Below are positions 1-45,618 of a stretch of 45,618 nt of DNA, one piece after another. The stretch spans positions 1 through 45,618 of the forward strand of contig JAJDCM010000176.1 in the NCBI GenBank assembly GCA_029260825.1, read 5' to 3'. The notes under the pieces were generated by a model. It did no database searches and was not told the origin of the DNA. It saw nothing but the letters and a program-made list of their open reading frames with translations. A program made the position numbers and the translations under genes. Source of the stretch: Planctomycetota bacterium (GTDB taxonomy: Bacteria > Planctomycetota > JACOTG01 > JAJDCM01). How positions within the stretch are numbered: the stretch's first letter is position 1; every line of letters begins with the position of its first letter.

Positions 1-475
1 CTGGCCTGGCGTTTTTGACAGCCAAGGAGAGATCTTTCAAGTTGCACTCCATGGCTTTTTTGATCCACGCTTTCTCGGTGGCAGATTCCGCAACGCGGAC
101 TATGAGCCTTAGCTGAACCGAAATGACTTGCCCTCGGCAGAAAGCACTTTATCAACGGACTGTCTAGGGAGCAGCCCGTTGAGAGTTGTCCAAGGACTCA
201 ATTCCAGGGATCATTCCCATCTTTCTTGTGTTCGAATCTCCAGATGCCTCGTGATCGGTTAGTTACCCACACGAAATCGTGAAGCGCCGTAAAAAGATCT
301 CTCTCGATTTTTCTCTTCTCAATTCTTCCGCTCCCGGCGCGTCTCAAGTGGGCCGAATCATCAAGCGCCGCCAGTCCGAATTCGATTCGGAACTGGCACA
401 AAGAGAATGATATCGCTCGGGGGAGGGTCTCCCGAGGAACAGGCTCGTTGGACACCAGACACAGGGGAATTCTTC

Positions 476-1447
476 ATGAAGCATCTTCGTCTCACAGCGA
501 TTCTCGTAGTACTCGCCGGTTCAGGCTTTCTTTCTATGGCCTTCCAAGCGGACCACGCCTCCGCCACAGGCAGCTCAGTTAGCGGTAGTGGCACTACCGG
601 TCGAATTCCTAAGTTCATCGGAGCAAGCTGCGTCGAAAACTCCATCCTTCGAGAACAAGAGTTCGGAACAGGAACCAACATGGGCGTCGGGAGCGTACAT
701 CGATTAGTAAAGCTACTAGTCGCCGGAGGGCGTTTCGCCGTGAACGGGATGGAGGACGGCCCCTTTGGAATCCTCATTGCCAACCAAAACGGACCGGGTC
801 CCATCGTTACATTTAGCAAAGACAGTGGGACCGACATAAAATTTACAATCGACAACAATGGCAACGTGGGTATCGGGACGACGATGCCCGAAAGAAAACT
901 CCATCTGAACGAGGGTGCATTTCACATCAGCAAGCTCTCGAGTGTTCGAGAGGTCGATTTCGATATTGGTGTTGCGTGCGGAGACGGAGCCATTGAATTC
1001 AATGTTCAAAACGACACGAACGCCCTGCGGATCAGTACAGACGCAGACAACGGGAGAAAGGGCTACGTTGGCTTCGGTTCAGGGGTCATTCCAATCCATC
1101 CGATCCACATGAGAAGCGGTGCTCACTGCACAGCTGGCGGAACCTGGACGAATGCCTCCTCACGAGAACTGAAAGACAACATCCGTGACCTGAGCCTTGA
1201 CGAAGCCATCGATTCCCTGGGGAATCTCGCGCCGAAGAAGTTCACCTACAAAGCGGACAAGACCGAAGAATACGTGGGTTTCATTGCAGAGGAGGTTCCT
1301 GACCTCGTGGCAACGAAAGACCGCAAGGGCCTCGCTTCGATGGATATCGTCGGCGTCCTAACAAAGGTTGTTCAGGCACAGCAAGAGGAACTCGGGCTTC
1401 TCAAAATTCGGCTCGCGTCGCTCGAGAAGAGCCACATTTCCGAATAG
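476..1447 (+). CDS. Secreted Gly-rich protein with C-terminal peptidase S74 intramolecular chaperone (tail-fibre/endosialidase-type auto-processing) domain
   Basis: ORF 407..1447 was trimmed to the ATG at 476, where the signal peptide MKHLRLTAILVVLAGSGFLSMAF begins. The C-terminal 110 aa (SSRELKDNIRDLSLDEAIDSLGNLAPKKFTYKADKTEEYVGFIAEEVPDLV...MDIVGVLTKVVQAQQEEL) match the Peptidase_S74 chaperone consensus (S-x-R-LK-NI ... YxYK.D ... GFIAQEV). The middle region is Gly/Asn-rich (NGNVGIGTT). Confidence 0.6.
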   Translation: MKHLRLTAILVVLAGSGFLSMAFQADHASATGSSVSGSGTTGRIPKFIGASCVENSILREQEFGTGTNMGVGSVHRLVKLLVAGGRFAVNGMEDGPFGILIANQNGPGPIVTFSKDSGTDIKFTIDNNGNVGIGTTMPERKLHLNEGAFHISKLSSVREVDFDIGVACGDGAIEFNVQNDTNALRISTDADNGRKGYVGFGSGVIPIHPIHMRSGAHCTAGGTWTNASSRELKDNIRDLSLDEAIDSLGNLAPKKFTYKADKTEEYVGFIAEEVPDLVATKDRKGLASMDIVGVLTKVVQAQQEELGLLKIRLASLEKSHISE

Positions 1448-1462
1448 ATGGTTCGAACAACG

Positions 1463-1490
1463 GGGAGCTGGAGTCATCGCTCCGGCTCCC
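1463..1490. terminator. Imperfect 11-bp hairpin between convergent genes (candidate terminator)
   Basis: gggagctggag-tcatcg-ctccggctccc forms one stem with a single mismatch. It lies in the 93-nt gap between the + gene ending at 1447 and the - gene ending at 1541. There is no T-tract. Confidence 0.3.
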
Positions 1491-1540
1491 AGCCAATTCT
1501 GTCCGCATCAGTAAACTTACAAAGCGTGACATCGACAAAC

Positions 1541-3184
1541 CTACGACTTCCCCAGAATCTCCCCGTAAGCCATCTGATCCTCATACATGCGCAAAAAGAC
1601 CTTATGCTTCTTTTCGTGATACTCCTTCACCTTGCCCCGCTCGGGCTCAATCACCTTCTCGACCCGGCTCATTGCACCCATCGCTGAAATAAGATCGGGC
1701 TGATCGCCTGCCGCGACCGCGCCGAGCATTGCCGAACCCAAAAGAACTGCTTCCGGTTCCGATGGGAGCAAGACATCGCACCCGGTTATGTTGGCGTGCT
1801 CTCGCAAGAAGACCGGATTCTTGGTCCCTCCGCCGCAAGCAAAGATGCTGGAAATGCTATAGCCACCACGGGTCATCTCTTCCAAGATGTGCCGGGTTCC
1901 GTGAGCGATTGCCTGGATGGTTGCAAGATAGAGAACCGCCAGAGAATCAATCGTATCGGTAAGCTTGAGCCCACTCACCATTCCACGAAGATTGGGGTTT
2001 GCCCTCGGAGATCGGTTGCCATGAAAGTAGGGAAGAACGTGCACCTCCTCGGTGAGAAGGGCCTGGAAACTCTTTCCCGAAGCCAGCTCATCAAGCCGGT
2101 CATTGAGCAGGTCATAGACCGTTCCCCCTCTCTCCTTGGCCTCGGCAACAAGCTCTCTTCCACGCACATGAGAAAAAATGACGTGGTCGATGAGGGCACC
2201 GGTTGCCGATTGCCCCCCTTCGGTGAGCCAGAGCCCGGGAACCATCGCCGAATAGTAAGGCCCCCAAACCCCCGGAACGTTCCGCGGACTCCTGGACACC
2301 GCCATATGACAGCTTGACGTCCCGCCGATCAGGGCCAGTCTCTCGCCAAGAGTCTCGTCGGTTGGCAAGACACCGTTGATCGGGGCGCCCACGAGTCCAA
2401 TCCCACCGGCGTGAGCATCGATGATCGACACCGATACGGGTGTCCCGGGCAAGAGACCAAGATCATCGGCGGCCTCCCTGGTGAGCCCACTTCCAACCGC
2501 TTCTCCCATGGGACGCACTCTCCTGCCGATTCGCAAGAACCCATTCTCACAAAGATCGGAGAGTCCGGCTTCCAGGAAGAAGCTTTCATCCCACCGGTCT
2601 TCATGACCAACGTAGGTCCATTTGCAAACCGTGGTACAGAGCGAACGCACATCCACCCCGGTTGCTCGATAAACCATGAAATCCGGTAGATCGAGAAACA
2701 AAGCACTACGCTTCCACGTTTCTGGAAGGTTCTCCTTCAACCACAAGAGCTTTGGGCTTTGCATCTCGGGAGACATCACCCCACCGACAGACTCAAGAAC
2801 CCGGTGCCCGGTCAGATTGATTCGATCCGCCTGCTCCACCGCACGGTGATCCATCCACACGATCACGTTTTGCTCGTCCTCCCCGCTCGGGCTCACCGTT
2901 ACCGGAGAATCCGCCTCGTCCAGAGCAACAAGAGAACAGGTTCCGTCAAATCCAATCCCCCGGATCGAAGAAGGAGAGACATCCGCCTCCAGAACAACAA
3001 GCTTCACAACCTTGCAACAAGCTGCCCAGATATCCGAACTTGATTGCTCGACGAAGTCCTCTTGCGGTCGCCAGATCTTGATCTCATGAGATGCCTGGCC
3101 AAGCCGTTTCCCGGATGGATCAAAGAGTCCGGCACGAACGCTTCCCGTTCCCACATCGACGCCGAGGTAGCAGGGATCCGTCAT
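1541..3184 (-). CDS. FGGY-family pentulose (ribulo-/xylulo-) kinase
   Basis: 547 aa. The N-terminus [17 protein letters not shown] is the FGGY kinase motif, and GxGD and other FGGY N- and C-domain signatures are present. ATG at 3184 has a GGGAGGG SD 8 nt upstream. The start lies 3 nt from the upstream isomerase stop. Confidence 0.75.
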
Positions 3185-3187
3185 CGA

Positions 3188-4705
3188 CTAGACCCTCCCA
3201 AGAATCCGCACCTTGAAACCAAGCTCCCGAGAAAGGGCCGCCATCTCCGAAAAAATGTCACCGTAGGCGACCGCGATGTGATTCGACATGTAGTGAGCCA
3301 TGATCGTCTCTCGAGAAGCAAAGAGATCGGCCGCCATGAAAGGCCATTGCCGTGTCGTTCCCTGCCACCAGGCTTCCCGCTTTTCCTCCGGGAGCTTCAC
3401 CACCTCTCCCTTCCCGATGTCCATCCAGAGTTCTTCGCCAAGGATGTACGCCCTAGCCCAGGTGATTTCGCCAGGTAGACTCTCCCCGGCAAACGTACCC
3501 CCGGCATGGGGAAAATACTGCTTGGGTTGACGGTAGGAGTGGACGCCACTCAAGCTTTCCGGGTCGTGATTGAACGCAAACCCGCCACAAGAACCGGAAT
3601 TCAAGAGCACCCAAAGAAACCTTCCGTCATGCTCTCCTCCCCATCGCACATCGTGGAACATCACCGCCTGATGAAGCCCCTTCCTCTTCAAGAGTCGCTT
3701 CATCAGCTCCATCGGAACGAGGTTTCCCTGATCGGCTTCAGTAGCCGTGGCAATCGTATCTCCGTTGGACTCGGGCCGGCACACCGAATTGAAGAGCCCC
3801 TCCGCAAAATCAGAAGGAGGCCGAAGAGGAAGAAGTCCGAGCTGATATTGCCAGCCCAGGCAATCCGCCTTGAATTCAGTGAGAAGGTCGGCAACGGCAA
3901 GATAGTCCCGAAGCTGCTCTTTCGTGGAATCCGCGGAAAAATCCTCGGCTTCGGGCGCGCCGTAATGGAAGGTGACTCCCTTGTCGTTCACATACTTGAA
4001 GGCATCATCAATACGCTTCTGGTCGATCGATTTTCCTCGCTCGAGGATCCAGGCCTGGTCAACCTTGTGTTCGGTGAACCCCACGGGATAAAGAAGACGA
4101 GATCCGAAGTAACCGTTGATCATCCCCATCGAGGTATCCCCCAGCATGAGCATGAGCACACGTCGCCTTCGAATCTCCTCGGCTACCGAGTTCGCGATGG
4201 CAGACGCATCGCTCGAGATCGCCGCTTCAAAAGAGATTTCGTCCTCCGGGTAATCAATATTACCCGAGGAACACCACTGGGAAAGATTCTCCATGAACCG
4301 CTCATCCCTGCACCAATCTTCGACGTCGGTCCAGACTCGAGAAAACTCCCGGCCCACACTTGCGAGACATGCCCCCGTATTCAAAAGACCGACCAGTCCT
4401 GGCCACTTGCCGGAGAAGTTGCTAGCAAGCAAAAGCGGGTTGTCCTTCCCCACGACTCCATCGGTGGTGTGGGGACCATAAAACCAATGCACACACATTC
4501 CGATCAGGGGATCATCGATGGGAGTAAGCTTCTCGATCGCTTCATGCGGTTTGGTGAGAAACCCCTCGACCCGATAAGGAACCTTTCCCAGCTCTCTCAG
4601 AGCCCTCTCCATCTGGAGAGTGGCTTCCGTGATGCTCGGCCTGGCCGATTCATTGGGTTTTGTGCGGTAATCACCGGGCCAAAACAGGGCAATTCGCTGA
4701 GACAT
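3188..4705 (-). CDS. L-fucose/L-arabinose isomerase family-like sugar isomerase (tentative)
   Basis: About 505 aa. It sits directly upstream of and is co-oriented with the FGGY kinase, a typical isomerase-kinase pairing. Start re-assigned to the ATG at 4705 (MSQRIALFWPGDYR), which has a GGGGGAG SD; the track start at 4732 is a TTG. Family assignment is from overall similarity and is tentative. Confidence 0.45.
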   Translation of the reverse strand: MSQRIALFWPGDYRTKPNESARPSITEATLQMERALRELGKVPYRVEGFLTKPHEAIEKLTPIDDPLIGMCVHWFYGPHTTDGVVGKDNPLLLASNFSGKWPGLVGLLNTGACLASVGREFSRVWTDVEDWCRDERFMENLSQWCSSGNIDYPEDEISFEAAISSDASAIANSVAEEIRRRRVLMLMLGDTSMGMINGYFGSRLLYPVGFTEHKVDQAWILERGKSIDQKRIDDAFKYVNDKGVTFHYGAPEAEDFSADSTKEQLRDYLAVADLLTEFKADCLGWQYQLGLLPLRPPSDFAEGLFNSVCRPESNGDTIATATEADQGNLVPMELMKRLLKRKGLHQAVMFHDVRWGGEHDGRFLWVLLNSGSCGGFAFNHDPESLSGVHSYRQPKQYFPHAGGTFAGESLPGEITWARAYILGEELWMDIGKGEVVKLPEEKREAWWQGTTRQWPFMAADLFASRETIMAHYMSNHIAVAYGDIFSEMAALSRELGFKVRILGRV

Positions 4706-4807
4706 GGCGGGCAGGCTCCCCCTGGCAAACAATTCGTCCGATGCCCGCGATCACACGCCGAGCAGGGCTCGAGAATAAGGAATGAGGGATCCCGATTCAA
4801 CGCCATG

Positions 4808-6538
4808 CTACTTTTGGCTCGGATCAACCCCCATCACATCAAAGAGGGTCACCCTCACCGCCCCCTCGGGACGATAGCTCAAGACGATCTCGGCGCTCCC
4901 GTCGCCGTCAAAATCGCCGGTCTCAAAGCCGGTGAACTCCATCTTCTCCCGATCAGAGAGAGCAACGCTCCCGTCCGGATTTCGACCCCGTGTCAGAGCG
5001 GCAACCCGACGCTCGGCCAGCCCTCCCATCCACAGAAGTACGTCTTCCAGTTCCCAGGTGCTTCTCTTGTCCTCGAACAGGATCTCTCGAAGAGATTCAT
5101 CTCCATCGCCGTCCGACTCATCCGCCGAGCCTGTGCTTCGAAACACATCGATTCGATCCGCATCCTCCGATAGAAGCGCCAGATCTTCTTTCCCGTCTCC
5201 ATCAAAATCCCCACCCAGCTGCTTTCGAAACTTCTTTCCCATGTATTCAATCCGCTGAACGAGGGCTTGAGGGTCTTTCAAGATGCTGAGAATCGGAGGA
5301 AACCGGAGCGCGGTTTCCTTCTTCCACGTAGGAGCCTTGTCAAACTCCCGGCCGTTCGTATTGCGATAGCCCGCCGCCGAGAAAGAAAGATCCCAGCTGC
5401 TGACGAACCCAAGAACAAAGGTGGTCACCGAAGGGACTTCAACCTTGATCAGAAGGAGGTCGGGTCGGGTGTCCTTATCCAGATGAAGAAGAGTAAGCGC
5501 CGTTACATCCTCCACCGACCGAAGAATGAACGAAGGTTTCGTGAACTGGGGCCCGGCCTTGGTTCCGTGGAAGATCCAGATCTTTCTTCGATGAGCGATT
5601 ACATAATCCAGAATCCCATCATCATCCAGATCCCGGCTCTCGAAACTCCGTCGATCTCCCATCGAAGCGATCTGGCCCGGAGCGATCGCGGACTTCGGGG
5701 TGGTGTCCCGAAAGATCGAAAGATCGAGGGAAACATCCGGCTTTCCAGGAATCGATCCGTCCTCGCGCTGGAGGTGCCAGGACCGGATATCGTCCTGTCG
5801 AATCTGCAGGTCGAGCCGACCATCTCCGTTGACGTCTTTGGTGGTGAGGTTCGGGATGGAAAAGTCGCTGCGTAAGCTCTTGTTCAGGGAAGACATTCCT
5901 CGACTGGACTGAGAATTCAGACGGACCGCCGCCTTCGCCACCCGACGGAAACGCGGAAGACCCAATCCGTCTTTCTCCTCCGATTCGTCCGGTCCTTGAT
6001 TCAACCAGAGCTCACAAAAGCCCGGGGTCGGAACCACGATATCCGGCCGGCCATCCTCGTTGACATCCTGCACGATATTGGAGCGAATGGGCCCACCAAC
6101 CCGCAAGTTGAACCGAGCGCGGGAAGTCAAGAGATGCCCTTTCCCGGAAAAATCCCCCCGGTCATCCGGACGAAACACTCGCAACCCGCCCGGCGACAAC
6201 ACGAGCAACTGCTTCTTTGCCCCCTCGAAAAAAGAGCCGGTTGCGATGAGCGATCGTTCCGGGTCAGCAAGCTGAAGCTTCCCCCTGGGCGCCGGATCAA
6301 GACTGGCTCCCGAGGTCCCGTGATAAGAAAGAACCCGCCCATCTTTCGCAAACACGACGAGCTCGTCCCTTCCGTCCCCATCAAAGTCAGCCACCATGTG
6401 ATCCGAGATCGGATAATCCGGAATCAACGAGGTGCCTCTCTTCATCCCACCCACCGTCTGAGCTAGCCCAGCGTGGGTAAGAAGCAAAACAACAAGGAGC
6501 CCAAGAGCTCTGTAGCCGCTCACCATGTTCATCCTCAT
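4808..6538 (-). CDS. Secreted FG-GAP/VCBS-repeat beta-propeller protein
   Basis: Signal peptide MRMNMVSGYRALGLLVVLLLTHAGLAQ. Repeated DxDGDG motifs (DFDGDGRDELVV, DVNEDGRPDIVV, DVNGDGRLDL, DLDDDGILDYVI, DFDGDGKEDLALL, DFDGDGSAEIVL). Its ATG overlaps the upstream stop as ATGA at 6535-6538. Confidence 0.7.
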   Translation of the reverse strand: MRMNMVSGYRALGLLVVLLLTHAGLAQTVGGMKRGTSLIPDYPISDHMVADFDGDGRDELVVFAKDGRVLSYHGTSGASLDPAPRGKLQLADPERSLIATGSFFEGAKKQLLVLSPGGLRVFRPDDRGDFSGKGHLLTSRARFNLRVGGPIRSNIVQDVNEDGRPDIVVPTPGFCELWLNQGPDESEEKDGLGLPRFRRVAKAAVRLNSQSSRGMSSLNKSLRSDFSIPNLTTKDVNGDGRLDLQIRQDDIRSWHLQREDGSIPGKPDVSLDLSIFRDTTPKSAIAPGQIASMGDRRSFESRDLDDDGILDYVIAHRRKIWIFHGTKAGPQFTKPSFILRSVEDVTALTLLHLDKDTRPDLLLIKVEVPSVTTFVLGFVSSWDLSFSAAGYRNTNGREFDKAPTWKKETALRFPPILSILKDPQALVQRIEYMGKKFRKQLGGDFDGDGKEDLALLSEDADRIDVFRSTGSADESDGDGDESLREILFEDKRSTWELEDVLLWMGGLAERRVAALTRGRNPDGSVALSDREKMEFTGFETGDFDGDGSAEIVLSYRPEGAVRVTLFDVMGVDPSQK

Positions 6539-8130
6539 CGAAACCTCACGTGTAACACCTGATGATCTTCCAGCACCAAAAACTCACGGTTCTTTGAGAC
6601 TTCGACATCGGGAAGCTCAACGTTTGCCTCTTCATCGATGTTCAGTTCCCAGAGGGGTCGATCCACAAGAGAGAGTTCCCCCTTCCTTTGACGAATCATG
6701 AACACCGAGAGATGATCCTTCGAAGTCCGAAGCAACAGCTCGGCAACACCATCTCCGGTCACATCTCCAAGAAAGTGAGTCGTTTTCGTATCTCCTTCGG
6801 GACTCATCTGAATGCTATGGATGAAATCGGGCCTCCTGGAAAAGACTTCGCCCCGCTTACTCTTTTCTCCCCTCTTTCCCTGATTGAGATAGACTGAAAT
6901 CTCTCCGCTGACCGAATCAGAAGAAGAGTTTCGGAGCTGCTCGATCAGATCGGTTCGAAGCGTCACGATCAGAAGATCTTTTGCACCGTCACCATCCACG
7001 TCCGGAAAGCTGGGAGGTGCGACGATGCCCGTCAACACAAGCAATTGATCGGGACGACCCTTCTCCCCGAAAAGTCCTTTTTCTGGAGAATTCCGAAAAA
7101 TGAGAACCTGGGTGCGTAGGTTCTTCTTGCTCTTATCTCCGGCAAAGATGACGCAATCCGCCCGGCCGTCTTGATTGAAATCCACCGCGTGACTGCTGTA
7201 GGAAATGTCCAGAGTCCTCTCTTGATTGAGAGGCACCGGACTGAGGAGACTCTCTCCGGGTAACTCATTATATTGGCCCTCCTGACTGAGCGGCCACACA
7301 TGAAGACGGGTCGTTGTCTGTGCCAGAAGATCAAGGTCTCCGTCAGCGTCCCAGTCCAGAAAAAAGGGAGCCGGAACGACATCCTCAATTCGCACAAGAT
7401 TCCGGGTTGCTTCATCCTGTCGCCCGGGCAACCCGAGCATCAACTCGAACCGTCCTTGGCCACCCCCCGTTTGTACCGGGCCTTTTCCCCCCGCACGAAA
7501 CCCAGCCCGACGATCCTCGGGGATCTGAATCGTACTGACAGCTTGAAAGAACGCCCCCGCCTCCGCACTTCGTCCTTGAACGGCGATCCGATACCCTCCC
7601 GTCTCGGGAAGCATCAGGTCATCAAGACCATCCCCGTTCACGTCTCTTGCCGCATCCCAGAAGAAGACTTCATCCACATCCGGGACCTGCCAGAGAAGTT
7701 CGGCAGAAAAAAGTTTCTTGAACCTCTCTTTCTCCGAACCCTTCGGTCGCCACACAAAGACTCCTCGGGGCGAAAACAGCACAACTTCCCGGCCGGCGTC
7801 CTCATGAACATCAGCAATAGAAAACGCTACAACATCCGGAGTCAGGCTGAGCGTATGGTCAGGAGCCTGACGAAAACATTCCCGCACAGACTTTGAACCT
7901 TGCAGCCGATGATGAATACGAAGACTTCGACCATTCGTTTTCAGATCGAGGGCCGAGATCACAAGGTCGACGTTCCCGTCTCCTGAAACATCGCGCAAGA
8001 CCGCCTCGGCCACTTCCACATCTGGAGACAGCTGAATTCTTGTTACCCGCCCCAGGCGACTCTGTGCCCTCCCCGTCTCGGAAGCAGAGGTCAGCAGGAA
8101 AAGAAAGATCAGGATCGAAAGTCGATTCAT
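6535..8130 (-). CDS. Secreted FG-GAP-repeat beta-propeller protein
   Basis: Start re-assigned to the ATG at 8130 (MNRLSILIFLFLLTSASETGRAQ signal peptide) with a GGAGAGG SD. FG-GAP motifs are present (DVSGDGNVDLVI, DVNGDGLDDLML, DWDADGDLDLL, DFNQDGRADCVIF, DVDGDGAKDLLIV, DVTGDGVAELLL). ATGA overlap with the PDZ gene stop at 8127-8130. Confidence 0.7.
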   Translation of the reverse strand: MNRLSILIFLFLLTSASETGRAQSRLGRVTRIQLSPDVEVAEAVLRDVSGDGNVDLVISALDLKTNGRSLRIHHRLQGSKSVRECFRQAPDHTLSLTPDVVAFSIADVHEDAGREVVLFSPRGVFVWRPKGSEKERFKKLFSAELLWQVPDVDEVFFWDAARDVNGDGLDDLMLPETGGYRIAVQGRSAEAGAFFQAVSTIQIPEDRRAGFRAGGKGPVQTGGGQGRFELMLGLPGRQDEATRNLVRIEDVVPAPFFLDWDADGDLDLLAQTTTRLHVWPLSQEGQYNELPGESLLSPVPLNQERTLDISYSSHAVDFNQDGRADCVIFAGDKSKKNLRTQVLIFRNSPEKGLFGEKGRPDQLLVLTGIVAPPSFPDVDGDGAKDLLIVTLRTDLIEQLRNSSSDSVSGEISVYLNQGKRGEKSKRGEVFSRRPDFIHSIQMSPEGDTKTTHFLGDVTGDGVAELLLRTSKDHLSVFMIRQRKGELSLVDRPLWELNIDEEANVELPDVEVSKNREFLVLEDHQVLHVRFR

Positions 8131-9119
8131 GGCTTTGACCTCTCCTGCTCCGAGACCGCTACCTCGGCCAAACGGTCCGAATCTCCTCCACCAAACGTGA
8201 TGAACCACAGGAGACGCACCTTCCAGGCTGCCTCGGTGGACTCGACTCCAAACAGCCCCAACAGGAGGGAGAGCTGACTCCGATCCGGGTCATTCGAGTA
8301 GGAGAAGATCAGAGGAATGGTGAAATCTGAAAGCTCCTGGGCACGGCTCGAAACCACCGCCGAAATCTGATGCTTCTCCCCCTCCCGGTACAGGGTCAAG
8401 AGAAGCTCGGCCTTCTCGTCCGCCGCCCGAATTTCGTCAAGAAGAGCCTGGGGGTCGTCAATGCTTCGATCATCAACGTGGGAGATGAGATCTCCAAACC
8501 GAATCCCGGCCATTCGAAAAGGACTCGACAGAGAAAGACCGACCACCACCGCCCCCGCTCCCGGCGCAAGGCCAACTCGCCGGGATTCGACTTCGGTAGG
8601 GGTTCGCACGACAACTCCAACTCGTTGCTCCTCCCGGATCCGCTCCACCTCTTCCCGATCAGGAAGACGAAGCCGATCCGTGATGGCAAGCTCGGTTTCA
8701 TGCTCCACCCCGCCCCGGTCATAGACAACCCGAAGCTTTTTCCCGGCCCCCGATTCCAGCTCAAGCTTTCGCCACTGACTCTTCCACGCAAGAGCAATCG
8801 GTTCCTTCCCCGAGGGAATCACCTCGAGCAGGACATCCCCGACCGCCAATCCAGCGGCCATCGCCGGAGAATTCTCGACAATCCGGTCGACGATCAGCCC
8901 TTCCGGATCACCCACGAGCTGGTCCAGGGTCTTTCGAGCATCCTCGACATAAATCCCGGTGAACCCGCCCCGGGGCAGTTTCTCTCGCAACGCCTCGTCA
9001 TCCGGTTCGACGAAGGCTTCAAGAGGCTCCTCCAGATCGCGCAAGGGGGGCGATTCGATGGGAATAGAACTACAGCCGAAGACCAGGAGCGAGCTGATCA
9101 AGATAATTAGCCATCTCAA
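8127..9119 (-). CDS. PDZ-domain periplasmic (lipo)protein
   Basis: Two PDZ-like segments (IVENSPAMAAGLAVGDVLLEV; RMAGIRFGDLISHVDDRSIDD). The likely start is TTG at 9119-9117, giving MRWLIILISSLLVFGC (signal/lipobox-like). A GGAGGAGG SD sits 8 nt upstream. The TTG overlaps the ABC gene TGA as 'TTGA'. The alternative ATG at 9176 would add 19 aa with no signal features. Confidence 0.55.
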   Translation of the reverse strand: MRWLIILISSLLVFGCSSIPIESPPLRDLEEPLEAFVEPDDEALREKLPRGGFTGIYVEDARKTLDQLVGDPEGLIVDRIVENSPAMAAGLAVGDVLLEVIPSGKEPIALAWKSQWRKLELESGAGKKLRVVYDRGGVEHETELAITDRLRLPDREEVERIREEQRVGVVVRTPTEVESRRVGLAPGAGAVVVGLSLSSPFRMAGIRFGDLISHVDDRSIDDPQALLDEIRAADEKAELLLTLYREGEKHQISAVVSSRAQELSDFTIPLIFSYSNDPDRSQLSLLLGLFGVESTEAAWKVRLLWFITFGGGDSDRLAEVAVSEQERSKP

Positions 9120-10966
9120 GAAACCGACCTCCTCCAAAGTACAGCCACGGAAAGAACGATCGGGGCCAAGATCCATCCGAGCGGAACCCAGATCTCGGTA
9201 CCCGCATAGTCAAACACCGCATTACTTGCCCCCTGGGCGAGGTCTGCATACACACGCAGGAACGACGTGTCTCCCAGCGGCGTCGGTAAGTAGGCGGTGG
9301 GAAGCCATTTTTCGACCTCAAATGAACGTGCGATCGTCCGGGACAAATCGAGAGCCAGGAGTCCTCCCAGGCAAAGCCCAAGAGCCGAAGCAGCCCCCCT
9401 GGTTACCGAGCCAAAAAGAAAACCAAGAGCTGCCAGCGACAGAAGCGGAAGGATCGGAGAAAACACCGCTCGTCGAAGCTCTGGCCACAGCTCCTCGGCC
9501 GGAACAAGAGGAAACTCCTCACCGTTTGGAAGGATCTCGACCACTCCGGAAAAATCAAGCACCGATGCCGATGCCAGAAAAGAGGCACCTGAAAGGAGGG
9601 CGTAACTCAAAAGGGCAAAGAAGAGAACCGAGAGCACCTTGCCGACAACGAATTGAAGCCTGCCGATCGGAAGCAACATGAGATTCCGCCAGGTTCCTCG
9701 GGTCAACTCGCCGGAAATCGATTGGCTCGCAAGAGCCGCAAGAATGAGAGCACAAAAAGGAAGCGACGCCTGCAAACCCACAGCCACCCCCTCAAAGGCC
9801 GTCATGCTCGTGGCGCTGAAGAGGGATTCGCTTCCCACGTCAGCCGCGTCAGTAGCACTTGCTGCTCTTCGCCTCAAGATGGCAAAAACCGCCAGGAGTG
9901 CTGGCAACGAAATCAAGAGAGCCCGACCCAAGGTGAACGCCCGGCGCACGTCATGGGAAAAGGCCCGGAAAATCGGTTGTCTGGGTGCCAGGCGGGCGGG
10001 CGGTGTGTCGCGCAAGTCGGAAGCTACCGGGGATTGCGCTTCCCGACCACCTGAAGGAGCCACGGAAGGCTCGACGAATCGAAGATAGATCTCCTCGAGG
10101 GTTCTTTCCTTCGGAGCAAACAGCTTCACTCCAAGGCCCGCCCCGACCACCTTGCGCATACCGTCGGCGGGGGAGACCTGGTTCATGTTGAGCATCAAGC
10201 CCTCGCCGGCGACGGAGCACTGAACCCCCGCCTCGGAAAGAACCGATCGAGCCTTCAAATCATCATCCGTCTGAAGAAGATAACGATCACTCTCGACACC
10301 GATGAGCTTCTTCGTTTCCTCCTCGATGAGAAGGGATCCTTCTTTCAGGACCCCGATCCGGTTGCACAACGCCGCCACGTCGGTCAGTTGATGGCTCGAG
10401 AGCAAAACCGTCATGCCTTCATCGGTGGTGAGCTCCTTGATCAAGCGTTTCATATCCGAAAGTCCTTCCGGATCGAGACCGTTTCCAGGTTCGTCCAGAA
10501 GAAGATAGGAGGGTCGGCCGATCAGCGCCATCCCGATTCCCAGACGTTGTTTCATGCCGTGGGAATAGGAGCGCACCGGTTTTCTCCCGACCTGGGAGAG
10601 GCCCACGTGGGAAAGCAGGCGACCCGCTTCGTACCGGGTGTTTTTTCCCGGTTCGCCGGAAAGCTGAAGGAGAGTTCGCAGGTTGCGCTCACCGCTCCAG
10701 GAATCGTAAAAACCCGGAACTTCGATCAAGCCCCCCATCCGAGCCCGAGCCTCCCGGGGATGACGATGAGCATCGAACCCGTCAACCTCGACCCTCCCTC
10801 GATTCGGGCGGAGCAGCCCAAGAGCAATGCGCATCAGGGTGGTCTTTCCCGCCCCATTATGCCCGATAAAGCCGTAGCAATCCCCCGAACGCACATGCAA
10901 CGAAACATCGTTGAGGGCAACCTGATCCGAAAAGCGCTGGCTAAGCGAGATGAGTCGTAGGGACAT
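9116..10966 (-). CDS. ABC transporter, fused ATP-binding and ABC-2-type permease protein
   Basis: Begins MSLRLISLSQRFSDQVALNDVSLHV. Walker A GHNGAGKTT, ABC signature and Walker B are followed by about 300 aa with six hydrophobic segments. ATG at 10966 chosen; the track start at 10975 is a TTG. Confidence 0.75.
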   Translation of the reverse strand: MSLRLISLSQRFSDQVALNDVSLHVRSGDCYGFIGHNGAGKTTLMRIALGLLRPNRGRVEVDGFDAHRHPREARARMGGLIEVPGFYDSWSGERNLRTLLQLSGEPGKNTRYEAGRLLSHVGLSQVGRKPVRSYSHGMKQRLGIGMALIGRPSYLLLDEPGNGLDPEGLSDMKRLIKELTTDEGMTVLLSSHQLTDVAALCNRIGVLKEGSLLIEEETKKLIGVESDRYLLQTDDDLKARSVLSEAGVQCSVAGEGLMLNMNQVSPADGMRKVVGAGLGVKLFAPKERTLEEIYLRFVEPSVAPSGGREAQSPVASDLRDTPPARLAPRQPIFRAFSHDVRRAFTLGRALLISLPALLAVFAILRRRAASATDAADVGSESLFSATSMTAFEGVAVGLQASLPFCALILAALASQSISGELTRGTWRNLMLLPIGRLQFVVGKVLSVLFFALLSYALLSGASFLASASVLDFSGVVEILPNGEEFPLVPAEELWPELRRAVFSPILPLLSLAALGFLFGSVTRGAASALGLCLGGLLALDLSRTIARSFEVEKWLPTAYLPTPLGDTSFLRVYADLAQGASNAVFDYAGTEIWVPLGWILAPIVLSVAVLWRRSVS

Positions 10967-11178
10967 GGTCACCAATGTGCATCGCGAAAACCTTGAGTCA
11001 AGTGGAGCTTTTGAATCTACGCAGCAAGGGCCAATACGTTACGAGGTCTCGCCCATTCCAAGGTATGGGGGAAAGAAACCCAAAATTTGACCAGGATTTG
11101 CCCCCGACTCGATTCCCGTCCCGAATTCCGGTTACACTGCTGACTCACTCATCCGGCAGCTCCAGCTACGAGGATCCG

Positions 11179-12441
11179 ATGGCCCAAGTCACTTCTGAAA
11201 TCACCCGACTCAAGCAAGTTCTCGTTCATGAACCCGGTCCGGAAGTGGACCGGATGGTTCCGGAGATGATGGAGGAGCTTCTCTTCGACGACATCATCTT
11301 CGGCGACGAGGCCCGAAACGAACACGCCATCTTTCGAGGCGTGATGGAAACCCTGGGGATCGAGATCCTGGAGTCCCGAGACCTCTTGCAGGATGTCCTG
11401 GAGAACCCGGAGGCGACATCCTGGCTCCTTGATATCCTCGTTGGAAGCCCCGCCGGGAACCTCAAGACGCGCATGGAATCCATGCCCCCCAAGGACTTGG
11501 CCAACATGCTCATCACCGGGCTTCGACATCACCCGGAGCAGGGAGACCTCGATGCGGACAGTCTCTTTGAGATCTCCCCCGTCCCGAACTGGTGCTTCCA
11601 GCGGGACCCCCAGGTCATTCTTGGCAACGGCGTGATGTTCTCCGCCATGGCGACACCCGCTCGCTGGCGAGAAACTCTTCTCACCCGGACCATCTTTCGC
11701 TATCACCCGAGGCTCTCCTCCGTGCCGGTCATTCTCGACCCGCTTCAACCCCAGACGGCAAGGCTACTCTTCATGGGACTGAAGAGCCCCCATTTTGAAG
11801 GCGGCGACTTTCTGGTTCTTGGCAAAGACGTGGTGGCGATCGGGCTCTCGGAGCGAACGAATCGGGCAGGGGTCCAGCTCGTCGCCAAGTCCCTCTCCCG
11901 CCTCGATGATGGACCCAGATGGCTCATCGTGGTCGATCTCCCCCGAAGACGCTCCTACATGCATCTTGACACGGTCTTCAATCCGGTGGATCACAACTCT
12001 TGCCTTGCTCACGCTCCGGTCATGCTACCCGGAGGAAGTGAAGAGGCGGCCATCTTCGAGATTGACCTGAAAGACAAGAATCTTGAACCAATTCCCCGGG
12101 GGAGCTTCCTGGCAACGTTGAAGAACAGAGGCATCGACTACGAGCCGATTCCCTGCGGAGGGCCCGATCCGGTAGCTCAACAGCGAGAGCAATGGACCGA
12201 TGGATCCAACACCCTCGCCCTGGCTCCGGGAGTCGTGACCCTCTATGAACGGAACGTGCAAACGACCCACGAGCTTTCGCGGCACGGGTTCTCGGTGGTC
12301 AATGCCAAGGACGTGATCGACAAGACGGTGAAGATCGATCTTGACCATCCAAAAAGGACGTGCATCCTCCTACCCAGTCATGAGATCTCCCGGGCACGTG
12401 GTGGGCCTCATTGCCTCTCTCATCCCCTGGAGCGAGAATAG
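11179..12441 (+). CDS. arcA: Arginine deiminase
   Basis: 421 aa from the ATG at 11179 (GAGGAT SD 5 nt upstream). The N-terminus SEITRLKQVLVHEPGPE and the LLFDDIIF...ARNEH segment are ADI signatures. C-terminal GGPHCLSHPL carries the amidinotransferase-superfamily catalytic Cys. The upstream 68 codons of the track ORF lack homology. Confidence 0.8.
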   Translation: MAQVTSEITRLKQVLVHEPGPEVDRMVPEMMEELLFDDIIFGDEARNEHAIFRGVMETLGIEILESRDLLQDVLENPEATSWLLDILVGSPAGNLKTRMESMPPKDLANMLITGLRHHPEQGDLDADSLFEISPVPNWCFQRDPQVILGNGVMFSAMATPARWRETLLTRTIFRYHPRLSSVPVILDPLQPQTARLLFMGLKSPHFEGGDFLVLGKDVVAIGLSERTNRAGVQLVAKSLSRLDDGPRWLIVVDLPRRRSYMHLDTVFNPVDHNSCLAHAPVMLPGGSEEAAIFEIDLKDKNLEPIPRGSFLATLKNRGIDYEPIPCGGPDPVAQQREQWTDGSNTLALAPGVVTLYERNVQTTHELSRHGFSVVNAKDVIDKTVKIDLDHPKRTCILLPSHEISRARGGPHCLSHPLERE

Positions 12442-12501
12442 CCGCAAGCTACCCAACACAGCAATCCGATATCCTGCAACAGGTTGCAAGGAGAAACACA
12501 C

Positions 12502-12972
12502 ATGATCGAGCAAAACTGCACCACCGCAATTGAACTTCTGACCGACCGACTTCAAGACGTCCCTCTCATGATTCTTGAGCTCCCCTCCGATCGACTTTCG
12601 GAAAAAGCGTCCCCGGAGAAATGGTCCGGAAAAGAGATCCTGGGGCACCTCACCGACTCGGCCCGAGCCAACCTGACCCGGTTTCTCGAAGCCCAACACG
12701 GAGAGGAGCCCTACGTTTCCCGGTCCTACCCGCAGGAGGCCCTGGTGAACTTAAACGGGTACCAGGACCTGACCGTCTCTCAGGTTCTCGCCCTCTGGGA
12801 GGCCTGGAACCGGGAGATCGTAAGGGTCCTGAAACTCATCCCTCAAGGAGCCCTCGGCCGGCGGATCTCCTTTGAAAACAACGACCCGGAAAAGACCCTG
12901 GGCTGGCTGATCGAAGACTATATTGAACACCTCGATCACCACCTCGCCGTCATCAAAAGCCAGGGGGACTGA
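12502..12972 (+). CDS. DinB/YfiT-like (DinB_2) family protein
   Basis: 156 aa. ATG at 12502 is preceded by AAGGAG 8 nt upstream. Carries the His-containing helical-bundle motifs typical of DinB superfamily metal-dependent proteins (GHLTDSA...IEDYIEHLDHH). Confidence 0.55.
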   Translation: MIEQNCTTAIELLTDRLQDVPLMILELPSDRLSEKASPEKWSGKEILGHLTDSARANLTRFLEAQHGEEPYVSRSYPQEALVNLNGYQDLTVSQVLALWEAWNREIVRVLKLIPQGALGRRISFENNDPEKTLGWLIEDYIEHLDHHLAVIKSQGD

Positions 12973-13029
12973 CCCGGATCATCAGGTTCATCCTTGCCAA
13001 ACCGTGTCGTCACCGGTATCCCTCTCTTC

Positions 13030-14229
13030 ATGTTGAAGCTTCTTTCCAACGCTGAGGTCTTTGCTCCCGAGCCACTGGGTCAAAAAAACCTCCTAGTCGC
13101 AGCCGGGAAGATCGTGTGGATGGGATCCTCACCCCCGAGCCCGCTGCCCTCTTCGATCGAAATCGAGGAAACCGACCTGACCGGACACCGACTCATCCCC
13201 GGGCTGATTGACTGTCACGCCCACCTGACCGGTGGCGGTGGAGAGGCCGGCTTCAAGAGCCGTGTCCCTCCCCTTGGCGTCAGTCAGTTCACCCGCGCCG
13301 GAACAACCACGGTTGTCGGAGTCCTGGGTACGGACGACATCACCCGAGGGACGGCGGGATTGGTGGCGGCCGCCCGAGGTCTTCGGGAAGAGGGACTCTC
13401 CGCATTCTGTCTCACCGGGGGCTATCACGTACCACCCGTCACCCTCACCGGAAGCGTTCGGGATGACATCGTGCACGTTGATCCCATCATCGGCGTGGGC
13501 GAAATTGCCATCAGCGATCACCGATCCAGTCAGCCGACACGAGATGAGCTTCTGCGTATCGCAGCAGAAGCTCACGTAGCCGGAATGCTCAGCGGCAAGG
13601 CGGGCCTCGTTCACCTTCACCTGGGAGATGGGGACCGAGGGCTGAAGATGATCGAAGAGGCTCTCGATCAAACCGAGCTTCCGGCACGAGTTTTTCATCC
13701 AACCCACGTGAATCGAAAAAAGAAGCTCTTCGAACAAGCCCTCGGCATGACGAAGCGGGGAGTGACGGTCGACGTCACAGCGTTTCCCGTGGAAGAAGGA
13801 GAAGATGCCTGGTCCGCGGAAGACGCGGTGGAGCGCTTTGTTCGGGCAGACCTATCTCCCCACCGATTGACGGTGAGTTCGGACGCAGGTGGGAGCCTTC
13901 CTTGCTTTGACCGGGAGGGTCAGCTTGTCCACTATGACGTTGCTCATCCCCAGGCAGTCGGCCATTGCCTCCAGAAGCTCCTTTCCCGGGGGCTTCCCCT
14001 CGAGGTGGTGCTCCCCTTCTTTACCTCGAACGTCGCCGAACAGTTTCGCTTCGAGCATAAAGGTCGAATCAGAGTGGGAGCCGACGCCGACCTTGTTGCT
14101 CTCGATGCCAAAGCGTTTCCAGGCCATGTGATGTGCGCAGGCGAATGGCACGTTCGCTCGGGAATCCTTGCCCGCAAGGGAATGTTTGAAAAAGACAAAA
14201 CCAATTCTTCCGGAGCTCATCGTGAATAA
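13030..14229 (+). CDS. iadA: Isoaspartyl (beta-aspartyl) dipeptidase
   Basis: Begins MLKLLSNAEVFAPEPLGQKNLLVAAGKIVWMG, followed by the amidohydrolase HxH metal site (IDCHAHLTGGGGE). Length of about 400 aa is typical of IadA. Start ATG at 13030; the track start at 12994 is a TTG. Confidence 0.8.
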   Translation: MLKLLSNAEVFAPEPLGQKNLLVAAGKIVWMGSSPPSPLPSSIEIEETDLTGHRLIPGLIDCHAHLTGGGGEAGFKSRVPPLGVSQFTRAGTTTVVGVLGTDDITRGTAGLVAAARGLREEGLSAFCLTGGYHVPPVTLTGSVRDDIVHVDPIIGVGEIAISDHRSSQPTRDELLRIAAEAHVAGMLSGKAGLVHLHLGDGDRGLKMIEEALDQTELPARVFHPTHVNRKKKLFEQALGMTKRGVTVDVTAFPVEEGEDAWSAEDAVERFVRADLSPHRLTVSSDAGGSLPCFDREGQLVHYDVAHPQAVGHCLQKLLSRGLPLEVVLPFFTSNVAEQFRFEHKGRIRVGADADLVALDAKAFPGHVMCAGEWHVRSGILARKGMFEKDKTNSSGAHRE

Positions 14230-15031
14230 GAGAGGTTTTATTGTTCCCATCGGAGGCGCGGAAGAAAAGGTTCGCGGAAGATCGATCCTTCGTCACTTCA
14301 CTGAAATCTGTGGAGGGGAGCGAGCAAAAATCGCCATCATCCCGACCGCATCCAGCCTTCCGGACAGCGGACCTCGGTACGAAGAAGTGTTCAAAGACCT
14401 GGGAGTTCAGGAAGCCACGTCTCTTCCTTTTGAGTCGAGAGCCGACTGTGCCCGAGAAGATCTTCTCTCGGTGCTGCGGGAAGCCGACGGCGTCTTTCTT
14501 ACCGGCGGGAACCAGCTCAAGCTCTCGACCACCTTGGGTGGGACTCCTGTTTCCGAGATCCTTCGGGAACGGAATGCCACTGGACTCCACGTGGGCGGGA
14601 CTTCAGCCGGCGCCGCCTATCTCTGTGAACACATGATCGCCTGCGGAGAGGAAGGCCCGACTCCTCGCCCGTCCAGCGTCACTCTGGCCCCTGGCCTTGG
14701 GCTGACCCGACATGTGATTGTTGACCAGCATTTTCGACAGCGAGATCGCATCGGTCGGCTCCTCACGGCTCTTTCCTACAATCCTTTTCCGGTGGGAATC
14801 GGTCTCGATGAAGATACGGCGGTCTTCATCGATGCCAACGATGTCATCGAGGTGCACGGTACAGGTGGACTCACCGTGGTCGACCCGCAAGACATGGAGT
14901 TTTCGTCCATGGATTCCGCAAGACCGGACGACCCGGTCTGTGTCATCGGGGTCAAGCTGCACATCCTCGTTGACAGCTGCAAATACCACCTCGTCGAGCG
15001 AACAGCGAGTCCGGCAGTTTCCCGCTCCTGA
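14222..15031 (+). CDS. cphB: Cyanophycinase (peptidase S51)
   Basis: Motifs GFIVPIGGAEEK, GGNQLKL and GTSAGAAY (Ser nucleophile) match CphB. GTG start at 14222 has GGAG 6 nt upstream and overlaps the iadA stop by 8 nt. About 269 aa. Confidence 0.8.
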   Translation: MNKRGFIVPIGGAEEKVRGRSILRHFTEICGGERAKIAIIPTASSLPDSGPRYEEVFKDLGVQEATSLPFESRADCAREDLLSVLREADGVFLTGGNQLKLSTTLGGTPVSEILRERNATGLHVGGTSAGAAYLCEHMIACGEEGPTPRPSSVTLAPGLGLTRHVIVDQHFRQRDRIGRLLTALSYNPFPVGIGLDEDTAVFIDANDVIEVHGTGGLTVVDPQDMEFSSMDSARPDDPVCVIGVKLHILVDSCKYHLVERTASPAVSRS

Positions 15032-15069
15032 CGAATCCCCCCGAACGTTTTTTAAAAGCGAGACCCATC

Positions 15070-16293
15070 ATGTCCCTTGATCTAGATTTCGTCCGCGCTC
15101 AGTTCCCGGCCCTTTCCTCGACGGATTGGGTCTATATGGACAATGCGGGAGGATCCCTCACCCTCAAACGAGTCGCGGACCGGGTCAGCGATTACCTTCT
15201 CACCACGAGCGTTCAGCACGGAGCAAGTTACGAGATTTCAGCAAGGGCCAAAGAGCGCCTGGAAGAAGCACGCGGTTCGGTAGCAAAGCTCTTTCAAGCC
15301 CGGGAATCGAGGGAGATCGTCTTTGGTCCGTCCTCGACCGTGTTGCTGAAATTTCTTGCACTCGCCATGAAGAGTCAGTTTTCGCCCGGAGATGAGGTCA
15401 TCGTCACGAACGTTGACCACGAGGCAAACATCGGCCCCTGGGTTCATCTTGAAGAAGCTGGAGCCAAGATCCGGTTCTGGAACGTTAACCCTGAATCCTT
15501 GCGCCTTGAAACCAAGGATCTCAAAAATCTCCTCTCTTCAAAAACCCGTCTCGTATGCGTCACCCAGACCTCAAATGTTCTTGGAACAATCGAACCCATT
15601 CAGGAATGGTCAAAAGCGGTTCACGACGCAGGTGCCCAGATCTGCATCGATGGAGTCGCCTTTGCCCCTCATCGCCGAATCGATGTGAAAAACTGGGACG
15701 TGGATTACTACGTGTTCAGCCTCTACAAGGTCTACGGGCCACACATGGGAGCCCTCTACGGGAAAGCAGAGCGGCTTCTTGCCCTCGACAGCATCGGACA
15801 TTTCTTCGTGGGAAAAGAGAAGATTCCCGGGAAGCTGGAACCCGGTAATCCTACCTATGAAATTGCCTACGGATGCGGCGGTATCGTTGATTACCTGGAA
15901 GAACTCGGAAACAGGTGCGATCCTTCCGGGTCCGATCCCCTGACGGCCGCATTCGATCACATCGCGGCCCACGAAGAGATTCTGAGCGCTCGGCTTCTTG
16001 CGTTTCTTACTTCCCGACCCACGATCACCGTGATCGGATCGAAGGTTGCTGATCGTGCCGTGCGCGTCCCCACCCTCAGCTTCACCGTCGCGGGAAAGAG
16101 CTCCAAAGAAATCGTCGAGTCGGTGGACGGGCACAAGATCGGAATTCGCTTCGGTGATTTTCACGCCCACCGGCTGATCAAAGACCTTGAGTTATCATCC
16201 ACGAACGGGGTCGTTCGGGTTTCCCTTGCCCACTACAACACCGTGAAGGAAGTCGATCGACTGGTGGAAGTGCTGGAGAAGCTCGTCGGTTAA
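15070..16293 (+). CDS. Aminotransferase class V-fold PLP-dependent enzyme (cysteine desulfurase/SufS-like)
   Basis: 407 aa. Has the VYMDNAGGS N-terminal motif and the PLP-Lys region FSLYKVYGPHMGALYG, which corresponds to SufS FSGHKxxGPxGxGxLYG. Confidence 0.65.
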   Translation: MSLDLDFVRAQFPALSSTDWVYMDNAGGSLTLKRVADRVSDYLLTTSVQHGASYEISARAKERLEEARGSVAKLFQARESREIVFGPSSTVLLKFLALAMKSQFSPGDEVIVTNVDHEANIGPWVHLEEAGAKIRFWNVNPESLRLETKDLKNLLSSKTRLVCVTQTSNVLGTIEPIQEWSKAVHDAGAQICIDGVAFAPHRRIDVKNWDVDYYVFSLYKVYGPHMGALYGKAERLLALDSIGHFFVGKEKIPGKLEPGNPTYEIAYGCGGIVDYLEELGNRCDPSGSDPLTAAFDHIAAHEEILSARLLAFLTSRPTITVIGSKVADRAVRVPTLSFTVAGKSSKEIVESVDGHKIGIRFGDFHAHRLIKDLELSSTNGVVRVSLAHYNTVKEVDRLVEVLEKLVG

Positions 16294-16569
16294 CCCCCGG
16301 AAGGAAAGTGTTCCTGAAGGAAACGAGTGTCACGAAAACTCCCTCCCTCGCCAAACGCCGTACCTTCCTATCAAACAATAAGTTACTGCTGGCACTTCCT
16401 TCAGCCGTCACCAGGCGTAACCAATTCACCCGATCGACCCGAGCCATCTCCATCGTCTCAAGATCTGCTGAATTCCTCCTAAACCTCAAACAGGAAATCA
16501 GTTCTGCACGCCGAGCCTGAGCCGCGAGATTTCTTTGGCACGCCCCTTGTTCTAAATGCCTTGTAGCCA

Positions 16570-16592
16570 TCTCAAAACCAGCTGTTTTGAGA
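16570..16592. promoter_or_regulatory. Perfect 9-bp inverted repeat TCTCAAAAC-N5-GTTTTGAGA (candidate operator) upstream of the Cys-rich secreted protein gene
   Basis: tctcaaaac cagct gttttgaga lies about 50 nt upstream of the ATG at 16641. A third CTCAAAA copy follows directly. The surrounding 348-nt intergenic region is lower in GC. Confidence 0.3.
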
Positions 16593-16640
16593 ACTCAAAA
16601 TCGGGCAATGAGTCAGGGTTCCAATAAGGAGGTAAGAGGA

Positions 16641-17879
16641 ATGAAGAATCGTAAGTACTCCATCTGTTGTTTGATTGTGCTTCTCTTTCTAGCGGGCGCG
16701 GTCGCACCACCGGCTCGGGCAGTCATCCCCATCCTTGATGGTCTGGATGGCCCCTGCTGTCTCCCCGCTCAGGTCAATCTCCCCCAGTTTCCTCCCATGG
16801 TGCTGGACAGCAAGTACGTCTGCTGGCGAAACTGCGGCCCCGGACTCTCCGGAAACGTCAAGGCCACGTTGACCCCGGTACCAGCCGCCTGCGGGATTTA
16901 TCTCCTGCGCTACACGGTCACGAATCAGGGCGGAAACTTGACCGCCTGGTCCGGTACTCTCGTCATGACCTACTCCAGGACATGGCTCGAAGCCAGGGTA
17001 GATCCTGCCAACCCGGACATTCAGATCTGGCGATTCCTCTTGAATGGAGACCTCAAGGTTTCAAACGAGCTCATCGATCGTTTCGGCAACAACACCTGCG
17101 TGGTTGCGCCCTGCGCCCCCGTTTTCAACCGCAACATCCACGTGTCCGGCTACATCGACTACGCTCAGGATTGCAACACCGGCCAGTTCGAAATCGCCTA
17201 TGCTCTCGACCACGATTGCGATCTCTACGAACATCAGAGCGGTTTCAGTTGCCGCCAGGGAAACTACCACTCCAATCAGTCCTACTCGTGGGTCGGACCT
17301 TCCGCCGGATTCCAGTGTGAGCCCGGTCTCCCGGCTGCCGATGGACCTGTCTTCTGCGAGGCATTCCGCAACTACAACTTCAACATGCCGCTGAACAATA
17401 TCTGCGAGACCGAACAGCCCATCCTGCAGGGGGCCATTCAAACAGAAGCAGAATTCTGCCCCTGCACTTCGGTACCTGCGGCCCCTCAATACAAACTCCA
17501 GCAGTACGGAGCGATGACCGCTTGCAACAGCCTCTCGAACTCCGTCAACGTGGATGTCTTTCCCGGACTCCTTTCCAAAAGCATCGGCTTCTGGACGGAT
17601 CCCGCGCGCTATCCCGGACCCGAGCTATTGCACCTGGAACGGAGCATGGCGGATTACGTCGATGGCTGCAGCCAACAAGGCTCCATCCGACATTTCCGGG
17701 GCGTGATGACCCAGGAGGGCTATTTCACTTACAAGCTGACTCCCGCGGGGTTCCTTCCTCTTCCTCCCAGAATGCTCGATCTTGGGGACGCCACCTTGCC
17801 CAACATGAACGGGCAGCCTCTCATCGGAAAGCGCACCATCTCCGAGCGAATGAAGTACTTCTGGATCGACTTCTTCTAG
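16641..17879 (+). CDS. Hypothetical secreted cysteine-rich protein (no family recognised)
   Basis: Strong SD AAGGAGG 8 nt before the ATG at 16641. Signal peptide MKNRKYSICCLIVLLFLAGAVAPPARA. More than 20 Cys in 412 aa, including CC, CxxxC and CPC pairs. It is an isolated gene with its own terminator. Confidence 0.6.
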   Translation: MKNRKYSICCLIVLLFLAGAVAPPARAVIPILDGLDGPCCLPAQVNLPQFPPMVLDSKYVCWRNCGPGLSGNVKATLTPVPAACGIYLLRYTVTNQGGNLTAWSGTLVMTYSRTWLEARVDPANPDIQIWRFLLNGDLKVSNELIDRFGNNTCVVAPCAPVFNRNIHVSGYIDYAQDCNTGQFEIAYALDHDCDLYEHQSGFSCRQGNYHSNQSYSWVGPSAGFQCEPGLPAADGPVFCEAFRNYNFNMPLNNICETEQPILQGAIQTEAEFCPCTSVPAAPQYKLQQYGAMTACNSLSNSVNVDVFPGLLSKSIGFWTDPARYPGPELLHLERSMADYVDGCSQQGSIRHFRGVMTQEGYFTYKLTPAGFLPLPPRMLDLGDATLPNMNGQPLIGKRTISERMKYFWIDFF

Positions 17880-17927
17880 AGATTGCCAGAATGGGGTAAG
17901 CCCCCACGGCAGAGTCGAGAAAACAAA

Positions 17928-17962
17928 AGCCCCGTGTGCAATCGCTGCACCGGGGCTTTCCT
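17928..17962 (+). terminator. Rho-independent terminator-like hairpin
   Basis: agccccgtgtgca-atcgc-tgcaccggggct is GC-rich with an imperfect 12-bp stem, followed by TTTCCT. It begins 48 nt after the stop at 17879. Confidence 0.4.
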
Positions 17963-18033
17963 ACGGATGAAGCCAGGTCCGTTTGGTCGGCGGCACCTGG
18001 CAGGTTGGCCCTCCTCACGGTAAACTCCTCCCC

Positions 18034-19011
18034 ATGAATCCACTGCTCAAGGTCCTACTCCTCTGCGCACCCGCCTTCGCGCTGGGTGCCGTTGCGGCAA
18101 CCGTACTTCGCCCGGCGCCGGTCATGCCCCCTCTCAATCAAGAAGAAGCAGGGGCCTCATCGATCGACGAAGCATCCAGAGAAAAAATGGAGCAGAAGCG
18201 AAAGAAGGAGTTGCTGCTACTCAAGGAAGAGAATGCTCGCCTCCTGATGGAAATTCATCGACTCCGATCCCAGCTGCACCAAGAAACTGAAGATGACAGG
18301 GATGAAGATGACCGGGAAAAACCTTCCACTCCGAATCCAGGTCAACTCGATGTCGCCTCCTCCCGTCGATTCGACGACTCCTCCGACACGACAGAGCTGA
18401 GACCGACTCTGCTGTGGCTACGAGAACTCTCGCCGGACCGGTTCGGCGACTTGACGGCCCAGGAACTCCTCAACATGGGAGAGCTTGATCTTTCCGGTCT
18501 CGAGCTAAGGGCCGAAGACATCGCACACCTGATGCACTTCGAGTCTCTCCACAATTTGAATTTGCGAGAGACCAACATCACCGATGAAGCACTTGAAGAA
18601 CTTCAAGACATCGACAACCTGAAGACACTCGGTCTTCGACAATCCAACATCACCGACGAGGGGCTTTCCCACTTGACGAATCTGGATAGTCTTCGCGAGC
18701 TCGACCTGAACACGACCGGGATCACCGATGAGGGCATCGCCCACCTTCAGGAGATGTCGAACCTCCGCTCCCTTCGGCTCAACTACACCCGGATCACAAA
18801 CGACGGTCTATCTCTCCTGACAGATCTGAATTCCCTGGAGCGCCTTGATCTTTGGGGGACCGCCATCACCGATGCGGGCATGTCTCACATCTGGGACCTT
18901 CCCGCCCTGAGACACCTTGAAATCGGAGCCACATCCATCACCAAGGAGTGGGTCACCCGGTTCAAGGAAGCTCACCCCAACTGCACGGTAAGAAGTCCTC
19001 ATGGTGATTGA
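18034..19011 (+). CDS. Membrane-anchored leucine-rich-repeat (LRR) protein with coiled-coil region
   Basis: ATG at 18034 gives MNPLLKVLLLCAPAFALGAVAATVL (signal/anchor), followed by a charged coiled coil. Six or more LRRs follow (LxxLxLxxTxITDEGLxHL ...). The gene overlaps the ECF sigma start by 11 nt. Confidence 0.65.
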   Translation: MNPLLKVLLLCAPAFALGAVAATVLRPAPVMPPLNQEEAGASSIDEASREKMEQKRKKELLLLKEENARLLMEIHRLRSQLHQETEDDRDEDDREKPSTPNPGQLDVASSRRFDDSSDTTELRPTLLWLRELSPDRFGDLTAQELLNMGELDLSGLELRAEDIAHLMHFESLHNLNLRETNITDEALEELQDIDNLKTLGLRQSNITDEGLSHLTNLDSLRELDLNTTGITDEGIAHLQEMSNLRSLRLNYTRITNDGLSLLTDLNSLERLDLWGTAITDAGMSHIWDLPALRHLEIGATSITKEWVTRFKEAHPNCTVRSPHGD

Positions 19012-19546
19012 AGACTGGGGCGCCTTCTTCGAGCGATACCGTCCCATGGCCCTCCGTTTCGTTTCCGGCCTCACCCGGAATCAAGACCTTGCCGAAGACA
19101 TCTTCCAGGACGCGGCACGCTCCGTCATCGAGCGTACAGCGACCGGATCCCTCAAGTTCGAGTCCCCCGCTCATGCCCGAAACTATCTCTTTCGAGCCCT
19201 CCATAATCTTGCGATCACAGCCGCCACATCCCCCCGGTCTCGGTCGGTGCAGACGGACCAGAACCCCGCCGAGGTCGTCCTCGACACCCGGCCCGAACCG
19301 GATCAGGCCATGGCGGAAACGGAGGAAAGTCGGGCCCATGACCAGACATTGAGCACTCTTACTCACGCCCTTGAAGCTCTTCCCCAGCGGGACCGAGAAG
19401 CCCTGAGTCTGCGTTTTGGGGAGGGGCTCGGATTCAGAGAAATGGCCCAGCGCACCGGCCTTGCCATCTCCACCCTCCAGTCCCGGGTAGAGTCGGCCCT
19501 CGGAAAGATCCGAAAAAAAGTCGGAAAGACGAAGAGCGACGAGTAG
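19001..19546 (+). CDS. ECF (sigma-70 family) RNA polymerase sigma factor
   Basis: Region 2 (RYRPMALRFVSGLTRNQDLAEDIFQDA) and region 4 HTH (REALSLRFGEGLGFREMAQRTGLAISTLQSRV). 181 aa. Confidence 0.8.
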   Translation: MVIEDWGAFFERYRPMALRFVSGLTRNQDLAEDIFQDAARSVIERTATGSLKFESPAHARNYLFRALHNLAITAATSPRSRSVQTDQNPAEVVLDTRPEPDQAMAETEESRAHDQTLSTLTHALEALPQRDREALSLRFGEGLGFREMAQRTGLAISTLQSRVESALGKIRKKVGKTKSDE

Positions 19547-19592
19547 TGTGAGTTAGAAACCGTCCCATCGAGGCAAGAGGTGAACGAGAGAC

Positions 19593-20339
19593 ATGGCATG
19601 TAACTCCCGGCAGTCCGAGAGAATCGGCGATTTCGCCGCAGGAGCGCTGAACGCCTCGGAAGCCGCAGAAATTCTTACGCACGTGGAAGAGTGCCCGGCC
19701 TGCTCGGAAGAATTCGACCTGGTTGCGGCCCTCCTTCACAAGACCCAGCCACCTCCGCTCACCCTGTTCAAGAATCGCTCCTGGCTCGTTCGACACCGCC
19801 TTGCCGTTGGTCTCGCAGCATCTATCCTGGCCGTCATTTCGATCGTATACGGGACGAACCTTGGGGATGAGACCTCGAACGAAACCCACCTGGAGATCGC
19901 AAGCCTCGCCGAGCTAGACCCGCTTCCCAGGCCGTCGTCCACGTTGCGCGGATCGGGAAACAATGCCCTGGAAGACGAACTCGAATCAGCTCTCCAGAGC
20001 TATACCGAGGGGAACTACGCGGATGCAGCTTCCTCCCTCCAGAAGGTGCTAGCCCGGAACCCGGATCATCCCTTGCCGAACCTCTACCTTGGGATTTCAC
20101 TGACCCAGATGGGCTCGTACCAGGAGGCGGTCACGTTTCTTGCAAGGTGCGCGAAAAACAGCGAGGGCCTCCTTCAGGAACGCGCCCTCTGGTATCAGGC
20201 GAACGCTCACCTGAAACTTGAAGAGCTTGACCCGGCCCGATCCATCCTTACCAGGATTCTGGCGATCGAAGGCGACTACGAGATCAACGCATCCGAGAAA
20301 CTCCTGCAAATCATGGGGCAAGCCGGGGCTGAAGAATGA
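19593..20339 (+). CDS. Anti-sigma factor with ZAS zinc motif, one TM helix and a C-terminal TPR-like domain
   Basis: HVEECPAC matches HxxxCxxC. The TM segment is LAVGLAASILAVISIVYG. The C-terminus has TPR-like helices (NYADAASSLQKVLARNPDHP...). It lies immediately downstream of the ECF sigma gene. Confidence 0.7.
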   Translation: MACNSRQSERIGDFAAGALNASEAAEILTHVEECPACSEEFDLVAALLHKTQPPPLTLFKNRSWLVRHRLAVGLAASILAVISIVYGTNLGDETSNETHLEIASLAELDPLPRPSSTLRGSGNNALEDELESALQSYTEGNYADAASSLQKVLARNPDHPLPNLYLGISLTQMGSYQEAVTFLARCAKNSEGLLQERALWYQANAHLKLEELDPARSILTRILAIEGDYEINASEKLLQIMGQAGAEE

Positions 20340-23300
20340 GGAGGTACGGAGCGTTCCTTTCGCTCCTGTTGGTTGGGTTTTTCGCCGCCTCCTTGTCGGC
20401 GATCCAGAGTTCAGCAGCTCCCCGAGAAGATCCTCAGATCCAGTTCACGAGGGTGGTCTTCGGTGCTCTTTCTCAAGGCGATTCATCCCGAGTTTCCTCG
20501 TTGATCAAAGAGAATCCTTACCGGATCGAATCCGTCATCAACGTTCTTCTCACCCAGGCGTCAGGTCCAAGCAGCACCGCCGAAATCGAAAACGCAGCCC
20601 GCAATCTCGCCAGAATTGCCGATTCAACCCTCGAGAATCGTGAATTCCTGGCCACCGTTCTCCTGCACATCGAGGGAGGGGAAACAGCCAAGCAGAAGAG
20701 ACTCGACCATGAGCGACTGTATGGTGAGGCCGTCGAAAAGCTTCAGCAAGAAAAGCTCCCTGAAGCGAAATCTCGAGTCGATAAAGCGCTGCAACTCGCC
20801 AGCACTCTTGCACAACCTTTTCTTTCCTCTCGATCCCTCCGGCTTCGTGCACACATTGAAAAAAGACTGGGCGACCTTGAAAACGCCATTCAAGATCTGA
20901 ACCGCGCCATCGCCCTCGATCGCCCTCGAGGAGCCAAGCTGGATCTCCTCGCCAATCTTCTTCTCCTGGCGGAAATCAAATCCATGGAGGGTGATCTTGA
21001 GATCGCCGTGACGGCAACGATCGAAGCGGTCGATCTGGCTCCCCTTGTTGGTGAACCATTTCGTCTACCCCAGCTTCTTCTTCAGCTCTCCTACCTTCAT
21101 GCCAGGCGCGGAAACCGAGAGGAATCGACTCGGGCCATCGACATGGCTCACGAATCAGCCGAGGAGCGGAACGACATCAATGGTCTCGCATCGGTCCTTG
21201 GGGCTAAAGCCTCCCTGGCAACGACCTGTGGAGACTACACCGCCGCAATCCGAGCCTATCTCCTGGCAAGAACTCTCCATCAAGATCTGGGCGACCGAGA
21301 AAACGAGACATCAACCCTCATCCACCTGGGCGGTCTCTATTCGGAAATCGGCCGGTTCATCGATGCAGAAGATGTCCTGAAGGAAGCTAGCGAGCGTCTC
21401 CAGGACCCAGGCCACCCTTCTCTGGCTCTTCTTCTCGGGCGCACACGATCCAGCCTTGGGCTCACGTTCCTTGATCAGGGAAAAACCAAGCAGGCTCTGA
21501 GCCAATTCGATCTTGCCGAACAGGAGCACCGGCGCTCTGGAGATGAAGTTTGGGCCATGGAAACAAAGCGGCACCGGGCCTACGCATATCTGGAGCAAGG
21601 TCGGCACGAAGAGGCTCGATCTGAATACCGGACAATCCTCTCCAATCCACGAACACCCGCCCTTGCTCGGGCCCTTTCCCGGACGGGAATCGGCACAAGC
21701 TTCGAAATGGAAGGAAAAGCAACCGAAGCCCTCGCCGCCTACCAAGCCGCGTTGATCGAGCCCCACCCGTTTCCCGAAGGTTCCTGGCGTGCGCGCTACG
21801 GAGTGGGCCGAATTCACGAGGCACGAGGTGAAACGTCCCGAGCAAAAGACGCATACCTCGCCGCACTCAAAGAACTAGACACTCTACAGCGATGGCTTCC
21901 GGGAACAGCCGACCGGCAAACCTATCTTGGAGATGCAAAGGGGCTTCATCGAAGAGCATCGAGACTCCTCGCAAAAGCCGGTGAGAATAATGCATCCTTT
22001 GTTGAAGCAGAAGCTGGAAAGGCGCGACTCCTCCTTGAGATGCAAGGCCATTCCGGCTTGCTCTCCCCCGCCCCTCTTGCCTCACCTGCCCGAGAAAAGC
22101 GCCAGAAAACCGAAGCCGACCTCGTCTTTCTGGAAAGACAACTGCGTGTCGAACCAACATTCAACTCCTCTTCAACATCAACGTCGAAAGGGTTGGAAGA
22201 GAAGCTAAAAAGCGTGCGGATCGAGCATCAACAGGCCCTTCTTGCCGCCCAGATGGAGAGTAGCTGGGCCCAAGAGCTTCAAGGAAGAGCACTCGACGTC
22301 TCGCTCGAGTCCGTCCAACAGGCTCTTCCCCCCGACGCAGCTCTGATCGAATACCTGATCGGGTCGGAAGGATCCGCCGCCTGGGTACTGACTCGACGCA
22401 CTGCCCGATTCATCAACCTCGGGGCGAACGAAGCCGCCGTTACCGGATGGATTGATCGAATCTACCGCCCCATCGAACTCCTTGCTGCAAAAGAAACCGA
22501 TATCGCAAACCTTGGTTTTGATGCCAGGGCAGCCGGCCTCCTTCATGCAACACTGGTCAAGCCCCTCCTCGCCTCGATCGGAAAGAGCACCCTCCTCTAC
22601 ATCGTTCCCGACGGCCCGCTCCTTCGTCTTCCATTCTCCCTCCTGGTGAGCGCTCACAAGAAGCAACCGGTACGTCCTGGGGAGCTGTACGCTCACCACC
22701 ACGGCTGTCGATTTCTGATCGAAGACTTCGCCATCTCCTACCTTCCAACCGCGGGAATCCTGCTATCGAAGAAGTCTCCCGGTTCTTCGAGGGGAAACAC
22801 CGGGGTGGTGATTGCTTCTCCCGACCCTCTACCGCCGGGGGCGAAGCATCTCGCAGCTGCACTATCGGAGGCAAGAGCGGTAGCAAAAGAAACCGGCGCT
22901 TCCATGTTCACTCTGGGAAAAGCGACGGAAACCAGGGCAAAGGAAGCCCTGTCGAACGCCCCATGGATACACCTTGCGACTCATGGATTCCTCTCTGATC
23001 GCCGCCCCCTCTACTCCCGCATTGCCCTCGCTCCCGGACCAGACGACGACGGATGGCTTCACGCCTTTGAAGTCGAAAGGCTCAAACTCACTTCCCGCCT
23101 GGTCATCCTTTCCGCTTGCGAAACTGCGGAGGCCGCAGAGCGAACCTCCGGATGGCTCGGTCTCTCAAGATCCTTCCTTCTGGCGGGGGCGACTTCAGTC
23201 GTTGCATCTTTCTGGGTGGTCGACGATGAAGCAACACGATGGCTCTTCCCACGATTCCATCGTGAGCTTGCAAATGGACTGGCTCCTGCCATGGCCCTCC

Positions 23301-23404
23301 AGAGAGCACAGGTGGAGATTCTCCGCAACAAACGACGGGGATCCCTTCACTTCGTGCATCCATTCTTCTGGGCTGGCTTCATCGCGATGAGCTCGGATCA
23401 CTAG
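20336..23404 (+). CDS. Secreted TPR-repeat protein with C-terminal CHAT (caspase-like) peptidase domain
   Basis: ATGA overlap with the anti-sigma stop. Signal peptide MRRYGAFLSLLLVGFFAASLSAIQSSA. About 600 aa of TPR-like repeats. The C-terminal CHAT domain carries the His/Cys dyad (WIHLATHGF ... LVILSACET). Confidence 0.8.
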   Translation: MRRYGAFLSLLLVGFFAASLSAIQSSAAPREDPQIQFTRVVFGALSQGDSSRVSSLIKENPYRIESVINVLLTQASGPSSTAEIENAARNLARIADSTLENREFLATVLLHIEGGETAKQKRLDHERLYGEAVEKLQQEKLPEAKSRVDKALQLASTLAQPFLSSRSLRLRAHIEKRLGDLENAIQDLNRAIALDRPRGAKLDLLANLLLLAEIKSMEGDLEIAVTATIEAVDLAPLVGEPFRLPQLLLQLSYLHARRGNREESTRAIDMAHESAEERNDINGLASVLGAKASLATTCGDYTAAIRAYLLARTLHQDLGDRENETSTLIHLGGLYSEIGRFIDAEDVLKEASERLQDPGHPSLALLLGRTRSSLGLTFLDQGKTKQALSQFDLAEQEHRRSGDEVWAMETKRHRAYAYLEQGRHEEARSEYRTILSNPRTPALARALSRTGIGTSFEMEGKATEALAAYQAALIEPHPFPEGSWRARYGVGRIHEARGETSRAKDAYLAALKELDTLQRWLPGTADRQTYLGDAKGLHRRASRLLAKAGENNASFVEAEAGKARLLLEMQGHSGLLSPAPLASPAREKRQKTEADLVFLERQLRVEPTFNSSSTSTSKGLEEKLKSVRIEHQQALLAAQMESSWAQELQGRALDVSLESVQQALPPDAALIEYLIGSEGSAAWVLTRRTARFINLGANEAAVTGWIDRIYRPIELLAAKETDIANLGFDARAAGLLHATLVKPLLASIGKSTLLYIVPDGPLLRLPFSLLVSAHKKQPVRPGELYAHHHGCRFLIEDFAISYLPTAGILLSKKSPGSSRGNTGVVIASPDPLPPGAKHLAAALSEARAVAKETGASMFTLGKATETRAKEALSNAPWIHLATHGFLSDRRPLYSRIALAPGPDDDGWLHAFEVERLKLTSRLVILSACETAEAAERTSGWLGLSRSFLLAGATSVVASFWVVDDEATRWLFPRFHRELANGLAPAMALQRAQVEILRNKRRGSLHFVHPFFWAGFIAMSSDH

Positions 23405-23548
23405 CCAAACTCCCTGCGTTCCAGGTTTTCTCGAGAAAGTCTCGGAAACTTCGCCTCTCCCAGGAAACAAGGAGTGAGAGCCGGAACCATCGGGCAAATC
23501 GACCATCAGCCAGGAGCCAGAGGCATCCTGAAATCAGGAGGGTGAATC

Positions 23549-26500
23549 ATGCAAAACTTTCGATCACAAACCCGTGGGCGGGTGACACTGGGCCTCGCGA
23601 TGATCAGCTTGTCCGTCCTGGGGTTCAGCTCGTCAGGAAGCGCCCAGGAGAGAGCGAAAGCACGAGATCTTGAACCTCGCGTTGCATTCAGAAGGCCACA
23701 GCTGGACCTGCTGTCATCCGCAGACGCATCGGATGTGATCGTGGTGAAGTTCCTCGAGGGAACCGGCATTCGGTTTTCAGGAAAGCGCGCCTCGTCTCGC
23801 ACTCGATCCAGCGTCGGCGAACTCCAGGCCGTCGTCGATCAGGTCACAAGCCAGGTCGAAAAGATCTTTGCCAGACCGGAGAGTGTCCTTTCACAAGAGA
23901 AACGGGTCGGTGAATCCAGATCAGGTCGTGAGCTCGCCGATCTCAACTTGTTCTACCGATTCCACGTTCAACGTCATCGCGATCCTCTCGACGCTCTGGA
24001 AAGTATTCTCTCCCTTCCCCAGGTGGAAACGGCCTACTTCGCACCCAGGCCCGCCCCTTCTCCCACCGATCTCCCTCCGGTCACCCCGACCTTCAACGGA
24101 CAACAGAACTATCTGGGTCCGGCGCCTCAAGGAGTGGACGCTCAATACGCATGGAGTCTCCCAGGAGGAAGAGGAACCGGAGTGCGAGTCTGTGATATTG
24201 AATACAACTGGCACACTGGCCACGAGGAATTCAACGATGTTGGAATCACCCTCCTTGGCAACGCGCCGCTTGTTCCCCCCAACCTCAACACCGCCCAGGA
24301 AACCTACCACGGCACCGCATCTCTTGCCGTCGTTGGTGCCGATGACAACGGTTACGGAACCCGGGGAATCGCCAGTCAAGCCAGACTGTACATCACCGGC
24401 TCCTTCACCCAGCAAGGAGGATACAACCCGGCCAACGCCATCAATCTTTCGGCCGGAGCCCTTCCCGGCGGAAGCGTCTTGCTCCTGGAGATGCAAGCCT
24501 GCGCCGATCAGTTCTGCAACGTCCTCGTTCCCATCGAGTGGTTCGCGGCAGAATACGCCGCGATCGCCAGTGCGGTAGCCAACGGAATCATCGTGGTCGA
24601 GGCTGCCGGCAACGGGGGTAACGACCTCAGTGACACCAATCAATTCGGCAACGCCTTTCGCCGATCCGTTCAAGATTCCGGAGCCATCATGGTTGCCGCC
24701 GGAGACTCCCAGGGGAACCCGCTCTTCTTCACCAACCACTGCACGACGGATTCCCGCATCGACGTCTGGTCCTGGGGAAACAGCAATGTGGTTACCGCAG
24801 GATATGGCGACCTCTTCTACGGAGGATCGTCGGACAATCAAGCCTACACGACCACCTTCGGTGGGACTTCGTCAGCGTCAGCAATCGTTGCCGGTTGCGT
24901 CGCCAACTTGCAGGGTATCGCCCAGCAAATGCTTGGAAAGACTTTGACCCCGGCGGAGGTGAGGAGCATCTTCACGACGACCGGAACCCCTCAGGCGGTA
25001 AGCGCCATGCTGATCGGGTCTCAACCCAACTTGCGAACGGCTACCGCCTATTTGATGGATCAAGAGATCCAGCTCCTACCCTTTCAGTTCGTTCCCGGCA
25101 TGCCATCCCCCAACCCCCTTTCTCCCGGCGAGATCCTGGCTACCGATCTCAATCGGGACGGATCTCCCGAGCTCATCTTCAGCTACCAGGACAACCTCAC
25201 TTTCACGGGAACCATGGAAATCGTGTTGAACAACGGTGGTGTCTACGGACCCTCCATCCCTTTCCCCCTCGGATTCGGACAGCCCTTCCTCGCAACGGGC
25301 GACTTCAATCAGGACGGGAATCCGGACATCGCGGCCACAACATCAACCCTGGTGACCGTGTTCCTCGGAGATGGATCCCTCGGATTCCTGAACGTAATCC
25401 CAGTGCCTCTTCCCGTAGCTGGATTCGGGACCGAGATAGCCGATTTCACCGGGGATGGAAAACCGGACATCGCGGTCGCCCACTCCGGCCTCCTCAGCGT
25501 TCTTGTTGGGGACGGCCTGGGTAACTTCACGTTCACAAGCTTTGCCTATCCCGCACAAAACTGGATCGACGTCGAGGCCTGTGACATGACGGGAGATGGA
25601 GCGATCGACTGGTGCCTGACGGGGAGTGATACGACGATCCTCGTGAACGACGGTTCGGGAACCCCGGTCGCCAATCCGTTTTCCACCAATGCTCCTGGAA
25701 CCTCGATCGTCACCGGTGACCTGGATCAAGACGGACGAAAAGACATCGCGGTTCTCAGCCCGGGAGGCGGAACTCTCACGAGCTTCAAAGGAGATGGGGC
25801 TGGATTGGCAACTCAAACTTCGGTGACCTCATTTCCCCTGAGCATTCTTGGTAATCAGGTCATCTTGCAAGACTTCAATGGAGATCTCCTTCTGGACGCC
25901 GCCATCTCCGGAGTTCAAACCCCCATTCCCGGGGGTGGTACCCAGGATGGACCCGCTCTCCTGCTCGGAGACGGGCGAGGAGCATTCGGGCCTCCCGGCG
26001 GATCGTTCTCTCTTGGTTTCGGCTTCGGAGGCATTGCAGCAGGGAATCTTGCCGGACTCAATCAAACCGACGTTGCCCTCGCGGTTCTGAATCCAGGGGG
26101 GTTTGTTGATGTCGAGCTGTTCGTGAACCCGATCTTCCAAAAACGAATGAAATGTCGTACGGGCAATGTGAATGAAACTCTGGGAGTTGCCGTCGACGTC
26201 CTCTCAGTGAGCGGTCAAACGGGAGATGTTGATCGAATCCTCCGGCTTTCCCCGTCGACCACGTTTACCATCGACATGGCTGCACCACAAAACGGGCCGG
26301 CGTCCGCTCCTTACGTCCTGTACGCAGTGCGAGGACAGATTTCCTTCACGGATGAAACCAACCATCCATTCAACATCGGAACCACGTGCTTCCCCACCCC
26401 CCTCTCAGGCGGGACTCTTCCCAATACGGTTGTCGTGGCAAATAGCCTTGGCTACACGGGACTCCTGGGCACCCCTCTTTTGAATCGAGGTCCGGCTCCC

Positions 26501-26629
26501 GGGACGGTGGCCACGGTGGTTGGCGGGCTTCCGGCAGGATCAAGGCTCTTCTTACAAGGGTTTATCCGAGACAACAACGGGCAGATTGCAATCACGGTAA
26601 CAAATGGAGTGGAAGTGCAAGTTTGGTAG
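23549..26629 (+). CDS. Secreted subtilisin-like serine peptidase (S8) with C-terminal FG-GAP/VCBS beta-propeller repeats
   Basis: AGGAGG SD 7 nt upstream of the ATG. Signal peptide present. Catalytic triad in D-H-S order (VRVCDIEYNW; HGTASLAVVGA; GGTSSASAIVAG). The C-terminal half carries FG-GAP motifs (DLNRDGSPELIF, DFNQDGNPDIAA, DFTGDGKPDIAVA, DLDQDGRKDIAVL). Confidence 0.8.
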   Translation: MQNFRSQTRGRVTLGLAMISLSVLGFSSSGSAQERAKARDLEPRVAFRRPQLDLLSSADASDVIVVKFLEGTGIRFSGKRASSRTRSSVGELQAVVDQVTSQVEKIFARPESVLSQEKRVGESRSGRELADLNLFYRFHVQRHRDPLDALESILSLPQVETAYFAPRPAPSPTDLPPVTPTFNGQQNYLGPAPQGVDAQYAWSLPGGRGTGVRVCDIEYNWHTGHEEFNDVGITLLGNAPLVPPNLNTAQETYHGTASLAVVGADDNGYGTRGIASQARLYITGSFTQQGGYNPANAINLSAGALPGGSVLLLEMQACADQFCNVLVPIEWFAAEYAAIASAVANGIIVVEAAGNGGNDLSDTNQFGNAFRRSVQDSGAIMVAAGDSQGNPLFFTNHCTTDSRIDVWSWGNSNVVTAGYGDLFYGGSSDNQAYTTTFGGTSSASAIVAGCVANLQGIAQQMLGKTLTPAEVRSIFTTTGTPQAVSAMLIGSQPNLRTATAYLMDQEIQLLPFQFVPGMPSPNPLSPGEILATDLNRDGSPELIFSYQDNLTFTGTMEIVLNNGGVYGPSIPFPLGFGQPFLATGDFNQDGNPDIAATTSTLVTVFLGDGSLGFLNVIPVPLPVAGFGTEIADFTGDGKPDIAVAHSGLLSVLVGDGLGNFTFTSFAYPAQNWIDVEACDMTGDGAIDWCLTGSDTTILVNDGSGTPVANPFSTNAPGTSIVTGDLDQDGRKDIAVLSPGGGTLTSFKGDGAGLATQTSVTSFPLSILGNQVILQDFNGDLLLDAAISGVQTPIPGGGTQDGPALLLGDGRGAFGPPGGSFSLGFGFGGIAAGNLAGLNQTDVALAVLNPGGFVDVELFVNPIFQKRMKCRTGNVNETLGVAVDVLSVSGQTGDVDRILRLSPSTTFTIDMAAPQNGPASAPYVLYAVRGQISFTDETNHPFNIGTTCFPTPLSGGTLPNTVVVANSLGYTGLLGTPLLNRGPAPGTVATVVGGLPAGSRLFLQGFIRDNNGQIAITVTNGVEVQVW

Positions 26630-26657
26630 TAAGGACGTGGTCGTCGAAGAAGGCCAT

Positions 26658-26687
26658 CCGGCACGGTTAGAAAGAGAGCCGTGCCGG
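26658..26687. terminator. Perfect 9-bp stem hairpin between convergent genes (candidate bidirectional terminator)
   Basis: ccggcacgg-ttagaaagagag-ccgtgccgg lies 29 nt after the S8 peptidase stop and 48 nt before the minus-strand ORF stop at 26735. Confidence 0.4.
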
Positions 26688-26734
26688 ATTGGATCATTTG
26701 ACGTGAAAGTACTAGCCCGGATTATTCATCCGGG

Positions 26735-27037
26735 CTAGCCGCTGGGATCGAGTTCATACAGGCCATCGCCCGAGTATCGGAGCCGACCTTGCCGGACAAG
26801 CTCTTCCCAGACCTCTTCCCGATATCGATCGGGAGGTGTAATCGCGGCAATTTTTGATTGGCGCCCACCGGTCAAATGCCCTCCTCCAAGACCTGACTCA
26901 TCATCGAGAAGCATGATCTTCAGCCTCTTACGAAAAGCCTTCATGGCCCGCTTGAGCTCCTCTCGGGTCGGTGCTTGCGCATCATCTTCAGACGTGGTGT
27001 CTTCAGATCCGCCTTGATCAGACTCTGGGTCGGTCAT
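26735..27037 (-). CDS. Hypothetical small acidic protein (100 aa)
   Basis: ATG at 27037 with a GAGGAG SD 9 nt upstream. The acidic N-terminus is DPESDQGGSEDTTSEDD. No recognisable family. Confidence 0.4.
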   Translation of the reverse strand: MTDPESDQGGSEDTTSEDDAQAPTREELKRAMKAFRKRLKIMLLDDESGLGGGHLTGGRQSKIAAITPPDRYREEVWEELVRQGRLRYSGDGLYELDPSG

Positions 27038-27468
27038 CGTTCATCTCCTCGGGTGAATAATTTGATCCGGCACCATTCTAACGTCCGTAGACAACTATTT
27101 CGAGGCTACCGACCGGGCAAACACTCTGCAATCAAAGGAATTAGGCGCCCAGAATCCTCAGAAAGCAAAAAATCTGTTCCCCGAACAGGCCGACCTCACA
27201 CTAAGTCCTAGGCGGGTTGGCCTGTACATCGGTTGTCTGCCCAGCTTGCACCGAGTTCCCGTCGCGCAGGCCAGAGCTGGCAACCTGAGCACGAGTAGAC
27301 CTGAATGATCCTTGTTGGGTCTTCAGCTCCTTCGAAGCAATAACCCCATCTCGTACAGCCAACCCCCCATTTCACCCACTTCCCCTCCTCCACATCCTCC
27401 CGCTTGAACCCCTCGGGATTCCCCGGTCATAATGCCCGTTTGCGCAACGAACAGGACCGAGGCACCCC

Positions 27469-28833
27469 ATGGACTACCGCACCCTCAACCCGGCAACCGA
27501 AGAACTCCTTCAGACCTACCCCGGCACCAAGGACTCGGAGGCCCATTCCTGTGTTGAACAAAGCATAGAGGCCTTTCGCTCCTGCCGGAAAACGGAGTAT
27601 CGCCAGAGAGCAACGCTTCTGCAGAACCTTGCCGACCACCTGGAAAGCCAGTCCGAAACACTTGCCGAGCTCATGGCATTGGAAATGGGGAAGATTCGCG
27701 CGGAAGGAATCGCGGAGATCGCCAAATGCGCCTGGTGCTGCCGCCATTTCGCCAGGACCGGCGAAGAATACATCAAAGACGATCCTCGAGGTTCTGATGG
27801 ATCGGTCTCCTTTGCCCGCTACGAACCCCTCGGACCTCTCCTTGCCATCATGCCCTGGAACTTTCCCTTCTGGCAGTTCTTCCGATTCGCGGCACCCGCC
27901 CTCCTTGCCGGAAATTCGATCCTTCTGAAGCATGCCCCGTCGACTCCTCGATGCGCCATCGCGATCGAAAAAATCGTCCGGGATGCTGGGTTTCCGGGCC
28001 ATCTGGTTCAATCCCTGTTTCTCACGAACGAGCAGGTGGCCACGTTGATCGGCAACCCTCACCTTCGAGGTGTCACCCTCACCGGAAGCACAAACGCGGG
28101 ACGCGCGGTGGCAGAGTCCGCCGGGAGACATCTCAAAACCATGGTGCTCGAGCTTGGAGGTAGCGATCCCTTCATCGTTCTGGAAGACGCGGACCTGTCC
28201 GAGGCAATTCAGGTCGGGGTCACATCTCGTTGTCTCAACGCGGGGCAAAGCTGCATTGCCGCCAAGCGTTTTCTGGTTCATCAAAGCAAGCTTGCCGAAT
28301 TCTCGGAAAGGTTCGCGGAGGTCATGAAAAAAAGAGTGGCCGGAGACCCCCTCGATCCGAGATCAGACATGGGCCCTCTTGCGCGGGAAGATCTGCGGGA
28401 TCAACTCGCCGACCAGGTTGCGGCGACCGTGACACGAGGTGCAACCGTTCTTTGCGGCGGGAAGAAGCCAGAAGGCACGGGATTCTACTATCCCGCCACC
28501 GTCCTTCTGAACGCGGACCCCGGATCCCCGGCTCTTTCGGAGGAGCTGTTTGGCCCGGTCGCGGTGATCGTCCCCTTCACGAATGATCGGGAAGCAATTC
28601 AACTGGCGAACGCAACCGAGTACGGCCTCGGAGCAAGCCTCTGGACCCAGGATCTCCAACGAGCAAATCATCTCCTTGAAGACCTCGAGACCGGGAACGT
28701 CTTTGTCAACGGAATGGTGAAGTCTGACCCACGACTTCCGTTTGGAGGGGCAAAAGCGTCGGGCTTTGGGCGCGAACTCTCCCGCGAGGGCATGCGAGAA
28801 TTCGTCAACATAAAAACGGTGTGGATCAAATAG
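27469..28833 (+). CDS. NAD(P)-dependent aldehyde dehydrogenase (succinate-semialdehyde dehydrogenase-like)
   Basis: 454 aa. Catalytic Glu (LELGGSDP) and Cys (NAGQSCIAAKR) motifs, the GSTNAGR NAD-binding loop, and the PFGG C-terminal motif. Confidence 0.8.
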   Translation: MDYRTLNPATEELLQTYPGTKDSEAHSCVEQSIEAFRSCRKTEYRQRATLLQNLADHLESQSETLAELMALEMGKIRAEGIAEIAKCAWCCRHFARTGEEYIKDDPRGSDGSVSFARYEPLGPLLAIMPWNFPFWQFFRFAAPALLAGNSILLKHAPSTPRCAIAIEKIVRDAGFPGHLVQSLFLTNEQVATLIGNPHLRGVTLTGSTNAGRAVAESAGRHLKTMVLELGGSDPFIVLEDADLSEAIQVGVTSRCLNAGQSCIAAKRFLVHQSKLAEFSERFAEVMKKRVAGDPLDPRSDMGPLAREDLRDQLADQVAATVTRGATVLCGGKKPEGTGFYYPATVLLNADPGSPALSEELFGPVAVIVPFTNDREAIQLANATEYGLGASLWTQDLQRANHLLEDLETGNVFVNGMVKSDPRLPFGGAKASGFGRELSREGMREFVNIKTVWIK

Positions 28834-28914
28834 ATCTACCGATACGCCAAGGGTGCGGGTCAGAAGTGGTATTCTAGTGGTTACTCCCACTGACCCTTTG
28901 AGGACCAAACCACC

Positions 28915-30249
28915 ATGGGCGAAGAGCTGTTCTGGCACCGGATTCAATTCGGTTTCACGGTGACCTTTCACTATCTCTTTCCTCAGCTCACCATGGGTCT
29001 AGCCATGATCCTGGTCTTCCTGAAAAGCCTCCACCTCAAGACCGGCCGGGCGATCTACGGTGAATCAGCTCAGTTCTGGGCCCGCATCTTCGGCATCAAC
29101 TTCGCCTTGGGAGTCGTAACCGGGATTCCCCTCGAGTTTCAATTCGGAACAAACTGGGCAAACTTCTCTTCCATCACCGGCGACCTCATCGGTCAATCTC
29201 TCGCAATGGAGGGGGTCTTCGCGTTCTTCCTGGAGTCGGCGTTTCTCGGACTCTTCATCTACGGCGAGAAGCGGATTGGCCCCAAAGCTCACCTTTGCAC
29301 CGCCATTGCGCTGTTTCTCGGGTCGTGGCTCTCCGGATATTTCATCATTGTCACCAATGCCTTCATGCAGCACCCGGTGGGCCACACCATCGACGCGGAT
29401 GGCATCTTTCGACTCGCGAGTTTCAGTGAATTCATGCTGAATCCGTGGGCCTTTTGGCAATACGCTCACACCATGACCGCATCGGTTGTCACCGCATCAT
29501 TTGTCGTTGCAGCCGTCGGCGCCTTCTGGACCTTGATGGGGAATCACCGGGATCACGCTCGCCTCTCGTTGCGAATCGGCGTGGTCTTCGGTCTGATCGG
29601 GAGCATGCTTCTGGCGTTCCCCACCGGTGATGGGCAAGGAAAAATGCTGGCCAAGCACCAACCCGCAACTCTCGCCGCCATGGAAGGCCTCTTCGAGGGC
29701 GGTCCCTATGCCGAACTGGCTCTGATCGGACAACCGGATGTCGAAAACCGACGGCTCGAAAACCCCATCGTTGTTCCCTCCGTGCTGAGCTTCCTCGCCT
29801 ATGGCACCTTCGGGAGCACGGTGAAAGGCCTCAATGATTTTCCAGAAGAAGATTGGCCTGACAACATCGAGCTTCTCTATTACTCCTATCACATCATGGC
29901 GGGGCTCGGGACGCTCTTCATTCTCATCATGCTCATTGCCGGCTTTCTTCTCTTCAAACACAGACTCGAAAAATCTCGCATCATGCTCTGGATCCTGATG
30001 CTCGCCTTCCCTTTTCCCTATATAGCAACCACCGCCGGATGGTGGTCCGCCGAGCTCGGCCGTCAACCGTGGCTCGTCTACGGGCTCTTGCGCACCCAGG
30101 AAGGCGCGTCTCAAAACGTCCACACCGGAAACATCGTGTTTACCACTCTCGGGTTCGTTGGCATGTACGCTCTTCTATCGATTCTCTTCTTGTATATGAT
30201 TCACCGCGAAATCACCCGGGGGCCCAAGGCGTCGCCGGGACACGGCTAG
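28915..30249 (+). CDS. cydA: Cytochrome bd ubiquinol oxidase subunit I
   Basis: The N-terminus RIQFGFTVTFHYLFPQLTMGLA and the periplasmic Q-loop region match CydA. 444 aa with multiple TM segments. Confidence 0.85.
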   Translation: MGEELFWHRIQFGFTVTFHYLFPQLTMGLAMILVFLKSLHLKTGRAIYGESAQFWARIFGINFALGVVTGIPLEFQFGTNWANFSSITGDLIGQSLAMEGVFAFFLESAFLGLFIYGEKRIGPKAHLCTAIALFLGSWLSGYFIIVTNAFMQHPVGHTIDADGIFRLASFSEFMLNPWAFWQYAHTMTASVVTASFVVAAVGAFWTLMGNHRDHARLSLRIGVVFGLIGSMLLAFPTGDGQGKMLAKHQPATLAAMEGLFEGGPYAELALIGQPDVENRRLENPIVVPSVLSFLAYGTFGSTVKGLNDFPEEDWPDNIELLYYSYHIMAGLGTLFILIMLIAGFLLFKHRLEKSRIMLWILMLAFPFPYIATTAGWWSAELGRQPWLVYGLLRTQEGASQNVHTGNIVFTTLGFVGMYALLSILFLYMIHREITRGPKASPGHG

Positions 30250-30303
30250 TCCACATGATTCATCCGGGTTAGTCTCTACTTTTTCAAAGGATGGAGACCG
30301 TTC

Positions 30304-31332
30304 ATGGAGCTCGTCTGGTTTGGGATCCTGGCCACCATGCTGACCGTCTATGTCGTCCTCGACGGTTTCGATTTTGGCGCGGGGATCGTCCATCGAATCG
30401 TGGCCAAGACAGACCAGGAGAGACGAACTGTTCTCGCCGCCATCGGCCCGGTCTGGGATGGAAACGAAGTCTGGCTGATCGCCTCCGGAGGGGTACTCCT
30501 GTGCGCCTTTCCTCGAGCCTTTTCAGTTGCCTTCAGCGGATTCTATCTTCCGTTGATGCTGGTACTCTGGTTGCTCATTCTCCGGGGGATCTCGATCGAG
30601 TTTCGATCTCACCACGAAAACCTCCTCTGGCGTCAGTTCTGGGACACCGTCTTTTGTTTCGCCTCAGCCTTGATGGCTCTCGTCCTCGGAACCGCTCTTG
30701 GAAACGTCATTCGCGGTGTTCCTCTGGGCGCCGAAGGAACCTTTTCCATTCCCTTGTTCACCAACTTCACCCCTGGCCCAAACCCGGGAGTCTTTGACTG
30801 GTACACTCTTCTCGCCGGCCTCTTCACACTTGTTGTTCTCGCCGCCCACGGAGCTCTGTTCCTTGCCTGGAAGACCTCTGGCCCGGTACAAAGCCGGTGT
30901 CGAGCCCTTGCCTCCCGAAGCTGGATCCTGGTGGTTGGGCTCTGGATCGTCTCGACCGGGATCACCGGCTGGCTTCAACCGTCCATCTTTGAGTCGCTTC
31001 TTGGCCGCCCCATTGCCGTTCTTCCCTCGCTTCTCATTCTGGCCGGACTGGTCGGTGTTTTCTTCTTCCAGAAAAGGAACCACGATCTTGGGGCATTTCT
31101 TTCGTCTTGTGCCTTCCTTGTAGGCGTCCTCACCGGCACCGCCGTTTCACAGTATCCAGACCTACTGAGATCTTCCATCGACCCAACGATGAATCTGACC
31201 GCAGATGCGGCGGCCGCCGGGAGCTACAGCCTGAAGGTGGGTCTTGTCTGGTGGAGCTTTGGCATTGCCCTGGCAACCGCCTACTTCGTGAACCTCTTCC
31301 GATCCCTCCGGGGAAAGGTCGAGGTTCATTAG
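30304..31332 (+). CDS. cydB: Cytochrome bd ubiquinol oxidase subunit II
   Basis: WFGILATMLTVYVVLDGFDFGAGI is the CydB N-terminal motif. 342 aa, polytopic. GGAG sits 8 nt upstream of the ATG. Confidence 0.85.
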   Translation: MELVWFGILATMLTVYVVLDGFDFGAGIVHRIVAKTDQERRTVLAAIGPVWDGNEVWLIASGGVLLCAFPRAFSVAFSGFYLPLMLVLWLLILRGISIEFRSHHENLLWRQFWDTVFCFASALMALVLGTALGNVIRGVPLGAEGTFSIPLFTNFTPGPNPGVFDWYTLLAGLFTLVVLAAHGALFLAWKTSGPVQSRCRALASRSWILVVGLWIVSTGITGWLQPSIFESLLGRPIAVLPSLLILAGLVGVFFFQKRNHDLGAFLSSCAFLVGVLTGTAVSQYPDLLRSSIDPTMNLTADAAAAGSYSLKVGLVWWSFGIALATAYFVNLFRSLRGKVEVH

Positions 31333-31336
31333 AAAA

Positions 31337-31358
31337 GGGGACGGATTTCTCCGTCCCC
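31337..31358. terminator. Bidirectional terminator hairpin (9-bp perfect stem, TTTC loop)
   Basis: ggggacgga-tttc-tccgtcccc lies 5 nt after the cydB stop. On the minus strand it is followed by TTTTCT and sits 38 nt downstream of the flotillin stop. Confidence 0.5.
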
Positions 31359-31395
31359 TCAAAGCAAGTCTCAATCAGAAAGAGCCCCTGATTGA

Positions 31396-33024
31396 TCAGT
31401 CTCCTGGTTTTCCTTTGTCTCCCTTCGGGGGAGGTATGATCTTCTGGTCCTTTTGCGCGGAGACATTTGATTCCGGCGCTACGCCTGATCCGTTTTCTTC
31501 AGGGTTCACAAGCTTGCCGAAGAACTCGGGCATCTCGACCCCGCCGATATCTCGCATCACATTCAGCATCGGAGGGATGGAGTGGGCCAATCCCTTCAAG
31601 AAGTTGCTTGTGCCGCTTTCTCCCGCCTTTCCGTTGCCACCACCGCCGTCCCAAACCACAACCTTGTCGAACTTGATGTTGGAAATAGCCTTGGCAGCAT
31701 TTGCCGAAAGATGCTCCATCTCTTCGATCATGAGGAGCTTGAATGCGGCCTCCGATCCTCCACATCCATCAACGATTTCTTTCAGCCCCTCGCCCTTCCG
31801 CCTGAGGATCTCGTACTGACCCTTTGCTTGCGCTTCAAGCTTGGCAAAGATCGCCGCCGCTTCACCTTCAGCCAGGATTTTGTTCTCCTCGGCTTGAGCG
31901 TGAGCGTCAACGATCTGCTTGGCCTTTGCCGCTTTGGCCACAGCTTCAAGCTCGGCCCTTTTTTCGGCTTCGATCTTCGTGGCCAACGCTTCCGCCGCCC
32001 GGGCTTGCGCGTTGTATTGGGCTTCCTGGACCGCAGCTTCCGCCTCTCGGAGACTCGTTTCACCCTTTTGGTAGGCCTGCGCTTCTTCGACCTTCAAGGT
32101 CGCGTTTGCTTGAGCGACTTCGGCCTTGGAGAGATTCTCACCCGCGACTGCCTTTGCGTTGGCATCGGCGACCTTGATTCTCATGTTCCGCTCTGCTTCA
32201 CGAACCTGCGATTCCTGCTGGAACTTGGCCGTGCTCTCACCGATCGACTTTTGCTTGTCATACTCGGCAACCTGGATGGCTTGATCTCGCTCCGCTTCTT
32301 TCGTTCCGATTTCCCGAAACTTCGTGGCATTGGCGACCTCGATTGCCTGTTCCCTTTCCGCCTCGGACACACCGATGGCGCCGATCTTTTCCTGCTGCGC
32401 AACGTCGACGGTCGCCTGTTGGATGGCTTCGGACGCAGCCTTTTTTCCGATGGCTTCGATGTAACCAGACTCATCCGTAATATCGGTGATGTTCACGTTG
32501 ATGAGAACCAGGCCAATCTTTTCCAGTTCCATCTCAAGGGAGCTTTGAATGCTCTCAAGGAACTTGTCTCGATCCCGGTTGATATCCTCGATTTTCATGG
32601 AGGCAATCACCTGTCGAAGCTGGCCGAAGATGATGTCTTCCGCTTGCTTCACGATCTCTCCGCCCGGGAGCCCCAGAAGACGAATGGCCGCATTATGCAT
32701 GGCTTCCGATTCGGTCCCGATCGCCACCGTAAAGACACTCGGGACATTGACCCGGATGTTCTCGACCGAAAGAGCACCCCGGAGAGGAATTTCGATCTGC
32801 ATGGGGTCAAGGGAAAGATAGTCGAAATGCTGAATGAGAGGCCAGACGAACGCCCCGCCACCGTGGAGACATCGAGCTGATTCTCCCTGCTTCACTTTTC
32901 CATAAATCACCAGGATCCGGTTACTGGGACATCGCTTGTAGCGCTTCACGAGCAAGAGAATGAAGCTGAACACGGTGAGAACCACCGCGATTGCAAGCCC
33001 CACAAGATAGGGATTGTCACCCAT
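31396..33024 (-). CDS. Flotillin / SPFH (band 7) family protein
   Basis: N-terminal TM helix, an SPFH domain, then a long Ala/Glu/Lys-rich coiled coil (AEREQAIEVANATKF...), typical of bacterial flotillin (YqiK/FloA-like). ATG at 33024 with GGAGG 9 nt upstream; the track start is a GTG 6 nt further upstream. Confidence 0.8.
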   Translation of the reverse strand: MGDNPYLVGLAIAVVLTVFSFILLLVKRYKRCPSNRILVIYGKVKQGESARCLHGGGAFVWPLIQHFDYLSLDPMQIEIPLRGALSVENIRVNVPSVFTVAIGTESEAMHNAAIRLLGLPGGEIVKQAEDIIFGQLRQVIASMKIEDINRDRDKFLESIQSSLEMELEKIGLVLINVNITDITDESGYIEAIGKKAASEAIQQATVDVAQQEKIGAIGVSEAEREQAIEVANATKFREIGTKEAERDQAIQVAEYDKQKSIGESTAKFQQESQVREAERNMRIKVADANAKAVAGENLSKAEVAQANATLKVEEAQAYQKGETSLREAEAAVQEAQYNAQARAAEALATKIEAEKRAELEAVAKAAKAKQIVDAHAQAEENKILAEGEAAAIFAKLEAQAKGQYEILRRKGEGLKEIVDGCGGSEAAFKLLMIEEMEHLSANAAKAISNIKFDKVVVWDGGGGNGKAGESGTSNFLKGLAHSIPPMLNVMRDIGGVEMPEFFGKLVNPEENGSGVAPESNVSAQKDQKIIPPPKGDKGKPGD

Positions 33025-33601
33025 TGTCACGTTCCTCCATTACCGGCCGAACCTCAAGCGTATCGCTCGCGGGACAGGCCGTCACCCTCACCTCGACTCC
33101 CTTAGGGATTTCATCTCCCCCCGTCACAGCCTTACATTCGATCCTTCGGCCCTGAAGAGAAATCGTAATCTTCCCCTGGCCTGAGTTCTTTTCCGGCACC
33201 CGCAAGTAGACCCTTCCCATCTTCCCGACCGCATTCTCAAGCTGCACGTTCCCCGAAGATTGAAGATGAGATAACATTCCCATGAGATAGGAGACCAAGA
33301 ACATGGCCCCGACTCCCGAGGCAAGAGCGATACCGACTGTTACTCCGCTCGCCATCTCAGCATAAAGGCAGGCAAGACCCGAGAGTCCGAAGAACGTGGA
33401 GAAGGCAACGACCGTCTTCAGACTCAGGAGTTTGAAGAAAAAATTGCCTTCTAGATCCGGGGCCTCAGCATCATCAAGATCTGTAGCATGGGACGCTCCG
33501 TCCGCATCCGAATCACCACCCAATCCGATGACCTGAAGAACGATCTGAATGACGAGGATGCCCCCGCCAACCAGAGCACACCACTGATAAATCATTGCCA
33601 T
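33017..33601 (-). CDS. NfeD-like membrane protein (flotillin-associated)
   Basis: 194 aa with N-terminal TM helices and a C-terminal OB-fold-like segment (GKITISLQGRRIECKAV...). Overlaps the flotillin start by 8 nt. GGAGG SD 7 nt upstream of the ATG at 33601. Confidence 0.7.
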   Translation of the reverse strand: MAMIYQWCALVGGGILVIQIVLQVIGLGGDSDADGASHATDLDDAEAPDLEGNFFFKLLSLKTVVAFSTFFGLSGLACLYAEMASGVTVGIALASGVGAMFLVSYLMGMLSHLQSSGNVQLENAVGKMGRVYLRVPEKNSGQGKITISLQGRRIECKAVTGGDEIPKGVEVRVTACPASDTLEVRPVMEERDNG

Positions 33602-33764
33602 CGTCTATCCTCCAGCATAGATCCTGTTATTCAAGGGCACTGACAATACCAGGTGGCCTGGCGAGAACCCAAGGGAAAGTAGGTCCATATCCTTGCCTCA
33701 GGTCGTCCCCATAGCCTTAACGCGAAAATGAGCTTCTGGTTCGTCAGAAAAAGATCACAAACTA

Positions 33765-33793
33765 TTGCCAAGGCCATGAACTACCTTTATAAT
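33765..33793 (+). promoter_or_regulatory. Sigma-70-like promoter (TTGCCA-17 nt-TATAAT) for the blaI-blaR1-like operon
   Basis: TTGCCA at 33765-33770 and a perfect TATAAT at 33788-33793 with 17-nt spacing, about 44 nt upstream of the ATG at 33837. The 236-nt divergent intergenic region is AT-richer than the surroundings. Confidence 0.35.
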
Positions 33794-33836
33794 TCATAAA
33801 CAACCATGGACATAACCCCTGGCTCAGGCTCACGTC

Positions 33837-34256
33837 ATGACTCAACGAAAAACCCGCAAGAAAACCCGCCTGCGCAAGAACCTCTCCGATCTCGAGCTAT
33901 CCATCATGAACGTTGTTTGGGATCTGCAGGAATGTTCTTCGAATGAGGTCATTGACCGCTTTCAAAAGCAGCGCCGGCTGGCGCCTACAACGATCCGCAC
34001 CGTTCTCACGAACATCGAGAAGAAGGGCTACCTCGAACGGGTTCCAAGCGTCGAGCGTGGATATCGCTATCGCCCCACGGTAAGCCGGCAAGACGTCGCG
34101 AACACCTCTCTCAAAAGCCTTGTCTCCAACTTGTTCAAAAACTCACCGCGCCTCGCTCTCCTCCATCTTCTAAAAGACGAAAGGCTTGACGATCAAGATC
34201 TTGAGGAAGTCCGAAAGTTGATCCTGGCATCTTCGCCCAAGAAAGGAAAGAAGTGA
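33837..34256 (+). CDS. BlaI/MecI/CopY-family transcriptional repressor
   Basis: 139 aa. Winged-helix motif LSDLELSIMNVVWDLQECSSNEVIDRF...TTIRTVLTNIEKKGYLER. GTGA overlap with the downstream M56 gene. Confidence 0.8.
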   Translation: MTQRKTRKKTRLRKNLSDLELSIMNVVWDLQECSSNEVIDRFQKQRRLAPTTIRTVLTNIEKKGYLERVPSVERGYRYRPTVSRQDVANTSLKSLVSNLFKNSPRLALLHLLKDERLDDQDLEEVRKLILASSPKKGKK

Positions 34257-35689
34257 GCTGGGAACTCCTACTAACCCGACTCATGGGAGCAAGCCTTGAG
34301 CTTCTGGCTCTTGCCATCCTCATGCTGCTCGCCATTCGTTTCTTGCCACTTCGATCGGCTCGGGTTCGGTCACTCCTGTGGATCCTTGTACTGCTGAAAC
34401 CTGTCTTGAGCTTGACCACGGGAACTCTCGTTCCGATAACACACCTGAGTTTTGCATCGTTCCCGACGAAACAGAGAATGATCGTCGCAATCGAAGAGGA
34501 AGAAAAGACCTTCCCAGGTCTTGTGCAACCTCTTCATCAACTTGATCGGCGCAAAGAAACGACAAGCCCCCAGCCATCCATCTCACTCTTTGCCATCCTC
34601 GGGTCTCTTTGGTTTTTCGGACTTGCCATCCTCCTCAAGAAGAGCATCGACCGCACCCTCCTACTTCAGCGCATCTTGACGATGAGCCATCCCGTGCCAA
34701 AGGAGGTAGGCAAATTCTACCGTTCGCTCTGTCTCGAGCTTGGCTTGAAAAAAAGGCCCCCGATTCGAACCACCGACGCTCTCAATTCTCCGGCCCTGGC
34801 TCGAGTCCTTCGCCCCGTCATCCTCGTGCCAAGCTGGATGATTCAGGAAAAGGAAGGCTTGAAAAGCCAGCTCGCCTGGGCCCTTCGACACGAGCTCCGT
34901 CATTTCCAGAATCATGACCCGCTCGCTTCCGCGCTCCGTCAGATCAGCCAAACCCTCTTCTTCTTTCACCCCCTCGTCTGGTGGACGGGAAACCGTTGGG
35001 AAGAAGAAGCAGAGCTTGCGTGTGACCGCGCCCTGGTCAGCAGCCCGGAAGAAGCAAGGAGCTATGCCAGCGAGCTCTACAACATCTTGGTTCAGGTGCG
35101 ACGCCACCGATCGACAAAACCCATGGTCGGTCTTTCCGCCACCCGGACCCAGATCGGCCACCGCATCAAGACGCTGCTCGAGACCGGCGTTTCCGGAAGG
35201 CAAGACTTCGGAGCCGCCCATATCAGCGCTGTCAGCTTTGTCGCCCTTTGCGTCCTCACCCTGGGGCTTGGCAGCTTCACCCGGGCAAGCGACTCGGGTC
35301 GCAACCTGAAAATCGAAGAGGAAGAAGTCGTCGAGTACGAAATCAATAGCCCGGGTTCAGCTGATCAGGAGGCCCAAACCCAGCTCTCGCTCGAGCTGGA
35401 AACAAGCGATCGAAGCATCCGACTGACCGCAACGGGAAGATTCTCCGTTCGCCCGGATTCAAAAGAGCTCATCGAACTCACCCCGGGCGACACCCTCCAC
35501 ATCGAGGATCGACGAGGAACGACCGTTCGCAAGATCAGCGTTCAGTGCAAAGATCCTGGCGAGCTCGATTTTCGCTACGAAAGCGGCGGGATGGTCCATC
35601 CCATGACCTCCGCGACACACGCCTGGTTGGATGAGGTTCTTGACCTGTACCGAAAAGACCTCACCCGCGAGCACACAAGCTCAATATAG
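34253..35689 (+). CDS. BlaR1-like M56-family membrane metallopeptidase / signal transducer
   Basis: N-terminal TM helices and the HExxH zinc site (RHELRHFQNHD), as in peptidase M56 BlaR1/MecR1. The C-terminal periplasmic domain is not a penicillin-binding domain (no SxxK seen). Confidence 0.7.
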   Translation: MSWELLLTRLMGASLELLALAILMLLAIRFLPLRSARVRSLLWILVLLKPVLSLTTGTLVPITHLSFASFPTKQRMIVAIEEEEKTFPGLVQPLHQLDRRKETTSPQPSISLFAILGSLWFFGLAILLKKSIDRTLLLQRILTMSHPVPKEVGKFYRSLCLELGLKKRPPIRTTDALNSPALARVLRPVILVPSWMIQEKEGLKSQLAWALRHELRHFQNHDPLASALRQISQTLFFFHPLVWWTGNRWEEEAELACDRALVSSPEEARSYASELYNILVQVRRHRSTKPMVGLSATRTQIGHRIKTLLETGVSGRQDFGAAHISAVSFVALCVLTLGLGSFTRASDSGRNLKIEEEEVVEYEINSPGSADQEAQTQLSLELETSDRSIRLTATGRFSVRPDSKELIELTPGDTLHIEDRRGTTVRKISVQCKDPGELDFRYESGGMVHPMTSATHAWLDEVLDLYRKDLTREHTSSI

Positions 35690-35916
35690 AAAGCTGGAAA
35701 TCGTCCGGCTCGATCCCCCAGCGAAGGCAAATGTCACTCCCCACGGGTCGGAGAGCGTCCAAGAGAATCGAGAAGAGGAGAAACAAGGGTATAGGACCCT
35801 CTTTTCAGGTCAAAGACCTTCTTCATCACGATCCACTGCTTAGGGTAGAATGCGGACAATTCGTCCAGCACTCAAAAGTCCATTGCAAATGACCCACACT
35901 ACTCGAGGTGGCAACC

Positions 35917-38766
35917 GTGAAGACCCTGGAAACCTCCGTCTATTTCGGCCCCAGCCTGTATGCACATTTCCCCGTCATTCGTTTGACCCTGGATCTGGGC
36001 GCGCTGGAAGAATGGCCTTCCGCAAAACTGGGTTCCGATTTCACCTCGAATCTCATCGACAGCCTTCCCGGCCTCAAAGAACACGGATGCTCGTACGGGG
36101 AACCCGGTGGATTCGTGAGGCGCCTCACCGAAGACGACGGAACCTGGTTGGGTCACGTGCTCGAACACTGCGCGATCGAGCTCCAGTGCGTCGCCGGAAT
36201 CGACGTCACCTTTGGCAAGACCCGATCTACCGGAGACCCGGGCTGCTATCACGTTGTCTACGAGTACGAACAGGAAGAGGTCGGGCTGGAAGCAGGAAAG
36301 CTTGCCCTGTTACTTCTTGACTCCCTCCTTCCAGAAGAACTTCAAGACCCAGGACTCCGACCCGATGACTGGACGTTCGCGGAAGAGCGGGACGAGTTCA
36401 TCCGGTTTGCTCAGCGTAGAGCTCTTGGACCCAGTACATCCTCTCTCGTCAAGGCCGCACGGGAGCGGGACATTCCCTGCCTCCGACTCAACCGCTACAG
36501 CCTGGTTCAACTCGGCCATGGGATCCTCCAGAAGCGAATCCAGGCCACCGTCACCGGAGAAACCCGGCATATCGCGGTCGATATCGCTTCTGACAAGGAA
36601 GAAACCAACAAGATTCTCGGTGATCTTGGGCTTCCGGTTGCCAGACAACGGCTCGTTTATGGGGAGCGGGAAGCGGTGCGGGCGGGCCGACGTATCGGTT
36701 ATCCCGTGGTCGTAAAACCGCTGAACGCAAACCACGGCCGGGGCGTGTCCACCCGCTTGACCGAAGAAGAGCAGGTCGCCAAGGCATATCATCAGGCAAG
36801 AGAACACAGCCGCACCGTCATCGTAGAGAGTTTTATCGAAGGCTTCGATCATCGCATGCTCGTCGTGGATGGAAACCTCATCGCGGTTTCTCAGAGAATG
36901 CCGGGCCATGTTAAGGGCGACGGAAAGCACACGATCGAAGAGCTCCTTGAAGAAACCAATCAAGATCCGCGTCGAGGAATCGGACACGAAAAGGTCCTGA
37001 CGCGCATGGATCTGGACCATCAAGCACTTCGACTCCTCGAACAAAACGGGTACGACCAAACGAGCGTCCCTCCCGAGGGAACCGTTGTCTTTCTTCGGTC
37101 CACAGGAAACCTGTCCACCGGTGGAACCGCCATCGACAAGACCGACGTCGTCCACCCGGACAATCGGGAAATGGCGATGCGCGCCGCCAAGGCAATCGGC
37201 CTTGACGTGGCGGGAATCGACTTCCTGACCACCGACATCTCTCAATCTTTCAAGGAAACAGGAGGCGCAATTTGTGAAGTCAATGCGGCTCCCGGCTTTC
37301 GCATGCACGTGGCTCCAAGCGAGGGAGAACCTCGAGATGTGGCCGGCCCGGTCATGGACATGCTCTTCCCCCCCGGAACACCCACCCGGATTCCCATTGC
37401 CTCTATCACCGGAACCAATGGAAAAACAACCACCACTCGCATGCTCGCCCACATCTTCAAGATGACGGGAAAAACCGTGGGAGTTGCCACCACAGATGGA
37501 GTGTATATCGGTGGACACCGCACGGTTGAAGGTGACATGACCGGCCCGTTTGCTTCCCGCATGGTGCTTCGCGATCCCTCGGTTGAGGTCGCTGTTCTGG
37601 AAACCGCGCGAGGTGGTCTCCTTCGCCGTGGAATGGGTTATCGAAGCTGCAACGTCGGTGCTTGCCTCAACGTTCAGGCCGATCACCTGGGCCTTCGTGG
37701 CGTCAACACCCTGGACGATCTTGCCGCGGTGAAGAGAGTTGTCGTTGAAATAGCAAAAGATACAGCCGTTCTCAACGCGGACGACCCCCAGTGCCTGCGA
37801 ATGGCCGACTATACAAAAGCCAAGCAGGTCTGCTATGTGACCATGGACCACAACCACCAGCTCGTCAAAGAGCACATCGGCGCCGGTGGCATGGCCGTGG
37901 TTCTTGAGCAAGGGATTCAGGGCCAGATGATCACCCTCTATGATCAGGGGGCCCATCTTCCTCTCCTCTGGAGTCATCAGATTCCGGCAACTCTCGAGGG
38001 TCGGGCCGTTCACAACGTTCAGAACGCCATGTTCGCCGCGGGGATGGCTCATGCCATGAGCACCTCTCTCGAAGACATCCGCCACGGATTGCAGACATTC
38101 GACACCACCTACTTCCAGGCACCCGGCCGCCTGAACGTCTTTGACGATCATCCTTTCAAGGTTATTCTCGACTACGCCCACAACCCTGCCGCCATCAACA
38201 GCATGGTGAACCTCACGCAAAAGCTCGATCCCAAGGGACGAAAAATTGCCGTGGTTGCGATGCCAGGAGACCGTCGAGACGAAGACATCGCCGAGACTGC
38301 CCGTCTCATTGCCGGTCAGTTCGATCATTACATCTGCCGCCGGGACGATTCCCTTCGTGGAAGGGAGCCGGATGAAGTCCCTCGACTTCTACAAGATGGA
38401 CTCCTCTCCGCCGGTGTCTCCAAGGAGCAGATCCAGATCATTCCTGAAGAACACGAGGCCGTAACCACGGCTCTTCAGATGGCAAGAAAGGACGATCTCG
38501 TTCTTCTCTTCGGCGACAATATTGATCGCTGCTGGGAACAAATCACCCAGTTCCGACCCGAAGACGGAGCGACCTCAACCCCTGACGAACAATCTACTTC
38601 ATTGTCTGGTTCTGGTTCCCCCACCCCCTGGGTGACCGATGATGCTGGTGCATCACTTCGAGTCCCCAAAGAAGCCAAGGGGAGTACCTCTCCCGGAGGA
38701 AGTAGCGAAACAAACTGGGTGAGAGATGAGAGGGGCGTGCGGCTCGCCCGGGAGTCCGATGACTGA
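35917..38766 (+). CDS. cphA: Cyanophycin synthetase (CphA1-type: N-domain + ATP-grasp + Mur-ligase-like domain)
   Basis: N-domain MKTLETSVYFGPSLYAHFPVIRLTLDL. ATP-grasp core (IGYPVVVKPLNANHGRGVS ... EVNAAPGF). Mur-ligase P-loop ITGTNGKTTTTRMLAHIF plus the ETARGGLLRRG and LNADDP motifs. GTG start at 35917 with GAGG 9 nt upstream; an alternative GTG is at 35908. An 80-aa low-complexity C-terminal tail is present. Confidence 0.85.
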   Translation: MKTLETSVYFGPSLYAHFPVIRLTLDLGALEEWPSAKLGSDFTSNLIDSLPGLKEHGCSYGEPGGFVRRLTEDDGTWLGHVLEHCAIELQCVAGIDVTFGKTRSTGDPGCYHVVYEYEQEEVGLEAGKLALLLLDSLLPEELQDPGLRPDDWTFAEERDEFIRFAQRRALGPSTSSLVKAARERDIPCLRLNRYSLVQLGHGILQKRIQATVTGETRHIAVDIASDKEETNKILGDLGLPVARQRLVYGEREAVRAGRRIGYPVVVKPLNANHGRGVSTRLTEEEQVAKAYHQAREHSRTVIVESFIEGFDHRMLVVDGNLIAVSQRMPGHVKGDGKHTIEELLEETNQDPRRGIGHEKVLTRMDLDHQALRLLEQNGYDQTSVPPEGTVVFLRSTGNLSTGGTAIDKTDVVHPDNREMAMRAAKAIGLDVAGIDFLTTDISQSFKETGGAICEVNAAPGFRMHVAPSEGEPRDVAGPVMDMLFPPGTPTRIPIASITGTNGKTTTTRMLAHIFKMTGKTVGVATTDGVYIGGHRTVEGDMTGPFASRMVLRDPSVEVAVLETARGGLLRRGMGYRSCNVGACLNVQADHLGLRGVNTLDDLAAVKRVVVEIAKDTAVLNADDPQCLRMADYTKAKQVCYVTMDHNHQLVKEHIGAGGMAVVLEQGIQGQMITLYDQGAHLPLLWSHQIPATLEGRAVHNVQNAMFAAGMAHAMSTSLEDIRHGLQTFDTTYFQAPGRLNVFDDHPFKVILDYAHNPAAINSMVNLTQKLDPKGRKIAVVAMPGDRRDEDIAETARLIAGQFDHYICRRDDSLRGREPDEVPRLLQDGLLSAGVSKEQIQIIPEEHEAVTTALQMARKDDLVLLFGDNIDRCWEQITQFRPEDGATSTPDEQSTSLSGSGSPTPWVTDDAGASLRVPKEAKGSTSPGGSSETNWVRDERGVRLARESDD

Positions 38767-40504
38767 ATCGCCCCCCCTCCTCATGAAGGATTCCCGTCGA
38801 CTCACCGGACCCAACATGATCTGGGATCATCCCGGTGCGGTCATCGACGTCGCGGGAGAAGATTCCAGCATCGAATCTCTCATTGATGCCTGGAAAACCG
38901 AAGCCCGGCGTATCCTGAAAGCTGTCGGCTTTGATCAAGAAACAACTGGCGTTCGTCGTTTCCAGGGAGGAGCGAGCCTGGCTCTTAGTGCTCCGATCGA
39001 TGCCCTTTATGCAGCCACCGAGGTGAATGAGTGGGCGTTTCACTCCGCTTGCAAATCTCTCGGCTTCGACACCGGCGAAACCCCCGTTCCTCCCATTGCC
39101 GAAGCTACCGATCAGCTTCGCTCCATCATCGAAGAGGAACGCAACCCAGCGCTCCTCGCCCTCCGGCAGGCAGCCGTTGACAATCAAGTTGCGTTTCTTA
39201 CCGATGATGACGAAGCATCGATCGGGATGGGAATCGGTTCACGTCGATTTGAAGTCTCGGACCTTCCAGATCCCAACGACCTCGACTGGTCGACCATTCA
39301 TAACATCCCCGTCGCTCTTGTCACCGGCACCAACGGAAAGACAACCACCGTTCGATTGCTATCCGCAATGGCAAAAGAAGCCGGTCACGTGTACGGCTGC
39401 TGCTCCACCGATGGAATCCTGGTCAACGGAAAGGTCGTTTCTCCTGGAGACTACTCGGGTCCAGGTGGCGCGCGAACCGTGTTGCGTCACCCGGATGTAA
39501 CTCTCGCCATTCTTGAAACAGCCCGGGGAGGCCTTCTTCGTCGCGGGCTCGGGGTGGGTGAGAATCCGGTCTCTTGCTCCCTCGTAACGAACATCGGAGC
39601 CGATCACCTCGGGGAGTTCGGGGTCGCCGACCTCGATGCTCTCGCCGACACAAAACTCATCGTGCGCCGGGCGGTCAAGAAGCCAGGTCGGCTCATCCTG
39701 AATGCGGACGACCCCATCCTGAGTGCGAAGGCATCCGCTCTCGATCTTCCCCTTGCATGGTTCACCCTGAAAGAAAGCCATCCGCTCGTTGAGCCTCACG
39801 TGGCACGAGGCGGAACGGCAGCCTGGATCGAAGAGAAGTGCTTCTGGCTTTCAACGGAAGGGAAGATCCAGAAAATCGGCTCGGTGAACAAGGCTCCGAT
39901 CACTTACAACGGCGCTGCCCATCACAACATGGCCAATGCTCTTTCCGCAATCTTGGTCGCCTCCCACCTGGGTCTCTCCTCCGAGGAAATCAAGGCGGGT
40001 CTTGCAAGTTTCGAGAATACACCCGAGCAGAACCCGGGCCGTGGAAATCTCTTCCACCTGGGTGGTGTCCAGATCCTGGTCGACTTTGCCCACAATCCAC
40101 ATGGGTGCGAGGCCCTCATTACCATGGCCTCCAAAATGCCCGCCGAGCGACGCCTCATCATTCTTGGTCAGGCCGGTGACCGGGACAATGAATCCATTCT
40201 CGAAATGGTTCGGGTCTGCTGGAACGCTCGCCCTGACCGAATCCTAGTGAAAGAAATGCTTCCCTTTCTGAGAGGGCGGGAACCCGGAGAGATCCCTGCC
40301 CTGATTCATCAGGAGCTCACCCGAGTCGGAGCTCCGGAAGACGCAATCGGCCATGCCGGCTCGGAATTAGAGGCGATCCATGAAGCGCTGGCCTGGGCAA
40401 AGCCGGGCGACTTGCTATTGCTCCTGGTTCACGCCGAAAGGAAGGCAGTGCTGGAGCTGATGGCGAAGTTGGAAAAAGAAGGGTGGAAGCCCCGACACGA
40501 CTGA
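38759..40504 (+). CDS. Truncated cyanophycin-synthetase paralog: CphA N-domain fused directly to a Mur-ligase-like domain, with no ATP-grasp domain
   Basis: MKDSRRLTGPNMIWDHPGAVIDV aligns with the CphA N-terminus (MK...GPN.W). About 190 aa later comes VTGTNGKTTTVRLLSAMAKE (P-loop), then ETARGGLLRRG, NIGADHLG and LILNADDP, as in the CphA M-domain. No RimK/ATP-grasp motifs lie between them. ATG at 38759 overlaps the cphA stop by 8 nt; an alternative ATG at 38783 matches the CphA N-terminus exactly. Confidence 0.7.
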   Translation: MTESPPLLMKDSRRLTGPNMIWDHPGAVIDVAGEDSSIESLIDAWKTEARRILKAVGFDQETTGVRRFQGGASLALSAPIDALYAATEVNEWAFHSACKSLGFDTGETPVPPIAEATDQLRSIIEEERNPALLALRQAAVDNQVAFLTDDDEASIGMGIGSRRFEVSDLPDPNDLDWSTIHNIPVALVTGTNGKTTTVRLLSAMAKEAGHVYGCCSTDGILVNGKVVSPGDYSGPGGARTVLRHPDVTLAILETARGGLLRRGLGVGENPVSCSLVTNIGADHLGEFGVADLDALADTKLIVRRAVKKPGRLILNADDPILSAKASALDLPLAWFTLKESHPLVEPHVARGGTAAWIEEKCFWLSTEGKIQKIGSVNKAPITYNGAAHHNMANALSAILVASHLGLSSEEIKAGLASFENTPEQNPGRGNLFHLGGVQILVDFAHNPHGCEALITMASKMPAERRLIILGQAGDRDNESILEMVRVCWNARPDRILVKEMLPFLRGREPGEIPALIHQELTRVGAPEDAIGHAGSELEAIHEALAWAKPGDLLLLLVHAERKAVLELMAKLEKEGWKPRHD

Positions 40505-40541
40505 GGGCAAGATAAAAAGAGAGTCAGAAGGAAAGGACCAG

Positions 40542-40605
40542 CTCCTGTTCCCTGACAATCGAATTCTGACGCCGCCTACAGTCATCGACGATCGAGGAAC
40601 AGGAG
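40542..40605. repeat. 10-bp perfect inverted repeat (CTCCTGTTCC ... GGAACAGGAG) with 44-nt spacer, 3' of the cphA paralog
   Basis: Seen directly in the 193-nt gap between the convergent genes ending at 40504 (+) and 40697 (-). Confidence 0.3.
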
Positions 40606-40696
40606 AGGCCACTTACGCATAGCTCTACCGTTCCTATTGTGTCGAACGAGCCCCAATAGTTGTTGCAACGTTGTAATATCGGAAAAAATCCGCCGG

Positions 40697-42520
40697 TCAG
40701 CGCCCGACAACCTCAACTTCCGAAAGCCCGACTACGCTACTACCCCTGGCTCCGTGATAGACCTCCAGAATCTCGATCTTGATGGAACCAACCGGCTTTC
40801 TCCGGGGAAGTTCGAGCACCGCTTTTATCACATCATCTTGATCCGGAAAAAGAACCTTGTAGGAGTTTCGTCCGTTGAGGGTCACCAGAACAAGCTTGGG
40901 ACGAGCCCTGCCATGGTCGGAGCGCCTGGCTCGAGATGGGCTCAAGAGGATCTTCTTCACGGGAACCGGACGGGGCAACTTGACCGAGATCCAGGGGTCA
41001 GTATCACTCTTTCGACATTCCCAGAAGGTCGCCAAATAATTGTCAAACGCAGACGGACCCGACACGTTATCTCCTGCCCGGGATGAAGCTGTAACCACGA
41101 GATCTTGTCTGGCCAAAAGGTTGCGAGTCGAGTCCGAAGCATACTCGAGAAGGTGGGGCTCTTTGACACCCTGGATGGAAACCAAGAGAACATCACTCTT
41201 CACACGCAAAGAGCCAGACTCCGCCTCGCACCAGACCTCCCACTTCGCCGTGCGGTCAAACTCATGGCGAATGGCAAACCCATTCGCGTGATCCTTCGAT
41301 TTCCCAAGAAGCAAGCGCTGACCTTCCCTCCCCGGAAATCGACAGAAATACTCGACGGCCTCGACCACCAGTTCACTCTTTTCCGTCCAGAGGGTGAGAG
41401 GAGTATCTCCCGAAGCACGCAGAACCAGGTCCTTGATCGTAGCTTTTGCTCGATAGACGCGTGTACCGGCCAGCGCCGATGTTCGCTTCAAAGTGGATCG
41501 CCGCAGAAAGAGAAGAGCCATGCAGGTTCGAAGCTCGGCCATCTGTGCAAGAGAGGGATCAAACTTCGCCGGATCGATCTCGCTGTACCAGTTCCCTGCC
41601 TTCTTTTGATTCTTGATCAAGTACTCGGCGCCCTCCCGATACCAATCGTGAGTGCCAATGGTCTTGACGCCAAGAAGGGAGCCAACACGCTCATAACCCC
41701 AAAGATGAAAATAATGCCATGAGCGGGCCGGAGGATTGTGCTTCAAAGTGAAGTTGTTGCCGAGCCAGAGAAGAGCCCCGTCCTGCTTCTTCTTCAGAGC
41801 TTTTTGCTCTCCACCGGAAAGGCGCTTTCCCAGACGAACCCGACAGATCTCGAGGATGGTGATGCCCGCGGCGCTCATGGACCCACACGAAGAAGCTCCT
41901 TCTTGATAGGAGAATCCCTGCTCGACAGCTCGCCCGCCTTCGGGAAGCTCGACCATCCTCGGCTCGGCAAGGCAAAGGAGGGTGCCGGAAAGGAGAGATC
42001 TCCAGACACTCGAGGGTATCTTGATTCCCTGCTCAGCGGCGATATCGAACGCCAGCGCGACAAAAAGCGAATTGGAGAGGTCCTCCGCTCCGTTTGGATA
42101 AGCGTAAAGCCCTGAATCCGGCATCCATTCCAGGAGATCCTCGGCGACATCCTTCATCCACCGGGAATGAGTCTTATCCCCGGTAGCCCCGAGCGCCATG
42201 AGCAAAGACGACCCATCGTAGGTGTTCCTCGGAGTCTTCGTCCCCAGGAACTTGAGCCCTCTTTCGATGGCAGGGTGATCAGTAGAAAGACCACTTCTCA
42301 GCAATGTGAACAGGATCAACGGAGAGACACCGCATTCGTACCCTTTTGCCCAACCCGCCCAAGAACCGTCAATGAGCTGTCGATCCAAAAGAAAGTCGAT
42401 TCCCTTTTGAATCGTTGCCTTTACACGTACGTCAAGATCATCTTGCGCCCAGGCCTTCGTACCCGGAGAAAGAAGGAGAGTAGAGCCGGCCAGAATCAGC
42501 GAGATCATTCTTGAGGTCAT
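40697..42520 (-). CDS. Secreted prenyltransferase/squalene-oxidase-repeat (terpene-cyclase-like alpha/alpha toroid) protein with C-terminal discoidin (F5/8 type C)-like domain
   Basis: ATG at 42520 gives the signal peptide MTSRMISLILAGSTLLLSPGTKAWAQ. Repeated QxxDGSW-type motifs (DRQLIDGSWAG, KNQKKAGNWY). The C-terminal 150 aa resemble a galactose-binding/discoidin domain. The alternative ATG at 42568 adds 16 aa before the signal peptide. Confidence 0.55.
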   Translation of the reverse strand: MTSRMISLILAGSTLLLSPGTKAWAQDDLDVRVKATIQKGIDFLLDRQLIDGSWAGWAKGYECGVSPLILFTLLRSGLSTDHPAIERGLKFLGTKTPRNTYDGSSLLMALGATGDKTHSRWMKDVAEDLLEWMPDSGLYAYPNGAEDLSNSLFVALAFDIAAEQGIKIPSSVWRSLLSGTLLCLAEPRMVELPEGGRAVEQGFSYQEGASSCGSMSAAGITILEICRVRLGKRLSGGEQKALKKKQDGALLWLGNNFTLKHNPPARSWHYFHLWGYERVGSLLGVKTIGTHDWYREGAEYLIKNQKKAGNWYSEIDPAKFDPSLAQMAELRTCMALLFLRRSTLKRTSALAGTRVYRAKATIKDLVLRASGDTPLTLWTEKSELVVEAVEYFCRFPGREGQRLLLGKSKDHANGFAIRHEFDRTAKWEVWCEAESGSLRVKSDVLLVSIQGVKEPHLLEYASDSTRNLLARQDLVVTASSRAGDNVSGPSAFDNYLATFWECRKSDTDPWISVKLPRPVPVKKILLSPSRARRSDHGRARPKLVLVTLNGRNSYKVLFPDQDDVIKAVLELPRRKPVGSIKIEILEVYHGARGSSVVGLSEVEVVGR

Positions 42521-42725
42521 GGACGGATTATACGCCAGCACCGGTTGATTCAGGGGCAGATCCCCCATCCCGAGCCCTCTTTTGTCATCAAAACATCAAA
42601 AAACAAATATTTGAGTTCCTTCGATGAGACCCCATCCCTCTACAATAGAACGGGTGATGAGAAGCAGTATTACCGTACACCCATGAGACAGGCTCTACAT
42701 CCATGGGCACAACAGGAGGCTTCCC

Positions 42726-43685
42726 GTGAGAGATCCACAGAAACTCTCTTTGAACAACCTCAAGAACATGGTGCAAGAACTGAGCAAAAAGACTTCGTCG
42801 GCCAACAACAACGCCAGTTCGGAGGAGCTACTTGGCTACCTTCGCGGAACATTGACGCCCGTCCAGCGAAGGAGAGTCGACGAATCTTTGAGAAAGGACA
42901 AGGAGCTACGCTCCCTCTTTCGCAAACTCGAAAAAGCCGACCGCCCGATGCGTAGAACATCCCTGGTCCTTGGAACCACCGCTGTCACTGCCGCACTTGT
43001 TGTTGCCTCCGTCTGGCTCGTCATTTTCACGAACCACCGCCAGAAAGTTGACCTTGCGGAAAAAGCCCTTTTTCGAGGTGACTTCGCTCAAGCCGACCAA
43101 CGTCTTATCGATCTCACTTCGACTCCGGAAGGTTGGTCTCCCCGAGAAAGTGCTCTTCGGTCCAAGAGCAAGGCAACGAACCTGCATCTTGTTTCTCCCC
43201 GAGGACTTTGTCTTCCGGTCAAGCCGGACCTCCGCTTCATCGCCTCGTTGGAGGCGGGACCTTTTGTTGTCACGCTGCGAGACCAAACCGACGTTGTCGT
43301 TCTGGAACATCGAGGCCGGGAACATTTCGTGCCCTGGACAGACACGACACCCGGCTTGATCCGGGGGCAATCGTATTCTCTGGTGATCGAAGATCTGTCG
43401 GGCCGTTCCCGAACCAACACAACGATCTTTACCGTGTCAGGGCTTTCAACCGAAAAGAGAATTCGCTCCATTCTTGAAGAATCCTGCGATGGAATTTCAA
43501 GCCTTCCCCTGCGTCACTTCGTCCGCGCTCGACTGCTTGCCCGGGAACGGGTTTTCGGGGATGCCTCCGAAGAAATTCGCTCTCTCCTTACCCATATCCC
43601 CGAAGAAAAGCGAACCGACCTGGAAGCATTCCTGATTCTCAACGACGCCCCGGAACTTGCTCTCTCTCTGAAGCCTCTTCCCTGA
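42726..43685 (+). CDS. Hypothetical single-pass membrane protein (anti-sigma-like N-terminal segment)
   Basis: GTG at 42726 with AGGAGG 6 nt upstream. TM helix SLVLGTTAVTAALVVASVWLVIF at about residues 80-102. The N-terminal LLGYLRGTLTPVQRRRVDESL resembles anti-sigma N-domains but lacks Cys. Confidence 0.45.
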   Translation: MRDPQKLSLNNLKNMVQELSKKTSSANNNASSEELLGYLRGTLTPVQRRRVDESLRKDKELRSLFRKLEKADRPMRRTSLVLGTTAVTAALVVASVWLVIFTNHRQKVDLAEKALFRGDFAQADQRLIDLTSTPEGWSPRESALRSKSKATNLHLVSPRGLCLPVKPDLRFIASLEAGPFVVTLRDQTDVVVLEHRGREHFVPWTDTTPGLIRGQSYSLVIEDLSGRSRTNTTIFTVSGLSTEKRIRSILEESCDGISSLPLRHFVRARLLARERVFGDASEEIRSLLTHIPEEKRTDLEAFLILNDAPELALSLKPLP

Positions 43686-43730
43686 CTCCTTTTTCCGCCC
43701 CCTCTCCGGTCACCGTTACACAAAGACGAA

Positions 43731-45618
43731 CTACCGGAGTGCTCGAATGACCTGGAACGGAATGGACAATGCGGCCATGGCTTCCGCGCTTCCGTCCTTC
43801 AAGAGTTTCTGGCGTGCTCTTCGAAGAGCCCTTGAAGCATCGGCCCCGTTCAGAACTTCTTCGTAGAACGGAAGAAGCACGCGAACAGCCAGGGCGTCCT
43901 CGACCCAGACCGGTGAGGCCAACACCGCTTTCGTCCCCGCATTCAAGAAACCCCACGCCAAAGAAATGACCCCCTCCGCTCGTTCACTTTGGCCGGCTCC
44001 ACCCTCACAGCTGGATAACACGACCAACTCGAAGGGAAGCGAGAGACCCTGAATTTCCCGGACATCGAGACGCCCGTCCTCTCCCTCCCCGGGTGCGAGT
44101 TCGAGAAGAGAATCGCCTCCCCGGGTCCGATCAACCTGGCTGTGACCGATGATATGCAGGAAGTCATAACCTTCTGATGAGGCCTTCTTGAAAAACGCCT
44201 CGCTTGCTGCGCTCCCGACACAAATCTTGCGATCCTGCGGATCAAACAACGAAGCGATCCTGTCAGCCTCCTTTCCTGAATCCAGGAGAGGAGGAAGCCC
44301 TTCTTGATCTCCGAAAGAAAACAGAAGTAGCTTCCTGCGGTCTTGCTTCCCCCGAAAGCCCGAGTCTTCCGGCATCAAAGAGCGCAAACACGGTGCATGG
44401 AAGATCTCAAAATCCCGGAACAGAAACGGAACTTCGCTGAGGGTCGTGCATGCCGGGCGGCCCGGCCATGGCAACAAGTCGAGAGGAAAGTCGTGGAGAA
44501 CCCCATCAGCCAGAAAGACGATTCTATTCGCCCGGGAAAGAAGATCTCCCACTTGCCCTAGAATCAGGCCGGATAGGCGGGAGGAGTGTCGCGAGTAGGC
44601 TCGAGCCCGAGGCACCTCGAGCAAAGTATGGCGAACAAATCCAACACTGCGGGATAGGTCTTCTTTTTCGGGGACGGGAAAAACGCGCACTTCGTCTCCC
44701 AGAGTAGCAATCCCAACTCGGGCCTCGAGATCGTAGGCCAGAAGAAGATCCGTGGGCCGAAGAACTCGCTTGATTGCTGAGAAAAAGACGGGGGGATCAA
44801 AAGGTGTATCGACGATTCGACCCGATCCATTTCCCGTATCACCCAGAGACTCCAGGAGGGCTCCCGCTCGTCCGAACTCAAGAAAAGCAAGAGCGGTTTC
44901 TGCATAACGCTTCTCTTTGGTTTCAAAATAAGCCTCCGCTGCAGTTCGAACGGCAAGCGAAGCGCTAATTCTTGCCTGGCGTCCATAACGCAGCTTCCCC
45001 TCAAGCGCCAGCTCTTCCATATTTGCCAGTATCTTCTTGCGCGCTCGAACAACTCTCACGAAATCATTCAACGCCGAATCATCATCCCCCATCCGTCTGT
45101 AGCATTCGGCCCGGCGAAGATACACCAGCTCCTGAGCATTCTCACTTCCATGGGAGACCGCGCGATCCACCAGTTGATTCAGCGTTTTCAGCCCTTCTTC
45201 CAGAGAAGATGAGAGGACGAGATCTCCGGCAAGAAGCATCCGCAAATCCCAATCATGTCGTTCCGGCAAACCGGAGGCCAGGCATTCTCGAATCCGCTGC
45301 TTCAACCCGGCAGGAAAAGACTCGCCAAGATCGAGGGCCAAACGACCCTCAACATTCAATCGGTGAACATTGAGGTGTTGGAACTCACTATTCCTCCTGT
45401 AGCCCGCGGTTTGCCACCAGCGATTGAGCTGTGTAGCTCCTTGGGCACATCGAGCTCTCGCCTCGGGGAAACGCCTCAACACTCGCAACTTTTCCGCCCA
45501 GTAGAAGGCAGTCTGAGCTGCTCGCCAGTGGAGGCCCGATTTCCTGGCCAGATCAAACGAACGAGACATCAACGTCAAGGCCTCATCGGAATGCCCAAGC
45601 GCCTCTTCGACGACCCCC
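43731..45618 (-). CDS. TPR-like/CHAT-domain protein, 5'-truncated by the window edge
   Basis: The C-terminal CHAT domain carries the His/Cys dyad (FLHIIGHSQV ... LVVLSSCEGG). The reading frame stays open from 45578 to the window end at 45618 (GVVEEALGHSDEALTL...), so the true start lies outside the window. Confidence 0.7.
   Translation of the reverse strand, partial: GVVEEALGHSDEALTLMSRSFDLARKSGLHWRAAQTAFYWAEKLRVLRRFPEARARCAQGATQLNRWWQTAGYRRNSEFQHLNVHRLNVEGRLALDLGESFPAGLKQRIRECLASGLPERHDWDLRMLLAGDLVLSSSLEEGLKTLNQLVDRAVSHGSENAQELVYLRRAECYRRMGDDDSALNDFVRVVRARKKILANMEELALEGKLRYGRQARISASLAVRTAAEAYFETKEKRYAETALAFLEFGRAGALLESLGDTGNGSGRIVDTPFDPPVFFSAIKRVLRPTDLLLAYDLEARVGIATLGDEVRVFPVPEKEDLSRSVGFVRHTLLEVPRARAYSRHSSRLSGLILGQVGDLLSRANRIVFLADGVLHDFPLDLLPWPGRPACTTLSEVPFLFRDFEIFHAPCLRSLMPEDSGFRGKQDRRKLLLFSFGDQEGLPPLLDSGKEADRIASLFDPQDRKICVGSAASEAFFKKASSEGYDFLHIIGHSQVDRTRGGDSLLELAPGEGEDGRLDVREIQGLSLPFELVVLSSCEGGAGQSERAEGVISLAWGFLNAGTKAVLASPVWVEDALAVRVLLPFYEEVLNGADASRALRRARQKLLKDGSAEAMAALSIPFQVIRALR

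Follow-up and report, generated by a model that had tools for sequence, protein, structure and literature searches.

In a Planctomycetota bacterium (assembly GCA_029260825.1, contig JAJDCM010000176.1), an isoaspartyl dipeptidase gene (iadA) and an overlapping cyanophycinase gene (cphB) lie behind an arginine deiminase gene (arcA), and we lean towards the reading that this iadA-cphB core probably shares one transcript with arcA and passes the arginine it releases to ArcA. The core is the sole pair in a block of five co-oriented genes that recurs in other genomes, and it is therefore an ordinary storage-polymer breakdown module, known from elsewhere and found here in a lineage-specific arrangement.

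In the proposed mechanism, the functional core would be the two-gene cyanophycin-mobilization module iadA-cphB, parted from its usual downstream neighbor cphA1 and placed just downstream of a normally stand-alone arcA. Cytoplasmic CphB would cut the cell's own cyanophycin, the product of CphA1/CphA2', into beta-Asp-Arg dipeptides, IadA would split these into Asp and Arg, and ArcA may then convert the released Arg to citrulline and ammonium, with the ornithine carbamoyltransferase (OTC) and carbamate kinase steps having to be encoded elsewhere in the genome. An operon joining the arginine deiminase gene to iadA-cphB is plausible, as is metabolic channeling from IadA to ArcA.

Layout of the locus

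The window, meaning the whole analyzed stretch of 45,618 nucleotides, carries the block at 11179-16293 and two further cyanophycin genes downstream.

10976-11178, divergent intergenic region of 203 nt between an ABC-transporter gene (- strand) and arcA
11179-12441, + strand, ArcA-like arginine deiminase gene, 420 aa (PF02274, 240 bits)
12502-12972, + strand, DinB_2 gene, 156 aa from ATG (PF12867, 43 bits)
13030-14229, + strand, iadA, isoaspartyl (beta-aspartyl) dipeptidase, 399 aa (TIGR01975, 390 bits)
14222-15031, + strand, cphB, intracellular cyanophycinase, 269 aa, GTG start (TIGR02069, 254 bits)
15070-16293, + strand, class-V fold PLP enzyme gene, 407 aa (PF00266, 227 bits; TIGR01976, 399 bits)
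35908-38766, + strand, cphA1, cyanophycin synthetase, likely start GTG 35917 (TIGR02068, 1158 bits against a cut-off of 850)
38726-40504, + strand, cphA2', truncated cphA-like gene, 592 aa, only the Mur-ligase M domain

The five co-oriented genes described in an earlier note on this DNA were all located at these coordinates, each with a strong family match. Read from the sequence, their junctions measure 60, 57, -8 and 38 nt; the upstream neighbor (9116-10975) is divergent from the block, and 347 nt separate the stop of the PLP gene from the start of the next downstream gene. Two Logan contigs from run SRR15505514 match the window at 100% identity, one spanning the ABC-transporter gene, arcA, the DinB_2 gene and the 5' part of iadA, and the other the 3' part of iadA, cphB, the PLP gene and orf430. 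These contigs meet inside iadA by an 18-nt overlap only, and the joined ORF encodes full-length IadA. Independent gene calls on them gave the same starts for cphB, DinB_2 and iadA, and the 399-aa IadA starting at 13030 is likewise found in a protein record from NCBI.

Cyanophycin breakdown and synthesis genes

IadA and CphB both score above the curated cut-offs of their families (331 bits for TIGR01975 and 127 bits for TIGR02069). IadA is close to solved IadA structures (438 bits to 5xgw and 435 bits to 8dqn), with the HAH...GGGGEAGF motif aligned, and its earlier assignment as an isoaspartyl dipeptidase is confirmed. The score of CphB with the PepE model is 23 bits, against 254 bits with the cyanophycinase model. 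In alignment with Synechocystis CphB (PDB 3en0, 185 bits), Ser132/His174/Glu201 and Gln101/Asp172/Gln173/Arg178/Arg180/Arg183 are identical, and none of the positions of the Ser-His-Glu triad or the beta-Asp-Arg pocket varies among 25 homologues. CphB thus retains every catalytic and specificity residue of the Synechocystis enzyme and is not PepE-like; the S51 protein is a true cyanophycinase, as the earlier note had called it, and the PepE-type enzyme that the note had named as a refuting alternative is contradicted by the same evidence. Additionally, the N-terminus of CphB leads directly into the conserved core, and since there is no signal peptide, the enzyme is considered cytoplasmic. The 8-nt overlap of iadA with the GTG-started cphB, also described before, is present in the sequence (GTGAATAA), with GGAG 6 nt upstream of the cphB GTG, and translation from one mRNA is therefore very likely.

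The earlier note had overlooked cphA1-cphA2' at 35.9-40.5 kb of the window, 21 kb downstream of iadA-cphB. CphA1 contains PF18921, ATP-grasp and Mur-ligase domains. The start of cphA2' overlaps the 3' end of cphA1; its product matches TIGR02068 at positions 477-854 only (363 bits, below the cut-off), finds the M domains of CphA1 structures in the PDB, and is 53% identical to its counterpart in locus L175. The presence of both genes indicates that the cell makes its own cyanophycin, and that the locus is a rearranged form of the canonical iadA-cphB-cphA1-cphA2' cluster.

Arginine deiminase

ArcA retains all active-site residues of the Pseudomonas aeruginosa arginine deiminase (ADI), both catalytic and substrate-binding, which sustains its identification as an arginine deiminase. 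It belongs to a divergent, mostly stand-alone ArcA clade, sharing 58-63% identity with hundreds of homologues of ~421 aa and 74% with that of one relative (L173), and the next closest homologues (63% and 61% identity) are encoded by single genes with unrelated surroundings. Within flanks of up to 10 kb on each side, carbamate kinase is absent from 59 of 80 ArcA loci, and it adjoins arcA in only two. An arcA without arcB and arcC, which had been regarded as unusual, is thus nothing out of the ordinary in this clade, while the underlying observation holds: no homologues of OTC or carbamate kinase were found in the 45.6-kb window by tblastn or by Pfam searches of large ORFs. Compared with the arcABC(D) operon, the window ArcA is homologous with an identical active site, and the same clade has two members in operons of the canonical kind (L003, OTC...arcC-arcA; L080, arcC-arcA), which supports a real ADI function. 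However, the window lacks arcB, arcC and arcD, with DinB-iadA-cphB following arcA instead, and its ArcA, which has ~20 extra residues inserted ahead of the catalytic-Cys loop, reaches neither of the curated ArcA equivalog cut-offs (300 bits with TIGR01078, under the cut-off of 489).

Conservation of the neighborhood

The usual order in related loci is iadA-cphB-cphA1-cphA2'. Of the 57 related loci with enough room, 31 have an iadA homologue as the co-oriented gene immediately before cphB, so that the pair recurs widely; cphA1 directly follows cphB in 49/50, and cphA2' follows cphA1 in 21/24. No ArcA, DinB or PLP gene was found in any of 80 CphB loci, nor iadA or cphB in any of 80 ArcA loci. 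The counts stay at zero when only loci with ample flanks are considered: none of the 59 ArcA loci that extend 3 kb or more downstream has iadA or cphB, none of the 34 CphB loci that extend 3 kb or more upstream has arcA, and neither does any of the 18 CphB loci that have an adjacent iadA and at least 1.5 kb beyond it. The direct linkage of arcA to cphB and iadA is accordingly rare, as had been suspected. Since the arcA, DinB and PLP adjacencies are not conserved among the loci compared, the five-gene block that had been presented as one catabolic cluster is not established as a functional unit.

L173 is the only relative that keeps arcA near iadA-cphB, with the order ABC...arcA...iadA-cphB...blaR retained, identities to the window of 74% (ArcA), 63% (IadA) and 73% (CphB), and an iadA-cphB overlap of 4 nt. 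A 390-aa gene on the opposite strand lies between its arcA and iadA, so that the two cannot share a transcript there.

Transcription signals

Given their common orientation and short junctions, the five genes are probably transcribed together from the region upstream of arcA. The presumed promoter region is 10976-11178, since no other sizeable non-coding stretch precedes the block; this region holds neither a sigma-70-like match nor an Rfam family. No motif is common to the window arcA upstream region and the arcA or iadA upstream regions of L173, and no regulatory motif common to arcA and iadA upstream regions was found. GAGGA precedes the arcA ATG by 5 nt. No + strand terminator-like site occurs between 11179 and 16200, such sites being overall not above chance (5 found, 7.1 expected), and the intergenic RNA folds at three internal junctions are no stabler than shuffled sequence (z +0.19 to +0.53). 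The gaps of 57-60 nt offer room enough for internal promoters.

Comparison with known systems

In cyanobacteria, the ArgZ/AgrE arginine dihydrolase couples cyanophycin breakdown to arginine catabolism. The metabolic logic of feeding cyanophycin-derived Arg into the ADI pathway has already been proposed by others, for Culexarchaeia and Clostridium ljungdahlii (PMC9723716, PMC13241827). The window resembles these cases in that cyanophycin Arg would be degraded by a guanidino-group-modifying enzyme, but physical gene linkage is not reported in them, whereas in the window arcA precedes a co-oriented iadA by 0.6 kb; unlike the ArgZ-type dihydrolase, the window enzyme is a deiminase-type protein.

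Clustering of cphB with iadA is documented in 21% of genomes with both genes, and in 75% when cphA1 is absent, and that of cphB with cphA1 in 81% (Sharon et al., 2023, Sci Rep 13:8314; PMC10206079); arginine deiminase has no occurrence in that survey. As in those clusters of iadA/iaaA and cphB, with or without cphA1, the genes for these two catabolic enzymes are co-oriented neighbors in the window, and the genome contains cphA1. In contrast to them, its cphB is 21 kb from cphA1, and the pair is flanked by arcA, the DinB gene and the TIGR01976 gene. A cyanophycin utilization locus of cyanobacteria-scavenging bacteria likewise combines a cyanophycinase gene with iadA (Ben Hania et al., 2017, as cited in PMC10206079). 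As summarized there, such loci contain transporters and are found where the genome lacks cphA1, whereas the window has no adjacent uptake system, a CphB without signal peptide, and cphA1.

The class-V PLP enzyme

The PLP enzyme exceeds the cut-off of TIGR01976 (VC1184 family; 399 bits against 352) and falls below that of SufS (229 bits against 475), and His365, in the motif GDFHAHR, occupies the position of the SufS catalytic Cys. A cysteine desulfurase is thereby rejected, and the earlier label "SufS-like" gives way to membership in the Fgm3/UstD/TIGR01976 group. The best solved homologue is Fgm3, the 4-hydroxy-arginine retro-aldolase of the fusaoctaxin pathway (PDB 9x4u, 317 bits), followed by UstD, the aspartate decarboxylative aldolase of the ustiloxin pathway (PDB 7mkv, 225 bits). 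All three have the class-V fold and PLP lysine and lack the SufS cysteine; Fgm3 and UstD are fungal secondary-metabolite enzymes, whereas the TIGR01976 member of the window is bacterial and has proteobacterial orthologues (55-57% identity) in transporter-hydantoinase operons. YKVYGPH and GDFH are conserved in its family, and the Tyr two residues past the PLP lysine (YKVYGPH) is common to the window enzyme and Fgm3, with Phe in UstD. The proteobacterial operons contain a hydantoinase and a ureidoglycolate-lyase-like gene, indicating another substrate, and the orthologues there are neighbors of Lys/Arg/Orn-type ABC binding proteins. The TIGR01976 gene is most likely a passenger of the lineage-specific arrangement.

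Alternative explanations

A neutral origin of the block is a substantial possibility, if short of probable: arcA, the DinB gene, iadA-cphB and the PLP gene would be separate functional units left co-oriented by rearrangement, with insertions splitting the ancestral iadA-cphB-cphA1-cphA2' cluster and any read-through having no selected metabolic meaning. The absence of the adjacency from all 80 loci on each side is consistent with this, as are the different genes between arcA and iadA (DinB on the + strand in the window, a GH42-like gene on the - strand in L173), the L082 and L084 loci, where arcA adjoins an orf430 homologue instead, and the L173-type organism, whose PLP orthologue (59% identity, same two samples) is on another contig beside an AHSA1 gene. 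Furthermore, the recurring neighbors in the CphB clade are cphA1, iadA, QueF-like, RibA-like, TetR and ABC genes, and genes of arginine or aspartate catabolism are not among them. However, the junctions are short and free of terminator-like structures, two genomes have kept arcA no more than 1.6 kb from iadA despite several other gene gains and losses in the region, and the product of IadA is the substrate of ArcA; these points argue against a neutral origin.

An extended pathway, in which the PLP enzyme works in the operon so that both Asp and Arg are disposed of, is improbable. As a C-beta/C-gamma lyase or decarboxylase, the enzyme would take an amino acid derived from cyanophycin as its substrate; it might convert L-Asp to L-Ala and CO2, a side reaction of UstD, or act on a gamma-substituted arginine derivative like Fgm3. 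Its closest characterized homologues do use precisely the Arg and Asp skeletons, Fgm3 in a retro-aldol reaction on 4-hydroxy-L-arginine and UstD in decarboxylating L-Asp, with L-Ala arising on enamine protonation; the Tyr shared with Fgm3, the gap of just 38 nt after cphB and the binding proteins beside the proteobacterial orthologues point the same way. Against this, the PLP gene is missing from all 80 CphB loci and all 80 ArcA loci and sits elsewhere in the nearest relative, the proteobacterial operons suggest another substrate, and the block has no arginine hydroxylase. It is far less likely still that the S51 protein is a PepE-type alpha-aspartyl dipeptidase, or that the locus scavenges external cyanophycin rather than mobilizing an internal reserve. 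S51 membership alone and the nearby ABC-transporter gene would fit, but this gene encodes a divergent ABC-2 ATPase-permease fusion with no substrate-binding protein, and the CphB scores, its specificity residues, the lack of a signal peptide and the presence of cphA1-cphA2' in the same window effectively refute this reading.

The DinB_2 gene

The DinB ORF opens at TTG 12484, and its best start is ATG 12502, with an AAGGAG ribosome-binding site 7 nt before it. Similarity to YfiT is weak (40 bits against a cut-off of 160; PDB 1rxq, E=0.12). Among 80 genome loci, just one has a DinB-like gene next to arcA, with one further marginal match, and L173 has no DinB remnant. The gene is probably a passenger, and its product is probably a metal-binding His-triad enzyme.

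Layout and transcription of the five-gene block

The five co-oriented genes that the earlier note placed at 11179-16293 are all present as open reading frames on the + strand, each with a family match:

11179-12441, + strand: ArcA-like protein, PF02274 arginine deiminase, 240 bits
12502-12972, + strand: DinB_2 protein, PF12867, 43 bits
13030-14229, + strand: IadA, TIGR01975 beta-aspartyl peptidase, 390 bits (cut-off 331)
14222-15031, + strand: CphB, TIGR02069 cyanophycinase, 254 bits (cut-off 127)
15070-16293, + strand: PLP enzyme, PF00266 class V, 227 bits; TIGR01976, 399 bits (cut-off 352)

As read from the sequence, GAGGA precedes the arcA ATG at 11179, the arcA stop is followed after 60 nt by the DinB ATG at 12502 (with AAGGAG 7 nt 5' of it), 57 nt separate the DinB stop from the iadA ATG at 13030, and 38 nt separate the cphB stop from the ATG of the PLP gene. 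The 8-nt overlap noted previously between iadA and a GTG-initiated cphB is present, as the cphB GTG at 14222 lies inside iadA (GTGAATAA), with GGAG 6 nt upstream. The block is bounded downstream by a gap of 347 nt before the next gene, orf430 (start 16641), and upstream by a divergent gene at 9116-10975, whose product joins an ABC ATPase and an ABC-2 permease in a single fusion protein.

The starts of cphB, DinB and iadA are the same in independent gene calls on Logan contigs (run assemblies), and an NCBI-sourced protein record gives a 399-aa IadA starting at 13030. Run SRR15505514 supplies two Logan contigs that match the window at 100% identity and between them span every junction of the block. 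These contigs meet inside iadA, at 13332-13349, with an overlap of only 18 nt, an assembly break point that strain variation or a drop in coverage may have caused; the reading frame joined across this overlap encodes an intact, full-length IadA with an end-to-end TIGR01975 match.

No terminator-like site was found on the + strand between 11179 and 16200, and such sites are overall not above chance (five found, 7.1 expected). For the RNAs of the three internal junctions, folding does not exceed that of shuffled sequence (z from +0.19 to +0.53), and neither Rfam nor a tRNA scan detected a structured RNA anywhere in the window. A search for shared 12-mers (at most one mismatch) in the regions upstream of the window arcA, the arcA and iadA of the related contig L173, and the cyanophycin synthetase gene cphA1 gave scattered matches only, none of them recurrent, and no palindrome resembling an ARG box. 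These operon proxies are compatible with, and do not prove, a single transcript arising from the 203-nt divergent region.

CphB, IadA and the canonical cluster

CphB scores 254 bits against TIGR02069 (equivalog cut-off 126.6) and just 22.8 bits against the PepE model NF003642, and it matches Synechocystis CphB (3en0) with 185 bits. The GTSAG, DQH and DED motifs holding the triad Ser132-His174-Glu201 (Synechocystis numbering) are identical to 3en0 in the alignment, and Q98, D168, Q169, R174, R176 and R179 correspond to Gln101, Asp172, Gln173, Arg178, Arg180 and Arg183 of 3en0. Among 25 homologues of 62-74% identity, neither the triad of the window protein (S128, H170, E197) nor any of the six specificity-pocket positions varies. 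We take Ser132, His174 and Glu201 to be the catalytic triad, and Gln101, Asp172, Gln173, Arg178, Arg180 and Arg183 to form the beta-Asp-Arg pocket, presumably as set out by Law et al. (2009). The N-terminus of CphB enters the conserved core directly, indicating the intracellular type. The S51 protein had been read as a cyanophycinase, with a peptidase E-type enzyme as the other option; the scores (TIGR02069 254 bits vs PepE 23) and the retained residues agree with the first reading, and CphB is a predicted cyanophycinase.

IadA reaches 390 bits against TIGR01975, above the equivalog cut-off of 331, and aligns over its full length with solved IadA structures (438 bits for 5xgw and 435 bits for Leucothrix mucor 8dqn). 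Its metal-binding HxH motif, 'DCHAHLTGGGGEAGF', corresponds to 'DSHAHITGGGGEAGF' in the alignment. The earlier identification of this protein as an isoaspartyl dipeptidase is upheld by these matches.

The genomic setting of CphB was surveyed in 80 metagenome loci with 59-66% CphB identity. Of the 57 loci with room for it, 31 have iadA immediately before cphB and co-oriented with it, 49 of 50 with room have cphA1 as the next gene after cphB, and a truncated cphA-like gene follows cphA1 in 21 of 24, as well as in the further locus L175. These counts define the canonical order as iadA-cphB-cphA1-cphA2', where cphA2' denotes the truncated gene. Other recurrent neighbors are QueF-like, RibA-like, TetR and ABC/HlyD genes, none of them for arginine or aspartate catabolism. 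No ArcA, DinB or TIGR01976 gene was seen in any of the 80 loci, 34 of which offer at least 3 kb upstream of cphB, and the contexts of two further CphB relatives at 69% identity (P0128 and P0143) have neither arcA nor iadA upstream of cphB. The only conserved unit of the block is iadA-cphB, two genes whose clustering has been documented before (Sharon et al., 2023; PMC10206079).

ArcA and its clade

The window ArcA lies above the threshold of Pfam PF02274 (240 bits; 22.8) and below the cut-offs of both curated models, with 300 bits against the TIGR01078 equivalog (489) and 309 bits against the NF002381 subfamily (414). It aligns with the arginine deiminases (ADIs) of Streptococcus pyogenes and Pseudomonas aeruginosa, so that C412, H262, D264, E207 and D143 correspond to P. 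aeruginosa Cys406, His278, Asp280, Glu224 and Asp166, and N137, F140, R162, R226 and R407 correspond to Asn160, Phe163, Arg185, Arg243 and Arg401; P. aeruginosa His405 is likewise kept. These active-site residues are invariant or nearly so in 24 clade members. We assume that Cys406, His278, Asp280, Glu224 and Asp166 are catalytic and that Asn160, Phe163, Arg185, Arg243 and Arg401 bind the substrate, presumably as in the work of Galkin et al. (2004-2005). Because the active site is kept and two clade members stand in arcC-arcA operons, the window ArcA is taken as a probable arginine deiminase of a divergent clade outside the coverage of the curated models. The whole clade falls below the curated ArcA HMM cut-offs despite its fully conserved active site, and it differs from the P. 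aeruginosa and S. pyogenes enzymes by about 20 inserted residues just ahead of the catalytic-Cys loop, located in the window protein at residues ~376-395 (12304-12363).

The ArcA side was surveyed in 80 species-representative genome loci (51-59% ArcA identity, up to 10 kb of flank on each side) from Acidobacteriota, Eisenbacteria, Krumholzibacteriota, Planctomycetota, Gemmatimonadota and others; 59 of the loci include 3 kb or more of downstream flank. None of the 80 has an IadA or CphB homologue in the fetched flanks. The two closest database homologues of the window ArcA (63% and 61% identity) each occur as a solo gene with unrelated surroundings. Carbamate kinase (CK) is adjacent to arcA in two loci, 3-7 kb away in 19 and absent from the flanks of 59, as counted by motif scan and tblastn; an initial neighbor clustering had hidden CK, as its choice of the longest ORF took antisense shadow ORFs in the high-GC DNA. 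CK is immediately upstream of arcA and co-oriented with it in two MAGs, one from Planctomycetaceae (L003, where ornithine carbamoyltransferase, OTC, is also present) and one from Gemmatimonadetes (L080). In the 19 loci with distant CK (including L004, L011, L024, L029 and L031), mostly labelled Acidobacteriota, it is found downstream of arcA on the opposite strand, a conserved synteny without an operon.

The earlier note saw neither OTC nor CK beside arcA, and this holds for the window: tblastn with queries from L003 and L073 gave no match in the window or in L173, and no large ORF of the window has an OTC or CK Pfam match. Its view that an arcA without arcB or arcC nearby is unusual does not carry over to this clade, as the low frequency of adjacent CK and its absence from most flanks make a solo arcA the norm and no peculiarity of the window. 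The clade is large, composed mostly of solo genes, and missed by curated ArcA models.

The DinB and PLP genes

The DinB protein matches PF12867 (DinB_2) with 43.4 bits (threshold 24.8), reaches 40 bits against the YfiT equivalog (cut-off 160) and gives only E=0.12 against 1rxq. Candidate metal-binding His residues occur in LGHL ... EHLDHH, as read from the sequence. DinB was rejected as a regular partner of the ArcA clade, since the pairing is seen in L002 alone, with a marginal match in L019. A decayed DinB gene in L173, prompted by a 17-nt similarity, was ruled out, as blastn and tblastn detected no remnant between arcA and iadA of that contig.

The PLP enzyme had been called SufS-like. It scores 399 bits against TIGR01976 (VC1184; a hypoth_equivalog model, cut-off 352) and 229 bits against the SufS model TIGR01979, below its cut-off of 475, and the position of Bacillus subtilis SufS Cys361, the catalytic, persulfide-forming residue, is occupied by His365 in the motif GDFHAHR. 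These features speak against that label, and the predicted function is not SufS-like. The best solved relatives are Fgm3 (9x4u, 317 bits) and UstD (7mkv, 225 bits), with SufS at ~178. In the bacterial family, GDFH and YKVYGPH are conserved and K220 in the latter is invariant. Fgm3 performs the retro-aldol cleavage of 4-hydroxy-L-arginine (PMC10055224). UstD removes CO2 from L-Asp, and the resulting enamine either adds to an aldehyde or takes up a proton to give L-Ala (PMC11976203). A Tyr two residues past the PLP lysine is common to the window enzyme and Fgm3, whereas UstD has Phe. In the GntC paper, Tyr225 was proposed as the general base of Fgm3 (PMC10055224), and the Tyr of the window enzyme may be its equivalent, the numbering being putative.

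Proteobacterial orthologues of the PLP enzyme (55-57% identity; homologues P0246, P0264 and P0343, at loci L168-L172) reside in a conserved operon of a GntR/FCD regulator, a Lys/Arg/Orn-type ABC binding protein and permease, a ureidoglycolate-lyase-like protein, the PLP enzyme and a dihydropyrimidinase/hydantoinase (741 bits, cut-off 647). This content suggests that the TIGR01976 family probably acts in a route of amino-acid catabolism that is as yet undescribed. With nearest characterised relatives acting on aspartate and hydroxy-arginine, the PLP gene is an attractive target for substrate screening, and this uncharacterised family related to Fgm3 and UstD is one of two leads extending beyond the block itself.

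Linkage of arcA to iadA-cphB

The linkage of arcA to cphB and iadA was rightly described as unusual, being found in none of the 80 ArcA loci and none of the 80 CphB loci. It does recur loosely in L173, a Logan contig from run SRR16126149 whose proteins show 54% (ABC), 74% (ArcA), 63% (IadA), 73% (CphB) and 41% (BlaR) identity to those of the window. Its order is ABC ... arcA(+), a GH42-like gene (-), iadA-cphB (+, 4-nt overlap), then infC, another class-V enzyme (25% identity) and blaI-blaR. Proximity of arcA to iadA-cphB is therefore common to two diverged genomes, although in L173 the opposite-strand gene between arcA and iadA makes co-transcription impossible. In L082/L084, which carry a 63%-identical ArcA homologue (P0002), arcA instead adjoins a homologue of orf430:

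16641-17879, + strand: orf430, 412 aa, signal peptide

No Pfam or NCBIfam model matches orf430, the sequence of which appears Cys-rich. Its homologue (47% identical; L082 11323-12546, - strand) is directly beside arcA and convergent with it, and arcA and orf430 may be ancestral neighbors between which DinB-iadA-cphB-PLP now lie in the window.

We lean, if only slightly, towards an explanation in which the known, conserved cyanophycin-mobilisation pair iadA-cphB became detached from cphA1 in one lineage and came to lie after an arginine deiminase gene that normally stands alone. In the window genome, arcA would probably be co-transcribed with iadA-cphB, so that the released Arg would be deiminated, and the DinB and PLP genes would be passengers. 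The main rival, a neutral juxtaposition without selected coupling, is a lesser but appreciable possibility. Readings of CphB as PepE and of the block as a scavenging locus are effectively excluded.

Participation of the PLP enzyme, acting on Asp or an arginine-derived intermediate, is an unlikely minor rival; the activities of Fgm3 and UstD speak for it, and the location of the TIGR01976 orthologue of the L173-type organism on another contig, beside an AHSA1 gene, speaks against it. It is similarly doubtful that selection has shaped the block into a self-contained operon that disposes of cyanophycin completely. In such an operon, CphB and IadA would yield Asp and Arg, ArcA would deiminate Arg, and the TIGR01976 enzyme would work as a C-beta/C-gamma lyase or as a decarboxylase, with Asp or an arginine-derived intermediate as its substrate. 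If true, this would be the first physiological role for the widespread "cysteine desulfurase-like" TIGR01976 family.

The entry of cyanophycin-derived Arg into the ADI pathway is an idea already in the literature (PMC9723716; PMC13241827). Outside cyanobacteria, this route for cyanophycin nitrogen and energy has so far come from pathway reconstruction and co-expression, not gene linkage, and if arcA is co-expressed with iadA and cphB, the block would be a compact genetic illustration of it. The block is a real but modest organisational variant of a known cluster in one lineage, with a putative function, and to a specialist the results on the block, the canonical cluster, the PLP enzyme and the ArcA clade hold no surprise.

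Cyanophycin synthesis genes and the wider window

The window also encodes cyanophycin synthesis, indicating that the organism makes its own cyanophycin:

35908-38766, + strand: cphA1, full-length cyanophycin synthetase, TIGR02068, 1158 bits
38726-40504, + strand: cphA2', 592 aa, Mur-ligase M domain only

The cphA2' gene overlaps cphA1 by 41 nt, and its product has an N-terminal region of ~190 aa without assignment and no ATP-grasp domain. CphA2 has been described as a cyanobacterial enzyme (PMC10206079), and the cphA2' type may represent a CphA2-like partner that is widespread beyond the cyanobacteria. The pair of cphA1 and a truncated cphA gene, widespread in bacteria that are apparently not cyanobacteria, is the other lead beyond the block.

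In the window, cphB and cphA1 are ~21 kb apart, separated by the PLP gene, orf430, an LRR protein, an ECF sigma and anti-sigma pair, CHAT and S8 proteins, an aldehyde dehydrogenase, cydAB, an SPFH protein and blaR1. The last, a BlaR1-type M56 sensor-peptidase gene (34253-35689, +), is immediately upstream of cphA1; in L173 (18998-20822), blaR is kept (41% identity) with a blaI-like repressor before it, downstream of iadA-cphB. The region 19001-26629 holds the ECF sigma factor, a zf-HC2/TPR anti-sigma factor, a 1022-aa TPR-CHAT protein and a 1026-aa subtilase with FG-GAP repeats. Several FG-GAP proteins are also encoded upstream, at 4808-8208, and a second CHAT protein is encoded at the end of the window (43731-45578).

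Follow-up and report, generated by a model that had tools for sequence, protein, structure and literature searches.

A possible split counterpart of the DdvA/DdvS module: an exported TPR-CHAT protein encoded together with an ECF sigma factor and its zinc-finger anti-sigma factor

What would an exported caspase-like protein do when its gene overlaps that of an anti-sigma factor? The question is raised by a 45,618-nucleotide stretch of DNA from a Planctomycetota bacterium (the window), in which positions 18034-26629 hold five co-oriented open reading frames, all on the + strand, that encode in order a leucine-rich repeat (LRR) protein, an ECF sigma factor, a zinc-finger anti-sigma factor, a TPR-CHAT protein, and an S8-FG-GAP protein. 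An initial annotation had described this five-gene cluster, and its coordinates, reading frames, domains, and gene order are all confirmed here. The two overlaps that it reported are likewise real in the sequence: the LRR stop codon (19009-19011) lies beyond the sigma factor ATG (19001), which produces an 11-nt overlap, and the ATGA at 20336-20339 is common to the anti-sigma TGA and the CHAT ATG. The S8 gene does have the strong Shine-Dalgarno sequence attributed to it (AGGAGG, 7 nt 5' of the ATG), but the spacer between the CHAT and S8 genes, given as 145 nt, counts 144 nt. The unit is bounded on its 5' side by a terminator-like stem-loop at the end of the upstream gene (17926-17959, + strand; -24.6 kcal/mol, z -3.8, with 0 of 200 shuffles folding equally well) and on its 3' side by another that follows the S8 gene (26654-26692, + strand; -27.3 kcal/mol, z -6.0). 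Folding of the CHAT-S8 spacer showed no terminator-like structure.

Five cassette loci in all were recovered, namely the window, L090, and L098, together with the partial loci L091 and L092, in which the sigma, anti-sigma, and CHAT genes are followed by the end of the contig. The sigma, anti-sigma, TPR-CHAT, and S8-FG-GAP genes have the same order and orientation in L090 and L098, with protein identities to the window of 31-49% (sigma 40%, anti-sigma 39%, CHAT 37%, and S8 31% in L090; 49%, 38%, 39%, and 47%, respectively, in L098). L098 was reached independently, through a search for S8 homologues. Since the GC content of the cassette loci runs from 56.5% to 73%, they come from different organisms. 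The sigma factor is 40-49% identical to those of L090, L091, L092, and L098, and the anti-sigma gene, which starts 46 nt 3' of the sigma stop codon, immediately follows the sigma gene, as it also does in L090, L091, and L098. The CHAT orthologues encoded 3' of the anti-sigma factor in L090, L092, and L098 are 36-39% identical to that of the window, and the 4-nt anti-sigma/CHAT overlap is found in all four loci. In L092, a gene for a beta-helix protein lies between the sigma and anti-sigma genes. The genes that flank the cassette are metabolic in the window, L090, and L098.

Judged by these comparisons, four of the five genes constitute a conserved cassette from which the LRR gene is excluded. 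The co-conservation on which the initial annotation depended thus extends to the sigma, anti-sigma, CHAT, and S8-FG-GAP genes (L090 and L098, and in part L091 and L092) and not to the LRR gene. The LRR protein (325 aa; 18034-19011, + strand; LRR_4, E=4.8e-11) comprises an N-terminal hydrophobic segment at residues 7-25, which hydropathy predicts to be either a signal peptide or an anchor, a charged coiled-coil-like stretch, and C-terminal leucine-rich repeats. Its start codon is uncertain, as the product in a public collection differs from the sequence starting at 18034. No LRR match was found in L090, L091, L092, or L098, and the genes 5' of sigma in L090, L091, and L098 are luciferase-like, GHL10, or transaldolase genes. 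The LRR gene therefore appears to be a lineage-specific add-on, and the proposal that its product is the sensor loses its footing, given that the gene is missing from each related cassette with a visible upstream side.

The sigma factor (181 aa; 19001-19546, + strand) matches the ECF (group IV) model TIGR02937 with E=2.9e-21 and 75.8 bits (cut-off 42.9), and its matches are limited to the sigma2 and sigma4 regions (Sigma70_r2 and Sigma70_r4_2). Its neighbor (248 aa; 19593-20339, + strand) is a single-pass CHCC zinc-finger anti-sigma factor (zf-HC2, E=1.2e-6; TPR_19, E=1.2e-10). Residues C3, H30, C34, and C37, the predicted zinc ligands, are invariant in alignment A5 and follow the class I ZAS pattern, in which H-x3-C-x2-C is combined with an upstream fourth ligand in an N-terminal helical bundle; the AF2 model resolves this ASD as three helices (residues 5-51). 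The topology of the LRR, anti-sigma, CHAT, and S8 proteins was read from hydropathy, and for the anti-sigma factor there is one transmembrane segment (about residues 65-89), with a hydropathy core at 70-88 that is preceded by K60, R62, R66, and R68, which therefore indicates an N-in/C-out orientation. This agrees with the initial annotation, which had predicted that the C-terminal TPR domain is extracytoplasmic. The outward TPR domain spans residues 126-245 and is modeled with pLDDT above 90 (AF2).

The juxtamembrane linker of the anti-sigma factor carries the motif LA..P...(V/L/T)LR(G/S/A) (residues 105-119; 19905-19949, + strand), of which columns L105, A106, P110, L118, and R119 are invariant in alignment A5. 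Of 145 anti-sigma family representatives, 79 carry the motif, which falls in a non-helical stretch of the AF2 model where confidence is mostly moderate to low. We regard it as a candidate docking or cleavage site. The anti-sigma family yields 70 representative clusters at E<=1e-30; the best 150 representatives are all 110-328 aa long, and no CHAT fusion was found among them.

The TPR-CHAT protein (1022 aa; 20336-23404, + strand; CHAT PF12770, E=7.5e-57; TPR_12, E=2.3e-16) is made up of a signal-peptide-like segment (about residues 1-27), helical/TPR repeats of about 630 aa, and a CHAT domain (about residues 665-1022). Its N-terminus, consisting of MRR, a hydrophobic core, and SSA↓AP, resembles a signal peptide by hydropathy, as had been claimed. 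The initial annotation had also presented an exported CHAT protein as exceptional, a view that does not survive the finding that 39 of 62 full-length CHAT homologues have signal-like N-termini. The PF12770 match spans profile positions 3-287 of 289, and H883 in HLATHG (22982-22984) and C928 in ILSACET (23117-23119) fall in columns that align with the His and Cys of Csx29. Loss of this His-Cys dyad had been named beforehand as grounds for giving up the proposal; the dyad is intact, and all four full-length CHAT orthologues of the cassette keep both it and a signal-like N-terminus. At the level of sequence, the protein thus has the full CHAT fold and a predicted catalytic dyad, with His (HG) and then Cys (SAC) in order, as expected of a clan CD caspase-like peptidase. 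When the AF2 model of the protein (pLDDT 79.7, pTM 0.70) is compared with the PDB, the top Foldseek match is DdvA (8rot_A; E=7.2e-15, 998 alignment columns), at a sequence identity of about 16% and a global TM-score of 0.23-0.26, and separase and Csx29 are ranked after it. A profile search with the CHAT domain returns Csx29 (E=2.5e-13), an unnamed CHAT-domain chain of 991 residues (8rot_B; E=3e-10), and separase, so that at the level of sequence profiles the match to Csx29 is no worse than that to DdvA.

The last gene encodes an exported protein (1026 aa; 23549-26629, + strand) that combines an S8 subtilase domain (Peptidase_S8 PF00082, E=6.6e-13), an FG-GAP beta-propeller (FG-GAP_3, E=1.3e-29), and a C-terminal domain of unknown family. 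Its triad has the Asp-His-Ser order (D216 in VCDIEYNW, H254 in HGTAS, and S441 in GGTSSAS), these triad motifs recur in the L090 and L098 proteins, and the N-terminus of the window protein, in which three Arg and a hydrophobic core precede GSA↓QE, is signal-peptide-like by hydropathy. Full-length homologues (P0078-P0080) share 46-51% identity with it; P0079 is encoded directly 3' of the sigma, anti-sigma, and CHAT genes of L098, and an S8-FG-GAP gene also lies 3' of the L090 cassette. The CHAT-S8 spacer contains a bipartite element, TCGGAAA-N14-GGAAACAAGG (23442-23472, + strand), whose pattern occurs once in the window compared with 0.13 occurrences expected, and the same two blocks, 19 nt apart, precede the S8 gene of L098 (9917-9942). 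This element may be the promoter or an operator of the S8 gene. It cannot be tied to the cassette's sigma factor, and a search 5' of the sigma genes for a common promoter motif found none. With its own conserved upstream element, the S8 gene may be an output.

The solved structure closest to the CHAT model belongs to a studied regulatory pair. DdvA and DdvS are an anti-sigma factor and an ECF sigma factor of Myxococcus xanthus (PDB 8rot; PMC11506125, PMC6061681), and DdvA, described as the sole characterized anti-sigma factor with a TPR-CHAT domain, fuses a ZAS domain, a transmembrane helix, and a periplasmic TPR-CHAT domain in a single protein (PMC11506125). Self-cleavage of its linker has been proposed to occur ahead of RseP action, its bulky TPR-CHAT domain blocks RseP, its dyad mutants still repress as the wild type does, and it controls a CBASS/CRISPR island; in the published survey, fused DdvA-like proteins were confined to Myxococcota and one Comamonas (PMC11506125). 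The window cassette has in common with DdvA/DdvS an ECF sigma factor, a CHCC zinc anti-sigma domain (C6/H28/C32/C35 in DdvA), a single transmembrane helix, a flexible linker next to the membrane, a large extracytoplasmic solenoid of helical/TPR repeats whose last part is a CHAT domain carrying a His-Cys dyad, and a proposed logic in which CHAT is the site-1 protease and a site-2 protease follows. Unlike in DdvA, these parts are divided between two genes, one for a 248-aa anti-sigma factor with its own small TPR domain and one for a TPR-CHAT protein with its own signal peptide, and the same split is found in L090, L092, and L098. The cassette also differs in having a subtilase-FG-GAP gene as a constant fourth member and no CBASS or CRISPR genes near it in the window. 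It is not a strict DdvA family member, an assignment that we rejected because the two reading frames are separate: the anti-sigma factor ends at the TGA at 20337-20339, and the CHAT protein has its own ATG and signal peptide. On the structural model, the scaffold/TPR part and the CHAT dyad of DdvA would be supplied in trans by the exported 1022-aa protein.

Since the periplasmic domain of DdvA is the nearest match to the CHAT model among solved structures, the cassette is best read as a split, two-polypeptide counterpart of Myxococcus DdvA/DdvS in which the exported TPR-CHAT protein acts on the anti-sigma factor. We assign this reading a probability of roughly 0.5, and how it works we infer throughout. 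At rest, the sigma factor would be retained in the cytoplasm by the anti-sigma factor. The TPR-CHAT protein, once co-translated and exported, would engage the TPR domain and conserved linker of the anti-sigma factor, on which it probably acts outside the membrane, perhaps at the conserved juxtamembrane LA..P...LR motif. On sensing a signal, the large TPR solenoid would activate the His-Cys dyad, which would cut the linker in a site-1 step, with LR↓G/S as the candidate site, and a housekeeping site-2 protease and cytoplasmic proteases would then free the sigma factor. The S8-FG-GAP protein would be an obligate companion, most likely a regulated output made from its own conserved element; a role as producer of the signal is less likely. 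In a more ambitious form of this reading, the site-1 step on an ECF anti-sigma factor would have its own dedicated enzyme, an exported caspase-like protease that acts in trans and cuts after the invariant Arg of LA..P...LR↓G/S, within a two-protease extracytoplasmic circuit where the subtilase/beta-propeller protein is either the source of an activating peptide or a feed-forward output. We consider it rather unlikely that all of this holds together, but if it did, it would represent caspase-type proteolytic signaling by a cascade that operates beyond the bacterial cytoplasm, and the module would be a widespread split form that either gave rise to DdvA or arose from it.

ECF operons often contain their own targets, and this counts for a reading in which the anti-sigma factor's own TPR domain senses the signal and the TPR-CHAT and S8-FG-GAP proteins are regulated products that serve, for example, extracellular protein degradation, predation, or surface remodeling. 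Both exported proteins have export signals and intact predicted active sites, the S8 catalytic domain falls within a very large secreted subtilase family with varied C-terminal domains, and varied exported proteins adjoin sigma-linked CHAT genes (propellers in the distant relative L006, the beta-helix protein in L092, and the LRR protein in the window). We nonetheless find this reading doubtful, given that the ATGA coupling, which is typical of stoichiometric partners, is kept across orthologues of 36-39% identity and in distant families, that the CHAT protein corresponds in structure to a known anti-sigma factor's sensor domain, and that sigma-linked CHAT proteins without the catalytic His ill suit a degradative enzyme output. 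In L006 and L007 this His is replaced by Tyr while the sigma/anti-sigma/CHAT arrangement is kept, so that catalysis cannot be a requirement for every CHAT protein linked to a sigma factor. This also favors a TPR-CHAT protein that serves as a ligand-binding shield on the anti-sigma ectodomain, much as RseB does functionally on RseA, and that would block site-1/site-2 proteolysis until a ligand displaces it, with its dyad not used on the anti-sigma factor. The RseP block by the TPR-CHAT domain of DdvA and the repression retained by its dyad mutants point the same way (PMC11506125), but none of the four full-length cassette orthologues has lost the His or the Cys, and the match to the Pfam CHAT profile runs over its whole length, which makes such a shield improbable here.

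The cascade envisaged in the initial annotation, with the LRR protein as membrane sensor and S8 and/or CHAT cleaving the anti-sigma factor in sequence to release the sigma factor, draws on the 11-nt LRR/sigma overlap, on the hydrophobic N-terminus and outward-facing repeats of the LRR protein, and on the co-conservation of S8 with the cassette. That co-conservation stands, as do published precedents linking TPR-CHAT proteins to ECF-type sigma control (PMC11506125, PMC10028731). The LRR sensor does not, with unrelated genes preceding sigma in L090, L091, and L098; a spacer of 111-144 nt with its own conserved element parts S8 from CHAT, and a position of S8 upstream of CHAT in the pathway has no support, so that we hold the cascade as a whole to be quite improbable. 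An anti-phage regulator, in which a phage-derived periplasmic cue would turn on defense genes elsewhere as with DdvA/DdvS, takes its appeal from the structural match to DdvA, from DdvA's control of a CBASS/CRISPR island, and from a related signal-peptide TPR-CHAT gene that adjoins BREX genes in L097. It is nevertheless highly improbable: PADLOC found no defense-system family among the five proteins (its sole match was a weak generic TPR-repeat model on CHAT, E=0.00025), metabolic genes flank the cassette in the window, L090, and L098, and the constant companion is a secreted subtilase and not a defense system.

The split DdvA/DdvS-type reading also invites comparison with classical anti-sigma RIP, exemplified by DegS/RseP acting on RseA and PrsW/RasP acting on RsiW. 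The likenesses are a single-pass anti-sigma factor, a class I anti-sigma domain (that of RsiW is also CHCC), and an extracytoplasmic site-1 cut that is proposed to license a site-2 protease. Unlike the unlinked serine protease or metalloprotease that performs the site-1 step in those systems, the candidate here is an operon-encoded, caspase-like CHAT protein that is translationally coupled to the anti-sigma factor. No RseP-type gene was found among the annotated reading frames of the window, and the site-2 protease is presumably encoded elsewhere. A TPR-CHAT protein is likewise paired with an inhibitor of an ECF-type sigma factor in the type III-E CRISPR system Craspase, where the inhibitor is the protease substrate: Csx29 cleaves Csx30, the inhibitor of CASP-sigma (PMC10028731). 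Csx29, however, is the product of a CRISPR locus and a cytoplasmic protein that Cas7-11 and target RNA activate, whereas the window CHAT protein is exported and its partner is a classical membrane ZAS anti-sigma factor. Identity with Csx29 itself was rejected on the basis of an NF041237 score of 20.7 bits against a cut-off of 300, the signal-peptide-like N-terminus, and the absence of a CRISPR context. The ECF54 group of Actinobacteria was reportedly described by Huang et al. in 2015. According to summaries of this group, its neighborhood includes subtilase and CHAT proteins as well as a carboxypeptidase, proteolytic control has been proposed, and an anti-sigma factor is described as lacking (PMC8999054, PMC7826278). 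Measured against that description, the window differs in having a canonical ZAS anti-sigma gene directly 3' of its sigma gene.

CHAT self-cleavage in DdvA remains a proposal because protease and substrate are one membrane protein. The split form offers a simpler test of the site-1 proposal than does fused DdvA, since the exported protease is soluble, the anti-sigma ectodomain is small, and a conserved candidate cleavage motif is at hand, which would allow work with the purified components. Modules of sigma, anti-sigma, and TPR-CHAT genes extend beyond the Myxococcota defense islands and recur in several divergent forms among environmental bacteria, with a subtilase-propeller protein accompanying the cassette in the window, L090, and L098. 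Taken together with Csx29-Csx30-sigma and with the ECF54 neighborhood, this recurrence points to a wider tie of caspase-like proteases to ECF sigma control. Among distant relatives, L006, L007, L009 (twice), and L095 have a ZAS anti-sigma gene on the 5' side of a TPR-CHAT gene, with either nothing or a single small gene separating the two, and L008 has sigma and CHAT genes in that order with an S8 gene nearby. Other signal-peptide TPR-CHAT homologues occur in unrelated contexts, beside a kinase, beside BREX genes, or beside nothing notable. In L006, the sigma-linked CHAT gene is followed by Big_5/Tricorn-like propellers.

The five genes of the cluster lie in succession on the forward strand, and Pfam and NCBIfam searches recovered every domain that the initial annotation had assigned to them. 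The first gene (18034-19011, +) encodes a 325-aa LRR protein (LRR_4, E=4.8e-11), the second (19001-19546, +) a 181-aa ECF sigma factor comprising regions 2 and 4 only (sigma70-ECF, E=2.9e-21), and the third (19593-20339, +) a 248-aa anti-sigma factor with a zf-HC2 domain (E=1.2e-6) and TPRs. These are followed by a 1022-aa TPR-CHAT protein (20336-23404, +), which matches CHAT end to end (E=7.5e-57) and also matches multiple TPR families, and by a 1026-aa protein combining Peptidase_S8 (E=6.6e-13) with FG-GAP_3 (E=1.3e-29) (23549-26629, +). The reported junctions were confirmed, namely the 11-nt LRR/sigma overlap, the ATGA shared by the anti-sigma and CHAT genes, and the AGGAGG preceding the S8 gene, except that the CHAT-S8 spacer measures 144 nt rather than 145. 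The sigma, anti-sigma, CHAT and S8 products are identical to those called in the public collection, while the start of the LRR protein differs. Two strong stem-loops flank the cluster (z -3.8 and -6.0), and folding with z-scores revealed no comparable structure in the CHAT-S8 spacer.

Topology was predicted from hydropathy. The CHAT protein has, as had been claimed, a signal-peptide-like N-terminus, and its His-Cys dyad (H883 and C928) is intact in the sequence. The S8 protein likewise begins with a signal-peptide-like segment, and its catalytic triad was read as D216, H254 and S441. The single TM segment of the anti-sigma factor (residues 70-88) follows several clustered basic residues, which places the zinc-finger domain of the protein inside and, as previously proposed, the TPR domain on the outer side. 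In the LRR protein, a single hydrophobic segment was seen near the N-terminus. A Tat signal on the CHAT protein was rejected because MRRYGAF does not fit S/T-RRxFLK, and so was a lipoprotein signal on the LRR protein, where LLLC lacks a small residue at -1.

We recovered five cassette loci in all. The sigma, anti-sigma, CHAT and S8 genes were expected to be conserved together, and all four are present in two other loci, L090 (40%, 39%, 37% and 31% identity, respectively) and L098 (49%, 38%, 39% over 1002 aa and 47%). In L091 and L092, the sigma, anti-sigma and CHAT genes are present and the contig then ends. GC content across these loci runs from 56.5% to 73%, indicating that they belong to different organisms. 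All four full-length orthologues keep the 4-nt anti-sigma/CHAT overlap, the signal-like CHAT N-terminus and the His-Cys dyad, and the S8 triad motifs are kept in the window, L090 and L098. The LRR gene is missing from every other recovered cassette; where the upstream side is visible, sigma is preceded instead by a luciferase-like, GHL10 or transaldolase gene. Given this co-conservation and the absence of the LRR gene elsewhere, the conserved unit is the four genes, and the LRR gene is a local addition. Within the otherwise orthologous cassette of L092, a gene for a 509-aa right-handed beta-helix protein (Beta_helix/NosD; L092 621-2150) separates sigma from anti-sigma; it parallels the LRR gene of the window, and solenoid-repeat accessory genes seem to have been recruited repeatedly.

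A word-indexed search with the CHAT protein returned closest homologues of only 24-30% identity and missed the orthologues at 36-39%, and a single-protein scan of genome contigs with the CHAT protein gave no match. The orthologue-like cassettes came instead through the anti-sigma and S8 searches, L098 being reached from the latter. When the downstream aldehyde dehydrogenase served as the anchor, the scan produced matches at no more than 55% identity in many phyla; in the loci so anchored, none of the LRR, anti-sigma, CHAT and S8 proteins had a significant counterpart, and the only sigma-like matches were two weak ones (L045 and L088).

The anti-sigma proteins form a family with invariant M1-A2-C3, H30, C34 and C37, a TM helix and, on the outer side, a TPR domain bearing the signature blocks LYLGI, ERALWY and GDYELNA. 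The CHCC zinc site formed by C3, H30, C34 and C37 resembles C6/H28/C32/C35 of DdvA, the Myxococcus anti-sigma factor, and also that of RsiW. The linker between the TM helix and the TPR domain contains invariant L105-A106, P110 and L118-R119. The AF2 model consists of a three-helix N-terminal domain, the TM helix and a confidently predicted 3.5-repeat TPR domain, with the linker non-helical and mostly of moderate-to-low confidence. An exhaustive profile search identified 70 representative clusters at E<=1e-30. Lengths run from 110 to 328 aa across the best 150 hits, so among these the family is not fused to CHAT; HxxxCxxC is kept in 136 of 145 representatives and the linker motif in 79 of the 145.

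The CHAT protein models well (AF2 pLDDT 79.7, pTM 0.70), and the solved structure most similar to this model is the DdvA cryo-EM structure (8rot_A, E=7.2e-15, 998 alignment columns), followed by separase and the Craspase protease Csx29. Global TM-scores are 0.23-0.26, low values that are expected since the solenoids are long and flexible, and identity to DdvA is about 16%. In PDB searches, generic TPR proteins dominated the results for the full CHAT and anti-sigma sequences and for their full-length profiles; a profile restricted to the CHAT domain was the only informative query, and it matched Csx29 (E=2.5e-13), separase and, within entry 8rot, a 991-residue CHAT-domain chain without a name (8rot_B, E=3e-10).

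In DdvA, one polypeptide carries a zinc-binding anti-sigma domain, then a TM helix and a flexible linker, and a scaffold/TPR/CHAT region in the periplasm; the authors of the DdvA study propose that a signal activates the CHAT dyad, which clips the linker in trans within a dimer and thereby licenses RseP (PMC11506125). The cassette supplies structurally equivalent parts as two translationally coupled polypeptides, and we therefore read it as a split module of the DdvA/DdvS type, alike in working but not a single polypeptide. We infer that the exported TPR-CHAT protein engages the anti-sigma ectodomain and controls the stability of the anti-sigma factor, with cleavage of the conserved linker as the most likely means. 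A candidate cut site would be the invariant LR followed by G, S or A, and a site-2 protease would take part after the linker has been cut. Separase, a relative of CHAT, cuts after Arg (PMC11506125).

A frameshifted or pseudogenised DdvA-like fusion was rejected as the origin of the two reading frames, because the CHAT reading frame starts at an ATG of its own and encodes a separate signal peptide, and because the split is kept in four loci. It is possible that the TPR-CHAT protein acts instead as a non-catalytic guard of the anti-sigma factor, since DdvA dyad mutants still repress (PMC11506125) and since the catalytic His is replaced by Tyr, with the Cys kept, in the TPR-CHAT proteins of two distant loci (LAGYG in L006, 8001-11213; LASYG in L007, 8001-11189). 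A sensor role as pseudo-proteases is likely for the L006 and L007 proteins. In both loci the TPR-CHAT gene lies directly 3' of sigma-like and zinc-finger anti-sigma genes, with the same 4-nt overlap.

Every cassette with a visible downstream side, three in all, contains the S8 gene, each time behind a spacer of 111-144 nt. The CHAT-S8 spacers of the window and L098 share a bipartite element, TCGGAAA-N14-GGAAACAAGG, in which the GGAAA starts are 19 nt apart (a candidate regulatory element at 23442-23472 in the window). The window holds a single occurrence of this pattern where 0.13 would be expected, and the pattern recurs at the orthologous place in L098/L099, suggesting from sequence that the S8 gene is under separate, conserved regulation. 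For this reason we favor the S8 protease as a regulated output, though it may be a signal generator or a site-1 protease. In the promoter hunt, only this pattern with its fixed spacing stands out: the 7-mer TCGGAAA common to four spacers is not rare (14 observed, 14.6 expected in the window), ungapped similarity between the window and L098 spacers does not exceed that of shuffles, and scanning for sigma-70 and terminator consensus sequences was uninformative. The bipartite element could not be linked to this sigma factor and has no matching motif ahead of the sigma genes; the regions preceding the sigma and LRR genes share no ECF-type motif, and Rfam and tRNA scans gave no match.

Published accounts describe ECF54 sigma neighborhoods that contain subtilase and CHAT genes and lack an anti-sigma gene (PMC8999054; PMC7826278), a bioinformatic precedent for finding sigma, CHAT and subtilase together; ECF54 as so described was rejected as the identity of the cassette because the cassette has an anti-sigma gene. 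Craspase was rejected because the CHAT protein is predicted to be exported, has no CRISPR context and scores far below the cut-off of the Csx29 model. Metabolic genes flank the cassette in the window, and no defence island was found near it, PADLOC returning one weak generic TPR-repeat match on the CHAT protein. A full-text literature search for CHAT with ECF and anti-sigma factors returned only papers on DdvA and type III CRISPR (Craspase, type III-B). Fused DdvA forms are confined to Myxococcota and one Comamonas, according to the DdvA authors (PMC11506125). No description of the split cassette was found in full-text literature of incomplete coverage, with the ECF Hub group descriptions outside the comparison.

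Among more distant relatives, L095 has a sigma-like/zinc-finger anti-sigma/CHAT arrangement with an extra small gene, and L008 has a sigma/CHAT pair with an S8 gene two genes downstream. Other CHAT homologues lie in unrelated contexts. L009 (1183-10760) carries two tandem triads of a sigma-like protein (~320 aa), a zf-HC2 anti-sigma factor (~290 aa) and a TPR-CHAT protein. In L097 (1-9948), P0027, a TPR-CHAT homologue with a signal peptide, is encoded directly 3' of BREX genes (PglZ, BrxL) and a GmrSD-like gene, with a gene for a PDZ-S41 peptidase on its other side, a defence-island context for a CHAT protein that is predicted to be exported. A second, unrelated sigma/zf-HC2 anti-sigma pair (L098 18659-20141) lies ~5.5 kb downstream of the L098 cassette.

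The window encodes a second CHAT protein (43731-45578, -; 615 aa; PF12770, E=2.6e-38) that has both the His (HIIGHS) and the Cys (LSSCEG) but no obvious signal peptide; the region upstream of its gene lies beyond the window end. Convergent with it is a gene for a 319-aa single-TM protein (42726-43685, +) that has an anti-sigma-like N-terminus and no Pfam match. Two tandem FG-GAP repeat proteins (4808-6538 and 6535-8208, -) are encoded ~10 kb upstream of the cassette, and two tandem FG-GAP genes (L090 1-2455) lie ~7 kb upstream of the L090 cassette, an arrangement that may be fortuitous or may reflect a looser association with the subtilase that carries FG-GAP. Immediate neighbors with no family match are a 430-aa protein upstream (16587-17879, +), which has a signal-like N-terminus and a start, as read, that differs from the one on record, and an acidic 100-aa protein on the downstream flank (26735-27037, -). 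A cyanophycin-synthetase-like pair (35908-40504; one protein with Cyanophycin_syn, ATP-grasp and Mur ligase, and another of the Mur-ligase type after it) shares the window with an S51 peptidase of the cyanophycinase/dipeptidase E family (14168-15031) and an arginine deiminase (10975-12441), which together suggest cyanophycin/arginine metabolism. A BlaR1-type M56 peptidase/sensor (34253-35689, +) represents another membrane protease-based signalling gene. Finally, the protein encoded at 407-1447 (+) ends in a Peptidase_S74 (endosialidase intramolecular chaperone) domain, which is usual in phage tail-fibre-like or self-cleaving surface proteins.

Follow-up and report, generated by a model that had tools for sequence, protein, structure and literature searches.

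The window analysed here is a 45,618-nt stretch of DNA from a Planctomycetota bacterium, in which a cyanophycin synthetase gene is followed on the forward strand by a shorter paralogue. The upstream gene, cphA1 (35908–38766, + strand), encodes a 952-aa protein (ATGACTGA) in which the N, G and M domains are each intact. This protein scores 1158 bits against TIGR02068 (cutoff 850), identifying it as a genuine CphA1, and it matches PF18921 (Cyanophycin_syn, the N domain), ATP-grasp families, PF08245 (Mur_ligase_M) and PF02875 (Mur_ligase_C). It also carries a Cx21HxxEH peptidase motif at aa 61–87. The downstream gene (38759–40504, + strand) encodes a "G-less" CphA paralogue, referred to here as the N+M protein, which is 581 aa long when read from ATG 38759; the enclosing open reading frame spans 38726–40504 (+ strand), with ATG 38726 and ATG 38783 as other possible starts. 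The ATG at 38759, with GGGAG located 4 nt to its 5′ side, lies inside an 8-nt overlap with the end of cphA1, whose TGA stop occupies 38764–38766, confirming the start/stop overlap described in the initial annotation. A promoter and terminator scan of 35500–40900 gave nothing exceeding chance, and no terminator separating cphA1 from the N+M gene. The same window also contains cyanophycinase and isoaspartyl dipeptidase genes, indicating that the organism turns cyanophycin over.

The only Pfam matches in the 581-aa protein are Mur_ligase_M (aa 188–401) and Mur_ligase_C (aa 428–555). The former, i.e., the Mcore (39320–39961, + strand; PF08245, E = 1.9e-17), contains the P-loop GTNGKTT (39326–39346, + strand) and the catalytic pair D282-H283 (39602–39607, + strand) alongside the Mg-binding E253, while the latter, the Mlid (40040–40423, + strand; PF02875, E = 1.4e-15), contains the motifs NPGRGN (R428), DFAHNPHG (H445) and GQAGDRD. 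The Mur-ligase domain had been described as apparently intact on the basis of the motifs GTNGKTT, ETARGGLLRRG and NADDP; all three are present, and the two Pfam matches and the retained catalytic residues bear the description out. BLASTP aligned aa 183–556 with aa 495–868 of the neighbouring CphA1 at 37% identity. The roles of the individual residues in ATP/Mg binding or catalysis were taken from structural studies of CphA1, in which mutation of SuCphA1 D585/H586, the equivalent of D282-H283, inactivated the M domain (PMC9427784, PMC9262961). Across 78 N+M members from many phyla, N192, K194, E253, D282, H283, N390 and N393 of the Mcore and R428, D442, H445 and R475 of the Mlid are invariant, and T/S195 and T/S217 are also conserved throughout. 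When the N+M and CphA1 families were compared, 58 M-domain columns were at least 90% conserved with the same residue in both, whereas four columns were conserved in both families yet with different residues. Near the Mlid motifs, the N+M family shows NPGR and GQAGDR in contrast to APGR and PGDRRD in CphA1. In addition, the N+M family has not kept the two acidic residues (DD) of the "DD..RGR" stretch in CphA1, which we take to be the counterpart of the amino-acid-binding DNPR motif of MurE.

The N-terminal part of the protein had been assigned to a CphA-specific N domain. At the level of sequence this assignment was not supported: residues 1–182 match no Pfam or NCBIfam model, including PF18921, a family-profile search of PDB sequences matched the M domain alone and nothing for the N-terminal part, and an hhalign comparison of the N-terminal profile with 62 CphA1 proteins was colinear but non-significant (probability 3.7%). 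Because sequence detection failed in each of these searches, the assignment rests on predicted structure. The AF2 model (pLDDT 93.3, pTM 0.91) folds the first 182 residues confidently, and two PDB fold searches with aa 1–182 returned, as best matches, the N domains of CphA1 and CphA2 plus the start of Gcore. The predicted N domain (38780–39061, + strand; aa 8–101) has a beta-beta-alpha-beta-beta-alpha topology, with a conserved DSRRLTGPN loop and a SAPIDALYAATEVNEWA helix, suggesting that it is a very divergent CphA N domain that is recognisable by fold only. It has no peptidase site. A Cx19HxxEH metallopeptidase site is found in the N domain of about 80% of CphA1 enzymes, and the HxxEH motif is present in 61 of the 62 neighbouring CphA1 proteins and in none of the 78 N+M members.

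Superposition of the whole model on CphA1 structures gave TM scores of 0.80–0.81 (query-normalised); the alignment runs the full length of the ~870-aa target and is gapped at the G domain. Based on this global superposition, the N domain and the Mcore appear to keep a CphA1-like arrangement. In CphA1, a cyanophycin analogue occupies the M site at the N–Mcore arrangement (PMC9427784), and the loop that touches the M domain (PMC9262961) is the counterpart of the conserved TGPNxxW loop of the N+M family. No Pfam ATP-grasp match was obtained for the 581-aa protein at E ≤ 0.1, so that the reported absence of the ATP-grasp segment agrees with the gap in the superposition, and neither Pfam nor the two fold searches found a cryptic ATP-grasp fold within aa 1–200. 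However, the N domain is probably not joined straight to the M domain, as had been proposed: the catalytic part of the ATP-grasp domain is gone, but some 50–70 residues between the two domains (aa ~113–180) probably represent the first Gcore segment, because the structural alignments extend into this stretch and the weak colinear hhalign match does as well. The modelled remnant (39095–39253, + strand; aa 113–165) consists of two helices and three short strands (Gcore strands at aa 146–165), with the sequence pattern NPALLALRQAA..VAFL..D..S.G.G.GS.

Compared with CphA1 (Synechocystis sp. UTEX2470, 7LG5/7LGJ; Trichodesmium, 7WAE), the N+M protein is thus alike in its M domain, its predicted N fold and its predicted N–Mcore arrangement, as well as in its genomic and metabolic context. 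It differs in missing about 265 G-domain residues (Glid, G-omega and the ATP-binding part of Gcore), and it should therefore be unable to extend the Asp backbone. It further differs in having no primer-generating Cx19HxxEH site, in an N domain that cannot be recognised by sequence, and in its TIGR02068 match, which reaches 363 bits (below the cutoff of 850) over model positions 477–854 only. CphA2 (7TA5, 8FXI), in which by definition the G domain is active whereas the M domain is truncated and inactive (PMC10273328), is its mirror image, as the N+M protein has lost G and kept M intact.

A search with the N-domain profile retrieved 808 clusters at 50% identity, and the full-length members among the best 150 matches are all 556–620 aa long. 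The window protein could be aligned over its whole length with 37 homologues (49–56% identity), among which the N-terminal 180 residues are strongly conserved. Values of 50–56% were obtained for full-length homologues in the database search, and overall identity within the family is about 47%. The family extends over at least eight phyla, with clusters in Gemmatimonadota, Acidobacteriota, Planctomycetota and Alpha-, Beta- and Gammaproteobacteria, and further clusters in Rhodothermales, Marinimicrobia, Eisenbacteria and Myxococcota. The N+M M domains form a clade of their own and are 36–37% identical to partner and non-partner CphA1 alike; this equal distance excludes a recent deletion derivative of the adjacent cphA1. 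Among the best 80 genome loci, cphA1 lies upstream on the same strand in 68, and in 63 it directly precedes the N+M gene (≤ 210 nt, median 20 nt). The stand-alone gene in an operon with full-length cphA, as seen in the initial annotation, is thus one instance of a recurrent pairing. Cyanophycinase-cphA-N+M operons occur in cultured Ruegeria, Shinella and Roseateles, and cultured carriers of the pair include Shinella zoogloeoides ATCC 19623, Ruegeria sp. THAF33, several Colwellia spp. and Leucothrix mucor; Francisella tularensis probably carries it as well. The N+M protein and its CphA are WP_160788060.1 and WP_160788061.1 in the Shinella strain, and WP_152460471.1 and WP_152460470.1 in the Ruegeria strain. 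A Deinococcus plasmid encodes an 838-aa "Mur ligase family protein" that was considered as another stand-alone M type, but it proved to be a divergent CphA-like protein of full length.

The partner CphA1 proteins share a conserved motif at their extreme C-terminus, [LIV]RDERGVRLARExxD-COOH, which is rich in Arg, Asp and Glu. In the window, this tail reads WVRDERGVRLARESDD-COOH in the translation (38716–38763, + strand), and a degenerate first copy, WVTDDAGASLRV (38629–38664, + strand), lies inside a low-complexity C-terminal extension; the other partner CphA1 proteins have one copy only. The tail is present in all 62 adjacent partner CphA1 proteins and ends in Asp in 61 of them. Among the plasmid-borne CphA1 proteins examined, it was found in three of three with an N+M partner and in none of six without one, and other CphA1 paralogues lacking an N+M partner are likewise tail-less. 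In the reverse direction, on independent metagenome contigs, an N+M gene came next after a tail-bearing cphA1 in 69 of 74 cases, leaving about 6% of the tail-bearing metagenomic genes with no N+M gene immediately downstream. A few N+M genes adjoin a tail-less CphA1 on the opposite strand (loci L005 and L057). The N+M gene is thus found almost only beside a tail-bearing CphA1, and this link, which holds in both directions, is new here.

Two adjacent cphA-type genes in non-cyanobacteria are also seen in the tandem cphA/cphA′ of Betaproteobacteria (groups IV and V; Ralstonia eutropha H16, Nitrosomonas). In these tandems, each gene is close to full length and includes a G domain. The name "group VII cyanophycin ligase-like proteins" reportedly goes back to Fuser and Steinbuchel in 2007. 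The groups of these authors are tabulated in Table S2 of Vollmers et al. 2013 (PMC3646047), where group VII includes Colwellia psychrerythraea 34H YP_268602, Francisella tularensis YP_170102 and Octadecabacter arcticus, where every group VII gene accession adjoins a group VI CphA accession, and where the tandem cphA/cphA′ genes belong to phylogenetic groups other than VII. Three Colwellia loci in the present survey (L063, L068 and L075) carry the cphA1/N+M pair, which together with the adjacent accessions makes it very probable that group VII is the N+M family. In the part of the group VII literature covered here, it appears as a phylogenetic group only; neither an architecture nor a structure, a function or a connection with a CphA1 tail is given.

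What was observed here is the architecture, the synteny, the invariant catalytic residues and the joint occurrence of tail and partner; from these we infer an enzymatic activity, an acceptor, an amino-acid specificity and a role for the tail as follows. An ancient cyanophycin synthetase paralogue would have lost the backbone-polymerising ATP-grasp machinery, and its gene would be co-transcribed with that of a dedicated CphA1 subfamily so that the two proteins cooperate. The polymer would be made by CphA1, and the N+M protein would provide a second, ATP-dependent side-chain-ligation site, for arginine by default and possibly for another amino acid, while the CphA1 tail would couple both proteins as a docking element or first acceptor. 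We lean somewhat towards this reading, i.e., a putative catalytically competent Mur-ligase-type amide ligase that works with a dedicated tail-bearing CphA1, and its function is most likely that of an active side-chain ligase on cyanophycin. By analogy with the Mur ligase family, an acyl-phosphate mechanism would be expected. Polymer editing, in which arginine or a different amino acid would be added to Asp side chains of a CphA1-made backbone, had been raised as a possibility in the initial annotation; what the data show in this respect is the invariant catalytic machinery and the tie of the gene to one CphA1 subfamily. However, a second M site is hard to account for, as the M domain of the partner CphA1 is intact; the intact M motifs of the partner also led to the rejection of a role in compensating for a degenerate partner M domain. 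Polymer binding by the N+M protein cannot be assumed either, because its N domain is so diverged.

A further explanation would be that the gene is an artefact, with a second cphA that is frameshifted or in decay, or that it encodes a plain peptidoglycan Mur ligase and lies beside cphA1 by chance. This would fit the names given to the family in databases, either "UDP-N-acetylmuramyl tripeptide synthase" or "Mur ligase family protein", but it is refuted by the present data and we regard it as extremely improbable. A frameshift of full-length cphA, the caveat attached to the initial annotation, is at odds with a conserved ~570-aa family of uniform length with a conserved N-terminus, and no G-domain ORF fragment was found. 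MurE and the other peptidoglycan Mur ligases do share with the N+M protein the Mur_ligase_M and Mur_ligase_C folds, the P-loop and the DH motif. However, the best matches of its M domain are CphA1 M domains (E = 5e-98) rather than MurC–F (1e-21 to 1e-26 for MurE), its scores with the murC, murD, murE and murF models fall far short of the respective cutoffs (94 vs. 257 bits for murE), and MurE structures superpose on the model far more weakly than CphA1 does (TM 0.50–0.53). Pfam returned no substrate-binding domain of the kind found at the N-terminus of Mur ligases, and none of the loci surveyed showed a cell-wall (dcw) context, the synteny with cphA1 being kept in at least eight phyla instead.

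The remaining alternatives concern what such a protein does. It may be that arginine is not its substrate, since the DD is not conserved and four columns are conserved with different residues. The N+M protein would then add a residue other than Arg (Lys, Orn, Cit, Glu, etc.) to Asp beta-carboxylates, or extend the free alpha-carboxylate of a side-chain Arg, so that the cyanophycin of organisms carrying both genes would be mixed or have additional branches. The apparent redundancy of a plain duplicate activity beside an intact CphA1 M domain favours this, as do the family differences at the Mlid and the age of a lineage that stands apart from all sampled CphA1 M domains. However, the Mlid differences may instead reflect lost G-domain contacts, and altered specificity is possible but on the whole unlikely. 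Protein priming, which is less likely still, would have the N+M protein ligate the first Arg (or another residue) to the tail Asp, after which G and M of CphA1 would extend the tethered primer and the peptidase would free the chains. The nearly universal terminal Asp, the Arg-, Asp- and Glu-rich composition of the tails and the tight co-occurrence of tail and partner in both directions are consistent with this scheme, a C-terminal Asp is where CphA1 chemistry acts (PMC9427784), and the chain-cleaving HxxEH site kept in the partner CphA1 proteins could free the product. However, that same site is already the primer-generating one in the partner, which makes a special primer less needed, and the tail would have to reach an active site, whereas a docking peptide predicts a conserved C-terminus equally well. 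In its fullest form, with the tail as a built-in acceptor on which the N+M protein initiates the polymer on the synthetase itself and from which the N-domain peptidase then frees protein-primed cyanophycin, the scheme would resemble the self-priming of glycogenin or the extension of the ribosomal protein S6 C-terminus by RimK, and we consider it quite improbable. A non-catalytic subunit that binds CphA1 by way of the Gcore remnant, the tail or both, and that regulates or scaffolds synthesis or granule formation, appears similarly improbable. The retained piece of Gcore, which is the tetramer-contact module in CphA1, the strict genetic coupling to a tail-bearing CphA1 and the precedent of the inactive, vestigial domain of CphA2 speak for such a subunit, but none of the residues for ATP/Mg binding or catalysis varies between phyla despite an overall identity of about 47%, which strongly argues for retained catalysis.

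Current accounts of cyanophycin biosynthesis recognise two enzyme types, CphA1 (N-G-M) and CphA2 (N-G-vestigial M), and N-(Gcore remnant)-M is a third, common CphA architecture. The initial annotation had taken this architecture to be uncharacterised. A full-text literature search, whose reach did not extend to Fuser and Steinbuchel 2007, returned no paper describing an N+M CphA or the tail motif, and a 2023 survey of cyanophycin gene clusters (PMC10206079) does not mention the N+M gene; as a family, however, it is probably the group VII that was catalogued in 2007. In metagenomic surveys that count "cphA" copies, N+M genes are already labelled cyanophycin synthetase. If the N+M protein is active as a ligase, many environmental bacteria make cyanophycin by a two-protein system, and the product, its initiation or its regulation may differ from those of the textbook enzyme; protein priming, if true, would be a new way of initiating a polymer of amino acids that is made without the ribosome. 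Biotechnological production could be affected through its yield or through new polymer compositions, and since cultured strains carry the cphA1/N+M pair, the question is directly testable.

The upstream ORF of the pair, 35908..38766 (+), is unambiguously a complete cyanophycin synthetase 1 (CphA1) of 952 aa, scoring 1158 bits against TIGR02068 (cutoff 850) and carrying the Pfam Cyanophycin_syn N domain, ATP-grasp families, Mur_ligase_M and Mur_ligase_C. Its TGA stop (38764-38766) is overlapped within ATGACTGA by the ATG (38759) of the N+M gene, i.e., a CphA-like gene with an N-type domain and a Mur-ligase M domain and without the ATP-grasp G domain. The N+M ORF was verified at 38726..40504 (+) and encodes 581 aa counted from this ATG, which has GGGAG 4 nt on its 5′ side. 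Aligned homologues mostly start near window residue 7-9, and ATG 38783 is a possible alternative start; 38759 is favoured because the predicted first strand spans aa 8-15. The coordinates, motifs and start/stop overlap of the initial annotation were borne out by ORF, profile and BLASTP checks. An antisense ORF of 672 aa, 36310..38328 (-), traverses cphA1; it is, most likely, not a gene but a side effect of G+C-rich coding sequence. Comparable long antisense ORFs lie opposite other window genes.

The Pfam matches of the N+M protein are only Mur_ligase_M (aa 188-401) and Mur_ligase_C (aa 428-555), and TIGR02068 matches only over model positions 477-854 (363 bits, below cutoff). BLASTP against the neighbouring CphA1 aligned aa 183-556 with 495-868 at 37% identity and returned no match for aa 1-182; likewise, neither the Pfam model PF18921 nor, even at E 0.1, any ATP-grasp model matched the N+M protein. 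A family HMM run against all PDB sequences matched CphA1 in the M domain alone (E 5e-98), and hhalign against 62 CphA1 proteins gave a colinear alignment of N+M 4-164 with CphA1 1-211 at a probability of only 3.7%. Structure prediction yielded a confident fold for the whole protein (AF2; pLDDT 93.3, pTM 0.91) and for isolated aa 1-182 (pLDDT 94.8). The top PDB matches of the whole model are the CphA1 structures 7WAE, 7LGJ and 7LG5 (E about 1e-38 to 5e-40), with TM-scores of 0.80-0.81 normalised to the 581-residue query and alignments covering the entire ~870-residue target. Since the M domain makes up about two-thirds of the query, these scores imply that the N-terminal part superposes too and is oriented alike, the G domain being left as a gap. 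When the aa 1-182 model was compared with 350,542 PDB chains, all 12 fold matches at E ≤ 1e-3 were CphA1 or CphA2 chains (E 3e-6 to 6e-4, 192-213 alignment columns; next match E 9e-3), so that the N-terminal region holds no cryptic ATP-grasp fold, a possibility raised in the initial annotation.

In the predicted model, aa 8-101 form a beta-beta-alpha-beta-beta-alpha fold, and aa 113-165 form two helices and three short strands. The latter probably correspond to the first segment of Gcore, the core of the G domain (from residue 162 in TeCphA1), an assignment based on the alignment extents and the weak hhalign match. As modelled, a divergent N domain is followed by what is probably a remnant of Gcore and then by a complete M domain; roughly CphA1 residues 215-480, with the ATP-grasp nucleotide-binding and lid parts, are absent. 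Thus, the proposal of an N-type domain combined with an intact M domain and no ATP-grasp part stands, whereas the N-to-M junction is probably not quite direct, given the probable Gcore remnant in between, and the N domain is recognised by structure rather than by sequence.

A search of 5.8 billion proteins found full-length N+M homologues of 558-593 aa with 49-56% identity to the window protein, under generic names such as 'Mur ligase family protein', 'cyanophycin synthetase' and 'UDP-N-acetylmuramyl tripeptide synthase'. Their first 180 aa are strongly conserved, including DSRRLTGPN, SAPIDALYAATEVNEWA and ERNPALLAL..A...V.FL.DD..S.G.G.GS. A profile of the N-terminal region, run against 1.84 billion cluster representatives, retrieved 808 proteins at E ≤ 1e-3 (575 at E ≤ 1e-10); among the best 150 of the 808, the full-length matches are all 556-620 aa, the remainder are metagenomic fragments, and none is of CphA1 length. 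Conservation and uniform length therefore mark a distinct family of stand-alone genes, and the idea of a frameshifted cphA fragment was rejected. Pseudogene status of the gene and a peptidoglycan function of the protein were also excluded. M-domain identity is 47% among N+M proteins, 68% among partner CphA1 proteins (those adjoining an N+M gene), and 36% and 37% between N+M and partner or non-partner CphA1, respectively. In a neighbour-joining tree all N+M proteins lie apart from all CphA1 proteins, which together with the identities identifies the family as an old sister lineage rather than a recent derivative of the neighbour.

The M-domain ATP/Mg and catalytic residues are invariant or conservatively replaced in 78 N+M members from many phyla. 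By equivalence to CphA1, with residue roles taken from structural papers (PMC9427784, PMC9262961), N192 would sandwich the adenine ring, K194 would be the P-loop lysine, T/S195, T/S217 and E253 would ligate Mg, and R428 and H445 would make the phosphate contacts of Mlid, the lid of the M domain. D282-H283 is the equivalent of SuCphA1 D585/H586, mutation of which inactivates the M domain (PMC9427784, PMC9262961). The conserved TGPNxxW motif corresponds to a CphA1 loop that touches the M domain (PMC9262961), which explains its survival. A joint M alignment with 62 CphA1 proteins contains 58 columns that are at least 90% conserved and identical between both families, and four that are conserved yet different (N+M/CphA1: W334/Y; L395/M; N425/A, NPGR vs. 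APGR; A472/P, GQAGDR vs. PGDRRD). The acidic DD before RGR of CphA1 is unconserved in the N+M family; we take this DD..RGR stretch to be the position of the MurE DNPR motif, which binds the incoming amino acid, and the loss hints at altered amino-acid specificity, a lead rather than a finding. The Cx19HxxEH metallopeptidase site is found in the N domain of 0/78 N+M members; the HxxEH site is present in 61/62 neighbouring CphA1 proteins, including that of the window (Cx21HxxEH, aa 61-87).

The genomic context was scanned in one genome per GTDB species, and the best 80 of at least 576 relatives were examined. These 80 belong to Gemmatimonadota, Thermoanaerobaculia and other Acidobacteriota, Planctomycetota, Gamma- and Alphaproteobacteria (Colwellia, Halioglobus, Woeseiaceae, Lysobacterales, Rhodobacteraceae, Sphingomonadales, Phenylobacterium), Rhodothermales, Marinimicrobia, Eisenbacteria and Kofleriaceae. 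In 68 of them a full-length cphA1 precedes the N+M gene in the same orientation, and in 63 of the 68 the homology starts within 210 nt of the cphA1 stop (median 20 nt, minimum a 14-nt overlap); 5 of the other 12 have less than 1 kb of upstream sequence. Complete plasmids of the cultured strains Ruegeria sp. THAF33, Shinella zoogloeoides ATCC 19623 and Roseateles sp. XES5 carry an annotated operon of cyanophycinase, cphA and 'Mur ligase family protein', and on a marine metagenome scaffold cphA1 and N+M form an isolated pair amid unrelated genes. In some Gemmatimonadales (L041, 2203..4860 (-); also L013, L017, L049) an opposite-strand gene between the two encodes a CphA1 paralogue that is full length (885 aa), shares 44% identity with the window CphA1 and has HxxEH but not the C-terminal tail motif described below. 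Deinococcus taeanensis plasmid p_TS293_2 (L093, 3939..6455 (+)) encodes an 838-aa 'Mur ligase family protein', WP_225523393.1, beside amino-acid ABC transporter genes; its M domain is of CphA type and 45% identical to CphA1, but Pfam recovers the CphA N domain and ATP-grasp only marginally, so the protein resembles a CphA1 paralogue whose N and G domains are decaying.

A feature beyond the initial annotation is a conserved tail at the extreme C-terminus of the partner CphA1, [LFIV][IV]RDERGVRLARExx(D/E)D-COOH, present in 62/62 and ending in Asp in 61/62. The window CphA1 has the canonical motif WVRDERGVRLARESDD at 38716..38763 and, ahead of it, a degenerate copy WVTDDAGASLRV at 38629..38664, both within a ~70-aa Ser/Gly/Pro-rich extension; other partner CphA1 proteins examined have one copy. 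In the plasmid collection, the N+M N domain occurs in 4 records only, exactly those in which the CphA1 alignment to that of the window runs through residue 948-952, and 3/3 of these CphA1 proteins examined carry the tail. None of six CphA1 proteins encoded in cphA-iaaA-cyanophycinase operons that lack an N+M gene (Deinococcus, Pelagibacterium, Mesorhizobium, two Sphingobium strains, Rhizobium) has it. It is also absent from second, divergent CphA1 paralogues near some N+M genes (L041, L013, L005, L057), and finds no alignment in the solved Tatumella and Acinetobacter CphA1 proteins. Conversely, when metagenome contigs were searched, without reference to the N+M gene, with a degenerate DNA pattern encoding RDERGVR(L/F)A, 120 stretches matched, 41 of them chance matches without CphA context and 70 at the C-terminus of a CphA1 ORF. 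Where at least 300 nt followed such a terminus, the N+M N domain lay within 400 nt on the same strand in 61/65; it also followed 8 of 9 further stretches with upstream sequence too short to confirm CphA1, giving 69/74 (93%) pooled. Tail and N+M protein thus co-occur in both directions.

It is established that the N+M protein keeps exactly those parts of CphA1 that position the chain (N/Mcore, the latter the core of the M domain) and ligate onto Asp carboxylates with ATP, that it is unable to polymerise Asp, and that it is tied genetically to a CphA1 subfamily bearing a dedicated C-terminal peptide. The reading with the best support, slightly more likely than not, is that it would be an active side-chain ligase on the polymer made by the partner CphA1, with the tail coupling the two proteins. 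The amino acid added may be Arg or another, and the acceptor may be the growing C-terminal Asp, internal bare Asp residues or the Asp-terminated tail itself, which would amount to protein priming. CphA1 and N+M may form a hetero-oligomer via the Gcore remnant. The invariant catalytic residues make a purely structural role unlikely.

Elsewhere in the window, a cyanophycin catabolic cluster (10975..16293 (+)) lies ~21 kb upstream of cphA1 and comprises an arginine-deiminase-family protein extended by 70-100 aa at its N-terminus (10975..12441 (+); TIGR01078, 299 bits, below cutoff), isoaspartyl dipeptidase IadA (12994..14229 (+); TIGR01975, 390 bits, above cutoff), cyanophycinase (14168..15031 (+); TIGR02069, 254 bits, above cutoff) and a class-V aminotransferase/cysteine-desulfurase-like protein (15070..16293 (+)). 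Here the synthesis genes lie apart from those for degradation, whereas the Ruegeria and Shinella plasmids keep both in a single operon. Immediately 5′ of cphA1 and co-oriented with it (33837..35689 (+)) are genes for a BlaI-type repressor (PF03965) and for an M56 peptidase sensor of BlaR1 type (PF05569), which are probably unrelated because none of the other loci examined by annotation or gene calls shows this neighbourhood. The regions 19593..23404 (+) and 43731..45578 (-) contain two CHAT-domain proteins, one with a long TPR array and preceded by a zf-HC2/TPR protein (19593..20339). Proteins with FG-GAP repeats are also nearby, as is a fusion of S8 subtilase and FG-GAP (23549..26629). At the window edge, ORF 407..1447 (+) contains a Peptidase_S74 'chaperone of endosialidase' domain (E 9e-9) of the kind that phage tail-fibre and tailspike proteins typically carry.

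The N+M protein belongs to the Mur ligase superfamily; lacking the G domain and peptidase motif and scoring below the TIGR02068 cutoff, it is not an N-G-M CphA1. Nor is it a CphA2, whose N-G portion with a truncated, inactive M domain (PMC10273328) is the converse architecture. A full-text literature search found no description of the architecture, function or tail motif, and the gene goes unmentioned in a bioinformatic survey of cyanophycin clusters from 2023 (PMC10206079). However, the family is very probably not new, and its earlier description as uncharacterised needs qualification: Vollmers et al. 2013 (Fig. S3, Table S2; PMC3646047) list 'group VII cyanophycin ligase-like proteins', following the classification of Fuser and Steinbuchel 2007, with Colwellia psychrerythraea 34H YP_268602 adjoining group VI CphA YP_268601 and Francisella tularensis YP_170102 adjoining YP_170103. 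In the surveyed Colwellia genomes (L063, L068, L075) cphA1 and N+M occur as a pair, and close homologues are present in many cultured Colwellia species; this adjacency and these loci make group VII very probably the N+M family. In activated sludge, Tetrasphaera MAGs were reported to have 'longer and shorter cphA copies in series', both expressed (PMC10687191). The architecture, structural relation to CphA1, invariant catalytic site and breadth of the family appear to be undescribed, and most notably so does the coupling of the family to a conserved CphA1 C-terminal tail. [quoted passage not shown]
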